DNA of 64,000 nucleotides. Source: Octopus vulgaris (lineage: Eukaryota). Below, in pieces: positions 1 through 64,000 of this stretch. How positions within the stretch are numbered: the stretch's first letter is position 1; every line of letters starts with the position of its first letter. The stretch lies in assembly GCA_951406725.2 (NCBI GenBank), contig OX597842.1, forward strand, positions 15,810,001-15,874,000. Reading direction: 5' to 3'. Below the pieces are notes generated by a model, which was not told the origin of the DNA, searched no databases, and saw only the letters and a list, made by a program, of their open reading frames with translations. The position numbers and the translations under genes were made by a program.

Positions 1-184
1 AATTAATTATAGTCTCACATACACACACACGCACACACACATATATACACAAACATTCTATAATTATAAGTATAATTAAAATTAGGGTTGTTCGGAAGTG
101 CTGGCGTTTGGATATTGGTTATTCTATGTCGCTTGGTCGAATACGTATTTAATTATTAATAGTTCCAAATTTTTAATTGAAATA

Positions 185-255
185 CTACACTGAAGAAGGA
201 AATAAGTGAGTAAATATAAATTTTACATCTCTTTAATCCTGAAACGCGTATGTGG
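185..255 (+). ncRNA. Type I hammerhead ribozyme motif (minimal, Penelope-type)
   Basis: ctaca-CTGAAGA-agga...tcct-GAAA-cgcg-TA-tgtgg: intact core, stem I and II pairing, palindromic stem III, GUA cleavage triplet. Confidence 0.65.
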
Positions 256-1711
256 TTAATCAATGTCGGTTAGATTCGATATGTTTTCTCTTGACCTCCG
301 TAAAATAAGAATATTGTTCTCTGGGAGTCATCTTATGGTAAACGAATAGTATTTAGCTGCTATTTCGAAATTTCGGTATGTGGTGAAGCAATTTGCTGAA
401 CCCTAATTATAATAATGCTTATAATTATAATAATAATATTATTATTAAGGAGTATAACTCCAAATTTACAGGGAAAAATTCAATTTAGTATTAAATCAAA
501 TTTCACAATATATATATATATATATATATAAATTAGAGAAAATCCACTATTATGCAATTCCAACAATGATAGACATAAACCAAATCATAAATAAAAAATT
601 AAATATATTAAATAATTTTTAAAACTAAATCACAAAAAGTACAAAAATGAATAAACAATATATAGTAAGTAAAAAGACTGCGTAGTTTCATGGCTATAAT
701 TTAAATTCGAATTACAATTAAATTTAAATTTAATCGAAAAACAATGTAATTTATATTTGTTAACTAACCTGGGACAGCATCAAAGTCACCACATCATGGT
801 GTCGCCTGAAAATTATGGAAAGAGTAAAGAAAAACATGAAAAATACAAACATCACAGAGATTGAGATAATTAGTAATTATTAGGTCATTAAAGAAAATAA
901 AAAGAATTGAGTCACCATAACCTAATTAAAGCAGTTCTTACACGCACATATTTGTCAATACACACGAGTCACAGTAGAACAATAATATATATACACCTGA
1001 GTAAACACAGAAATATATATATGGTACAGTGAGCAGCTGTATAAACACGGAATTTAGGAGGGAAAGAAGGGCTATAGTTCATTATATGGACCCCAGTACA
1101 TGACTGTTAATGTATTTTATTAACCTTGCAGAGATGGAGGGATAAGTTGAGGTCAGCAGGATTTGACCCCAGAACATAAATGTCGTAAATAAATACCACA
1201 AAGTATTTTGTCCAACAGTAATAAAATACAAGAACCGGAGAAAAGAGGGAGGATAGTTTATTAAATGAACCCCTGGATATTACTGGTACAGATTATATTG
1301 ACCCCAGAGTGGTAATAGATACTGCGGCAGGATTTGAACATGGAACATAAAGTGACAGATATAAATATTGTAAGAGGATTATTCTGTATTTAGCCCATGG
1401 TCGGAGGAAAGAGGGAAATTACTAGAGAAAGAGAGGGAAAAAGAAAGAGAATGCAGTTGTACATGGGATGAAAGGAAGAGGGAGGATTTGAACTTGTAAC
1501 CTTGAGCTAATGGATGATGAGATAAAGAGAAGAAACTAGTGAAGTAACAACAACAACAGCAATTATGGTGATGATTAATTAATGAAATAGATTAGTTATA
1601 TTACAGTGTGAAAGAGGGTAGAAGAACAACAAACCCAGGGTGGGATTATGACATGAATGACTCAATGAAATAGAAACAGATTTGGATGTTCCAGATCTAA
1701 GGTGGACTTAC

Positions 1712-2054
1712 TTTCGAACTGCCAGATGCAGAGGTGTGTCACCATCTTTGTCCATTGCATTGGCATCGATGCCGTCGTGATTCAATAAGAGGCGAACTGT
1801 GTCTATGTGTCCCTGGAAACAGGCAAAGTGAAGAGGTGTAGCACCAAAGGAGTTATCTCGTTGATTCACCTGGAAAAGAAAAGAATGAAAACATTAAAAA
1901 TGGCGCCTGAAGGGTGGGTGAGGGGAGAATCATTAAAAGAAAAACTGCACAGAGAAAGAGAAGAAAAACATCAAATTATTTAAACAAGTGGAATGACTGG
2001 GGTGGGGTTAATTAAATCAGCTTTATATTGTATTTATACACACGTGTATACACC

Positions 2055-2103
<49 letters not shown>

Positions 2104-2808
2104 GTGTTATAGTTTAAAACAAACAGTAAAAGGTTGTCATTATAGTACTCGGAGTTTTGAATGATGGAGCGAAGAGCTACGATACATTCTCATCAGCTAT
2201 TAATGGCAACAGATGCGATGAAAAAGAAAACCGTTAAATAAAAGAGAAGTAACTCTAATAAGTGGAAAAAATTAAAACGAAAAAAGATTAAAAAAATACA
2301 CGCAACCATATTCTCACAATACATAGACATAAACCTCCTGCGTTCACAATGTCTACATACGTACACATTCACACAAACGTAACCTCAAATCAGATGGGTT
2401 TGTTCGATTTTTAGTGCTCTCAAGTTTAATTTAATGAAATCTTGTGCTGATGACAGGAATGTTAGAATAGGGATGTATTTCTAGCATCTCTATATCTAAC
2501 TAACCCACAAACGCGTTCACAAGTAATCTAATTTCGAATGAACTCTCGTTATTTTTCCCTCTATGTCTACGTGAATTGCTTTTGAGTATACATTGTCTGG
2601 AAGCCCCTTCTTATAGTAGAGGAAATAGCTAAATTCTTTGGCTGCTATTTCTAAAAGTTCGGTATGTGGTAAATCAATTTTTTTTTTGCTGAACCCTAAT
2701 TATATAAAGTAATATTTAGATTTACCGTAATTGGTTATTTTACATACTGAAACAATGCTTGGTAAAATTATTAATTACTAATTAATTAATTTTACACTTA
2801 TTATTATT

Positions 2809-2845
<37 letters not shown>

Positions 2846-3087
2846 AGTAGGTGAATGAATTATACTATGTTTATCGTCAGCATGGAAAATTCATTGAACC
2901 GAAACCTGGGAAGCAAATTCACGTCAGAAACATGGTTGAAGCGACCTGTCCAAGGGTAGAAACTCCGGGTTCATGTAGAGAAATTTGTGTGTTGTATATG
3001 AATAAATGAAAGAATGGAGTCGAACGAAGATGTTAATAAAATTCCTTTACTCTCGACATATTCATTTTTTCATATATATTTCACTTA

Positions 3088-3168
<81 letters not shown>

Positions 3169-3413
3169 TCATATATGTGCCCCGAAGATCAGGAGAGGAG
3201 TTTAGTAAAAATTCTCCAGAGTTCACTTAGTTTCCTCATTATTTTTCAGAAACATTTTTATGAAAATTTCTAGAATACCCTTTTGGAGTAAAGTATGATT
3301 ATTTCGGAATTTAACATGAATAAAAAGCAAACAAAACAACACGAATGAAGCACAAACATACACACATCAAAATTTACATTATATATACATGCACACACTT
3401 TATGGATATAGAG

Positions 3414-3493
<80 letters not shown>

Positions 3494-4384
3494 ACTCACC
3501 TCAATTGCGGTCTCCCCCTTTGTTTGTAGTAACGCTGCGACCACATCTTTCCATTCGTGCCCCCTCCCCGCAGCCAAATGGAGAAGAGTGAATCCATTGG
3601 TGTCCTTCCTCTCCACATCGCTGCCCCGGGATAATAATATTGTCACAGCTTGAAGTTGATGCCTGAGAATAAAAGACAGAAACATCACAGACGTTGATAT
3701 AACATTTACACTGAATTGCTTATTTTGAACAGACAAAAATTAAGCTTTCAAAAATATATATATAGATGCACATACAGTCTTTGTGAGTATGAATCTCTCT
3801 CTCTCTCTCTCTCACACTCTTTCTCTCTCTCTCTCTCTACATACATAAATACACGCACACATACATACATGCATTGATACACACACACATGGACAAACAC
3901 ACACCACTATCATACAATAAAAACACCGAGATGTGTATACTGATACGTTTATGTGCAATATCCAGTAAACAAATAGGTATGTGAATGTGTGTAGATATAT
4001 TAATATGTGAATGTATAATGTATGTTTCTATATTTACTTCTATACGTGTATACAATTGGAAATAAACAGATTGTCGTAAGAATCTATAAACTTACTGTGT
4101 GTATATTGTGTTAATACATTGAAAATAATTGTTTCATTTTTTAAAACTTCGGTTTTATTTGGTTTCATGTCAACCAAATTCTATATATATCAGAATATAT
4201 ACAAGCAATGCATCCTGGAAAATATATTTGGGAAGGCTGGCGTGTGTGAGAGAGTGAGAGACAGATCAAAGACAGATCGAAGACAGATTTGTCATCGATG
4301 TAGACAAAAGCAGCGGCAATAAAAGCTGCAATTCCTTATCAGCGGTAGGAAAACTACACCTGGAAACATAGCAACGAATATAAT

Positions 4385-4433
<49 letters not shown>

Positions 4434-4834
4434 ACACACGGAGTTCAACATATATCTATTATATGTGCATACATAGAAACAGAGGTAAAGATACATGCAT
4501 ATATGTATACGTACATATATATATATATATATATATGCAATGGCCCAGTGGTTCGGGCAATGGACTCACTGTCATAGGATTGCGGTTTTGATTCTCAGAC
4601 CGGGCGTTGTGAGTGTTTATTGAGCGAAAACACATAAAGCTCCACGAGGCTCCGGCAGGGGGTGGTGGTGATCCCTGCTGTACTCTTTCGCTACAAATTT
4701 CTCTCACTCTTCCTTATGTTGGCCAGCTCGCTTAGCCAGCAGGGTGGCGTCATTTGAAGGCTAAAACAATGTGAAGCGCAGTGTGATAAGCGATGTGGAA
4801 CAACGTCTGATAGCCTGGTCGGTCACGTGATCAT

Positions 4835-4868
<34 letters not shown>

Positions 4869-7488
4869 CGCTTGTAAAAAGCGTAAATCGGAAAGAAGAA
4901 GCACACTCTAAAATATTGAGCAATACATATTCAAAATGGGGAAGGCTGGTTTATGGGATTACCTAAGGTTTCACATCCATTAAGGGTTTAGCTTTATGTC
5001 GTATTATCAGATCCGAAAACATGTTGGCTCAAGGCTTCTTAATACTATGGAGGAAGAAATGTCTCACAATGGGGATTATCTCCTTTGGCCATTGGCTATC
5101 GACTTCCAGCTGCACTGCCATCTTTTGGGCTCCAAAAGGCTAGCAAGAATTTCCTGAAGTGTAAACATGGCCCGAGAAGCTCTGTACTGGAGTTAAGGAT
5201 GTACCCTGGTTTGAGGGAGTCCTTTAGGATTTTCTCCCATTCTGCTATGCATAATTTACATCGTTGTGTACCGTTGATGTAAGGGCCTGGGTTTTCGAGA
5301 ATTTTCCATGAAATCAAGTATGGAATATCATTGTATCTCAGCTGCCATACTTGGCTGGCTAATGATGTCGCGTATCTCCTTCTCTGAAGAAAGTTCTTAG
5401 TTGGAGAGATATCGCTTGAAAGGGGTTCCCGGAACGTCCGATGTTTCCCCGTGGGCAGGTTCTGTCGGCGATGTGTCTATATCTGCCGTCATCGTTGGTG
5501 TTGGGGCTGGGTTGCTGGTTTTGGCGTTGTCGGAGGTGGTGATTGTGGTGGCGGCAGTAATGGTGTCGCCACTGTCGAGGATGGTGAAGATGCTGTTGTT
5601 GTTATTGTAGCCCTTATCATTGGTGGGAGAGAAGTCATTAACGATGGCTACGCTGCTGCTGCTTACATATACACACACACATAGATACACACATACATAC
5701 CAACATATATACATGCATACATACACACACATACATAAATACATACACACGCACACACATGCATACATACATATACACTCATGCATACATGCATACACAC
5801 ATGCATACATGCATACACATGCATACATACACACACAAATGTATGCGTACACATACACACATGCATACATACACGCATGCGTAAATACACGCATGCATAC
5901 ATACATACACACACATACACACATGCTTATATACATACACACACATGCATACATACACACACATGCATAAATACATACACACACATACATACACACACAT
6001 GTATACATGCACAAGTGAGATAAAATCATTGAGAGAAAGTTTACAGATTCTTGCTGCCATAACAAGCAACAAAATCTTTCGTCCTGTCTTAGAGCTGAAA
6101 CAGAATCTTCTTTGGAAGAAATTTGTTTCATCCCTCCATAATCAATACTAACAGAGGATGCTGCATCACACTGGGTCAATCTTAAGAATGTTTGCCTTTC
6201 AAAGATTATCTCCAAATCAAAAAATATTTTGTTTTGACAGCAAATCTCAGAAAACGTTTTTATGCTTCAATAATGCATAACGAATTGGATACATGGATAA
6301 AAATAAGAAGTTGTTGTTGGTTACTGCTGTCATGTTGTCATCCTGTTGTTCCACTGCTACTACTATGGCATCTTTGGATATTTAACCTGTCTGAAATTGG
6401 AAGAAATCGAGAAACAAAAACAGATCTGGAGATTTTAGGTAATTCTGAACTTACCCAAACACAGCATGATAAAAAGCTGTCCGACCCCTTGTGTCTCTCT
6501 TGTCCAAATCTGCTCCAGCATCTATTAACAAGTTTATTAAAACTATGTTGCCCTCTGCAGAAGCAGCCATCAGATAAGTTTTACCGTTTGAATCTCTTAG
6601 GTTAATCTGAAGTGAAGAAAGTAAAGGCTTTTGAAATATATCAAAGGAGAGAGAGAGGGAGGGGGAGCGAGAGAGAGATAGAGAGGAGAGAGAGCGAGAG
6701 AGAGAGAGAGGGGACAGAGAGAGTGAGAGAGAGAGGGAAGAGAGAGTCCTTGTAAAATTTTCCATTCCACAGCCTATTCCCATGGGTTGTACTACCCTCT
6801 TTGGGAAGCCCTGATCTATATTCTTCCTCACAGTATCCCATCTGCTGACTATTAATTTTTCAGATTTCAAGTAAAAAGTCATAAACAACCATCATCTTTG
6901 TTCCTTAAAAGTGAAAACAGAGGGAGAATAACTTTCTCTGTATATTCAATTGACACCAGTACAGTTGTATAAAGCTAGATCAAGCTGGGGTTTGATTCCT
7001 ACGTGACTCACCAGTATTTTCAAATGTTTGACAACTTCTGTAAAAGAAATCGTGTCGGCCCTATCACCAAGAAACCCTTGTTTGTGGCAAGAGAACTTCT
7101 TGACACCGTAATCACTCATCTAATGACCCGATCTACCTCTTGGACTGAGTATTTCCTGCCAGAATACTCCCTTGCAGTGTGTGATGATGGGCTTCTCTCT
7201 CCCTCACATTCCATCAACTCTGGCATGCTTCAAGGTTTGGTTCAGGATTTATAAAAACTACCAACGATGCAAAATAGTAGAAAGACGTGAAGAAAGATAT
7301 GAAATATGGACAAATACATGTGGTTCGTTAGGAAGATTTCAAATTGTGTATCAAATAATAAACAAATAACCAACTTTGAGAAGGCAATACAATGAACAAC
7401 TTACTCTGTCTGAACGGCTTTCTATCATGCTTTTCGCACCTTCGATGTCCCCAGATTCAATTTTCTCCTTGATTTTTTTAATGTCCAT
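1712..7488 (-). CDS. Gene A: spliced ankyrin-repeat protein, 5' part only (exons 7488-7405, 6606-6455, 3662-3500, 1869-1712); continues beyond window start
   Basis: All four exons have AG/GT boundaries and matching phases (0,2,0,2). Translation MDIKKIKEKIESGDIEGAKSMIESRSDR|INLRDSNGKTYLMAASAEGN...GRTAFYHAVFG|HQLQ...GFTLLHLAAGRG...|VNQRDNSFGATPLHFACFQGH...DGDTPLHLAVR contains repeated ankyrin G-x-TPLH-x-A motifs. Confidence 0.9.
2441..2523 (+). ncRNA. Degenerate hammerhead motif
   Basis: cttgtg-CTGATGA...CAAA-cgcg-TT-cacaag. Stem I is perfect but GAAA is mutated to CAAA. Confidence 0.45.
4537..4835 (+). mobile_element. tRNA-derived SINE, family 1
   Basis: A-box-like tggcccagtggtt and B-box-like ggttttgattc; inverted copy at 43692-43983, partial at 60415-60497. 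Confidence 0.7.
4870..5400 (-). mobile_element. Penelope-like retroelement 3' fragment (GIY-YIG C-terminus plus pLTR)
   Basis: ORF 5096-5317 ISWKILENPGPYINGTQRCKLCIAEWEKIL...LNSSTELLGPCLHFRKFLL matches the C-terminal CxLC...LN...CxH signature of Penelope-like endonucleases. A related pLTR fragment is at about 38350-38730 (+). Confidence 0.7.
4956..5014 (-). ncRNA. Degenerate hammerhead motif 3' of Penelope GIY-YIG ORF end
   Basis: Minus strand: ggat-CTGATAA...GAAA-ccttagg-TA-atcc; core has one mismatch (CTGATAA). Confidence 0.45.
5665..6012. repeat. (TACA)/(CA) compound microsatellite
   Basis: Directly visible; similar tract at 62570-62850. Confidence 0.9.
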
Positions 7489-8282
7489 GTCTTTTGAATA
7501 AAAAATGCAAACGAAAGAAAGTAAAAGTTTTTAAAAACTTATAAAATGAAGTAAATAACAATATACTCGAGTTGATGGTTCTAAAATCTTGCATAAGACA
7601 ACATAAATATTGGAAAGGTCAGGCTAACTAAAGTATTATTTAGAGCTGAATGTTCTTCTTGACACTAATAAACCTAACAACAGTCAATTTGTTGTGTCTC
7701 TAGGTTAGCTACATTCCTCTGCTTATTACAGTCCGAGTGGTTACAATTAAACCCTGAATATTGGAATGTACAGTCCGGTGATCAGCTGAGGGGACAGACT
7801 TCACATAAACTAGAAATTGACGCTACGAAGAAAGGTAAATTTCGGAAAAATAATTAAATTATCCACAGAAAATAATGTTTGTCTAATAAATCCTCTTGTA
7901 TGAATTTTTGATTTGATCTCATCTATTTCAATACTATTTCGATTGACACTATCAACATGTGACTTTAGAAATCTTATTTTATGACTATTTGTTAATTTGA
8001 TAATTACTCAACAAATTTCTCTCATATTTATATATGATTGGACAAATGAAAGAACGGGCACTCAACACTTTTCTTGGAAATTACATTTATTATTCAAATA
8101 TAAGTTTGATTCGGATTTATGTAGTACAGAATCCGAATGAAGCTGATTTGAATAATATATATATTATTCAAATTGTTTCGATCAATACACACACACATAT
8201 GTATGTGTGTGTGTACACATACATGTACACACACATATACATGCATAAATTAATGAAAATAGACACGCACTTTATCTATCTA

Positions 8283-8362
<80 letters not shown>

Positions 8363-8937
8363 GGAAGGGCATCCAGCTGTAGAAACTTTGCCAGATCAGA
8401 TTGGAGCCTGGTGAAGCCTTCTGACTCGCCAGTCCTCAGTCAAACTGTCCAACCCATGCAAACATACATACATAATATGTATGTATGTATTTGTGAATAT
8501 ATATTACATGGGTTTCAGTTCATTTCTACTGTATGACACCTTGGGCAAGTACCTTCTTTTATAATCCCATGGTTAATCAATGCTTCTGAGTGGATTAAGT
8601 AGACATAAGTAGAGAGAAGCCCTTCGTACACTGCTGCAAAATAAACTACGGACCAGTGCAAAAACTGCTGAAATGAACTCCTTGCAGATCGATGTTTGAC
8701 TATTTTTCATCACAGATTCTAAACTGGCAAACAACAAAAGAAAACACGAAAACCTAAAGAAATGTTTATCATTTAGTGCTGAAAATATGCATTGTATGAA
8801 AACGAACAATATTTTGTCTGCTCAAAAATTTAAGGCCATGAAAAATAAAACAATTAAATTTTGTATAAACTATAAAAATTCTGGCATTTATGTTCAAGCT
8901 TTCACTGTGTCAGCAATTGCTGTATTTCACACCAACA

Positions 8938-9260
8938 ATGGGCAAAGCTAAAATATCGACAGATTTTGAACATGGTAGAATTGCAGAGGTCCAGAAGTAA
9001 GGTCTTTCACAACAAGCTATCAGCAAAACCGAAATCCTTTAAAGACCCTCAAGCATATGGATTGAAAGAAATCGACCTGTTGGCCAAAGAAAGTTTCACC
9101 AGCGTTGATTACAAGGATTGGACGGGAAGTCAGGAATGACACCAGCCGGTCGTCAAACCAGATAAAGGTAATTACGTATGCAGAATGTACCCTAAGGACG
9201 ATAAGATGGCATTTGAGATAGACACATAGGAACAGCCCTGCGCAATGTTCAACTCACTGC
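8938..9260 (+). mobile_element. Tc1/Tc3-type transposase remnant
   Basis: MGKAKISTDFEHGRIAEVQK*GLSQQAIS resembles the N-terminal HTH of Tc1/Tc3 transposases; contains stops. Confidence 0.55.
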
Positions 9261-9818
9261 TTACACCAGACACCATTATGCACACACCCACACACACTCA
9301 ATGCACTAACGCACACACATGTGCACACACATGCTTTCACTCCTTACTTCAAAAGGGTCACCGTTAATAACACTTTTTCACTAAGCCCCTATCTTCTGGT
9401 CCTTTCATTATGTTGAACTGTTATTCGGTACATATTTTCTCTCCTTTTCTTTTCGTTCTTTCCCCATATTTTCCTCTCAATCTATTCTCTCGAAGACTGT
9501 AGGCTTGAATCATCAAAGACTTTCCCATTTGTTTCCCAAGCACCAAACTAATTCACCTGCCTGTTGTGCCTTCACCTGTCTTCGTCTTTTGTTTTCTGTA
9601 CATTGAAGTGTGTGTGTGTGTGTGTTTGTCCTCACTTCATCACTTGCCAATCACTGTTAGTGTGTTTACGTCCCCATAACCTAGTAGTTCGGCAAAAGAC
9701 CTGATAGAATAAGTACCAGACTTTCAAAGAATAAGTCCTGGGTTGATTTCTTTGACTAAAAGGCGGTGCTCCAGCATGGCTTCAGTCAAATGGCTGAAAC
9801 ATATAAAAGAATAAAAGA

Positions 9819-9882
<64 letters not shown>

Positions 9883-11407
9883 GTACACACAACGGGTTTC
9901 TTTCAGTTTCCATCTTCCAAATCCACTCACAAGGCTTTGGTCGGCCCGGGGCTATAGGAGAGCAAACATACAGGAAGGAAGGAAGAAGACGAGAAACAGT
10001 TGAAACAAAACAGCAAATTCTTCTGGCTGTCCTATTACTCCTGGCCAACCTGGTAATCCCCCAGGCAAAGGGCACAAAACAGTCACAAAAATGAAGCACA
10101 GTTTTAGGAGGGATACGCCCCACCAAACACACTTCCCACCGTTAAGTGAGACTTCACACACACATGCAGAGAATTTGCCAGGAACTCTGTGGAGATTTCT
10201 TGTTCGACGAATATAAATAAACACGCGCAACAAACCCCCACTAAACCCCCCAAAACAAATGTCTTACCTGGTAGCTGTGCTTCCATAATTCACGACGTTG
10301 GTATACAAAGGCGTCACAAGAAGAACCCGTCCACACAGTAATGAGGGAAGTAAGCTTCTTCCCACACAGGGTGAGTCATTATTAATACACACACGGGTTC
10401 AGTTCCACCCCTTTATTATTAGTCAATATTAAATTCATGTTTTCAAAATATGTCCTTTCCCAAGATTAACAAGTTTTCACATATTTCGTCGATGTACGAA
10501 ATGTAAACAACGTCAATGCACGAACACACACATACCAGTATATATTTGTTTATTACCCACAAGGGGCTAAACATAGAGGGGACAAACAAGGACAGAGAAA
10601 CGGGTGAAAGGATGAAAGGCAAAGTCGACCTCGGTGGATTTGAATTCAGAATGTACCGGCAGACGAAATACCTATTTCTTTATTACCCACAGAGGGGACA
10701 AACAAGGACAGACCAAGGGATTAAGTCGATTACATCGACCCCAGTGTGTAACTGGTACTTAATTAATCGAACCCGAAAAGATGAAAGGCAAAGTCGACCT
10801 CGGCGGAATTTGAACTCAGAACGTAACGGCGAACGAAATGCCGCTAAGCATTTCGCCCAGCGTGCTAACGTTTCTGTCAGCTCGCCGCCTATACACACAC
10901 ACACACACACACAAGTATATGCACGCACATCCATAGGTGTACGTAAATATGTTTGCGTATCTATGAGTGTACACACATAGACCCACATAAAGATAAATAT
11001 AATTGAAAATTTGCTGGACCGATTTTTATGAAGTTTGGTAAATGAATGAAATAAGAAGACGTCATTGAATTTCGAAACAACAAAAATGAATTACATGTGA
11101 CGGGATTTATTGTGGATTTTTTAGATATTTTACTTCAGAACATTCAGTGTGATGCGTAGAAGACAACATAATATTTTTCAATAATCTGAAGTCCGACGCT
11201 CCAGAAGTGGGAGGGCCATGGAAAGAGGCAGGACAGGCACCAATGCCAAAGAAATGCCGTGGTGACACGACAGTAACGAGAAATAAAACTCCGGTTTCAA
11301 ACGACGAGGCAAGTCCACCTGTTGTCACACGAAACACCGGAGGAGAAACGAGAGGGGTTGGAGTCTCAAGCCATTAGAAAAGATATACATACATAATACA
11401 TAATACA

Positions 11408-11603
11408 GGTACTACTTAAGAAGAGTGGTCCCCGTGCGCGTACTTGCGCACTCGCGCATCCACGCTAGCTAGTCGTAACTAGTCGATCCTACAACGACTA
11501 CCTAGCAAAGTAAATAAAACACAAAGTAAGGATCGACTAGTCACGACTAGCTAGCGCGGATGCGCGAGTGCACGCACCGGGACCACTCTTCTTAAGTAGT
11601 ACC
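11408..11603. mobile_element. MITE with GGTACTACTTAAGAAGAGTGGTCCC terminal inverted repeats
   Basis: Near-palindromic 196 bp element; further copies at 26926-27141 and partial at 22266-22465. Confidence 0.8.
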
Positions 11604-11676
11604 TACATACATACATACATTAATTGATAAATTAATTCTATCTTAACTTATAAGAGTCGAAAAATCTTTACTTTAC

Positions 11677-11960
11677 CGCAAGGCAAAATATTTTCAGCAG
11701 TGGAAGTCTTTAATAATCCGTTCCCGTCTTTAATAATCCGTTCCAGTCTTTAATAATCCGTTCAAGTCTTTAATAATCCGTTCCAGTCTTTAATAATCCG
11801 TTCCCGTCTTTAATAATCCGTTCCAGTCTTTAATAATCCGTTCCAGTCTTTAATAATCCGTTCCCGTCTTTAATAATCCGTTCCAGTCTTTAATAATCCG
11901 TTCCAGTCTTTAATAATCCGTTCCAGTCTGTTCTGGTTCGCGAGAATGAATAAATTGTAT
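11677..11960 (-). other. Putative non-coding first exon of gene A
   Basis: Donor GCG|gtaaag at 11677/11676 lies at the same position as donor AAG|gtacag in the paralogous block at 23781. The ATG exon at 7490 has its own acceptor, so an upstream exon is required. The 5' boundary is approximate. Confidence 0.4.
11706..11925. repeat. 20-bp minisatellite, 11 copies (gtctttaataatccgttcc[a/c])
   Basis: Directly visible tandem array. Confidence 0.95.
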
Positions 11961-12364
11961 TCAATTACATAATTAAATATAGTGTAACTTTAGCAGGAGA
12001 TACGTTATGGCAGTCATTGCTTTTTTCTTCTTCTTTATCTGTTTATTCTTTGTATCTCCTTTCATTATTCTCTCTCTCAATATTCTGCCACTCCTTCATT
12101 TACGTGAATTTCTCATATGTGTTTATCGATTTTAAGCTGAATGGTGTTTGTACTATTTACCCGCTCAAAGTCTAATTCAGTTCATTTGGTGTGACCTAAA
12201 TTTTTCATAGTTGTTTGAAAAACTATGAGAGAGAAAGAGAGAGGCCCACGTATGTCGATTAAACCCATTGAAATCTCTTTGTATCTTCTGAGTAATAAAA
12301 GCATTTCACCGTTTATTGTTAAATGTGTGTTGTCTGTTTTAATGGCCAACGCCAATGTAGTAAC

Positions 12365-12447
<83 letters not shown>

Positions 12448-12458
12448 CTGTGTGTGTG

Positions 12459-12498
<40 letters not shown>

Positions 12499-12604
12499 AC
12501 GGGCTCATATATTTATATGTATATACATATAAATATAAATATATATATATATGACGGGCTTCTTATGTATATGTGTACACACACATACGCACACACACAT
12601 ATAT

Positions 12605-13004
12605 ACTCTTTTACTCTTTTACTTGTTTCAGTCATTTGACTGCGGCCATGCTGGAGCACCGCCTTTAGTCGAGCAAATCGACCCCGGGACTTATTCTTTG
12701 TAAGCCCAGTACTTATTCTATCGGTCTCTTTTGCCGAACCGCTAAGTGACGGGGACGTAAACACACCAGCATCTGTTGTCAAGCAATGCTAGGGGGACAA
12801 ACACAGACACACAAACACATACGCACACATATATATAAATACATATATACGACAGGCTTCTTTCAGTTTCTGTCTACCAAATCCACTCACAAGGCATTGG
12901 TCGGCCCGGGGCTATAGCAGTAGACAATTGCCAAAGATGCCACGCAGTGGGACTGAACCCGGGACCAAGTGGTTGGTTAGCAGGCTACTTACCAAACAGC
13001 CACT

Positions 13005-13008
<4 letters not shown>
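12605..13008 (-). mobile_element. tRNA-derived SINE, family 2 (composite)
   Basis: Head aggagtggctgt..ggtaagtagc...ccgggttcagtcccactgcgtggca. Copies at about 9620-9958, 16075-16200, 24580-24963, 42606-43005, 57673-58067 and 58540-58668. Confidence 0.8.
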
Positions 13009-13070
<62 letters not shown>

Positions 13071-13273
13071 GTATATATATATATATTATATAATTAGGGC
13101 TTAGTAAAATAAATTACTTTGCCACATACTGAACTAAGTAGAAATAGCAGCCAAAAAAATTTTCTTAGCATTTCTACTACTTAAAGAAAAATTTCTCTCA
13201 GATAATGTTTACTCTAGACAGCTCACGAAGGTTTGGGGGTAAATACAGAAAAATATCACAAGTACATAGATCG

Positions 13274-13336
13274 TTTGAGTACGTCAACGTTTCAAGATTA
13301 GCCAAATAAAATCAGCATTTCTATCGTCAGCTCAAA
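13274..13336 (-). ncRNA. Type I hammerhead motif, mirror copy in inverted repeat
   Basis: Reverse complement of 13797-13859. Confidence 0.6.
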
Positions 13337-13796
13337 ATTTCTTAATTTGGATTTGGAAACACTAAAAAGAAGGAACTTTACCTATCAGCGAACTACTCGC
13401 TTCAGATGAACCACTCCAACTAACAGTGTCAACAAATTCAAAATGCGCAGGCGTAAAATTCTGCACTCCCCATTCCACCCACGTGGTCTATCTAGCAAAC
13501 ATTATATTTTAACCGCGAGAACATACTGAACACTTGGTGAAATTGATTAATTAATTAATTTTACCCTCAATTGTTGATATTATAATTCATTTCTCTCGGT
13601 CATACTACCTCGGTTCTCGCGGTTAAAATATAATGTTTGCTAGATAGACCACGTGGGTGGAATGGGGAGTGCAGAATTTTACGCCTGCGCATTTTGAATT
13701 TGTTGACACTGTTAGTTGGAGTGGTTCATCTGAAGCGAGTAGTTCGCTGATAGGAAAGTTCCTTCTTTTAGTGTTTCCAAATCCATATTAAGAAAT

Positions 13797-13859
13797 TTTG
13801 AGCTGACGATAGAAATGCTGATTTTATTTGGCTAATCTTGAAACGTTGACGTACTCAAA
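13797..13859 (+). ncRNA. Type I hammerhead motif
   Basis: tttgag-CTGACGA-taga...tctt-GAAA-cgttgacg-TA-ctcaaa. Core and stems I and III intact; first pair of stem II is a T-T mismatch. Confidence 0.6.
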
Positions 13860-14137
13860 CGATCTATGTACTTGTGATATTTTTCTGTATTTACCCCCAA
13901 ACCTTCGTGAGCTGTCTAGAGTAAACATTATCTGAGAGAAATTTTTCTTTAAGTAGTAGAAATGCTAAGAAAATTTTTTTGGCTGCTATTTCTACTTAGT
14001 TCAGTATGTGGCAAAAGTAATTTATTTTACTAAGCCCTAATTATATAATGTAATATTTTGAATTCGCCTTAAATGGTCCTTTTACATACTGAACACTTGG
14101 TGAAATTGATTAATTAATTAATTTTACCCTCAATTGT

Positions 14138-14181
<44 letters not shown>

Positions 14182-14400
14182 TGTGAAATAGAAAGATGAA
14201 TAATCTTGTATTAGATTAATCAAAAGTTTAACCGATACCTTGGTAGCAAAAATCACAGCAGTAAACAGCACGGTTGGAGGTACAACCATATGGTGTTGCA
14301 ACCGTGCGTTGGTGCGGATAATTGAAATTAAAATATTAAAATATTATTGGTGAATTGAAGAAATGGAGCTGAACGCAGATTGAACAGAAATCGTTTTATT

Positions 14401-14486
14401 TCATTCTACACGTGTTTCGAAAGGCACAATTTACCAAAATCCGATTGAATAATGGGACCATATTGTGTCTTTCTCTTCAGGAAGAA
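14401..14486 (-). ncRNA. Type I hammerhead motif
   Basis: Minus strand: ttcttc-CTGAAGA-gaaagacacaat...attgtgcctttc-GAAA-cacgtg-TA-gaatga; long stem II, palindromic stem III (ACACGTGT). Confidence 0.65.
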
Positions 14487-14963
14487 AATAGGAAATCCGT
14501 TGGAAAAAACAAAAACAGAACAGAGGCGGAGCAAAAACAAATCGAACTAGGCTCCTAAGAGCCCATGGCGAAACTGTTTATCAGAGTATGTTGAGAACCG
14601 GTGGCTGAAGAATTTAACGGGTCAGGCATCGGTCAATCATGTGGGTGAGGGTGTGTAGATGTTCTTTGTGACCGAGAATAAAGTTCTGACTATTTAAGGA
14701 ATATTGGATGTTTTATAAGGGGCGAGAAAAAATCTACTTAGAGACGTGTGTGTGTCTACTGTTCTATATATGTGTGTGCTGGCGTAGGGGTAGAAAACAT
14801 TTTTTGTGTACGTGTGTGCGTTTGATCGTTCGGCTGTCAGTGGCTACTGCAGTGAGAACCGTTGGGTGGCAGAAAAAAATATATATATTATGTTTTATGT
14901 GTGTGTGTGTTCATCTAAGCCTGCCTTGTCAAGGAAACCCCCCATTTCTTCAATTCACCAATA

Positions 14964-15017
<54 letters not shown>

Positions 15018-15046
15018 GCGGGGTCATATATTTATATGTATATACA

Positions 15047-15088
<42 letters not shown>

Positions 15089-15257
15089 TGTATATACATA
15101 TAAATATATATCGTATCTTTTCATTTGTCTTGCTCGCTTACGTTCTGGTGTTTGGTAATTTTTCTTGAGAACATTTCTTTCTTAGTGGTAAGACCATAGC
15201 GGATCTACTTCTAGCATAATGGATGTCCGCTTACAGGTCATCCCTCTAATATGTTTG

Positions 15258-15321
<64 letters not shown>

Positions 15322-15894
15322 CTCTTCCAGGTCAGGCATCATCTCATTTCTTCCTGAATGAGAGAAAGGGGCCAACGGAAAGATAAAGTTGGAGAAAAGG
15401 AAGCATCAACCCCAGAACTGGATCTTGAAACCCTGAAACGAAGGAAGAAGATGTTGATGGGATTTGAACTGAGAAATCAGAGAGTTGGAAGGATTAGCAC
15501 AAGGTAACTTATCGAACATTCTAAGGCTCTGCATATCCCCCCCACACACACACGTCTTTGTCTGTCTGTTTGTCGCTATTAACTTGCTATACATTAATCT
15601 TTCATAAATATTTTCTGTCGTTAATTAGTTTGAAATTATATCATTAAATTCCCATTAATTTGGGGTTTGTATTTTGTTGACAAAGTTAGTGTGAATTAGG
15701 TCAAAAGGCTTCATGTTGTTATTGCTGTCGGTGGCGGCGGTGCACACTGTTTCAATTTCTATGTGCCGCTATGTGTGACTGTGCATGCGTGTATATAATA
15801 CTTTAGGAGTGTGTGTGCGCATGTGCTTGTGGGTGATGTACGACTGTCTTTGTGCGTATACGTATATATACATATAAACACATATATACATGTC

Positions 15895-15975
<81 letters not shown>

Positions 15976-16012
15976 ATTCAGCTTTGTGGTCCTTAAGGGT
16001 AATAAAGGTTAG

Positions 16013-16076
<64 letters not shown>

Positions 16077-17519
16077 TCCACTCTCAAGGCTTTGGTTGGT
16101 CCGAGGCTTTAGTAGAAGACTCTTACCCAAGGTGCCACGCAGTGGGACTGAACCCAGAACCATGTGGTTGGTAAGCAGGCTACTTACCATACGGCCACTA
16201 CGTATGTACATATGTATATATGTTTATGTATATTTGTATACCTGTGTATGTATCAATTTGCTTGTGTGTATGGATGTATATATATGTATATGTGCGTGTA
16301 TCTATGTGCACGTATGTATAAATGTATATATGTATTTAATGTAACGTATGTATCCTAGTGGTTCTCTCAGCATTTCGTTGATCGCAGATAACATGTTGGG
16401 CGATCATTCGGTACTAGTAACATAACTGTCACTTGGGTTTATTTACATTTCTGAAGAAAAAGGATACCCTTCCCCCACCCCTAACCCTAACCCCACATAT
16501 ATAAAAAAATAAAAATTTTACGGAATGTGACGGTCTTCTTCAAATGTAAACAATTACACGTGATATAAATGGGACTCATATCGAAAGAATGCCACATGTT
16601 GTCAGTAGTCTTTTTCCTCAACCCTTGTTGGGTTTGTTCTTTCATGCTTTGCTTTACGTATGTAAAATGTGAAGTTCTGCTGAAACTTCGATGCAAGCTG
16701 TGATTTTAGAATCTGAGTTTCCTCACATTTTTGTTTGTGAAATCATAAGTGGTTGCCACATGTCCATGTAATGCTGGCAGTTTGTTACTGTTATTGTTGT
16801 GTTGTCTTGGTCTTCTTTCTTGCCTTTCACAGTTTCCTCATGGAAAAAGCTTGCTGTGTTGTTAACATAAGTATTATCATTTGTGCATTTTGGCTGAGTG
16901 ATTTTCTTTTCAAGGGTGAAACATTTCTTTTCAACAAACGTAACTTTGCTGGCATGATTGTGTTTTTTCTGTCAAACTTGAGAATGTTAAGCATTTCTTA
17001 TTCCAATATTTTAATTTACTCTCTTTGTGTAGCCTATCGAAAGATCTTCTCTGGCCTGTCTATAGAATTGGTGTAAGTCTTGGGTCAGGTCGAAAGTCCT
17101 CTCCTTTGCCTCCTCTCGTTGACTCAAATAAGCCCTGGAGATGTGGCTGTTATTTCTAGCAGGTTAAAATGTTTGGGAATGCTGTTGATGACACAACAAT
17201 GAAAGTGTGTTAATGTGTTACTATTGCTTAATTCTGTTAGGAAGGGAGCAGGGGAAAACTGAAATTAAAAGAAAAATCAGAATCGTAATTTCATCTTGCT
17301 GCAGAAAATATAAGAATTTGAGAAAGAATTTCTTGGAAAATTACTTTGGATTTGAGGATGATATTGTCTATAGAAATAAGAAATGGACAAATTTGTTATC
17401 CTCAGTGGCAGAAGGGAAGAAGAAAATAGTTAAATAAATAGATTGCTTATTATTAGTATTGTAGTAATTATTAGTATTGTAGATTGCTTATTATTCGGAT
17501 ATTAGTATTGTAGTATCTA

Positions 17520-18325
17520 CGAGGTGGCGATCTGTCAGAAGGGTTAGAACGTCAGACTAAACGCTTAGCGGCACTTTGTCCGTCTATACGTTCTGAGTTC
17601 AAATTCCGCCGAGGGGTCAATAAATTAAGTACCAGTTTGCACTGGTGTCGATGTAATCGACTTCATCCGTTTGTCTGTCCTTGTTTGTCCCCTCTGTGTA
17701 TAGCCTCTTGTGGGTAGTAAAGAAATAGGTATTTCGTCTGCTGCTACTTTCTGAGTTTAAACTCCACCGAGGTCAACTTTGCCTTTCATCCTTCCGGGGT
17801 TGATAAATTAAGTACCTGTTGCGTACTGAAGTCGATCTAATCGATTGGCCCCACTCCCCCAAAATTTCGGGACTTGCACCTAGACTAGAAAAGATTATCA
17901 GTAGTGTAGTGATTGAATTCAAATAATGCCGAAGTCAACTTAGTCTTTGATTCTTTCAGGGTCAATAAAGTAGGTACCAGTGTGTACTGGGGCGGAGGTA
18001 ATCGTCTTACCCCCTCCCACGAACTTTCTGGCCCTGTGCAAAAGATTGAAAGCATTATAATGATAATTCTGTTAATAATATTATCACTCAAGGGCGGCGA
18101 GCTGGCAGAATCGTTAGCACGCCAGGCCAAACACTTAGCGGTATGTCGTCTGACGTTACGTTCTGAGTTCAAATACCGCCGATGTCACCTTTGCCTTTCA
18201 TCCTTTCGGGGTCGATAAATTAAGTACCAGTTACGCACTGGGGTCGATGTAATCGACTTAATCCATTGACCTGTCCTTGTTTGTCCCCTCTATGTCTAGC
18301 CCTTTGTGGGCAGTAAAGAAATAAT
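17520..18325 (+). mobile_element. Cluster of family-3 SINEs (ggcggcgagctggcagaatcgttagc head; gcctttcatcctttcggggtcgataaattaagtacc core)
   Basis: B-box gagttcaaattcc. Copies at 10545-10890 (-), 24382-24565 (+) and 61510-62158 (-). Confidence 0.8.
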
Positions 18326-18329
18326 TTCT

Positions 18330-19165
18330 TGAGGATTGAGTAGAAATAGTGAAGATAGGAACCAATCTAAGACTTCTTGCAAAAGGTCATTCTGATGAAA
18401 AAGAGTTTGTTAATCACCATTTTGATGCAGGAAATGGTGATATTTCTGTCGAACAAAGTCTAGGTGCATCCAAAATCAACCTGCTTTACAACTTTGGCCT
18501 GTCAAGTTTATGTGATGTTGTCTTGCAAATAATTTCACAGCCCCATGTGGCTTGCAAACAGACCCATTATTACTCCAACAAATGAAATATCACAGTTTGT
18601 AAATGAATTCATTATTGACCAGGATCCTTGGCGAAGTAAAGATATGCAGAAGCTCAGATACAGTTGATATTGAAGCTCTGTACCTAATCAAATTCATCAA
18701 CAAACTCCTACCATCACGATTTCCATGGACATATTCTCACACAAAAGACAAGAGGCTGCATTAGGTTATTGAAGAATTTAGATGCTAAACAAGACCATTG
18801 CAATGACACAGGCTACGTTATCATCTGCTTCCAAGATCTTATTATTGCTGCTGGGGTTGCTTGTGGTTCTTTTGCAGGATCAATCTCAGGGATTCCAAAT
18901 GGGTCTCAAGGAATGGAGTTCCCATTCATAGTTACCATACAAACAATTTCCTGTGGAACCACTCTTTCCCTTGACATGCAACAAGGCACAGAGACAGGCA
19001 TTTAAACAAATTGGAATATATCTTCCAACACAATTCTTCTCCCGTGGTCAGCTGTAAGTTTCACTTTCTAGAGTTTGGATGAAGCCTAATGTAAAACTAT
19101 TGGCTGACAGAAATAGAAACTGTATATTTACTGACAATTCTGTCCACAAGGAGGTTCTACTTGAA
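18330..19165 (+). mobile_element. Degenerate Helitron RepHel (PIF1 helicase C-terminus)
   Basis: QFPVEPLFPLTCNKAQRQAFKQIGIYLPTQFFSRGQL*VSLSRV corresponds to PIF1 motifs QFPVRxAFAMTINKSQGQ...FSHGQLYVALSRV; frameshifts and stops. Confidence 0.8.
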
Positions 19166-19566
19166 AACAAAATATGCATTTTAAGTATGTTTCACTAAAT
19201 GGAATTACACTCTTCATTTTTGGGAACATCCCACAGGATATTTAAACTGTTTATATAACAATGGACGTATTTAGGGACATGCCGGGGCTTACAACAACAA
19301 CGCCAACAACAAATGAAATTTCAATCTTTATTTCCAAAGTTAATCTCCAACAAAAGGGAGCTAAACAAATAAAGGGATCTCCATGTGGTAAATATATCTG
19401 CTAGAATTAGTAGCCGGATCCTACTCTATTCATCACTTATCATCTTAAAGAATGACACATTAGACAAGGAAAAACATGATGGTCCTGGATGGAAGGCATT
19501 TAATCATAGGTATGTGTGTGGTGAAGGTAGACTTGGGATTAAACAACAGCAATATTTACAAGAAAT

Positions 19567-19772
19567 TCAACTGAAGTCTGATAATAAACATTCAAGCGCC
19601 GTGAAACATTCGGTTTCTAAAAGAGCTTCTTTTAATGTTTGAGGTGTACGTTTCGCTGGATCGCAACTTTGAAACCATTTGAGCAGCATCTGAGAGCCTT
19701 GTTCCATAACGCTGTACGAATGGTCAATCTTGATGATTTCCAGGTCATCTTGTGTAATTTCTAATTCCCTTC
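19567..19772 (-). pseudogene. Gene C: orphan last exon of a paralogous death domain
   Basis: cag acceptor at 19775-19773, then RELEITQDDLEIIKIDHSYSVMEQGSQMLLKWFQSCDPAKRTPQTLKEALLETECFTALECLLSDFS*. Clearly homologous to 55141-55340; the 3' UTR (about 19270-19566) also matches 55341-55640. No upstream coding exons were found. Confidence 0.7.
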
Positions 19773-22493
19773 CTGCAAAAGATGCAACAAGAAATAATTG
19801 AAAAAGCATTAACGATAATATAAAACCTGTGAACTGTAAATTATAGATTTGACAAAGAAATTACGTGAATAGACGAACAAGAAATACTGAAGAAACACGG
19901 AAATTAGAAGACATTGTTATCTGTTTCTAAAGATTTTGAGAAAAATAACAAACAAGTTGAAATAAAAGCTGGAATTGGAGAAAACATTTTAAAATCGGAA
20001 TAAAATTGAAAGTAACACATGAGAAATCTTCTGGTAAACAACTGGCAGGAGAAGTGTTTGTGTGGGCAGCAGTATACGAAAAGCTCAAGAATCAACAAAG
20101 ACAACCAATAGTTACACCATTTCATCTATCCATTCAAATGCTTTGCCTTCTCTTCATAGGAAGGTTATAGGGGTAGAGTCCTCAGGCACCTCCTTCATAC
20201 GATCCTATCTAAAGTAACCTTGATTAGACATTCTGAGAGGATTTCCAAGCACAACCGATTGAAACAATGGGTTTTATGCAAAACATTTTTCTTGGTTTAA
20301 CCCTAGGTCTCTTGTCAGTTGTCTCAGCTCGATGAATCCCTCTTTTGATTCTTTTCTGGGACATTTTAATCACATGCCGGTAGTATTGAAGCAGCTGTGA
20401 CCTCTCAATGCAGAGAAGCAGTCGTTTGGCCTGGAGACACACCCAAATTCCGAAGCTGGATGCGTTACTCCAGAGACTCTTCAGAGAAACTCAATTTCAG
20501 TCGTTTTGATAACATCCCATATTCAAAGAGTGAAATAGTCATCTGTGATGTGGTCCCTCCTATCATTAGTAAATAATTAAAGTTTATCAAAATTCAGAAA
20601 TATCTCGAAAGTGGGGAATGACTTCAACGGCACAAAGTAAAAATATAACACTGTTAGGTACATATTACATATTATAGAAGATACCAGCTCAAAAGTTAGT
20701 TTTGGAATACTGATTCCTAAAAAGGAATTACTTCACTGGCTGAAGGCCACAATTTCAAAAGAATCTCCTACAGGAGAGGCCCAAGAGTAAACAAAGCAAT
20801 GAGAAAAGTTTTAGTTTGTAAGCAATAACAGAACATCTACACCGTACACCTACAACACTTGGGTCCTGAAAGAATCCCTGCATCCTCAAACATCTACATC
20901 ATCTGGAAAGTTATCACAATTTATATGCAGGGGAGAGAAAAGGGGTTAATAGGAATTCTATATGGTTTATCTAAACAACACAATAGGTGCAGTGGTATCA
21001 CAGGCAAGTTTACAGGGAGGACGGGTTAGGGTTGGGGAAGGACTTTTTAAGTAGCAGATACACGGGATTAGTTTGTAGTAAGAACAAGTATGAAAGACCT
21101 ATAGTTTCTCTAACCTAGGAGACATAATTAGAAGTGGGTGGGTGGAGGTCTATTCTCAAAGTGCAGTGCTTAGAGGAAAAATGAGATGGAAAATGTACAG
21201 GGAACTGTTATGTCTACTGACAACTAAGGGATTCTGTCTCCAAACGAAGGAGAGATTGCATGATGTGTATTTGTAAAGTGCAATGATGCATTTAATGTAG
21301 AGGATGCATGAAAACTGGTAAGAAATGAGGTGAGCATATTTCACTAGAAATGTAATGTTAATGTGTTGAAAACCTGGGGTTAGGGAAAACTGGGTCTCAG
21401 AAGAATCTGTGATAGTGCACAATATAGTATAGATTTAGAAGGGATATGGTAAAAGAAATTTGGATAAAGAAGTGCCTGGAATTCAAGTGGAAGAAAACAA
21501 GCGATTAAACCTGACAAACAACCACAACGACTGTTGGAGAAGTCGTCTGACACATACAAACTTGGAGAAATGAACGTAATATGCTGATTATATTGGACTG
21601 GTGTTAATGGATTGATTTTTACCCCAGTATTTGACTGGTACATTTTGTATGACTGCCAGAGAGATAACAAATTGGCAATGTCACAGATGATGTCCTCTCT
21701 TAATTTAGATAAATCGTTTCTATCAGCTGACTAAAGGGATTACGTTACGACCTCTTGAATCTGGGGACTAGATTTGAACCTTTCACCTCTGATTATATAC
21801 ACACACACATATACACACACACATATATAATTTTTGCCGCTTTTTATAGAGATAAAGAGGGTTTATAAGGCTGCAAAAGGAAGTGCTCATGTGTAATTGA
21901 GACAGAGAGAGATAAAGAAACATCGATCAGAGAAGAAACATGAAATTCGAGTCAACAACTTTATACATAACACCGTCTCTTATCAAACATTTGATCAGAT
22001 CTAAATACTACCCTGGCCTTTAAACATATAAAAAGAATACATATATAAAAAAAAATACAGAAGGTAAAAAATATACATGCAAATAAAAATACAGATATAC
22101 AGAATGGCTTATCAAGAAGGTTTATATAATTGGCTAAGAATTCTAAAGTGTGTCGTGCGACTAAAAACCTAAATAAAATATCAATTGACTAAAAAGATTT
22201 TTTTATTCCCCTCAAACACAAAAAAAAGAAGAAAGTCAAAATAGTTCATTTCATAAAAACCATGGGGTACTACTTGAGAACAGTGGTCCCGGTGCGCGCA
22301 CTCGCATTAGCTAGTCATGACTAGTCGATCTTTTCTTTGTGTTTTTGAGTTTTATTTACTTTGCTTTAAAAAATTATTTATTTTGTCTCCGTGCTAGCTA
22401 GTCGTGACTAGTCGATCCTACAACGACTTCCTAGAAAAGTAAATAAAACACAAAATAAATAATTTTTTGGATCTTTTCGGTTTGAACGGCAGT

Positions 22494-22996
22494 TTTTTGT
22501 AGCGGTGTCATATGAAATTGTCACCCATAATTATGACCCTAGTATCAATCTATTGCATTTCAATCTGTTTTAGGGTTAAGGGTGGGTGGAAGGATAACTT
22601 TTTTGTTCAGAAATGTAAATAAATAGGCGCAGGAGTGGCTGTGTGGTAAGTAGCTTGCTTACCAACCACATGGTTCCGGGTTCAGTCCCACTGCGTGGCA
22701 CCTTGGGCAAGTGTCTTCTACTATTGAGAAAATTCTATATGTTGTAAGATATTTCGACTTTAATTTCGAGCATTTCAGCAATTTTAACATTCCGTGCTGT
22801 ATGAAAAGGTCCCTCGTTTAAGAAACAGATTGGGTTTATTTACATTTGTGAAGAAAAAAAGATACCCTTCTCCTTCCTCCAACCCTAACCCTAACCATAA
22901 CTCTAAACCTAACCCTAAAATAGATTGAAATGCAATAGATCGATACTAGGGTCATAACCATGGGTGACAATTTCATTTGACACCGCTACAAAAAAT
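22494..22996. mobile_element. MITE with ~90 bp TIRs and internal TAACCC-like repeats; SINE head nested at 22625-22724
   Basis: ttttttgtagcggtgtca...gaccctagtatc...ttttagggtt is inverted relative to aaccctaaaa...gatactagggtc...tgacaccgctacaaaaaa. A related fragment is at about 16420-16500. Confidence 0.7.
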
Positions 22997-23011
22997 CCCA
23001 TTTTCCGTAGC

Positions 23012-23578
23012 GAGGGAGATAGATAGACAGAGAGGGAGATAGAAAGAGAGAGAGGGAGATAGATAGAGAGAGGGGGAAATGGATAGAGAGAGAGAGAGAT
23101 AGATAGCTAGAGAGAGAGGAGATAGCTAGCTAGAGAGAGAGGGAGATAAATAGATAGAGAGAGAGAGAGGGAGATAGATAGCTAGAGAGAGAGAGAGGAG
23201 ATAGATAGATGGAGAGAGAGGAGATAAATAGATAGAGAGAGAGGAGATAAATAGATAGAGAGAGAGAGAGGGAGATAGATAGCTAGAGAGAGAGGAGATA
23301 GATAGATAGATAGATAGAGAGAGAGAGGAGATAAATAGATAGAGAGAGATAGGGAGATAGATAGATAGAGAGGGAGATAGATAGAGAAAGAGAAAGACAG
23401 ATAGAAAGATAACGAGGTAGATAGAGAGAGAGAGAGAGAGAGAGAGAAAGATAGAGAGAACGATAGAGAGAGAAATAGTATGTAAATAGAGAGAGAGAGA
23501 GAGACAGAGAGAGAGGCAGATATATGAATAGATAGAGACAGATATAGATAGGTAGGCAGAGAGGCAGGCAGAGAGACA
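23012..23578. repeat. (GA)n/(GATA)n low-complexity tract
   Basis: Directly visible. Confidence 0.9.
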
Positions 23579-23769
23579 TTTAAAAGCATGGATGTCAGTG
23601 TATATACAACTGAATCTACGTTCGTGATTTCATCAATTTGTCTGTTTATGTCTGGGTAACGAATCTCTATGTTGTATTGTAACATAACAATAATATATAA
23701 ACATGCATCTATCCACCTATCCATACACAGATACGTAAACTCTATCTTATGACAAGATATAAGACAAGA

Positions 23770-24079
23770 AAAATCTGTACCTTGCAGAAAGACAGAATAT
23801 TTCCAGGTGTAGGACTCCCAAAAGCCATTTCATTCTGGCTCTGGGTCGCGCGGATGAATAAATTGTATTCAGTTCTTAAGAATATATTTAATGTTAAGCA
23901 GGAGGTCATTCAGGGCAGCCAATAAAGCGACTCATTGTATTTTTTCTTTGTTGGTTGCCTTTCATTCTTATCTCTCAATATCCTGTCACTCCTTCACTCA
24001 CAGGAATTTCTGAAATTACAGCTGTGACCTAGTTTTACCCTAATTGTCCAAAGAGCTATGTGTATATGTATGTGTGTGT

Positions 24080-24110
<31 letters not shown>

Positions 24111-24275
24111 GAGAGAGAAGAGAGAACGGGTGGGCAACACCTACGTATGTTGATCGTATATTATTAACCCATTGAAATCGTTTTAGATTTCGTGAGCAAT
24201 AAAAGCCGAACACATTTTGTTGTTAAAGGCGCGTTGCGGTTTTATTGGCCAACGTCTATGCATTGTAGCAACATG
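23770..24275 (-). promoter_or_regulatory. Duplicated 5' exon/promoter block of gene C, paralogous to 11660-12367
   Basis: Shared collinear strings: tgaataaattgtattc, tctctcaata, ctccttca, aacccattgaaatc, ttgttaaa, tggccaacg; conserved donor position. Confidence 0.55.
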
Positions 24276-24964
24276 ATCATACACACACACAGACACACAG
24301 ACAACACAATTCACACACAGACATACTTGTGTATTATGTATATATAGATACGTGTGTGTGTGTGTGTGTATTATACGTGCATGGCAGAAACGTTAGCAGT
24401 CCGGGCGAAATGCGTAGCCGTATTTCGTCTGTCGTTATGTTGTGAGTTCAAATTCCGCCGAGGTCGACTTTGCCTTTCAGCCTTTTGGGGTCGGTAAATA
24501 AAGTACCAGTTACGCACTGGTGTCTGTCCCCTCTATGTTTGGCCCTTTGTGGGCAATAAAGAAATGTATATGTATATACTCTCTTTCTCTTTTACTCTCT
24601 TTACACCGACTTTAGTCGAGCAAATCGACCCCGGGACTTATTCTTTGTAAGCCCAGTACTTATTCTATCGGTCCCTTTTGCCGAACCGCTAAGTGACGGG
24701 GACGTAAACACACTAGCAACGGTTGTCAAGCAATGCTAGGGGAACAAACACAGACACACAAACACACACACACACACACATATATATATATGCATATATA
24801 CGACAGGCTTCTTTCAGTTTCCGTCTACCAAATCCACTCACAAGGCATTGGTCGGCCCAGGGCTATAGCAGAAGACACTTGCCCAAGGTGCCACGCAGTG
24901 GAACTGAACCCGGAACCATGTGGTTGGTTAGCAAGCTACTTACCACACAGCCACTCCCTGCGCT

Positions 24965-25093
<129 letters not shown>

Positions 25094-25170
25094 TGTGTGT
25101 ATGGTTAATGAAATATATTCAATGAGAATACAATATACTGAATTTCAAATAAATGCTCTTGGTAGGGAAA

Positions 25171-25218
25171 TGTCTAAAGCATTAAAGATATTTAGACATA
25201 ATATATTTATATATATAT

Positions 25219-25307
<89 letters not shown>

Positions 25308-25841
25308 TGTGTGTGTGTATATATATATTTAATAATATAAGGGTAAATAATTGTTAATTTTAAAAAACCAACAATTATTCCCGGGTAGATTTCGGTATGT
25401 AAATATAACTATTATCGGTAGGACCTTTTTAAAAAAATTATACATATATAAAAGGGCAAGCAACAGGTTGCTTAGCCACATACCGAAAAAAATAGAAATA
25501 GCAGTCATAGACCGTTTATTTCTATTTTATACAAATATAACTCCACATATAACTCCATATACATGTATGTGGAGTTATATTTGTATAAAATAGAAATAAA
25601 CGGTCTTTGACTGCTATTTTTAGTGGAGTTATATTCGTATAAGATAGAAATAAACGGTCTTTGACTGCTATTTCTATTTTTTTCGGTATGTGGCTAAGCA
25701 ACTTGTTGCTTGCTCTTTTATATATATATAATTTTTTAAAAAAAGTTCCTACCGATAATAGTTATATTTACATACCGAAATCTACCCGGGAATAAATGTT
25801 GGTTTTTTAAAATTAATTAATATTTACCCTTATATTATTAA

Positions 25842-25905
<64 letters not shown>

Positions 25906-25916
25906 ACACACACACA

Positions 25917-25988
<72 letters not shown>

Positions 25989-26030
25989 TATAAAACTATA
26001 TTATGTCTAAATATCTTTAATGCTTTAGAC
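25171..26030. repeat. ~860 bp fold-back palindrome centred near 25563, built from a Penelope-type pLTR end plus microsatellites
   Basis: tgtctaaagcattaaagatatttagacataata at 25171 mirrors 25999-26031; inner arms mirror around acatgt. Confidence 0.85.
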
Positions 26031-26236
26031 ATATATGTGGAGTTATATTTGTATAACATAGAAATAAAGTGGTTAGGAGATGTGCTCTGGCTTGGTGCAG
26101 GTGCTCTGGCTTTCCGCACCTGGCGTTTCTGTTCTGCTGACTGAATCCGTCTCTCCTCAGCTGTCTTGGCACCTGTGGTGGTTACGCTGCGCCAGGATAT
26201 ATATATATATATAAAGGAGAGAGAGATAGAATAGCG

Positions 26237-26281
<45 letters not shown>

Positions 26282-26925
26282 GACATAGAATTATACATAT
26301 ATTTATGTGGGAGATATATGTGTATGCGTGTGTGTATGTATGTATATGAGAGAATCCTTATAGAGTGTGAAGTCCTCAGAGAAAGAGGGAAGAGAGAGAA
26401 GGAGAGAGAGAGGGGGGAGGAATTACATTGGGAAAGATGCTTTCTAAACAAAGAATGTAAATATTAGAAAATTTGAAATGAAAGAAAAGTATTTTATATC
26501 CAAATAAAATTTCGAGAGTTATCTCCGCTTACTTGCCATCTCCTATCCGACTTTTAATCTACTTCCGGCAACAGAAAATTTGAAATTAATTGGGACCCCG
26601 GGTACGTTGCTACCGTTCAAAACTAAACTGAGGTGAGGCATTTTAATTTCATTTGGGACCATTTAACGCTTCAGTGAACATCCTTTCATCTTAAACTCTG
26701 TCTGTGTGTCTATAAATTAATGATACGATATTAATTATCGTAAATGTGCGTGATCCAATTAGGAAATTAATGATTTTGTTTTTCGTTACGAAACTTACAA
26801 GGGAACTTTCTGGCGGGAACAGAGATGGAGGTAACACAAAATAGGGTCTCTGTTAAGTCAGCCTGAAATGGTAGGGTTTTGTGTATATGTTTTAACAAGG
26901 GTGGATTTCTGCGCTGTGGAAACTG

Positions 26926-27141
26926 GGTACCATTTATTTAAGAAGAGTGGTCCTGGTGCGCGCACTCGTTTACTCGCGCACGCGCGCTAGCTAGTCGTGG
27001 CTAGTCGATCCTACAACGACTACCTAGCAAAGTAAATGAAACGCAAAAACACAAAGTAAGGATCTACTAGTCACGACTAGCTTGGTCGGATGCGCTTATA
27101 CGCGATTGCGCGCACCGGGACCACTCGTCTTAGGTTGTACC
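26926..27141. mobile_element. MITE, same family as 11408-11603
   Basis: GGTAC...GTACC ends; same internal ctagtcgatcctacaacgactacctagcaaagt sequence. Confidence 0.8.
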
Positions 27142-28171
27142 CTGTAAATTAATGTGTGTCTATAAATTAAAAGTGAATTTGTGTGTGTGTGTGTGTAAAA
27201 GTTTCATGTATATATTATCTGTAACTGTAACTCCCTCCCACTCCTTTTGCTGTTTTAGCTTTCTTTCTGACCTGTCCATAAATTATCTTTACAACTTCCA
27301 CACTTCCGAACTTCAAATTGTAAACCCAGTGTTTATTTCAATGCCTCCGCTTCCTCCCTCTGTTATTTTTCTTTTAGCCTATGTTATTAAGTCTGCTATG
27401 CGTATGTATGCATGTATGTGTGTGTATAATATATACTAGCAGCCACCCGGCCTTTGTCTCGGCGTGTAGTGTACACAAATGTATTCATAAAACATCTTTC
27501 GTAATGCTTATGTATTAAGATCTTAGTTAAAGATTACTAGTAGATACTCTTCACAAGTAAAAGTTCTACATTCCAACCTTAAGTAAACACACGCACAGAC
27601 ACACACACACATAAATTTACAGTAAACAAAAGACGAAGACAGGTGAGGGCACAACAAGAAGGTGTATTCCCTTGGGTTAATATCTAGATCCGCACCCGGT
27701 GGAAAAAATGGAAACGCAAATGTGTAACAGTTGTAAGGCATCGTATATTGACGTAATAAGACGGAAAAAAAGGGCGCTGACGAACGGGGGTGGGGGGTCG
27801 GAAGGGGGGGTGGGGGGGTCGGAAAATTCCCAGGATCAACCTGGAATCTAAAATGTGTAACAGTTGTAAGGCATCGTATATTGACGGAATAAGACGTAAA
27901 AAAAGGGCGCTGACAAACGGGGGTGGGGTGGGGGGTCGGAAAATTCCCAGGATCAACCGTAGAGGATCCACGCCCAGGTGGCAAAAATGGAAAAAAATAT
28001 GTGTAAGAGGTGTAAGGCATCGTATATTGAAGGAATATGACGAAAAAAAAGCGCGCTGACAACCGGGTGGGGGGGGCGCTCGGAAAATTGCCTACGATTT
28101 AAAGAAAAATTTACCATCAATTTTCACCATTTAAACGCATTGTTGGCATAAGGGAAGTAACTCTCTAAAAA

Positions 28172-28469
28172 TCTCTATATATAAACGGCAGTTTTTCTGT
28201 GTGTCTGTCAGGTTGTACCCTCACCCTGACCACGGCTTTCAACCGATTCTGATGAAACTTGACACACACATAGCCCAATGTCATAATTCAAAACTAACGC
28301 AGCGAAAATTTTGAAAAGTTCCCCCAGTTCTGAAAAAGATCGATAAATTCGACATGGGGTCGAGAATTTCAATTTTTTTGCTATTTTCAATATTTTTCAA
28401 TATTTTTGCTAAAAATGCTTTATAGTTATTTCCCTTACAAACTCGAGCAACGCCGGGCGATACTGCTAG
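28172..28469 (+). mobile_element. Non-autonomous Helitron nested in the Merlin element
   Basis: A|TC 5' end, subterminal hairpin ctcgagcaacgccggg, 3' CTAG|T end. Confidence 0.7.
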
Positions 28470-28716
28470 TCTATATATATATATTTTTTTATTTTACAAA
28501 CAAAAAGTGAAAACTGAAGTAATGGAATTTGAATTTTTGAAGTTGCGATTGATAATTATTCTGTGACAATCAATAATATTGGGAAAATATAATCTGTACT
28601 TACCACATGCGTGGTAGATTTGCTGATTATTTTCAACAAATCTACCACGCTTCTATTTCAAATTCTTTAACGTTGTCAGTTGTTACAGCAGCCACGTGGA
28701 AATTGGTCGAACATCT

Positions 28717-29669
28717 TTATTGCCCAGGATACAAATTCGCAGCTTGCAATAAAAATTCATGAATCCTTTTGGGAGCAGGGCGGAAAGCTTGCATGAATTG
28801 GTATGTAGCTACATATTGTTTTAAGTAACACGATTTAATTCCTGCTCTTATGACGTTTTTTTTTAAGCTCCCCCAAAATCTTTCTATTGTCTGTGTATGT
28901 ATAGATGGGTTTGTTGGATCTACAAAATTCTGGCTGTGATTTATCTTAAAATGCGTGTAGCCTAATGTATCTAACCTATTATATACGGGCCAACAATCAC
29001 TATATACAGTTGAACCAGGTTTAATGTGGCGTCTAATTAATGGAATTAGTGTGGAAGAATCTCGCCTTAGAATTTCACCACATTCTGATGTCAGGGGTAT
29101 CAAAAAATTTTTCTTGGATTCTCTTTCGATTCCGCCAAATAGCCAAATAGTTTTCACAAGTCTCCCCCTGTTATATTTCCTCCTAACCAAGACTGTCTCG
29201 TCTATTTCTACTTCTATCCCTGGCCCTCCAATTGGTGTTTGGGAATTTGCGGCCCAATGAAGACAGACTTCAGAGCAGAAGGACCTCCAATCAACGGACG
29301 TAGCAAGCGATATATCTAAATTCTCAATAACTGCTTGGTGCGACCAATCTTCTGTTAAGAAATGGTTTACATACAAAAGAATTTTCCAGGGGTTAATCTA
29401 CTCCGATTCAAAAAGGTGTTCTTAAATATGGAAACAGAAAAACCACATTCTGTCGCCTTCTGTCTTCTTCTGCGAACCATTTTCCTGCAACGAAATATAT
29501 GTGTTCCATTTCGTAGAATACACGGTGAATTGCACGTCGGGCAATTCACATTTCTTGGTATCACCCCATGTTCCCGAAAAAATTCTAATGCTGTTTCATC
29601 GTTAAGCCGAAATCTCGAAACCCCTTCATACAGACTCAGCTCGCACGGAATAACACACGATGCCATCAT
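28717..29669 (-). pseudogene. Merlin DDE transposase split by a single-base frameshift near 29382
   Basis: N-terminal Zn ribbon CPTC...FRC...C; catalytic VEIDET, YSDCW, INHS..F, HTQTIERFW. Adding one A to the GGAAAATT run joins the two ORFs into 317 codons. Confidence 0.88.
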
Positions 29670-29959
29670 GCAAATTAAAATGACCAGATTAAAGATAAAT
29701 TCAAATAATATTTTCGTTAAAGGGAAGAGTACGTCTAGTCACTGCGAATACACAAATTTGAAAGGCTTTTCCACGCTGCCTGCGCACGCAATTAGGGCTG
29801 GCACTTCCGGCAATGTGGTCACTCAATGTGGTCAACCGGAAGTTGGGCTGGCACTTCCGGTTTTCCTCATTCGATGCCTTACACCTCTTACACATATTTT
29901 TTTCCATTTTTGCCACCTGGGCGTGGATCCTCTACGGTTGATCCTGGGATTTCCTCATT

Positions 29960-30292
29960 CCATGTGTGATCTCTTAGCCAGATTCCCAACATCAGCGTTA
30001 CAACATAACGCTGACAGTGGAGATCGCCGATCACCTGTAGACCATTGCTGGATGAACTGGATTCGAGAGGTTCGGCACTCGGCTTGAAGATCAACTGTAT
30101 GAAAACCAAGTACATAGGGTCTGAAGGCGTATCAATCGGTCATCTAGCAGTCGGAAGCGACGAAATAGAAGAGGTGGACAGCTATGTCTATCTCGGTCAA
30201 GAAGTGACTAGAGGTGAAAGATGGAGAATGAGATGTTGCAAAGGTTAAGAGCAGGATGGAGAGCTTTCACCTCACTGAAGGATTTGCTGAAG
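29960..30292 (+). mobile_element. Short RTE-type reverse transcriptase remnant
   Basis: LDELDSRGSALGLKINCMKTKYI...IEEVDSYVYLGQEV is typical of the RT domain 6-7 region of non-LTR elements. Confidence 0.7.
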
Positions 30293-30309
30293 GTATATTT
30301 ATATATACA

Positions 30310-33300
30310 TATACAAGTAACACACTCACAGGCAAGGAACACAGGTACAAGATTTTTGGGCAGGGAACACTGACGGGGTCGGGGGCGTGGGTATACTTCT
30401 TGCGGAGAAATGGGTAGATAAGGTAATCGAGGTAGTCAGAGTAAGTGACAGAGTAATTAAAATTAGATTAGTCATTCACCATAGTTCAGCTACCATCATC
30501 TCGGCATATGCCCCTCAACCAGGGCTACCGGAAGGACAAAAAGACCAATTCTATGACACCCTATTGCGGACTACCTCGTTGACATATGACAGTGACCTTC
30601 TCTTCGTGGCAGGGGATTTTAATGGACATGTTGGTCGGCATGTCGGGGGCTTCCATGGCGTTCATGGAGGCTACGGTTTTGGCTCTCGTAATGAGGAGGG
30701 AACCAGGCTGCTGGAGTTCTGCGATGCAAATGACCTTATGGTCTGCAATACCAACTTCAGGAAACCCACCTCTCACCTAGTCACCTACCGTTCTGGCAGA
30801 CACACTAGCCAGATTAACTACATCCTTGCCAGAAAAAGGGAAAGAGGGCTGCTTACAAATGCCAAAACCTTTCCAGGCGAAGAATGTACTCCTCAACATA
30901 GATTAGTAGTTAGCGACTTCAGGATCAGAGCTAAATGGTTGCCCAGAAGAAGACCAGCTTGGAGGAGAAGGGTCTGGAAGCTTAAAGATCCTGCAAATGG
31001 ACAGAGATTTAGAGACATATTACTCGAAGCCTTTGACAAAATAGAAGGGGATATAGCTTCATTTAATGTGGAAGACAACTGGAGATTTCTACGGGACAAT
31101 CTGCTGACAGCCACTGACCAGATCTGTGGATGGAGCAAAGTACCAGCTCGACCCAGAGTAACATGGTGGTGGAACACTGTGGTTGACAGGGCTATTAGAC
31201 AAAAGAGACAGGCTTGGAAGGACTGGAAGAACGGTGGTAGCAGGGAATTGTATCAGACAGCCAGAAGGGAAGCTAGGAGACAGGTTTATTTAGCCAGAGG
31301 GGAAGCGGATAAGAAAAAATTTGCCAATGTTCTGAGCCGTGAGGATGAAAGACTTGAGGTATTTCATGTTGCAAGACAGTGTGTGAGAGAGAATCGTGAT
31401 GTGGTAGGAGAGAAGTGTGTTCGCACGGATGATGGTTCACTTGCGCTAAATGAGGATGCAAAGAGAGAGGTTTGGAGATGCCACTATGAAAGGTTGCTGA
31501 ATAAAGAAAATGAATGGGATAAAGAGAGTCTGCCGAATGTCAACCCAACAGAGGGACCAGCCATCCGAGTTGAAAATTCTTTGGTAGTTAAAGCAATTAG
31601 AAGCATGAAGACAGGGAAAGCCCCAGGCCCATCAGGAATTACTGCAGAGATGCTCAAAATATCTGGCAGTGTCGGCTATAACCTAGTCACCCATATAGTC
31701 AACCAGGTGATACACGAAGGAGTCATACCGAATGACTGGTGTGGCAGCATACTAGTCAACTGCTACAAAGGTAAAGGTGATGCCCTAGATACAAATAATT
31801 ACAGAGGTATCAAGCTGTTGGATCAGGTGATGAAGGTTACGGAGAGGGTCATAGCCCAACTAATTAGAGAGGGAGTTAGTTTAGATGAGATGCAGTTTGG
31901 GTTCGTGCCAGGGAAAAGTACCACTGATGCTATATTCCTGGTAAGGCAGCTGCAGGAGAAATACCTGGCCAAAGATAAGCCCCTGTACCTGGCTTTCGTT
32001 GACATGGAGAAAGCCTTTGATAGGGTCCCCCGATCCCTTATCTGGTGGTCAATGAGGAAACTAGGGATAGATGAATGGCTGGTGAGGGCTGTGCAAGCCA
32101 TGTACAGAGATGCCGTAAGTAAGGTTAGGGTTGGCAACATGTACACAGAAGAATTCAAAGTAGAGGTTGGGGTCCACCAGGGTTCAGTGCTCAACCCCCT
32201 CCTATTTATCATAGTCCTCCAAGCAATTACGGAGGAATTCAAGACAGGTTGCACCTGGGAGCTCCTCTATGCTGACGACCTTGCTCTAATTGCTGAGTCA
32301 CTATCGGAACTGGAGGAGAAGTTCCAGGTGTGGAAGGAGGGCCTAGAATCGAGGGGCCTTAGAGTCAATCTAGCTAAAACCAAAGTCGTAATAAGTTGGA
32401 AGGTAGACAATCCACAAATGTCTTCAGGAAGATGGCCCTGTTCAATCTGTAGAAAAGGTGTAGGTAGAAACTCTATAAGATGTACCCAGTGTAAGCTATG
32501 GACACATAAGAGGTGCAGCAATGTCAAAGGTAGGCTAACTGGGAAGATAGTTTTTGTATGTGGCAGATGCTCGGGAGCATTAACCTCCGAAAATCTGCAG
32601 AAAACAACTTCCGTCACTTTCCAGGGGAAAAAAACTATAAGTTGTTGATAGCTTCCGTTATCTAGGTGACCAAGTCAGTTGTGGGGGTGGGTGCGCTGAA
32701 AGTGTAACTGCTAGAATAAGAATAGCCTGGGCAAAGTTTAGGGAGCTCTTACCTCTGCTGGTGACTAAAGGCCTCTCGCTCAGAGTAAAAGGCAGACTGT
32801 ATGATGCAGGTGTACGAACAGCCATGCTACATGGCAGTGAAAAATGGGCCGTGACTGCTGAGGACATGCGTAAGCTTGTGAGGAATGAAGCCAGTATGCT
32901 CCGATGGATGTGTAATGTCAGTGTACATACTCGACAGAGCGTTAGTACCTTGAGAAGCATCAGTTGTGGTGTGCAAGAGAGATGATTGCTCTGGTATGGT
33001 CATGTGGCGAGAATGGATGAAGATAGGTGTGTGAGAAAGTGCCAATCCCTAGCAGTTGAGGGAACCCGTGGAAGAGGTAGACCCAGGAAAACCTGGGACG
33101 AGGTGGTGAAGCACGACCTTCGAACTTTAGGCCTCACTGAGGAAATGACCAGCGACCGAGACCTTTGGAAATATGCTGTACGTGAGAAGACCAGGCAGGT
33201 CAAGTGAGCCCAGCCCACTTATGCATGCCTTTCCTCCCTTGGACACAAAGACCTGTTGAGGCAAGCGAAGTCGATATAGAACCTCATCCGATGACAGACA

Positions 33301-33709
33301 CCCATGCCAACCCCCTTTGCTTGCGAAGACATGTTGGGGGAAGCGAAATCGAAATAGAAATCGAATTGAACCAGCCAGGATCCCTGGTCTGGTGGTACGT
33401 AAAAAGCACTATCCGACTCGTGGCCGATGCCAGCGCCGCCTCGACTGGCCTCCGTGCCGGTGGCACGTAAAATACACCAATCCGACCGTGGCCGTTGCCA
33501 GCCTCGCCTGGCACCTGTGCAGGTGGCACGTAAAAAGCACCCACTACACTCATGGAGTGGTTGGTGTTAGGAAGGGCCTCCAGCTGTAGAAACATTGCCA
33601 GATAACACTGGAGTCTGGTGCAGCCTTCTGGCTTCCCAGATCCCCGGTCGAACTGTCCAACCCATGCTAGCATGGAGAACGGACGTTAAACAATGATGAT
33701 GATGATGAT
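30310..33709 (+). mobile_element. 5'-truncated RTE-clade LINE (AP endonuclease, RT, Cys/His finger, 3' UTR, (GAT)n tail)
   Basis: ORF 30387-32648: SAYAPQ, AGDFNGH, QHRLV (APE); KAPGPSG, QFGF, DMEKAFD, GVHQGS, LLYADD (RT); CSIC...CTQC..WTHKRC...CGRC. Frameshift near 32630, C-terminus to 33207 (RGRGRPRKTW), tail gatgatgat. Confidence 0.95.
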
Positions 33710-33763
<54 letters not shown>

Positions 33764-35207
33764 CATGTAGTCAAATGATCAAATACACTGTCAGATGTTA
33801 CACATCACTTGTCACAATGTGCTTTGCATCGTTTTACGTTTTGAATGATGCCACTCCACTGGTTAGGAAAGGAGGCGAACATTCGGATGTCTTGGGAAAG
33901 GAAGGGCATTGCAAGAATCAAACCCACGATCTAGCTATTGTGAGGGTAACACCCGAATCACTATGCCATACAGCTACTCACACATGCACACGAGTATACA
34001 CAATCATAGACTTATATATGTACGTTTATGCATATAAAGCAATCATTTTACACCTTTTCTCCATACATGTATGAGTATATTATTGATCCATTCTTTCTGC
34101 ATCTGGATCCCTTTCATGTTATTAACCCTTACCTGTTGTTCAAGGGATCCCTTATTCCAATGGTTTGTCTATTAACAGGGAAAATGATAATCTAATCGTT
34201 CATAGCTGAGCAATTTTCAGTAAAAGCAAATGGAAACATACAAACACACACACATACACACAAACACACACATATATATGTATGCACACATACACACACA
34301 CATATATGTATGCACACGTACACACACACACACACACAAGCACTTCATTTTGGCAGTTTATTTCACTGGTCCTCAGATTTTGTCCAGCAGTGTACGATGT
34401 GCTTCTCACAGATTATCTCTATTTAATCCACTCAGAAGTCTTGATTAGTCATGGGATTTAGAAGAAGGTACTTGCCCAAGGTGTCATACAGTGGGTCAAA
34501 ACTTTTGGTTGGCGTTTGGAAGGTCATCCAGCAGTAAAATACCTGATAAAATAGACAGTAGCCCAGGGTAGTTTTTTCTACCTGTATGGCTCCTGTCGTC
34601 CATCTTACTCATGAAGGCATGGAAGGTGGACGGTATGCGGTTATGATGATGATGATGATGTTAGTATATATATATATACGTATACACATAATGGAAATTT
34701 ATTAAATAATTATGAAGTAGTCATAAAGATATTTGCAAAAGTTTATTAAGTAAGCGCTTGTTGATAGTGTCTGTCGAAATATTAGCAAAGTAGATGAGAT
34801 CAAATCAAAGATCAATACAGGACGTTTTATTGAACAAACTCCGTTTCATTGATTCTTTTACTAGTTTTCATAAATTTGCTTTTCTTTAGAGAATCAATTT
34901 GTTTTTTTATATAAAGTGTCCCCCACCCTAGCTGGAGTATGATCCACAGATTTATAGCTCAAGATGTAAGCAGAGGAATGTAGCTAACCTAAAGACACAA
35001 CTCAGTGACTGTTGTTAGGCTTATTAGTGTCAAGAAGAACATTCAGCTATGAATAATACTTTAGATAAACTGAAGTTTACAATATCAATGTTATCTTATG
35101 CAAGATTTTAGAACCATCAACTTCTGTTTATTGTTGTTTAACTTATTTTATAAGTTTTTTTAAAACTGTTTTGTTTTCTTTCTTTTTTGACTGATTTTAT
35201 TCAAAAG

Positions 35208-38200
35208 ACAGCGAATATCAGACAGAAAATTTCGGAGGATGACATTGAAGGGTTTAAAAAATTAATAAGAAAGGATCCAACAATAGTAAGTTGTTCTGTT
35301 TATTGCCTTCTCAAATTTGATTGTTTATTATTTTATACACAATATGAAATGTTTTATACACAATATGAAAAGTAGCCACATATATTGTTCCATGATATTT
35401 CATTTCTTTCTTCACTTCTTTTCTCTAATCCTCATCATCGACATTTTTCCCTGTCATCTGTAGTGGAGGAATTTAAAGTAGCGAAATGTAATGTAATGAT
35501 GTACAGAGACTCTAAGGACGAGCTTGTCAGACATGCAGGTATTACCACAAAGTGTGGGCAACTACCACCGCTGTCGCTCAGGCTGAAGGCATGCTGGAGC
35601 TACGCGCCATAATTGGAGCTACATGTTGGGGTCGCAAGGGACTTGGGTCTTCCTATTTCCAACAATAGAAGAAAGCAGACACCAGGGAGAGGCGGGCTAT
35701 GACTCAGAAAGCAATGTGGAACCAGGAGGAAGCTAAAAGGAAATCAAGAGCTGTGGAGTTGGTATCTCTGGGTGTATGGACTAAATGGGATCTCCCTGAG
35801 AGGAAGCTCACATGGACTGACCTGTGGAGGCTGGAACCTTTGCACATCTCCTTCCTGCATCGAGCGGTGTATGACACACTCCCGACACCATCAAACCTGC
35901 ACAGATAAGGTTTGAGGGAAGACCAGCTGCGTAGACTTTGTGGGAAAGGGGCACTCTGGCACACATCTTGGCAGGGTGAAGAATAACACTTTCTCAAGGC
36001 AGATACAAATACTTGCTCACAACCTGGAGCAGTAAAGGTGTAAGAAACATCATCACCAAGGGAAGATATCTGCCACAATTAAGTTCGTGAAAGAGGGAGA
36101 AAAACCAGTAAAGCCAGCAAAAGCAAAACATAGCTTGCTGCAAGGGTCTCAACCATGGGATATGAAGGTAGACTTAGGGAAGAGATTGCAGTTTCCCCAG
36201 GTTGTCCATACAACCCTGAGGCCTGATGTGGTCCTGTGGTCTGAAAAGGCTGAGAAAATTATCATAATTGAACGAACAGTCACGTGGGGAGCGGGTTGTA
36301 ACGAGGCCCATGAACGGAAGTGTGACAGATATAAGAACATTCTGCAGAATTGCAGGGAGAAGGTATGGCAGGTATGGATTTTCCTAGTGGAGGTTGGCTG
36401 TAGGGGATTCTTTGTCCAGTCGGCATGGAGGATTTTTACAGCAACTGTAATGAGAGGTAAGGAGGGAAGAGTGGGTGTGCACGGATGGGAGAGGCAACTG
36501 AAAGAGCCTTTTGCTGGCTTTGGTGTAAGAGAGAAGATTAACGCTGGAAGGCTTGAGGAGTTGAGGAGCAGTGAATTGGCCACCTCTGTTGACCCACCAA
36601 TGGTAGGGTGTTAAGGTTCAGGGTCGAAACATCCGATGAACGAGGGATAACATCTGACAACATTGGTTTCTCCTGGACAAGGCAACCATTCACTTTGGTG
36701 AATAGATAAAGCACATCCTTATGGGTGTTATTAACTCTTATATATATATATATATGTATGTATGTGTGTGTATACTGCCAAGCAGATGTGTGTGTATTAT
36801 TGAGTGGGGTTTGTGTGTATGCATGTGTATCTATGTTAGTGTGTGTCCCCAACTGCTAATTGATAACCGGTGTTGGTGTATTTGCATCCCTGTTACTTAG
36901 CACTTAAGCAAAAGAGGGCTAGAGGTTGCTGCTCATCAGACAGAAAAGGTACCACACATAAAAGACAAAATCAAGGAGGAGCCCCAGCATGGCCACAGTC
37001 TCATGACTGAAACAAGCAGAAGAGAGAAAGAAAAAGAAAGAGAAAAAAGAAGAGAGGAAGAGAAAAATAGAAGAAAGAAAAGAAAATATAGAGAGAACTA
37101 TAGAGAAGACGAAAAGAGAAAAGAAACAGAGAAAGAGAGAGAGAAAAAAGGAGAGAAAAGATAAAGAGAATGAGATTGGAAAAAGAAAACGAGAGAGAAA
37201 AGAAAGAGAGAAATGAATGAGTGGGAGAGAGGAAGAAGGATAAAAATAAAACGAGAGGGAGAAAGAAGGAGAGAAAAGCGAGAAAAGAAAGAGAGAGAGA
37301 AAAAGAAACAAGAGGAAGAAAGAGATGAAGAAGGGGGGGAGAAAGAGAGAAAGAAAACGAGAAATAGAGAAAGGAAGACAGAAAACAAAAGAGTGAGAAG
37401 AAGAAAGGAAAGAGAGAGAGAAAAGACAATGAGGAAATGAGAGAGAAAGAGAGAATAGACAAAGAAAACGAGCGAAAGAGTGAAAAGAAAAAGATAGAGA
37501 GAGATAGGGAGAAGGAAAAGCAGAAAATAAAAAGAGAGAGAAAAGAAGCAGAGAGGGAGAGAGCGAGAATAGAAAAAGAGGAAGAGAGAAAGATGGAAGG
37601 TAAGAGAAGAAAAAGGGACTGAGAGAAATAAAGAGAGAAAAAGGGAGAGAGAGAGAGAGAGAGAGGAAGAAAGAGGAAAAACAAACAGTGAAAGAGAGAG
37701 AAATGAGAAAGAGATGGATAACGAGACGAAAAAGGGATAAAGAGAATGAGAGAAAAGAAAGAGGGAGAAAGAGAGAAAAGAAAGGGAGAAGGCAAGAGAG
37801 GAGAGAAAAGAAAGAGGGAGAAAGAGAGAAAAGAAAGTGAGAAGGCAAGAGAGGAGAGAAAAGAAAGTGAGAAGGCAAGAGAGGAGAGAAAAGAAAGTGA
37901 GAAGGCAAGAGAGGAGAGAAAAGAAAGAGGGAGAAACAGAAAAGAAAGAGGGAGAAAGAGAAAGAGAGAAAGAGAGAAAAGAAAGTGAGAAGGCAAGAGA
38001 GGAGAGAAAAGAAAAAAGTAAGTCCCTTAAAGGGAGAAAAGGAAAAGAGGGAAAGAAAAGAAAAAGGAAATGACAAAGAGAAGAGAAAAATTGCCAGAGA
38101 AAAGAGATAACAGAGAGAAAGAGGAAGAGAGAGACAAAGAGAGAAAGAGGGGGAAAAAAGGAGAGAGATAAAGAAGAGAGAAAAGTAAAGCAGGAGAGAA

Positions 38201-39303
38201 AGTGATAAAAGAAAAGAGAGATAAAAAGAGAGGAAGGAAAGAAAGAGAAAGAGAGAACAAATACTAAGAGACATAGAGAGAGAGAAAGATAGAAAGGAAA
38301 ATGTGAGAGAGAGAGAGAGAAGAAGAAAGAGAGAGAAAAAGAAAAGAGAAAAGCGTTTCTACATATTCACTGAAACCACGGGTCTCCCATAAATATGAAA
38401 GAATTTGCCTCGGATACTCTAGCAATAACATCCCCACGTCATCCAACGAACTATACACCCGTATGCAGCTGGAAAAGCTATTGGACGTGATTAGGCGTAT
38501 GAGGTGAAGGGCTTTTCTACCCTCCATATTTGGAAGAGGTCTTAGGCCAACAGGTTTTGGGGTCTAATGATACGCCATGAAGCTAAATCCTTTTTGGACC
38601 GGAGACCAAGGGTAATCCCGGAAACTGGCCTTCCCCGGTTTTAAAATATACACTGCTCTACATCTTAGAGTGTGCTTCTTCTCCGGATTTATCTTTTCTG
38701 CAAACAAAACAAATATATACGTAGGTATGTCATTATTCAGTTTATTTCCAGATATTCTATTTTTCACTTTATGTCAACATCCGCTGGACAGCTAATTCCC
38801 ACAACTGTGAACAGTTTCTCTATATATGTATGTATGTATGTCTGCACACACACACACACACGTTGTGATATAATTGTCACTTAGTCTACCTCAGGAATTT
38901 CAGGGTTTTTTGAGTTTTATTACAAATGGGGGATTGGGAAATGGAGTATTGACCCATTTTGCATCGGACCCTTGTGGTTTGGATGTGTTGCATCCTCCGG
39001 TACAGATTCATTGCATCTGGTGTCTTGTTTTACAGAAGAAACCTCACTAAATATTCTCGGTTTCGCTTGGCATGTTGTTGCCAGGAGGTTGTTGGCTATA
39101 ATGCTATAATCCAAGAACCTACTGACAACAACAACATACCAAGCGATACCGAGAACTCTCCCACCCACAAGGAATCGATGCAAGATGGGTCAAACCAATT
39201 GTTGTGATGAATAAATTTTCTCGTGAACTTCATTTTACATATTCCTCATTCAACATATATATTTATATATCCAACAGTAATGTATATAAATCTCTCTCTC
39301 TCT

Positions 39304-39343
<40 letters not shown>

Positions 39344-40002
39344 AGTGTGTTTCTGTGTATGTGTGTGTGCACACGCATTAATTTCATGGGGGTGGACACT
39401 AACCACCTCAACAGTTTTATGAACTTCTTATTAATTATAACAACATCAAAAGTATACTTTAGAAATTTTAATTCTTCTTTACTAGTCTTGATCTGTTAAT
39501 CATGTGTTCACTCGTGTTCAGCTCCCCTAAAACTTACTATAGTTAGGAATAAAGGTAGATTAAGCTGAAACAATCTATTTAGGACATCTTTATCCTGTCT
39601 AGAACACATTCTCAAAGCAACATCTAGAGGATCTTACGAAGGTTAATTTTACGGAAAAACATCAAATGTACATGATCAGTTTGATCAAGTATACAGTAGA
39701 AGACAATAATGACACATTGATATCCATCCTGATTTTCATGTAAATTTTCATTTTCTATTTTTACTTCCACATAGCGTTCAGTTCAGTTGGATATTCAGAA
39801 CAAAAAGAAAATGACACCATTGCTTGAAGCCGTTTCCCGGGGTCACCTCGGAATGACACACAAGCTAATAGCCCTGGGTGCAAGCATAAATGCTGTTGAT
39901 GGTGATGGTAACAGCTGTTTGCACCTTGCCGTGAAAACAGAAGTGTTTAATTCCGAGGGTGCACCCATGGATTTACTAAACGAAGTAAGTTTTTAAATTG
40001 TT

Positions 40003-40037
<35 letters not shown>

Positions 40038-40080
40038 CATCATCATCATCATCGTTTAACGTCCGATGATGATGATGATG

Positions 40081-40135
<55 letters not shown>

Positions 40136-43100
40136 GTGTGTGTGTGTGTGTATATGTGTGTGTGTGAATTTGTGTATTTGTGAGTCTTTGTGGGAGTGTG
40201 TGAGAGAGACAGACAGACAGACAAGCTTTGCGTGTCACGTATCAATTCTCCCCTATCAACCCCATCCTCCATTACCATTCCGGGATCTAGTCTCCCCTTG
40301 TGACCCGAGTGATATTATGTAACAAACAATATTCCATCTCCTTTCACTCTCAAAGATGTCATCTCACCACGGTCGAGAGGTGACCCTTCTCAGTTGTTGG
40401 ACATATAAACACAGCCATCACAATGTGACGGAGAAGTGGACTATTTAATAGAGGAGATATTATTCTCAATTAACAATGATGCAGGATAGAAGAGATGTCT
40501 GAGCTTTATAGTGCTGGTGCCATGGTAAATACAGCCAGTCCATTCTATGAAGTATTCTGAGTGAAACTGCTCTCTATCCTACTTCTTGTACACGACATGA
40601 ATCCACTGTCTTCTTGTGGACATATCATAAGAATGTTCAATGTTAGGACACTAGAGAATGAATACAATAAAGCATGGTCCTTAGTGAGATTTCATGTATT
40701 TAAGTTCTGTACTTAAGCACACACACACACACTCATGCACACAAACACACACTCACTCACACACACACACTCACACAGACAAACACACACAAGTAGAGAT
40801 TTTGAGTTTGAGTATATATCTTGTAAAATGCTGTTTAAAGCCCGTTTACTGTATTCGGCTATCTGATGTCATCAACAATATAGACTTCAATTCTACTGGA
40901 CTTTTTGCTGTCATCTCAAAAATGAAGCAGTTTTTTATAATTCTTATATTTTTCAAAATTAAGATAAACAAAGTACTTTTTTCTGTTAATCTAAAACATA
41001 TTCTCCTTCATTTTCTACAATGCTCTTCCATCTATCTGGTAGACTTGCAAGTCGCCTCTTCCAAAATTCACTTGTCCGTGATTAAAAATACTCCTCCATT
41101 ACTTTTCTGACTTGACACTAATTCCTGCTTCCTTTACTTTACCGTCATCATTCAAAGATGCTTCTTGCTTAATTATGGAAACATTATTGATATGTTTGGT
41201 CATGTCTGTGTGGTATTGACTTTGTTATGTTATAGGTGTTTTTGTTTCTGATATAACTTATGTTCTATCTTCTCATGTTGTGTTATATTTATATATACAA
41301 TACTCTTTCTTATGGCCACACGGTCGCCTTTATCAAGCCAATTATATAGATAGGTTCTTGTTGGTTTGTTCTTCTTATATTTGACTTTTCTATTGAATAT
41401 ATTGTGATATTTGTGATTGACAAGTAAATATTTACTCATTAATTATCAATAAGCTTGATGTTAATCAATACGGTTTGTCCTGCTCAATGTAATGACAATA
41501 TATTTAGAGGTTGTCTCAGTGTTGAAAATAAAGTAAAAACATAAAAATGGGAAATGGACTCAATTAAAGATTATGTAGGAACTCAATACTTTGTAATTGC
41601 TTTAATTAGTGGATAAACAACCTATGAGTAAATTTAGATGAACTTTTGTGTAATTAGGGGCATTTGTTTTGAATATTTGTGTAATATTTTTATCATTTTA
41701 TATTTCATTATTTGTAGTGCTTCACTGCCCTTAACCTGAAAATAGAGAAAAGGCTCTCTGGTATAGTGGTTGCAAGATATCTCGCCAGCCAGGGAGCTGA
41801 CTTTCACCATAAAAACAACAAAAATAACAGACCATTGGACCTCATTAAGGACCCAAATTTGAGAAAAAAATTAGAAACATTTTCACCATCACAGTAAGTA
41901 TTTCCTGGCAATGGAACGGATAAACGAGTACATTTCCTATTTTGTATATAATCATGTTTATATGTTTATTTCGTTTTAATTCTACCAATACATTATACTG
42001 TCGCTAGTGTCTTTGTCAAAGGCCACACAATAAACAATATGCAGTTGTTAGGAGATCAAAGAAAGAACACGATTTTGATTACATTCACATGATTCGTAGT
42101 GTTGACATTTATACTTCACTGTCCATCACCACCTACCCCTCTTCGTTCCCTATTTTAAAGATTTGTGATCAATAGGAAAATATAGATCTAAATAATGAAG
42201 TGAATGAATTCCATTTTGAAACTGTTACTTAGAATTAAGTGGAGTTTATCTGTCTACCAACATCTTTTTCTCACTCTTCTATGTCTGAATCAGTCACTAT
42301 TACGAATGATTTCATAGAAAAATAACCTACAAACACACACCAACAGTGTATATATTATATTTCTGCAAATACTGATGGAATATTGCCACATATCTTCATA
42401 GAAGAAAAAAAACTGCCTGGAAACGTAAATAATTCAAGTAACACATATACCATTACTAGGTGTTTTAGTCGCCTTTCACTCCCGTATTTTATAAGATTTG
42501 GCAATTTCTTTGCCATACATCTCTCTGTATTAGCTACTTAAGAAGCAGACACATTTCCCCCTCAGTGAATATACAAAACTTTCTTTGTCTGTTGAAATTC
42601 AAATATTACTTTTTACTTGTTTCAGTCATTTGACTGTGGCCATGCTGGAGCACTGCCTTTAGTCGAAAAAAACGGCCCCAGAACTTATTATTTGTAAGCC
42701 TAGTACTTATTTGCCGAAACGCTAGATTACGGGAATATAAACACACCAACATCGGTTGTGAAGCGATGGTGGAGGGACAAACACAGACAGACAAATACAC
42801 ACACAAACACACACACATATATATATATATATATATGTGCGACGGGCTTCTTTCAGTTTCCCTCTACCAAATCCACTCAAAAAGCTTTGGTCAGTCCGAA
42901 GCTATAGTAGAAGTCACGTGCCCAAAATGCCACTCAGTAGGACTGAACCCAGAACCATGTGGTTGGTAAGCAAGCTACTTACCACACATCTACTCCTGCG
43001 CCTATTGTTCATAGATATTGATTTTTGGATTGTATAAATATTGATCTGTTTTCTTCAATTGACAAGCTTCAGAAGATTTTATTTGCTTTTACAAATAATC

Positions 43101-43650
43101 GTTTATGTGAATGTTGTTATAATAATAATAATAATAATAATAAGAAGAAGAAGAAGAAGTCTACAGAGCGCAGCTGATGTTATTGGAAAGGGGCAAAATA
43201 AGGGACAGAAAACTAGAACTACATGCACGATACATATAATAAAGCCTCCCAAAATCATGGGGGGAAATATCTCATCAGCATTGCCCAAATGATGTTGGCA
43301 TCAGCTTTAAGATATACCCAAGGCCTGGGCCCCGTATTATCTGCCCACAACATAAATCAAACTCGCATCACATAACAACAATACGGCAAAATTATTTCCC
43401 CTCAAGTGGACCCACTCCATTTAGCATTACACCAAAATACATTAAAGCAGAAAAAGACCCCCATAAAGTTCAAGAAGTATTTGGAAAAATCCTTCAAGAA
43501 ATCCCGGATAAAACACCAACACCAGGATATGTCCCCGTAAACAGCAACTCTCTCCTCGAGTGGGTTATGTTGTCTGCATCCTGATTCGCCCGGTAGTGGG
43601 ATTACGTTAAACATGACCTGCGCTAATACTGGCCGAAACCTATCATGCAT

Positions 43651-43688
<38 letters not shown>

Positions 43689-46600
43689 ATCAAGTGATCA
43701 CGTGACCGACCAGTCCATCAGATGTAGTTACACATCGCTGGTCACAATGCATTCGCATTGTTTTAGCCTTCGAATGACGCCACCCCGCTGGCTAAGCGAG
43801 CAGGCCAACAGAAGAAAGAGTGGTGAAAGAGTACAGCAGGGATCACCACCCCCTGCTGGAGTCTCGTGAAGCTTTTAGATGTTTTCGCTCAATAAACACT
43901 CACAATCCCCAGTCTGGGAATCAAAACCGCGATCCTACAACCGCAAGTCTGCTGCCCTAACCACTGGGCCATTGCGCCTTCGCATATATATATATATATA
44001 TATATGATAGATATATCATCATCATCATCATCATCATCATCGTTTAACATCCGTTTTCCGTGCTAGCACGGGTTGGACAAAAATATATATAAGTAATATT
44101 CGTAGGCACGCCAACATGAATATCTGTTCGAATGGACTCTACTGTGAATGTTTAACCCCAAGAGAACAGCTCCTCTAGCTAATTAACGATGCAAAGGTGC
44201 ATTGCGAGCAGGGGATCAAACCCCTACCATCTTATAGCAACAGGACCAGCAGACCAGGTCTGGTTTCGGGGTATTCCTGCCACTCTTCAGTACTGGACAC
44301 CTCATCTGCTAATCTGTGGAGACGGGATGTATATAATAAAGTGTATATAATAAAGTATGTGTCTATAAAGAAACCTGTGTAGATATATTTGTTCAGAAGA
44401 AATGAGTTCGATGTTAGAAGTGAAATATATTTCTGGAATATATGCAGTTCACTGTGTGTCAACCAATTTCTATGATGTATCAGGGTCAAGACAAACATTT
44501 ATCAATGTATGTATGCATGTGTGTGTATGTATGTATGTGTGTGTGTGTGTGTGAGCATGCCATTTAACTACACAAATATCTGTATGTATGTAATTGTTTA
44601 AAGAAGAGTTTCTGCTCTACTCTTGGTAGTTACTGATGTATCTTATAATATTCTCTATTCCGAACATGTAAATAATGTAATATTTGTTATAAATGAATGT
44701 TATTGATTGGATGTTTCTGTTTTGTCCACAGATGTTTGCTGTGCAGAAATAAAACGGCCACAACAAAAGCCCATCCATGTGGACACCTTGTAATATGTAA
44801 GGGATGTTCAAACGTTCCACTTCAACAATGTCTGAAGTGTTTAAAACCTGTAATAACAAGCAGAGGTCGAGTTGGTAAGAATATTCTTTGCTGATCTGTC
44901 TGTTTGTCCTCATTGTCCCACTGCCCTTATTGTGTAGAATAATATACTTCATGTTGTTATGTAGGCAGAGGTCTGCCATAATCTGGCAGATTTATGATGA
45001 AAGGTGTTCCTAGTGTCTGTTCTCCGTAATAGTATATCTCTCACACTACATACACTAAACATTGACCTTATCCAAGTAGGAAACATGTCACACTTCAAGA
45101 GGGTTGTAGTCTGCAACATAAAGATAATGGAGGATTCTGCAAGATAATTAGTGAGTAACTGAAGTATCAATAAATCCCCATCAACACTATAATTAATTGA
45201 GTTGTTAGAAGATAAGTAAATACAACAGTACTTACAAGAACATCAGTGTCATCTTTGGTAAAGTATTAAATTCAGTAGAATATTTTAAAGGAGTAAAATT
45301 AGATGTCACTAGTTTGAGAGACTTTAACACACAATTCCATGTTGTTATGTTTGTAATTGGAGGATATTAAGGCTAATAGAGACAGTTTTGTTTCTCAAGC
45401 AACCAGATCATGAAACCTTCAAATATATCCTGAATGAGATGACATTCTGGTGAACTGTGAAGTTAAAATTAGGAATTATCAGCAACAATGTTTAACAAAG
45501 AGATTAGGTGTATGTTTCTCCTTCTTGAAGTGGTTGTGACATGTGTTTGTTGTTATATCTTTGATAAATAAATTTGTTGACACTGGAATTAAACAGGTTG
45601 TTAGTGAAGATTAGAGTTTTGAGAATACATTTAGGGTTATAGATATAAGCAAGGAAACCAAAACCTACAGATTAACTGTTATTAAGTGATATAATTACAG
45701 CATTGTTAGATTATGTAGGATATCTTAACAGAGAGGGGAAATTTACAAAGATCAACTAGAGTTCGTTTTGGAGCTAAATATTGGCTATTACATGGGTCCA
45801 CTGTTGAAAGTATAAAAATATTGACCAAAACAATTATGATCGCTGGTTGGCCATTGATGATATGAATGTCTCTCAATAATGAAATATAGATTATTAATAA
45901 ATATAAAGAAATTGTGCTATAAATAAATATAAAACTTGGAAATACATATTTCAGAGAGTCCAAAGTTTGAAGAGAAGGGAGTGCAGACTGTGGCAGAGAC
46001 AGTTGATGAGTTTAAAATAAGAACACTTAATTAATTTCTATAGATTTTACATTCACCTCAGCTATTTTGCTTATTAGAATGGTCGAGAACAAATCCCATC
46101 TCTAATTTCCATTTGAAAGGTTAGCTCTAAAGTAATTGTATTAAAAATATTACCGAAATTTCATAAAGTCGGGGTTAACATGTTTGGTAAAATGGATAAA
46201 TTAAAACCCACAATAGAGTTAATATTGTCTTCTGGAAGAGGGAACTATAATTTATTATTTTTTTTAGGTGTAAACTCGTGAGTTAAGATAGTTGTTTGTT
46301 TTTCTACTAAGATCTTTCGTAAGTTTTCTGATAGGTTATTCTTGATGTTGTTATGTAGCCAGATGTCTGTCGTAATATGTTGTATTTTCTGGGGCTGTGT
46401 ACCCTGAATGTCTCTGAATTCTAATTAAATATTAACTCTGTATAAGAATATTCATCATGAACTTAATTTTATTAAATGTTAAATTTGGTATTGAACCGTG
46501 AACATCTGTTTGCATTTAAACAAATTATTGGTGTTTATACAAAATATACAAACGGAAATTGAATATAACTTGAATACACAAATCCTTGTTTGTAACTATA

Positions 46601-49600
46601 TATAATATACACTTATTACATTGTTTGAACAACATTTACCATCCATATAGTCATTCTTTTTCTCACACTTGTTAGATTTTAGATGATATTAATGCTAAAA
46701 GAGGCACAGTTTTCTGAGTGTTTCACCCTTTGGTCTTGATTGTTGCGTTCAAATTATTTAATGAAAGATAGTCATTGTTATTTGACCAGGAAATAAATTA
46801 TTCATTAGTATTTGGCAGTGGACTTGGTTATATCTTTCTTCGTTTGCTCATGGAACTACCATAATATTAGCTGTGCTGAGACACAGTCATATTCATAGTA
46901 ATGAAGGCTATATGTTCTTTACTCAGATTATATACAATCTATATTGATATCTAGTATTGCACCGTCAAGCACAGTGCCATTGTATCACATATATACCCAA
47001 TTATCATGATAATTAATAAGCTATAATTCATTAACTCTCTTACATTTGTATGTATGAATTGTAAACTGATTTTGTCATAGGAACATTGTATACCACATTA
47101 CATTTTATATCTTGTTAGGGATCATGTTGGGGAAGGGTGTATGGAATTTGGCTTGTGGAGATGATTTTTAAGGGGCAGATTGTGTGCGGGGTGGAGGGTA
47201 TGCACATAAAGGACATGTCTTTATGGGCTCAGTTTTACTTAATTAGAGAGGAATGTTGATTAGTGAATTCTAGAGATGAGAGGACAGTGCCATGCCATAG
47301 ATTTGGCACAGTTATAAGAAAAGAAAAACAAAGCTAAGAGAAAACTGTTATCAAGTGTTAATTAAATGAGATAATTGGTACATTGTTAGAATATTTAATG
47401 TCTTCTTAGAGAGAGAGAGAGAGAGAGGGTGGATTTAGAAATGTTAGTCTGTTTTATTGTGGACATATTGGGCTATTACATGGGACCACTGTAGAAAGCA
47501 CAGAAATATTGACCAAAACCATAATGGTCAACAATTGACCAGTAACGGCAGGAATTGAATGTCTCACAATAACAAGATAGAGTTTAATAAAAATAAAGAT
47601 GAAGAAAGTTTATTATTAAATGTAAAACTTGGAAATATTTATTTCAGGGGCTCCAAAGTTTGAGGACAGGTGTGTACAAACGGAGGCTACATGTCAGGAA
47701 TTAGGGGCTGCATCTCAAGCAATAGGTGAGTATGAAATAATAGTTTCCAATTGATTTCTGTAAGGTTTTCTTCCCCCGAGTATATTGTGCTTGAAAGAAT
47801 AACTGAAAAAAGCTTCCATTCCTCTTTTCCAATTGAACGATTATCCGTATAATAATTGAATTAAAGATATCGATTTACTGAGAGTTTATGAAATTCCCAT
47901 TGAGGTTAATGCTGTTGGTAATAATGTTCAAATTAGAAGACACAATAGAGTTAATATTGTCATTTGGTGACGGAACGCATCATCATCATCATAATCATCA
48001 TCATCGTTTAACGTCCGTCTTCATAGTAGCATGGGTCGGACGAATTCAATGGCAAGGCAGTAGGCTGCGCCAGGCTCCAATGTGATATTGCAAGGTTTCC
48101 ACATATGTATGCCATTCCTAACGCCAACCACTCCGAGAGTGTGGTGGGTGCCTTTTACGTGCCACCGACACAGGAGCCAGTTGAAGTGGGGGCTGGTATT
48201 GACCACGTTCGGATGGTGCTTTTTACGTGCCAACGGAACAGGGAACCAGTCAGGCGGCACTGGCCACAAACAACGTTTGAATGTTACTTATTACGTGCCA
48301 CCGGCACGGTTGCCAGCGAGGCGGCACTGGCATCGGCCATAATTACAATTTCCATTTTGATTTCGATCTTGATTTGATTTTGATTTGTGATTTCTGGTTT
48401 TTGGTTTTACTTGACTCAGAAATTCTTCTCAAGCGCAACTTATCACTCTGTGATTCAAGGGTACTTTTAAAAGGGGCTGGTTATGCGACACTGGTATAGG
48501 CTACAGCTTTGATCTCACTTCACTTGCCGGGTCTTCTCAATCACATCATATTTACAGAGGTCTCTGTCTCTTGCCATTACCTCTGTGAGGCCCAACGTTC
48601 GAAGGTCGTTTCACCACGTCATCCCCTGTCTTCCTGGGTCACCCCTTTCCACGGATTCCTTCCACTGTGAGGGTGTAACACTTCTTTCCACAGCTCTCCT
48701 CATCCATACACATGACCATACCAGTGCAGTTGTCTCTCTTGCACACCACATCTGATGCTTCTTATGTCTAACACTTCTCTCAGGCCTCTTCACTCTGCAT
48801 TGTGTGCACACTGACATCGTTGGGTTCAAATTATTTAATAGAATATGGTCATTGTTATTTGACCAGGAAATGAATTAATCGTTAGTATTTGGCAGTGGAC
48901 TTGGTTATATCTTTCTTCGTTTGCTCATGGAACTACCATAATATTAGCTGTGCTGAGACACAATCATATTCATTGTAATGAAGGTTATACGTTCTTTACT
49001 CAGATTATATACAATCTATATTGATATCTGGTATTGCACCGTCAAGCACAGTGCCATTGTATCACATATATACCCAATTATCATGATAATTAATAAGCTA
49101 TAATTCATTAACTCTCTTACATTTGTATGTCTGAAATGTAAACTTATTTTGTCATAGGAACATCCTGTACCCTCACTTAACATTTTACACCTTGTTAGGG
49201 ATCATGGTGGGGAAAGAGTGTATGGTTTCAAGGTTGTTGGGGATGTTTTTTCGGGGACAGATTGTGTTCAGGGTGGAAGGTATGCACAGAAAGGACATGC
49301 CATGATGGCCTCGATGTTACTTAGCCAGTTGGGTCTTTTCAAGCACAGAAAATTGCTGATTGTCTCAGTCGTTTTTGTTATCTTCCCGTGCGAAGCTCAG
49401 CATCTGAACATCATTTCTCACCACTTTGTCCCATGTCTTCCTCAGTCTTCCTCGTCCTCAGATTCTCTCCACATTTAGAGATCCGCATCTCTTTATGCTG
49501 ATCACCTCATCCATATGCATCACATAACCATACTATGAAAGATCTCTCTTTTGAACTCTACATCGGATGACTCTTATACCCAGAATTTCTCTTAAGACAT

Positions 49601-52600
49601 TTCCACTGTGACTTACCTGAACACTGATGTTGTACATCCAGTGGAGCATGCTGGCTTCATTTGTCTCCGACCCTTTGCATGTCTTCTATCTTCACAGCCT
49701 ATCTTTCATTATTGTGTTGTACATCTGTCCGTACACAGGTCTCATACAATTTGCTTTCCACTCTTAGGGAGAAGCCCTTCATTACCTACAGAGTGGGGGC
49801 ATTTGGGACAGTTAATCTTGACTATTGGTTATAGGAATATTTCACAATTATAAAATATCGATGTTCATTAAAGAAATTTTACTATAAAGTATAATCTTAG
49901 AAATATTTATTTCAGCAAGGCCAATATTTGAAGACAAAGTGGTCCAGACAGTGGAAGAGCCACGTGGTGAGTATAGAATGACATTACATAATTGATTTCT
50001 ATAAATTTTAGCATTTACTGAGCTATTTTGGTCAATAGAATGACCGAGAACAGGTTCCACTGCTACATTTCATTTGAATGCTTAGCTATAAAGAAATTCT
50101 GTTCTTCTACAACAACATGAATATCCAATAAATGTACTTTATGCAAACATCTGTTACTCATTCACTCGCAGAAAGAAAGATACAAAAATTGAATATAAAC
50201 CCTGAAACCGTTCTCTCCCGTTAAGGAGAATATTCGCCCTGTTTGTCATCTCATTGTACTCATTCATTCTCTCTCTCTCACTCATGCTCTTTCTCTCCGT
50301 CTTTTCAAGAAAGATGCTGGTTAATAGTTTCAATACAATAAATGATATCATCCTCATCCTTTCTCATCTGCTCTCCATGCTCCCATACACTAGGTGGGTC
50401 ATCACTGTCCAAGTCAGTTGTATCTGAAATTACTGCCAACCGTCATTTGTTGAGGAAAACATCTCACTTAAACATTGCAGCTTTTCTAAGGTGGTAGACC
50501 CTTTCTAACCCCAACCACTTTATAAAGGGTCCTGGGTATATTTTATTGTCGTACAAGCATTAGAAATGATCATCAATTTCCCAACAATATGAAACGTTCC
50601 TTTCAAACTTGTGGTGTCATCTTTCCTAGTTTCCACCAACCACTTCCTAGTGTGTTCTGGGAGCATTTAATTATAGCACAAGTAGTAATGAAGTTGTGTT
50701 ACATTCTATATAATTAGACGGTCCTCACTATTCTATGATGTTTTGGTTCACTGAAGCTGATGACATTTTCAGGAGGTGAGAAGGGAATGTGATGACAAAA
50801 GAAGCAGGATGCGGGGAGAGAAATTTGCAATACCCCCTCTCTCGGCTGTGGGGTCTTTGTCTTACATGTCTTTTGGCTAAATATGCCAGTACTTGTGCTT
50901 TATAAAAAGGGGCCACGTACACTCTGTGAAGTGGTTGGCATCAATAAGAGCATCCTAACGTAGAAAACCATGCCAAAGAAACCATCTGGGGCCTGGTGCA
51001 GTTGTCTGGCTTGTCAGATCCTGTCAAGATTTCCAACCCATTCCAGCATGGAAAACAAACTTTGAATGTTGATGATGATGATGATGCTGTCTTCCAGTAA
51101 CTCATCATAATTCTTTGTCTTCGATTGTTACAGTAGTTTCCTGTCTGGTATAACATATTAGCTCAGTATAATAATATTGATTGAGAAAACCGGTTCAGTG
51201 ATTTTGATAACATTCATATTGAACAGAGAACATATGTTCACATTTGAACAAAACATTGATGCTAGCATATGCAATACATGGAAAGGAATGAACGTATGAG
51301 ATTCCAGTGTGACTTGAACTTACAACTCTTTTCTAACTATATATATATAATTATCGCTTGTTACAATGTTTGTATAACGTTTACTGTCCATATATAGACA
51401 TCGTTATACTGAAAATTGTTGGCTTTGAGATGGTTTCCATTGTAAGAGAGTCACTGTTTTCAGTCTTCCACATTTTGGTTTTACTTCCGACTTGATTGTT
51501 ATGTTGAAATTAGATCATGGAACCTGGTCATTGTTATTTGACCAAGAAAAGAATTCATCATTAGTATTCAGTACTGGAAATGGTTACATTTTTCTATGGT
51601 TTCTCATGGAACTACCATAATATCAACTGTGCTGAGACACAACCATATTAATTGTAACAAATGTCACATGTTCTTCACACAGATTTTATACAATCTATAT
51701 TGATAGTTAGTGTTTATACGCTGCATTAACATGATAATTAATCAGCTATCATTCATTAACTCTCTTAAACTTGTCTGTCTGAAAGTTTCATAGCATTATC
51801 TTGTACCCTCATCTAATATTTTACACCTTATTACCCTCAAAGTAAACATAACTTTTACATGGGTACACAACCACATCCCTACGAACTAGTTTTACAGCTG
51901 TATGCCCTTCCCACAATAATAAAGTGTTGATTATCAATAACTATAATGAAATTATACTATAAAACGTAAAGCTTGAAAATATTCATTTCAAAGACTCCAA
52001 CGTCTGTGAAGGATGCCTTAACAACATCACAGCCAGTTGGTGAGTAGCAAATAACAGTACCTCATGGATTTCTATAAATTTAACCTTCACCTGAGTATTT
52101 GTAGTTTATCAGAATGACTGAGGACAAGATTCATTCCTAATTTACATCTGAAATATTAGCTGTATAATAATTCTATTAGACATTTTGATATCAATGGAAT
52201 TTCACAAAATATCCAACGGGGTTGGCATGGTTCGGAAAATGGATAATTTAGAAGACAATAGAATTAATACTGTATCTTAAAACGGAAGACTAAAATATGT
52301 AGTTACTAAGTTTACTGATAGGTTATTGCTGTTGTTGCTATTTAAGCAAATATCTCTCATAATGTGACAGATTTACAATGAAATGTGTTCCTTATGCGAA
52401 CACCCTGCCTTTTTGTTTTCACTGATAATAAATTTATCATTACATCCCCTAAACATTGTCTTTATCCATGTAAAAGTATTAGGTTTGATGTTGAGACAAC
52501 CGTCCTCTCTCTCTCTCTCCAAGATAGACACTGATGACCCTCATCATTTATCATCTGATGTCTATGCTCCGATCGATTGGATGGATGATTCCTATCCATG

Positions 52601-55340
52601 TCAGTTCTTATTAACAAATACTGTCCGCCTTGATTGGATGAGGAACACATTCCGGCTTTTCTATGGTGATGTGCCTTTCCTATCATCAACTGCTTTAAAA
52701 AGTCCTTGGGCACAATTTTGCTCCAAAAGCACTAGAAAAATGATCATGTTGTCAACAAAATTAAACGTTCCTCTTTAACTTCTACAAGGAAATTCTGTTT
52801 GCAGATACTGAGAACAAAGCTAAAATACAATAAAGATGAACTGGATGGATATATGCAGGAGATCCAAAGCAAAAGCAATGATTCCCATTCATAGACAGTT
52901 TGAAATGTCCATTGAAACCAGCAATCAAATACCGATTGATTAGTTCAGACTAATTTCAACCTTGAATATAAATGGCGAGATTTACAAGGTTGTACTCACA
53001 AAGAGATCAACTGTAAATCTACAGAATAATGAATATGGGACTAAAAGTATCTTGAAGACTGGAATCCTCTGGCATTCCAGGCTGTGTGGAACATGTGTCT
53101 TAAATCTAGGATGTGATACAAGACGGAAAGAAGAATAAAAGGGATTGAATGTTGTGTGATTTGATCTGGTTTATGGTTCTCTAGCAAACAAATTGTTGAT
53201 GGAAGCAGTGGACCTGTTTTATATATGAGAAAAGATTAAGGATCTGATGAGGAGCTGCTATAACAATTTCAATATGCAGTTCATGAGGAAAACTTTCTCG
53301 GCAGACTGGTATCATTTTGAAACGGGAATTGCTGTAGTTTCTACAAAATCAGTCATTTGGTTTGTGATTGTTATGGAGATGTTACTTAAATCAGCAGATT
53401 GATAAGAAATGGCTCAAAGGAAAACACTCGAGAAGACATTAATGGATTACATAACAATAGTAACAACAAATAAAAGGATATGCAAATAGTTCTGGATTAA
53501 CTGGGTAGACTGAGGAACTTGGTGAAGAATGTGCTTCAATGCAAATGGGTAATGAAGCCCGTCATTTGTGAAAGGTCAGCAGAAACAAGTGAAGGTCAAA
53601 ATAGCAGGAGAAACCCTGATGAAGTTTAAAGGGAAACTTGAAAAACTATTACGACGATGGTAAACTACCTAATTTTGCAATAATAGTAAAGGCATTGAGA
53701 TCAGTCACAGAACGAAGATGGGTTAAAAGAAATAAATATGCCAAACATTCTGGAAAATAAAAGATTTGGAGCTCGCACTTTGTATTCCCGTCTTTCTTAT
53801 ATATTTTTGAGTATCAGTCCTTTTGTACCATTTCAGATGTCTTCACTGCAATAATGTGTAGATGTCCAGTTGTATGTAGTTAATGGGGTTTTGTACAAGT
53901 GTGCAGTGTTTTAGGACACCTGATATCACTTTTTGTTTCATCTGTGGAGAACTGATCATTGCTCACCTTTATTAAGGAGTCTTAAAATATTCCCTGCACC
54001 AGATAATGACCAGGTGATCTGGGATGTAGGATGATAAAATTCAAGATTTTCCAACAGCAAAGAGAACTGGTATTATGTTTATTTTACTTGAAGTGGTGTG
54101 TCATGCATTTGTGACGAGATCTTTGGAGACCACATTGGATGATATTGCACTTTAGCAGAAGATGAGGAGAATGGTGGTTAGTGAAGTCTAGAGTTCAGAG
54201 GACAGTCGCATGTCATAGATTTGGTTCAGATATATGAAAGGAGAGATAGAACTATGAGAAGAAACAGTCTCATGAAATGATAATTAAATGAAATAATTGC
54301 AACATTGTTAGATTATGTAGGATGTCTCTGTTAAAGAGAAACAAAGTTTCGGAAAGTTAGTCTATTTTGTTGCGGGCCTAAATATTGAGCTATTACATGG
54401 TCCCACAATGGAAAGTATAAAAATACTGAGCAAAACCCTAGTGGTCACCAGCCAACCACTGTTGATAACAATGTCCCACAACAATAAACTACAGAATATT
54501 TATAGAGATAAATAAGTTTTACAATAAATTATATAACTTGGAAATATTTATTTCAGAGAGTCCAGTTCTGAAGGTGAGGGATCTTCTGAGAGTGGCTAAG
54601 AGGTTAGGAAGTGATTGGTGGCAAGTGGGTGAGTATATTTAATTTCTATATATTTTACTTTCACCTCATCAATTTTATTTGTCAGAATGAATGAGAACAA
54701 GTTACATTCCTCATTTCCCATTGATAGGTTACCTGTATGACAATTTTATTTACGATATTCCTGATATTTCATAAAATATCCACTGAGGTTAGCATGGTTG
54801 GTAATAATGGATAAACTAGAAAATAGAAATGGCGTTTAATATTATCTTTTGGAAGAGGGAACTAAAATATATTGTTTAAGGGTAAACAGGTGAGTGAATT
54901 TGTTTTACATTTTCTTTAGGTTCACTGTTAGGTTATTGTAATGAAGGACAAGTACCAAAGTTAACATCTAAAACAAAGCATCTTTCTTCAAACAGAAGAC
55001 TTTGAGTTTGGTTCTTCTTGCAGCCATTATTTATTGGGTTATTGTGTTGGAAGCTGATAATTCCAATTTAGATTGTACACAGCGTTTTATATTATTGTCA
55101 ATGTTGTTGCATTTATTTCTTATTGTTGTGTCTTTTGCAGCTATTTGTTTAGGAGTTGATACAACTGAACTGAAAATTGATGATGAGTCTATTGACACTG
55201 TAAAACAAGGCTACCTGATGCTTCACGAATGGTTTAAAAATTGCGACCCAGAAACACGGACACACGCAACATTAAGTGCAGCTCTTGAAGAAGCTGAATG
55301 TTTCACTGCGATGGAATGTCTGTCATTAGACGCAAAGTGA
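35208..55340 (+). CDS. Gene B: ankyrin repeat - C3HC4 RING - death domain protein (exons 35208-35285, 39775-39984, 41718-41893, 44732-44874, 47648-47725, 49916-49966, 54557-54628, 55141-55340; conditional exons 45955-46005 and 51992-52039)
   Basis: Canonical AG/GT sites and compatible phases give one open frame to TGA at 55338-55340. Ankyrin motifs MTPLLEAVSRGH and GNSCLHLAV; RING CLLC-x11-CGHLVICKGC-x7-CLKC; death domain LLRVAKRLGSDWWQVAICLG...QGYLMLHEWF...ATLSAALEE. The start codon is not securely identified. Confidence 0.85.
35450..36700 (+). mobile_element. Hero/R2-group non-LTR retrotransposon 3' remnant (restriction-like endonuclease)
   Basis: YDTLPTPSNLHR, CRLCG, RPDVVLWS...IIIERTVTW...AHERK..RY...VEVGCRGF; several stops. 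Confidence 0.8.
37020..38352. repeat. Polypurine low-complexity tract with 30-bp tandem unit (gaaaagaaagtgagaaggcaagagaggaga)
   Basis: Almost pure A/G on the + strand for about 1.3 kb. Confidence 0.9.
44732..44874 (+). CDS. RING finger exon of gene B (IAP/Mind-bomb-type C3HC4)
   Basis: CLLCRNKTATTKAHPCGHLVICKGCSNVPLQQCLKCLKPV; cag acceptor at 44729-44731, gtaaga donor at 44875. Confidence 0.88.
47979..48817 (-). mobile_element. RTE LINE 3' fragment
   Basis: Reverse complement resembles 32900-33700, including the (CAT)n tail. Similar fragments at 62902-63535 (-), about 49300-49800 (-), 50890-51085 (+) and 8362-8459 (+). Confidence 0.8.
52960..53790 (+). mobile_element. Highly degenerate non-LTR RT remnant (Hero-like)
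   Basis: GIPGCVEH, ETGIAV...SVIWFVIVMEMLL and MDYITIV fragments resemble RT motifs; many stops. Confidence 0.5.
54557..55340 (+). CDS. Death domain of gene B, two exons (54557-54628, 55141-55340)
   Basis: Spliced ESPVLKVRDLLRVAKRLGSDWWQVAICLGVDTTELKIDDESIDTVKQGYLMLHEWFKNCDPETRTHATLSAALEEAECFTAMECLSLDAK* fits the death-domain pattern (LGxDWxxLAxxLG ... Q xx ML xx W ... T xxx L xx AL). Confidence 0.85.
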
Positions 55341-57836
55341 ATTTCCATGTAACTGTTGTTGTTTAGCTTCAGATTAACCTTGACCAAACAGAGTCTTTTG
55401 ATCAAACGCATTCCAGCCAGGACCATCATGCCTATTTCCAAAGAGAACCCACAACCACCTCGTCCAATATGCCCTTCTGTACAGTGATATCGTGTGAATT
55501 TAGCTACTAATTCTAGCAGGTATATCAACCACATTGTGATCCCATCACTGGTTTTGCTCCTTTGTTAAAAATTCACTTTTAAAATAAAGACAAACTTTGA
55601 AATGTTCATTTATTGTTGTTGCTGTTGTATATCTAATCCCATCCCTAAACAACCCCATTGTTATATAGACAGCTTTAATATCTTCTCCTATATTGATAGT
55701 TATCTACCTTCATTTTTAGCTGAGAGTAGAATGCCTGGTATATATATATTGATGTCTTTTCCTTTATATATCCTATAGAGATAGTATTTCTATATAATAC
55801 ATGATGTATCTAAGGATATATCTCACTTTCTCCTGTTGTGGTTTAAGACAGGCCTCTCCAAAGTGGCGGTGGTTGAATAAAAATTCAGGGGGTTTTGAGT
55901 GCAATATACAATATTTTAATTTTATATTCTTACTTTATGACCTTCGTTATTTACTAATGACTGCAATTTTCGTCAGTAAAAATAAAACTTCACTATTATA
56001 CATATGAAAATAAATCAAACAAATTAAAATTAAACAATAGCTGTGCTGAAAAATTGTGAGATAATAAAATAATGATACAACATTTGTTGTTTTAATTGCA
56101 TGTGATTGTGGAAAAGCCACAGTGTCTCCCTCTTTTTAAATAACTTCAGATAAAGGAAGAGTACAATTCTTCCCTACAATATTTACCTTCATATTACTCC
56201 ACTGTTATTACATGTTATTTTAATTTGAAATTAGATTTCAAGTTCTTACAGCAGAGACCAAGATTAAATAAGTAAAATACATGAGACCTTTATGTACATT
56301 ATAAGATGTGATAGGAAGCTCTACCGAGCAGACTTTTGTGGAAGTGGAAAGGAAGACTCATAAGTATTCTCCACTTTTTATTGGATTCTTTTGTGATAGA
56401 AGTGAACAAACCTGATTGTTTTTAAATTAAATAATCAAGATATTTAAATTAGATAAAAATAAACTTTATTCAGAAATTGATAATTACTTTTAAAGCAAAC
56501 CGAAATTTTACCGTGAGTGTGTTAAATAATAAGGCACTAAAAGAGAATGACTCTCCCCAGACACAACAAAATTATTTTGCATCAAACTTTGTACAAAATT
56601 ATTCCAAATAAATTGATAACATAAGTTTCTGATTTTTTTCTTGGATAACTGGGGGAGAAATGCTTTTCACACATTATATGCCATGTAAATACACAACAAA
56701 ATAATAAAGCTGTCCAAAGCTGTAGGTTACTGTTTATATAGACCAGCTGGAGCAAATTTAGTTTTAACATTTAATGCATAACAATAAACTCATTTATATA
56801 AGTGTTAGTTTTCTATAAATTGAGAAAACGTAAGACATTTACTGACTTTATAAAACTAAAAAGAGTAACTTCAAACTTTGATGACCCCAGACAAATTCCT
56901 TTACTGACTGAGATTTCATCTTGTTCTGGTCAATGCCTGTGAAAGTAATTTTCATATTTTAAAAGCATCAAAAGGAAAATATGTTGCCCAGAGAGAGAGG
57001 TTGAATTTGTCAAATTATAAAAGCACAGAGAATAATGATGGACTGGACATTTTCTTTAGGTTAATGATCAGAGGATCCTTAAACAGATGCTATATTCTAA
57101 ACTTCTGTATGGAGCGAGCCCCCAGAAGAAACGAAGACTACGATTTAAGGACTGTGTATGTATATATATATATATAACTGAGCGGATACTTACCAGGCTG
57201 AAAAAATGTACTTTAATGAGGTCAATTGGTTCGACTAAAAATCCTGCAAGGCGGTAACCCAGCATGGCCACAATTCAATGACTGAAAAAAGGAAAAAAAA
57301 AGAGGCAATATACGAAAATTGTCATCGACGTCAACAAGTTCCCCGTCGCTCTTTCACAAATTCAGCGAAGCAGAAATGAAAGCACACACACACACACTCA
57401 TACAATTTCTTCAGAACGTCACAGTTTTAAGGTCAACATTTTTAAAGCATAAATAGCTACGAGTGTGCGTCTTTGCATGTATCTATATGTGTGGGTGTTA
57501 GGACGGGTGGGTGTTTGAGCACAGTCCACCCATACCCAAGGTGGTCGCATCGTCTCATGTGACCCAGCCACGAAATTCTTTTTCTCCCACGAGTGTTCCG
57601 GATCCCATTAATGAACTCATTTGCATACAACCAGTCAGAGCTCACCTTCAACTTGTTGTCAGGTTAACAAACAGGAGTGTCTGTATGGGAAGTAGCTCGC
57701 TTACTAACCACATGATTCCGGGTTCAATCCCACTACATGGCACCATGGGCAAATGTTTTCTACCATAGCCTCAGACCGACCAAAGCTTTGTCAGTGGATT
57801 TTGTACACGGAAACAGAAGGAAGCCCGTCGTATATA

Positions 57837-57889
<53 letters not shown>

Positions 57890-58075
57890 ATGTATGTACG
57901 TGTGTGTGTCTGTGTTTGTCCGCCCAACATAGTTCCACAACCAATGCTGGTGTGTTTACGTCCCTGTAACTTAGCGGTTCGGCAAAGGAGACCGATAGAA
58001 TAAGTACTAGGTTTACAAAGAATAGGTCCTCTGGTCGATTTACTCGACAAAAGTCGGTGCTCCAGCATACAACCA

Positions 58076-58108
<33 letters not shown>

Positions 58109-58667
58109 CTTTATATATATATATACCTTTATATATGTCTATATCTATCATTATATATATCTATATCTATCTATCTTTATATATATATATATACATACAT
58201 ACCCACACACGCATATATACTATCTAAAACAAAATAATCACCTGATCAAGTCCAAAGGATTGTACTAGATATTGTTATTACTTTATATAGTTGTGGCGTG
58301 TAATTAAATGTAAATTAGAAGCTAGTCAATGTTTATTTGTTAAAGGTATCAGCAGAAAGCTTGCATGCGTATGTGTGTCTGTTGGTGCGCCAATGCTCGT
58401 GTCCCCTTCGCAAGCGAAAAACGAGCCCGTTTCAATTCGAAACTGTCACGTCGGTTTTATATGACTATGTTATTTTTTAGTTATCTCCCTTAATTAAAGA
58501 ATATACACTTTTGGCGCTATTTGCTCTTTTAATCTCTCACTTTTTTCAGTCATTTGACTGCGGCCATGCTGGTGCACCACCTTTAGTCGAGCAAATCTAC
58601 CCCAGGACTTATTCTTTGTAAGCCTAGTACTCATTCTATCGGTGTCTTTTGCCGAACCGCTAAGTTA

Positions 58668-59515
58668 CATCGTGTGTCGTTGCTTTTACAAGGCAAGTTT
58701 GATGTGAAGGTATGGAAGGAAGATTTTCTGGGTTTACCAGCGGCACATGCTGCACATTGTAGCGACCAATTATGCGCTCATCTCTTTTAGAGCAGTCTTT
58801 TACAGTGTAATGGTTGCTGTCATCACGACTGTTCCAAAAATACAAGAAGTGCATATTTTTGATGTATTCCAGCTGCAGTCCTAGGAGGAGGTAAATCATC
58901 TTTAAATCACCAGAAATATTTCACTTATGAACTGAGTAATTAACTCCTTTCAGAATGAGTTCCATCGATTCATAAGTTTCTTCCATACCGATAGCATGAC
59001 CCACAGAAATGGAAGGTTTTTCATTACCATTATGTAACAGCACAGCTTCGAGGCTAACCTTACTCGAGTCTTTAAACATTCTCCATTCGTTTGTCACATA
59101 CACTTGTCGTAGTTTTTGCATAAGTGCATTAACGTTAGTGCAGAAACAAGCATTATTTTCTTGCTTGAAAAAGACAGATAAGCCTTCATGGCGAGAATGG
59201 AAAATAGAAATTTTCGCACCTTACTGTTGGAGATTCCGTTGCTGTAGTCTGGATCCCAAAACTTCTGCCTTCTCCTTTGACAATGGTAGGTCTTTTACTA
59301 AATCATTCAAATCTTCTTGATTAAACAAGCTTGGCTCACTTTTCTTAGAATCAACTACGTACTCTCCATTATTTACATCATTTACATTTGACGGATATTT
59401 GTCCTCATCTGGTTTGTTGTTAACACAACATTTCGGCTGATATACGCTCCAGCCTTCTTCAGGTGTCTTGGGGGAATTTGAAACCTGAGTTCACATTCCT
59501 AAGGTATTTTTCAAT
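58668..59515 (-). mobile_element. Degenerate DNA transposase, probably Chapaev3/CMC-like
   Basis: LNDLVKDLPLSKEKAEVLGSRLQQ, EWRMFKDSSKVSLEAVLLHNGN, GDLK, LLLGLQ...WNSR motifs. Family assignment is from memory of this motif set. Confidence 0.6.
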
Positions 59516-59545
59516 GTTGTTGTTGTTATTATTATCATTATTATT

Positions 59546-59625
<80 letters not shown>

Positions 59626-59792
59626 CTTTATATATATATATATGTTAAAGTTTCAGCCCAGAGCTACGGCCATGCTGATGACAGCATTTATATGTACCTG
59701 TATCTAGAGTTATATTTCTCTCTCTCTCTCTCTTTCACTCTCTCACTCTCTCTCTCTCTCTCTACTCGCTCACATATATGTATATATACAAA

Positions 59793-59943
<151 letters not shown>

Positions 59944-60302
59944 GCATAAAGACGAGAAATGTGTATATTCCTACATTTCTGAGGTCCTACATAAGTAGCA
60001 GGCAACAACACAAGCCTACATAAGCACAGACATAAACGAAGAGAAAGAGAGAGAGGGGGAAAGAAAGAGAGAAAGTGAGCGAGAGCGAGATAGAGTGAGA
60101 AGGGGAGGGTTACGGAAAAGAAAGACTGAGCGAAGAAAGGTTTGGGGTGAGAGAGAGAGAGAGAAGAAGAAGAAAAGAGGTGAAAATGACAAACACTCAT
60201 TTTAAATCAATTTTTTCCTTATGACGTCATAATCTCTCTGCCTGACATCGTCCGACACCTTAACATTCAGTCGAATTATCTGTCTATACACACACACACA
60301 AG

Positions 60303-60347
<45 letters not shown>

Positions 60348-61413
60348 TTCCGTTTTTTTTGCCATATATATACCTATTTGTGGGTTTGTGTGTGTGTGTG
60401 TGTGATATGTGAGACGCAATGGCCCATGATTAGGTGGTGTGTGTGGAGACTCAATGGCCCAGTGTTAGGAGGATCGCGGTTTCGATCCCCAGACCAGACG
60501 GAAACTGAAAGAAGCCTGTCGTATTTGTATATGTGTGTGCCTGTGTTTGTCCCCCCAACATCGCTTGACAACCGATGCTGGTATGTTTACGTCCCCGAAC
60601 TCACAACGTAACGACAAAAGAAATACGGCAAAGCATTTCGCCCGGCGTGCTAACGATTCTGCCAGTTCGCCACAAATCTGTAAACTCTGTTGTTGAAGAC
60701 ATGGGAATTGCCCATTATCTGGTTGAGTTCTTAAACTCACTGGATCCACAACGATCCCCCTCGTTGCCTTCCATTGAAAATGAAAATCATGCCTCTGCAG
60801 ACCTTTTCCCAACCGAAGCTGTGCAGTGGTACAAGAATTGTTGTGAAGAAATTAACGAGAAATATCATAGAAGCCACAATAATTTTTGTCTTTGGAAAAG
60901 GTGAAGATATATTTATGCCTCACTTAATTTAATACCTTCAAATATTCGCATCGAATTCAAACGACTTCAATTTCCAATACGTCAGTCTCTTGCGATGTCC
61001 ATTGATAAGTACCAAGATCAGACTTTCAAAGTTACTGCTTTGCAATTAGAGAAGGGTTGTTTTTTTACAAAGACATATGCTGGGGTTCCAGAGTGGGGAG
61101 CAAAGACAATTTTATCATTTTCACCCCTACAGGTAAAACTCAAACCAATGTCTGTTAGGACGATTTTAGCATGGGATCAACGAACAAGATTTGCAGAATG
61201 AATAAAAACTTTGAATTGAAATTGTCAACGCAACACTATATTCGCATAAGAAAATGTATTTCTATTTTTTGGTTGTTGTAATACTTAAGTTCAATAATTC
61301 TGTTGTTTCTGGAGAGAATCATTTTCGTTTTGTGCCTTATTATGTAAAACACTCACCGGTAAAATTCCCACTTTTTTCTTATTTTTATTGTCCTAAAATT
61401 TTCGTTGCGTCTT

Positions 61414-61487
<74 letters not shown>

Positions 61488-61509
61488 GGTGAATGTGTTA
61501 TATTATAAC

Positions 61510-62158
61510 ATCCGAAAGGATGAAAGGCAAAGTCGACCTCGGCGGAATTTGAACTCAGAACGTAACGGCAGACGAAATACCTATTTCTTTACTACCCACA
61601 AGGGGCTAAACACAGAGGAGACAAACAAGGACAGACAAACGGATTAAGTCGATTATATCGACCCCAGTGCATAACTGGTACATATTTTATGGACCTCGGA
61701 AGGATGAAAGGCAAAGTCGACATCGGTGGAATTTGAAACCAGAATCTAACGGCAGACGAAATACCTATTTCTTTACTGCCCAAAGAGGCTAAACACAGAC
61801 GGGACAAACAAGGACAGAAAAGCGGATTAAGTCGATTATATCGAGCCCAGTGCGTAACTGGTACTTAATTTATCGACCCTGAAAGGATGAAAGGAATTTG
61901 AACTCAGAACGTAACGGCAGACGAAATACCTATTTCTTTAGTACCCACAAGGGCTAAACACAGAGGGAACAAGCAAGGACAGACAAACATATTAAGTCGA
62001 TTATATCGAGCCCAGTGCGTAACTGGTACTTATTTAATGGGCCCCGAAAGGATGAAAGGCAAAGTCGACCTCGGCGGAATTTGAACCCAGAACGTAACGG
62101 CAGACGAAATACTGCTAAGCATTTCGCCCGGCGTGCTAACGTTTCTGCCAGCTCGCCA
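61510..62158 (-). mobile_element. Family-3 SINE with three to four tandem internal ~180 bp units
   Basis: Repeated gaaaggatgaaaggcaaagtcgacctcggcggaatttgaactcagaacgtaacggcagacgaaatac blocks. Confidence 0.85.
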
Positions 62159-62854
62159 CATTAATAAAAGCGAAATTCCCATGTGCCTGTGACCCCTGTC
62201 CCTCAGTCTACATAGACATATTCTACCTTTTTGGAATCAGGATGATCCCAGGATTGAAACTCTGCTCTACATTTGGTTCTTGACGATCCAGCATTGGGAT
62301 CTGGCTTAAAACCATTTTGGCTGCTATTTCTAGCAGGTAAAGCCACAGTGTGAGGTACAAGAGTTACGTCCCTTAGCTTAAGGTGTTACTGAGGAATTTT
62401 GTAGTTTTTTTCACTTTTTTCAGTTATTAGACTGCGGCCACGCTGGGGCACCGCATTGAAGAATTGTAATCTAAGAAATTGACACAAGTTATTTCTTACT
62501 TCTGTCTGGTAGATTTTATTGGCCTCTTATAGCGAACCGCTAAGTCACATGGAGATAAACGTAAACGACAGACATACACACAAAGCCACTATACACGCAC
62601 GCACACACACACACATACATACATACATACGTACATACATACGTATATACAGACGTACATATGTACATACATACATACATACATACATACGTAATACATG
62701 CATAATACATATATACATACATACATATATACATACATACATACGTACATATTTACGTACGTACATACATACACACATACACGTACATACATACATACAT
62801 AATACATACATACGTACGTACGTACATACATACCACATACATACACACAGAAAT

Positions 62855-62895
<41 letters not shown>

Positions 62896-62901
62896 TATAT
62901 A

Positions 62902-63528
62902 TCATCATCGTTTAACGTCCGTTTTCCATGCTAGCATGGGTTGGACGGTTCGACCGGGGTCTGGGAAGCCAGGAGGCTGGCAACGGCCACGATCGAATGG
63001 TGTTTTTTATGTGCCCCCAGCACGGAAGCCAGTCAAGACGGCGGTGGCATCAGTCACGTTGAGATGGTGTTTTGAAAGTGCCATTGGCGCGGGTATCAGA
63101 ACTACAATTTCCATTTGATGTTGATGTACTTGACTCAATAGGTCTCCTCAAGCACAGCAGGTCACCCTACGATCCAAGGTAAGCACAGCAGGCCGTCCTG
63201 CGATCCAAGGTATTTCCGATGGGTTGGGGCTGTTATGTGAAGCTGCTGCAGGAAACAGCCTCACGTTATTTGTCGGGTCATCGCAGTTACAGCATATCTC
63301 CAGATGTCTCGGTCTTTCGTCATTGCCTCTGTGAGGCCCAACGCTCGAAGGTCATGCTTGATCACCTCATTCCATGTCTTCCTGGGTCTACCTCTACCCC
63401 GGATTCCTTCAACTGTTTGGGAGTGGCACTTTTTCGCACATCTCTTCTCATCCATCCGGAGAACATGACTATACCAGCGCAAACATCTTTCTTGCCTGCC
63501 ACATCCGATGCTTGTTATGTCCAGCATT

Positions 63529-63535
<7 letters not shown>
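62902..63535 (-). mobile_element. RTE LINE 3' fragment
   Basis: LRWYSHVLRMDEKRCAKKC...RGRGRPRKTWNEVIKHDL is homologous to 32986-33207. Confidence 0.85.
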
Positions 63536-63576
<41 letters not shown>

Positions 63577-63580
<4 letters not shown>

Positions 63581-63983
63581 ACAATCAAGGAACGGCCATA
63601 ATAGGCCATTCACCCACTAGAAATAACAGCCAAAGCTTCAACCGCAAATAAAGATTAATTCCGTAAACAGGAGAAAATTTAAAAAACATTTACCCTGTAA
63701 TTTCTTGTACGATGTACCGTTTCATCTGATGTTTAATGGTAAACTAACCTGATTAAATTAAATCAAGCCAATCTTCCATAGGCCCTCAGATTCTTCAGCA
63801 AGAAATAGCCAAGTCGGAACAGATATTTTCACGAGGCATTTCCGACCCTGCCAAGGCAATATCTGACCTAAAATTTTCAAATCGTCGCACTGTTTACGGA
63901 ATTAATCTTTATTTGCGGTTGAAGCTTTGGCTGTTATTTCTAGTGGGTGAATGGCCTATTATGGCCGTTCCTTGATTGTTGAT
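63577..63983. repeat. 94-bp inverted repeat (63577-63670 / 63890-63983) enclosing a hammerhead; Penelope-type inverted pLTR
   Basis: Arms are exact reverse complements as read by eye; they contain the ggctg[c/t]tatttcta motif shared with the other Penelope-type repeats. Confidence 0.85.
63700..63806 (-). ncRNA. Type I hammerhead ribozyme motif (best-preserved copy)
   Basis: Minus strand: atttcttg-CTGAAGA-atctga...tcagat-GAAA-cggtacatcg-TA-caagaaat; perfect 8-bp stem I, 6-bp stem II, base-paired stem III, GUA triplet. Confidence 0.78.
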
Positions 63984-64000
63984 GTTGAACTTAAAAATGG

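Follow-up and report, generated by a model that had tools for sequence, protein, structure and literature searches.

The window, a 64,000-nucleotide stretch of Octopus vulgaris DNA (contig OX597842.1, positions 15,810,001 to 15,874,000), contains one gene of a family that is expanded in octopus and whose members encode ankyrin repeats, a RING finger and a death domain. The following features were located, with positions counted from the first letter of the window:

35209..35285, + strand: homologue of the first coding exon (tblastn to P0029 residues 3-28; donor after 35285); it has no ATG where the paralogues begin and its 5' end is approximate
39775..39984, + strand: ankyrin exon, containing the start of the database protein P0002
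41718..41893, + strand: ankyrin/cap exon; the joint 41893>44732 is among the contig joints listed (15 of 42)
44732..44874, + strand: RING finger exon, zf-C3HC4_3 (29.6 bits against a Pfam cut-off of 27)
45955..46005, + strand: L1, pseudo-exon, a linker-exon copy with EEKGVQTV and an AT donor
47648..47725, + strand: L2, live linker exon of 78 nt, phase 1, motif EDRCVQTE
49916..49966, + strand: L3, live linker exon of 51 nt, phase 1, motif EDKVVQTV
51992..52039, + strand: L4, pseudo-exon, a 48-nt linker-exon copy with a CAA acceptor and no QT
54557..54628, + strand: D1, first death-domain exon of 72 nt, phase 1
55141..55340, + strand: D2, last coding exon, with the remainder of the death domain and the stop codon

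A sequence-only reading had described three duplicated linker exons, each encoding a TQT motif of the kind bound by the dynein light chain LC8. The three peptides exist as written, starting at 45955, 47648 and 49916 of the + strand, and one motif per exon was borne out, but the anchor in the window is VQT and only two of the three exons are usable, L1 ending in G/ATGAGT and not in G/GTGAGT. With L4 included, two of the four linker units of the window are splice-dead, so the word "each" does not hold. The AT donor was present in all 8 copies found of the L1 type and the CAA acceptor in 13 of 13 copies of the L4 type. P0002 corresponds to a join of the other exons of the window, with L1 omitted. 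None of the 10 joints listed from four contig sets enters or leaves L1, and in these sets the loose ends of the RING exon run on into L2; because the contigs, none of which is on record as RNA, cannot separate paralogues, their joints speak for the family and not for this copy. The gene has two live motif exons, L2 and L3, and the genome contains an intact LC8 open reading frame (L121:1489-1758).

The RING of P0002 has a complete C3HC4 pattern with eight zinc ligands, and in some paralogues the His is replaced by Asp or the first pair is missing. Its last Cys is residue 153, the Gln of the last motif is residue 201 and the death domain starts at 208, so that the motifs sit between the RING and the death domain, the last one nearer to the latter. 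In a structure prediction from a 50-sequence alignment, the ankyrin and death-domain parts are modelled with confidence, the death domain as helical, and they flank an unstructured linker (residues 160-206) in which pLDDT stays below 50 and secondary structure is absent, which places the motifs in predicted disorder, where LC8 sites are expected. A single-sequence fold of P0036 yielded no usable model (mean pLDDT 33.6). The last-exon profile matches the death domains of ankyrin-3, Fas and RIPK1 (E 2e-4 to 4e-3), and Pfam Death is hit at E 0.001-0.05, below its cut-off. In having a zf-C3HC4_3 RING after the ankyrin repeats, the family resembles the Mind bomb proteins MIB1 and MIB2, and the database label is 'MIB2-like'; the ankyrin region of MIB1 is the top structural match (E 1.3e-3), with nothing from Foldseek at or below E 0.001. 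MIB1 and MIB2, however, are built from N-terminal Mib/Herc2-ZZ domains, repeat substrate-binding domains and several RINGs, whereas the four octopus proteins scanned, P0002, P0008, P0011 and P0036, show a single RING and a C-terminal death domain and have no Pfam match at E up to 1 to a Mib/Herc2, ZZ or repeat substrate-binding domain.

The family counts 132 matches to the death-domain exon, and the sequence subfamily is octopod-specific, its named close matches being from Octopus and Argonauta. The variable motif number proposed earlier was recovered: 41 database proteins carry 0-3 motifs, with none in 20 of them and three matches in P0036 of O. bimaculoides, and the variation in exon number by isoform also stands, since database isoforms of one locus differ in their linker exons. 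At 51 of 94 loci there is no motif exon within the 10 kb examined. Among the listings of open-licence PubMed Central and bioRxiv papers we found no description of this large octopus family, no LC8 binding to a MIB-like ligase and no exon-duplication origin of LC8 motifs.

Comparison of the units revealed that there are five homologous ones and not three, L4 and D1 joining L1-L3, with flanking introns about 63-78% alike. The linker exons are therefore tandem paralogues of the first death-domain exon, introns included, a relationship that the earlier reading had missed. The intron distance between linker and death-domain units (0.373) lies between the two within-group distances (0.398 and 0.326), and linker units and D1 share phase 1, that is, the same reading-frame symmetry. 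D1 is the likely source of L1-L4, and we infer the direction to be from the death-domain exon to the linker copies. Resolution in the tree of units is poor, with 6 of 43 inner branches starred; the linker types are not fully independent, and the tree neither shows nor rejects a single origin of the QT-type exons (p-AU 0.52). Numbering residues from the Gln of the anchor as 0, K-3 and E-4 often occur in copies of the death-domain exon too, and part of the resemblance to LC8 motifs is for this reason inherited.

The published LC8 rules ask for an anchor [TSVI]-Q-[TV], a large or basic residue at -3, a polar one at -4, a non-aromatic one at -2 and D, E or P at +2, where Val is unfavourable (PMC6607443). 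L2 and L3 agree with the rules at the anchor, -3, -4 and -2, and L2, the best match, also at +2; L3 and L1 carry Val there, as do many copies in the family. Family motifs such as EDKGVQTD, EDRCVQTE, EDKETQTL and EDKASQTE stand near validated binders, namely ZFPM1 SDKGVQTP and SON CVSVQTD (PMC6607443), gephyrin EDKGVQCE (PMC12057147) and Bmf EDKATQTL, which binds at 0.75 uM (PMC3078936). Of the peptides predicted in one study 7 of 19 bound LC8, and DAZL DRSIQTVV did not (PMC6607443). Complex prediction with two copies each of octopus LC8 and P0002 residues 163-208 gave a median of 0.57, with one control at 0.72, and speaks neither for nor against binding. Across all six reading frames, the window has three matches to the pattern P.FE[ED][KR].VQT and each of 20 base shuffles has none; the three are duplicates of one unit and do not count as separate events. 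With the looser [KR].[TVIS]Q[TV] there are 15 matches against 9-23 in shuffles, so that in raw DNA the motif by itself is no more frequent than expected by chance. Taken together with the conservation described below, the resemblance makes it somewhat probable that the linker motifs bind LC8.

The conservation of the motif was analysed by pairwise comparisons among 23 diverged linker types (intron p-distance 0.40). Identity was highest at Q0 (0.75), K-3 (0.68), V-1 (0.68) and T+1 (0.61), against 0.19 at the wildcard position -2 and 0.18-0.23 at -6, +3 and +4, and among 1001 sets of four positions this one comes first. The uniformly conserved PxFE core claimed before did not hold up, as F-6 has an identity of 0.23. 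Motif codon positions 1+2 differ at 0.19-0.21 compared with 0.38-0.40 in introns, and third positions at 0.54-0.57 (median P for constraint 0.003-0.011); because the first two positions change little and the third ones are saturated, the constraint acts on the protein. The same saturation rules out that the conservation stems from an exonic splice enhancer. Residue -4 is D, E or N in 20 of the 23 types, and +2 is D, E or P in 11, against V in 49 of 54 death-domain copies. The exon-1 copies of the death domain show no such signal at the motif positions (P about 0.55) and keep instead L-6, E-4, L-1, V+2 and A+3. Constraint has thus shifted from helix-face residues in the death domain to the LC8 positions in the linker.

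Conservation beyond the flanks weakens once the window and the 8 loci chosen by hand are taken out: the median P becomes 0.010-0.022, the worst draws give 0.05-0.13 and the set falls to rank 3-6 of 1001. T+1 (0.43-0.50) then stands no higher than E-5 (0.51-0.57) or P-8. The expected preferential conservation in paralogues therefore stands for K-3, V-1 and Q0, which are on top in both data sets, and for T+1 only in the larger one. Among 169 splice-intact linker copies, the [TVIS]Q[TV] anchor is present in 80 and absent in 89, [KR]x[TVIS]Q[TV] occurs in 79 and the fuller rule fits 40. The short-period subfamily shows no such conservation: 20 of its 69 copies keep the anchor, with 21 amino-acid-changing and 3 silent variants at the motif positions. 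Outside this subfamily, the within-type contrast (7 changing and 6 silent at the motif, 34 and 11 at other positions) was not significant (P 0.17).

Clients of LC8 dock as a beta-strand added at the groove of the LC8 dimer. We propose that the first death-domain exon was copied in tandem together with its intron, that the copies now encode the linker, predicted to be unstructured, between the RING and the death domain, and that K-x-V-Q-T would dock the dimeric hub LC8 through such a strand, so that two chains of the protein would be paired within this linker. Judging from sequence, we give this reading slightly better than an even chance. The 0-3 or more sites per protein would then set how readily chains pair, and this readiness the threshold at which the ligase acts and death domains cluster; the number of sites would change with the gain or skipping of an exon, the loss of a splice site or a point mutation that removes the anchor. 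That the gain, loss, mutation and skipping of LC8 sites act as a dial for pairing and signalling threshold in more than 100 ankyrin-RING-death-domain sensors, a duplicated helix-coding exon having been re-selected as a linear LC8-binding motif, is a tentative joint reading, with odds clearly under even.

Alternatively, the linker exons could be near-neutral spacers, one early copy of which read KxVQT that its descendants retain. The copies without the anchor, the splice-dead types that persist in many genes, the non-motif exon positions that change as quickly as introns, the lack of constraint in the short-period subfamily and a single origin that the tree does not reject all agree with it; shared ancestry, however, can yield neither codons that change little at positions 1-2 while their own third positions are saturated nor a free -2 position inside the motif, and we consider it unlikely. 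Conservation shows constraint and not the partner, so K-x-V-Q-T might be selected for another reader, for instance some other binding protein, or a protease of host or pathogen whose cut behind the Gln would release the death domain, following the tripwire logic of NLRP1 and CARD8. The change Q>K is seen repeatedly, in several types, and one subfamily is highly variable at +1, as a bait might be; but in most types the site is retained and not diversified, and the conserved set comprises the four published LC8 positions, plus the polar -4 and the frequent D/E/P at +2, which makes such a reader quite improbable.

LC8 could also bind and only localise or sequester the protein, without dimerising RING or death domain. 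About half of the family proteins have no motifs and keep both domains, which indicates that LC8-mediated pairing is not obligatory, but a flexible linker with sites in tandem is how clients that dimerise or form ladders are built (bioRxiv 10.1101/2025.07.16.665182; PMC3078936), and we regard this option as rather remote. Least probable of all is that the copies are mutually exclusive alternatives to D1, giving variant or disabled death domains: they share phase and origin with D1 and isoform P0003 of the database joins a linker exon directly to the last exon, but P0002, P0005, P0011 and P0036 hold linker exons together with D1, the contig joints include L2>L3, L2>L2 and L2>D1, and the helix residues are lost from the linker copies.

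If the proposed re-selection as an LC8 motif is true, the family would let one follow how a short linear motif arose out of part of a globular domain: dozens of genes would carry the parent exon next to its derivatives, and the change in the residues kept by selection could be measured. It would also offer a natural series of 0 to 3 or more sites, from strong to dead, for LC8 valency acting on a RING ligase and a death domain. The closest known systems are the multivalent LC8/DYNLL clients ASCIZ, Chica and the KANK1 linker L2, which likewise have tandem K/R-x-[VTS]-Q-T in a linker without a confident fold between folded domains, and the same motif occurs in the single-site VQT binders ZFPM1, SON, MAST1 and gephyrin. 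The octopus family, with LC8 sites predicted here and no coiled coil noted, differs from these clients in that each motif lies on its own symmetric exon, paralogous to a death-domain helix exon, and in that copy number varies among paralogues.

Between 45.7 and 54.9 kb, self-comparison of the window revealed five units, each an intron plus an exon, that are homologous to one another, and exactly these five were recovered in the window by profiles built from the intron flanks alone. In every one of them the exon length is divisible by three and both exon ends are in phase 1. These and the other exons of the gene are:

39775-39984, 41718-41893 and 44732-44874 (+), coding exons upstream of the units
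45955-46005 (+), linker exon L1, 51 nt, donor changed from GT to AT
47648-47725 (+), linker exon L2, 78 nt
49916-49966 (+), linker exon L3, 51 nt
51992-52039 (+), linker exon L4, 48 nt, CAA acceptor, QT absent
54557-54628 (+), D1, first exon of the death domain, 72 nt
55141-55340 (+), last exon of the death domain

The peptides that the sequence-only reading had described at 45955, 47648 and 49916 are present, each on one of these units. It had credited the RING E3 with three LC8-type motifs; the gene holds two (Q175 and Q201), as the three upstream exons, L2, L3, D1 and the last exon form a single open frame that contains P0002, a database protein labelled Octopus vulgaris MIB2-like, letter for letter. 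Pfam reported ankyrin repeats, a zf-C3HC4_3 RING and, below threshold, a Death domain, and a profile of the last exon hits the ankyrin-3, Fas and RIPK1 death domains. Judged by domain content, this ankyrin-RING-death-domain family is not Mind bomb. A structural model from 50 family sequences is confident in the ankyrin and death-domain parts, with pLDDT <50 for the linker (residues 160-206). Longer paralogues have middle ankyrin exons that the window copy lacks, and the O. sinensis models P0006-P0009 have the same start residue as its protein. In the stretch 35209-39775 the usual start codon is missing too, and the intron there contains 1.3 kb of GA-rich sequence and the remnant of a retroelement.

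A genome search with the last death-domain exon yielded 132 matches, with 150 of its 154 candidates scored, and a motif-blind splice-context pattern gave 233 matches versus 7 for its control, the first 100 being listed. Of the last-exon matches, 130 lie outside the window; for 112 of these we took the 10 kb upstream, the 18 dropped being mostly stop-containing tandem matches, and 8 further stretches were added by hand after the first genome matches were known. Intron-only profiles made 373 calls, which left 299 units once duplicates and out-of-register calls were removed (one discarded out-of-register call carries EKEIQTE); about 210 of the units are linker copies, 169 with intact frame and splice sites. 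Named close homologues belong to three Octopus species and Argonauta; of the 83 new matches of one search, 10 were looked up.

Positions were counted from the Gln (Q0) of K-x-V-Q-T. With one representative for each of 23 linker types, pairwise amino acid identity was 0.75 at Q0, 0.68 at K-3 and at V-1, 0.61 at T+1, 0.48 at E-5 and 0.43 at P-8, and 0.18-0.39 at the other positions (0.19 at -2). The four best-kept positions (-3, -1, 0 and +1) coincide with positions of the LC8 motif [D/S]-K-X-[T/V/I]-Q-[T/V]-[D/E], as published in PMC3078936. With random representatives at four clustering thresholds, codon positions 1-2 differ by 0.19-0.21 at the motif versus 0.39-0.40 in the rest of the exon and 0.38-0.40 in the introns, and motif third positions by 0.54-0.57; the median P was 0.003-0.011 and the worst draw 0.036. 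These P values are approximate, since the null lets intron columns be exchanged freely and assumes that types are independent. Excluded from the position test were a further 31 units carrying deletions or frameshifts; 12 of these have intact splice sites and no motif. Because three of the types stem from hand-picked loci, the test was rerun with the 139 copies of the 112 anchored loci alone, giving a median P of 0.010-0.022, a worst draw of 0.125 and rank 3-6 of 1001; K-3, Q0 and V-1 were still the top three, and T+1 dropped below E-5. In death-domain exons the same positions do not stand out together (P ~0.55), and L-6, E-4, L-1, V+2 and A+3 are kept instead.

We lean towards the view that the linker exons were kept as docking sites for LC8, which would pair two chains between the RING and the death domain. 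Duplication, loss of splice sites, point changes and probably exon skipping would alter the number of sites. Neither the family nor this origin of LC8 motifs was described in the literature searched, including passages of bioRxiv 10.1101/2023.09.15.557927 and PMC11431876.

Linker and death-domain first exons have flanking introns in common, with mean distances of 0.398 between linkers, 0.326 between death-domain exons and 0.373 across the two. They share a register (death-domain S-x-K-L-E-E-K-D-L-L-x-V-A, linker S-P-K-F-E-E-K-x-V-Q-T-V-A); several linker types are still 72 nt long like the death-domain exon, and one linker type is a decayed copy in which QT is absent. We infer that the death-domain first exon was the parent, because it contributes helix residues to an old fold and because more distant octopod death-domain proteins have the same segment without these motifs. 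By the unit tree, QT may have arisen once or more than once.

By the rules of PMC6607443, LC8 ligands need a Gln 0 anchor, a large or basic residue at -3, a polar one at -4 and a non-aromatic one at -2, with D, E or P favoured at +2. L2 agrees with these rules at every position; L1 and L3 have Val at +2, as does DAZL, a non-binder in that study, where tested binders with a VQT anchor include ZFPM1 (SDKGVQTP), SON and MAST1. Gephyrin EDKGVQCE is cited as an LC8 motif (PMC12057147), Bmf EDKATQTL binds at 0.75 uM and dimeric display brings gains of 80- to 500-fold (PMC3078936), and KANK1 sites too weak singly can bind cooperatively (bioRxiv 10.1101/2025.07.16.665182). The genome encodes an intact LC8 of 89 residues.

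Several counts speak against an LC8 ladder throughout the family: 80 of the 169 splice-intact copies keep the anchor [TVIS]Q[TV] and the remainder do not, and 40 of 169 fit the fuller rule. At 94 loci possessing a first death-domain exon, the 10 kb examined contain no motif exon in 51 cases, one in 23, two in 18, four in one and seven in one, the numbers per locus being lower bounds. Among 41 database proteins, 20 are without a motif. The short-period subfamily has the most exons per gene; the anchor is kept in 20 of 69 copies, and its motif positions carry 21 changing versus 3 silent variants, a pattern of either relaxation or tuning, not conservation.

One subfamily has a linker exon every 166 bp and up to seven copies (loci L036, L053, L054, L088, L094 and L100); here +1 changes fast, Q>K is recurrent and 36-nt versions have the motif deleted in frame. 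The Q>K variants read VKTE or VKKE (P0008, P0009, P0012 and P0029). The SUMO consensus is psi-K-x-E, which both match, and each adds a lysine beside the RING.

Contigs from public runs, which pool paralogues and whose source is only presumed RNA, contain the joints RING to L2, L2 to L3, L2 to D1 and L2 to L2 (15 of 42 joints shown in one set, all 10 in another), and no joint into or out of L1 among those shown. In the set with all 10 joints, depth over L1 resembles that of introns (7-92) versus 280-5565 in the L2 bin. Database isoforms P0003-P0005, P0019-P0020 and P0030-P0034, all predicted models, differ by linker exons. Several paralogues have an L3-type exon whose donor is CT (L003, L011, L016 and L021), and in isoform P0041 the reading frame runs on past an exon of this kind until it meets a stop, so that the protein keeps the motif and lacks the death domain. 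The same read-through of L1 could in principle occur in the window gene, though no joint into L1 was seen. In P0016, P0021, P0035, P0042 and P0043 the RING is joined directly to the last exon and the first death-domain exon is skipped; these are either real death-domain-disabled isoforms or annotation errors.

The window also contains, at 7488-1711 (-), the four initial coding exons of another family member (89-96% identity to P0040), whose linker and death-domain exons fall past the window start (L030). The last death-domain exon of another subfamily lies at 19790-19570 (-), and the window upstream of it showed no first death-domain exon, no RING exon and no ankyrin exon; it is either an orphan fragment or part of a long-intron gene. 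Long ORFs at 30321-32982 (+) and 29397-28720 (-) resemble, by eye, LINE endonuclease/reverse transcriptase and transposase. Elsewhere in the genome, tandem arrays of last-exon copies with stops occupy G000:C1:216930658-216965055 and C1:102708612-102732827. In O. bimaculoides, an adhesion-GPCR-like protein (P0077) has a C-terminal death domain that belongs to the sequence subfamily described here.
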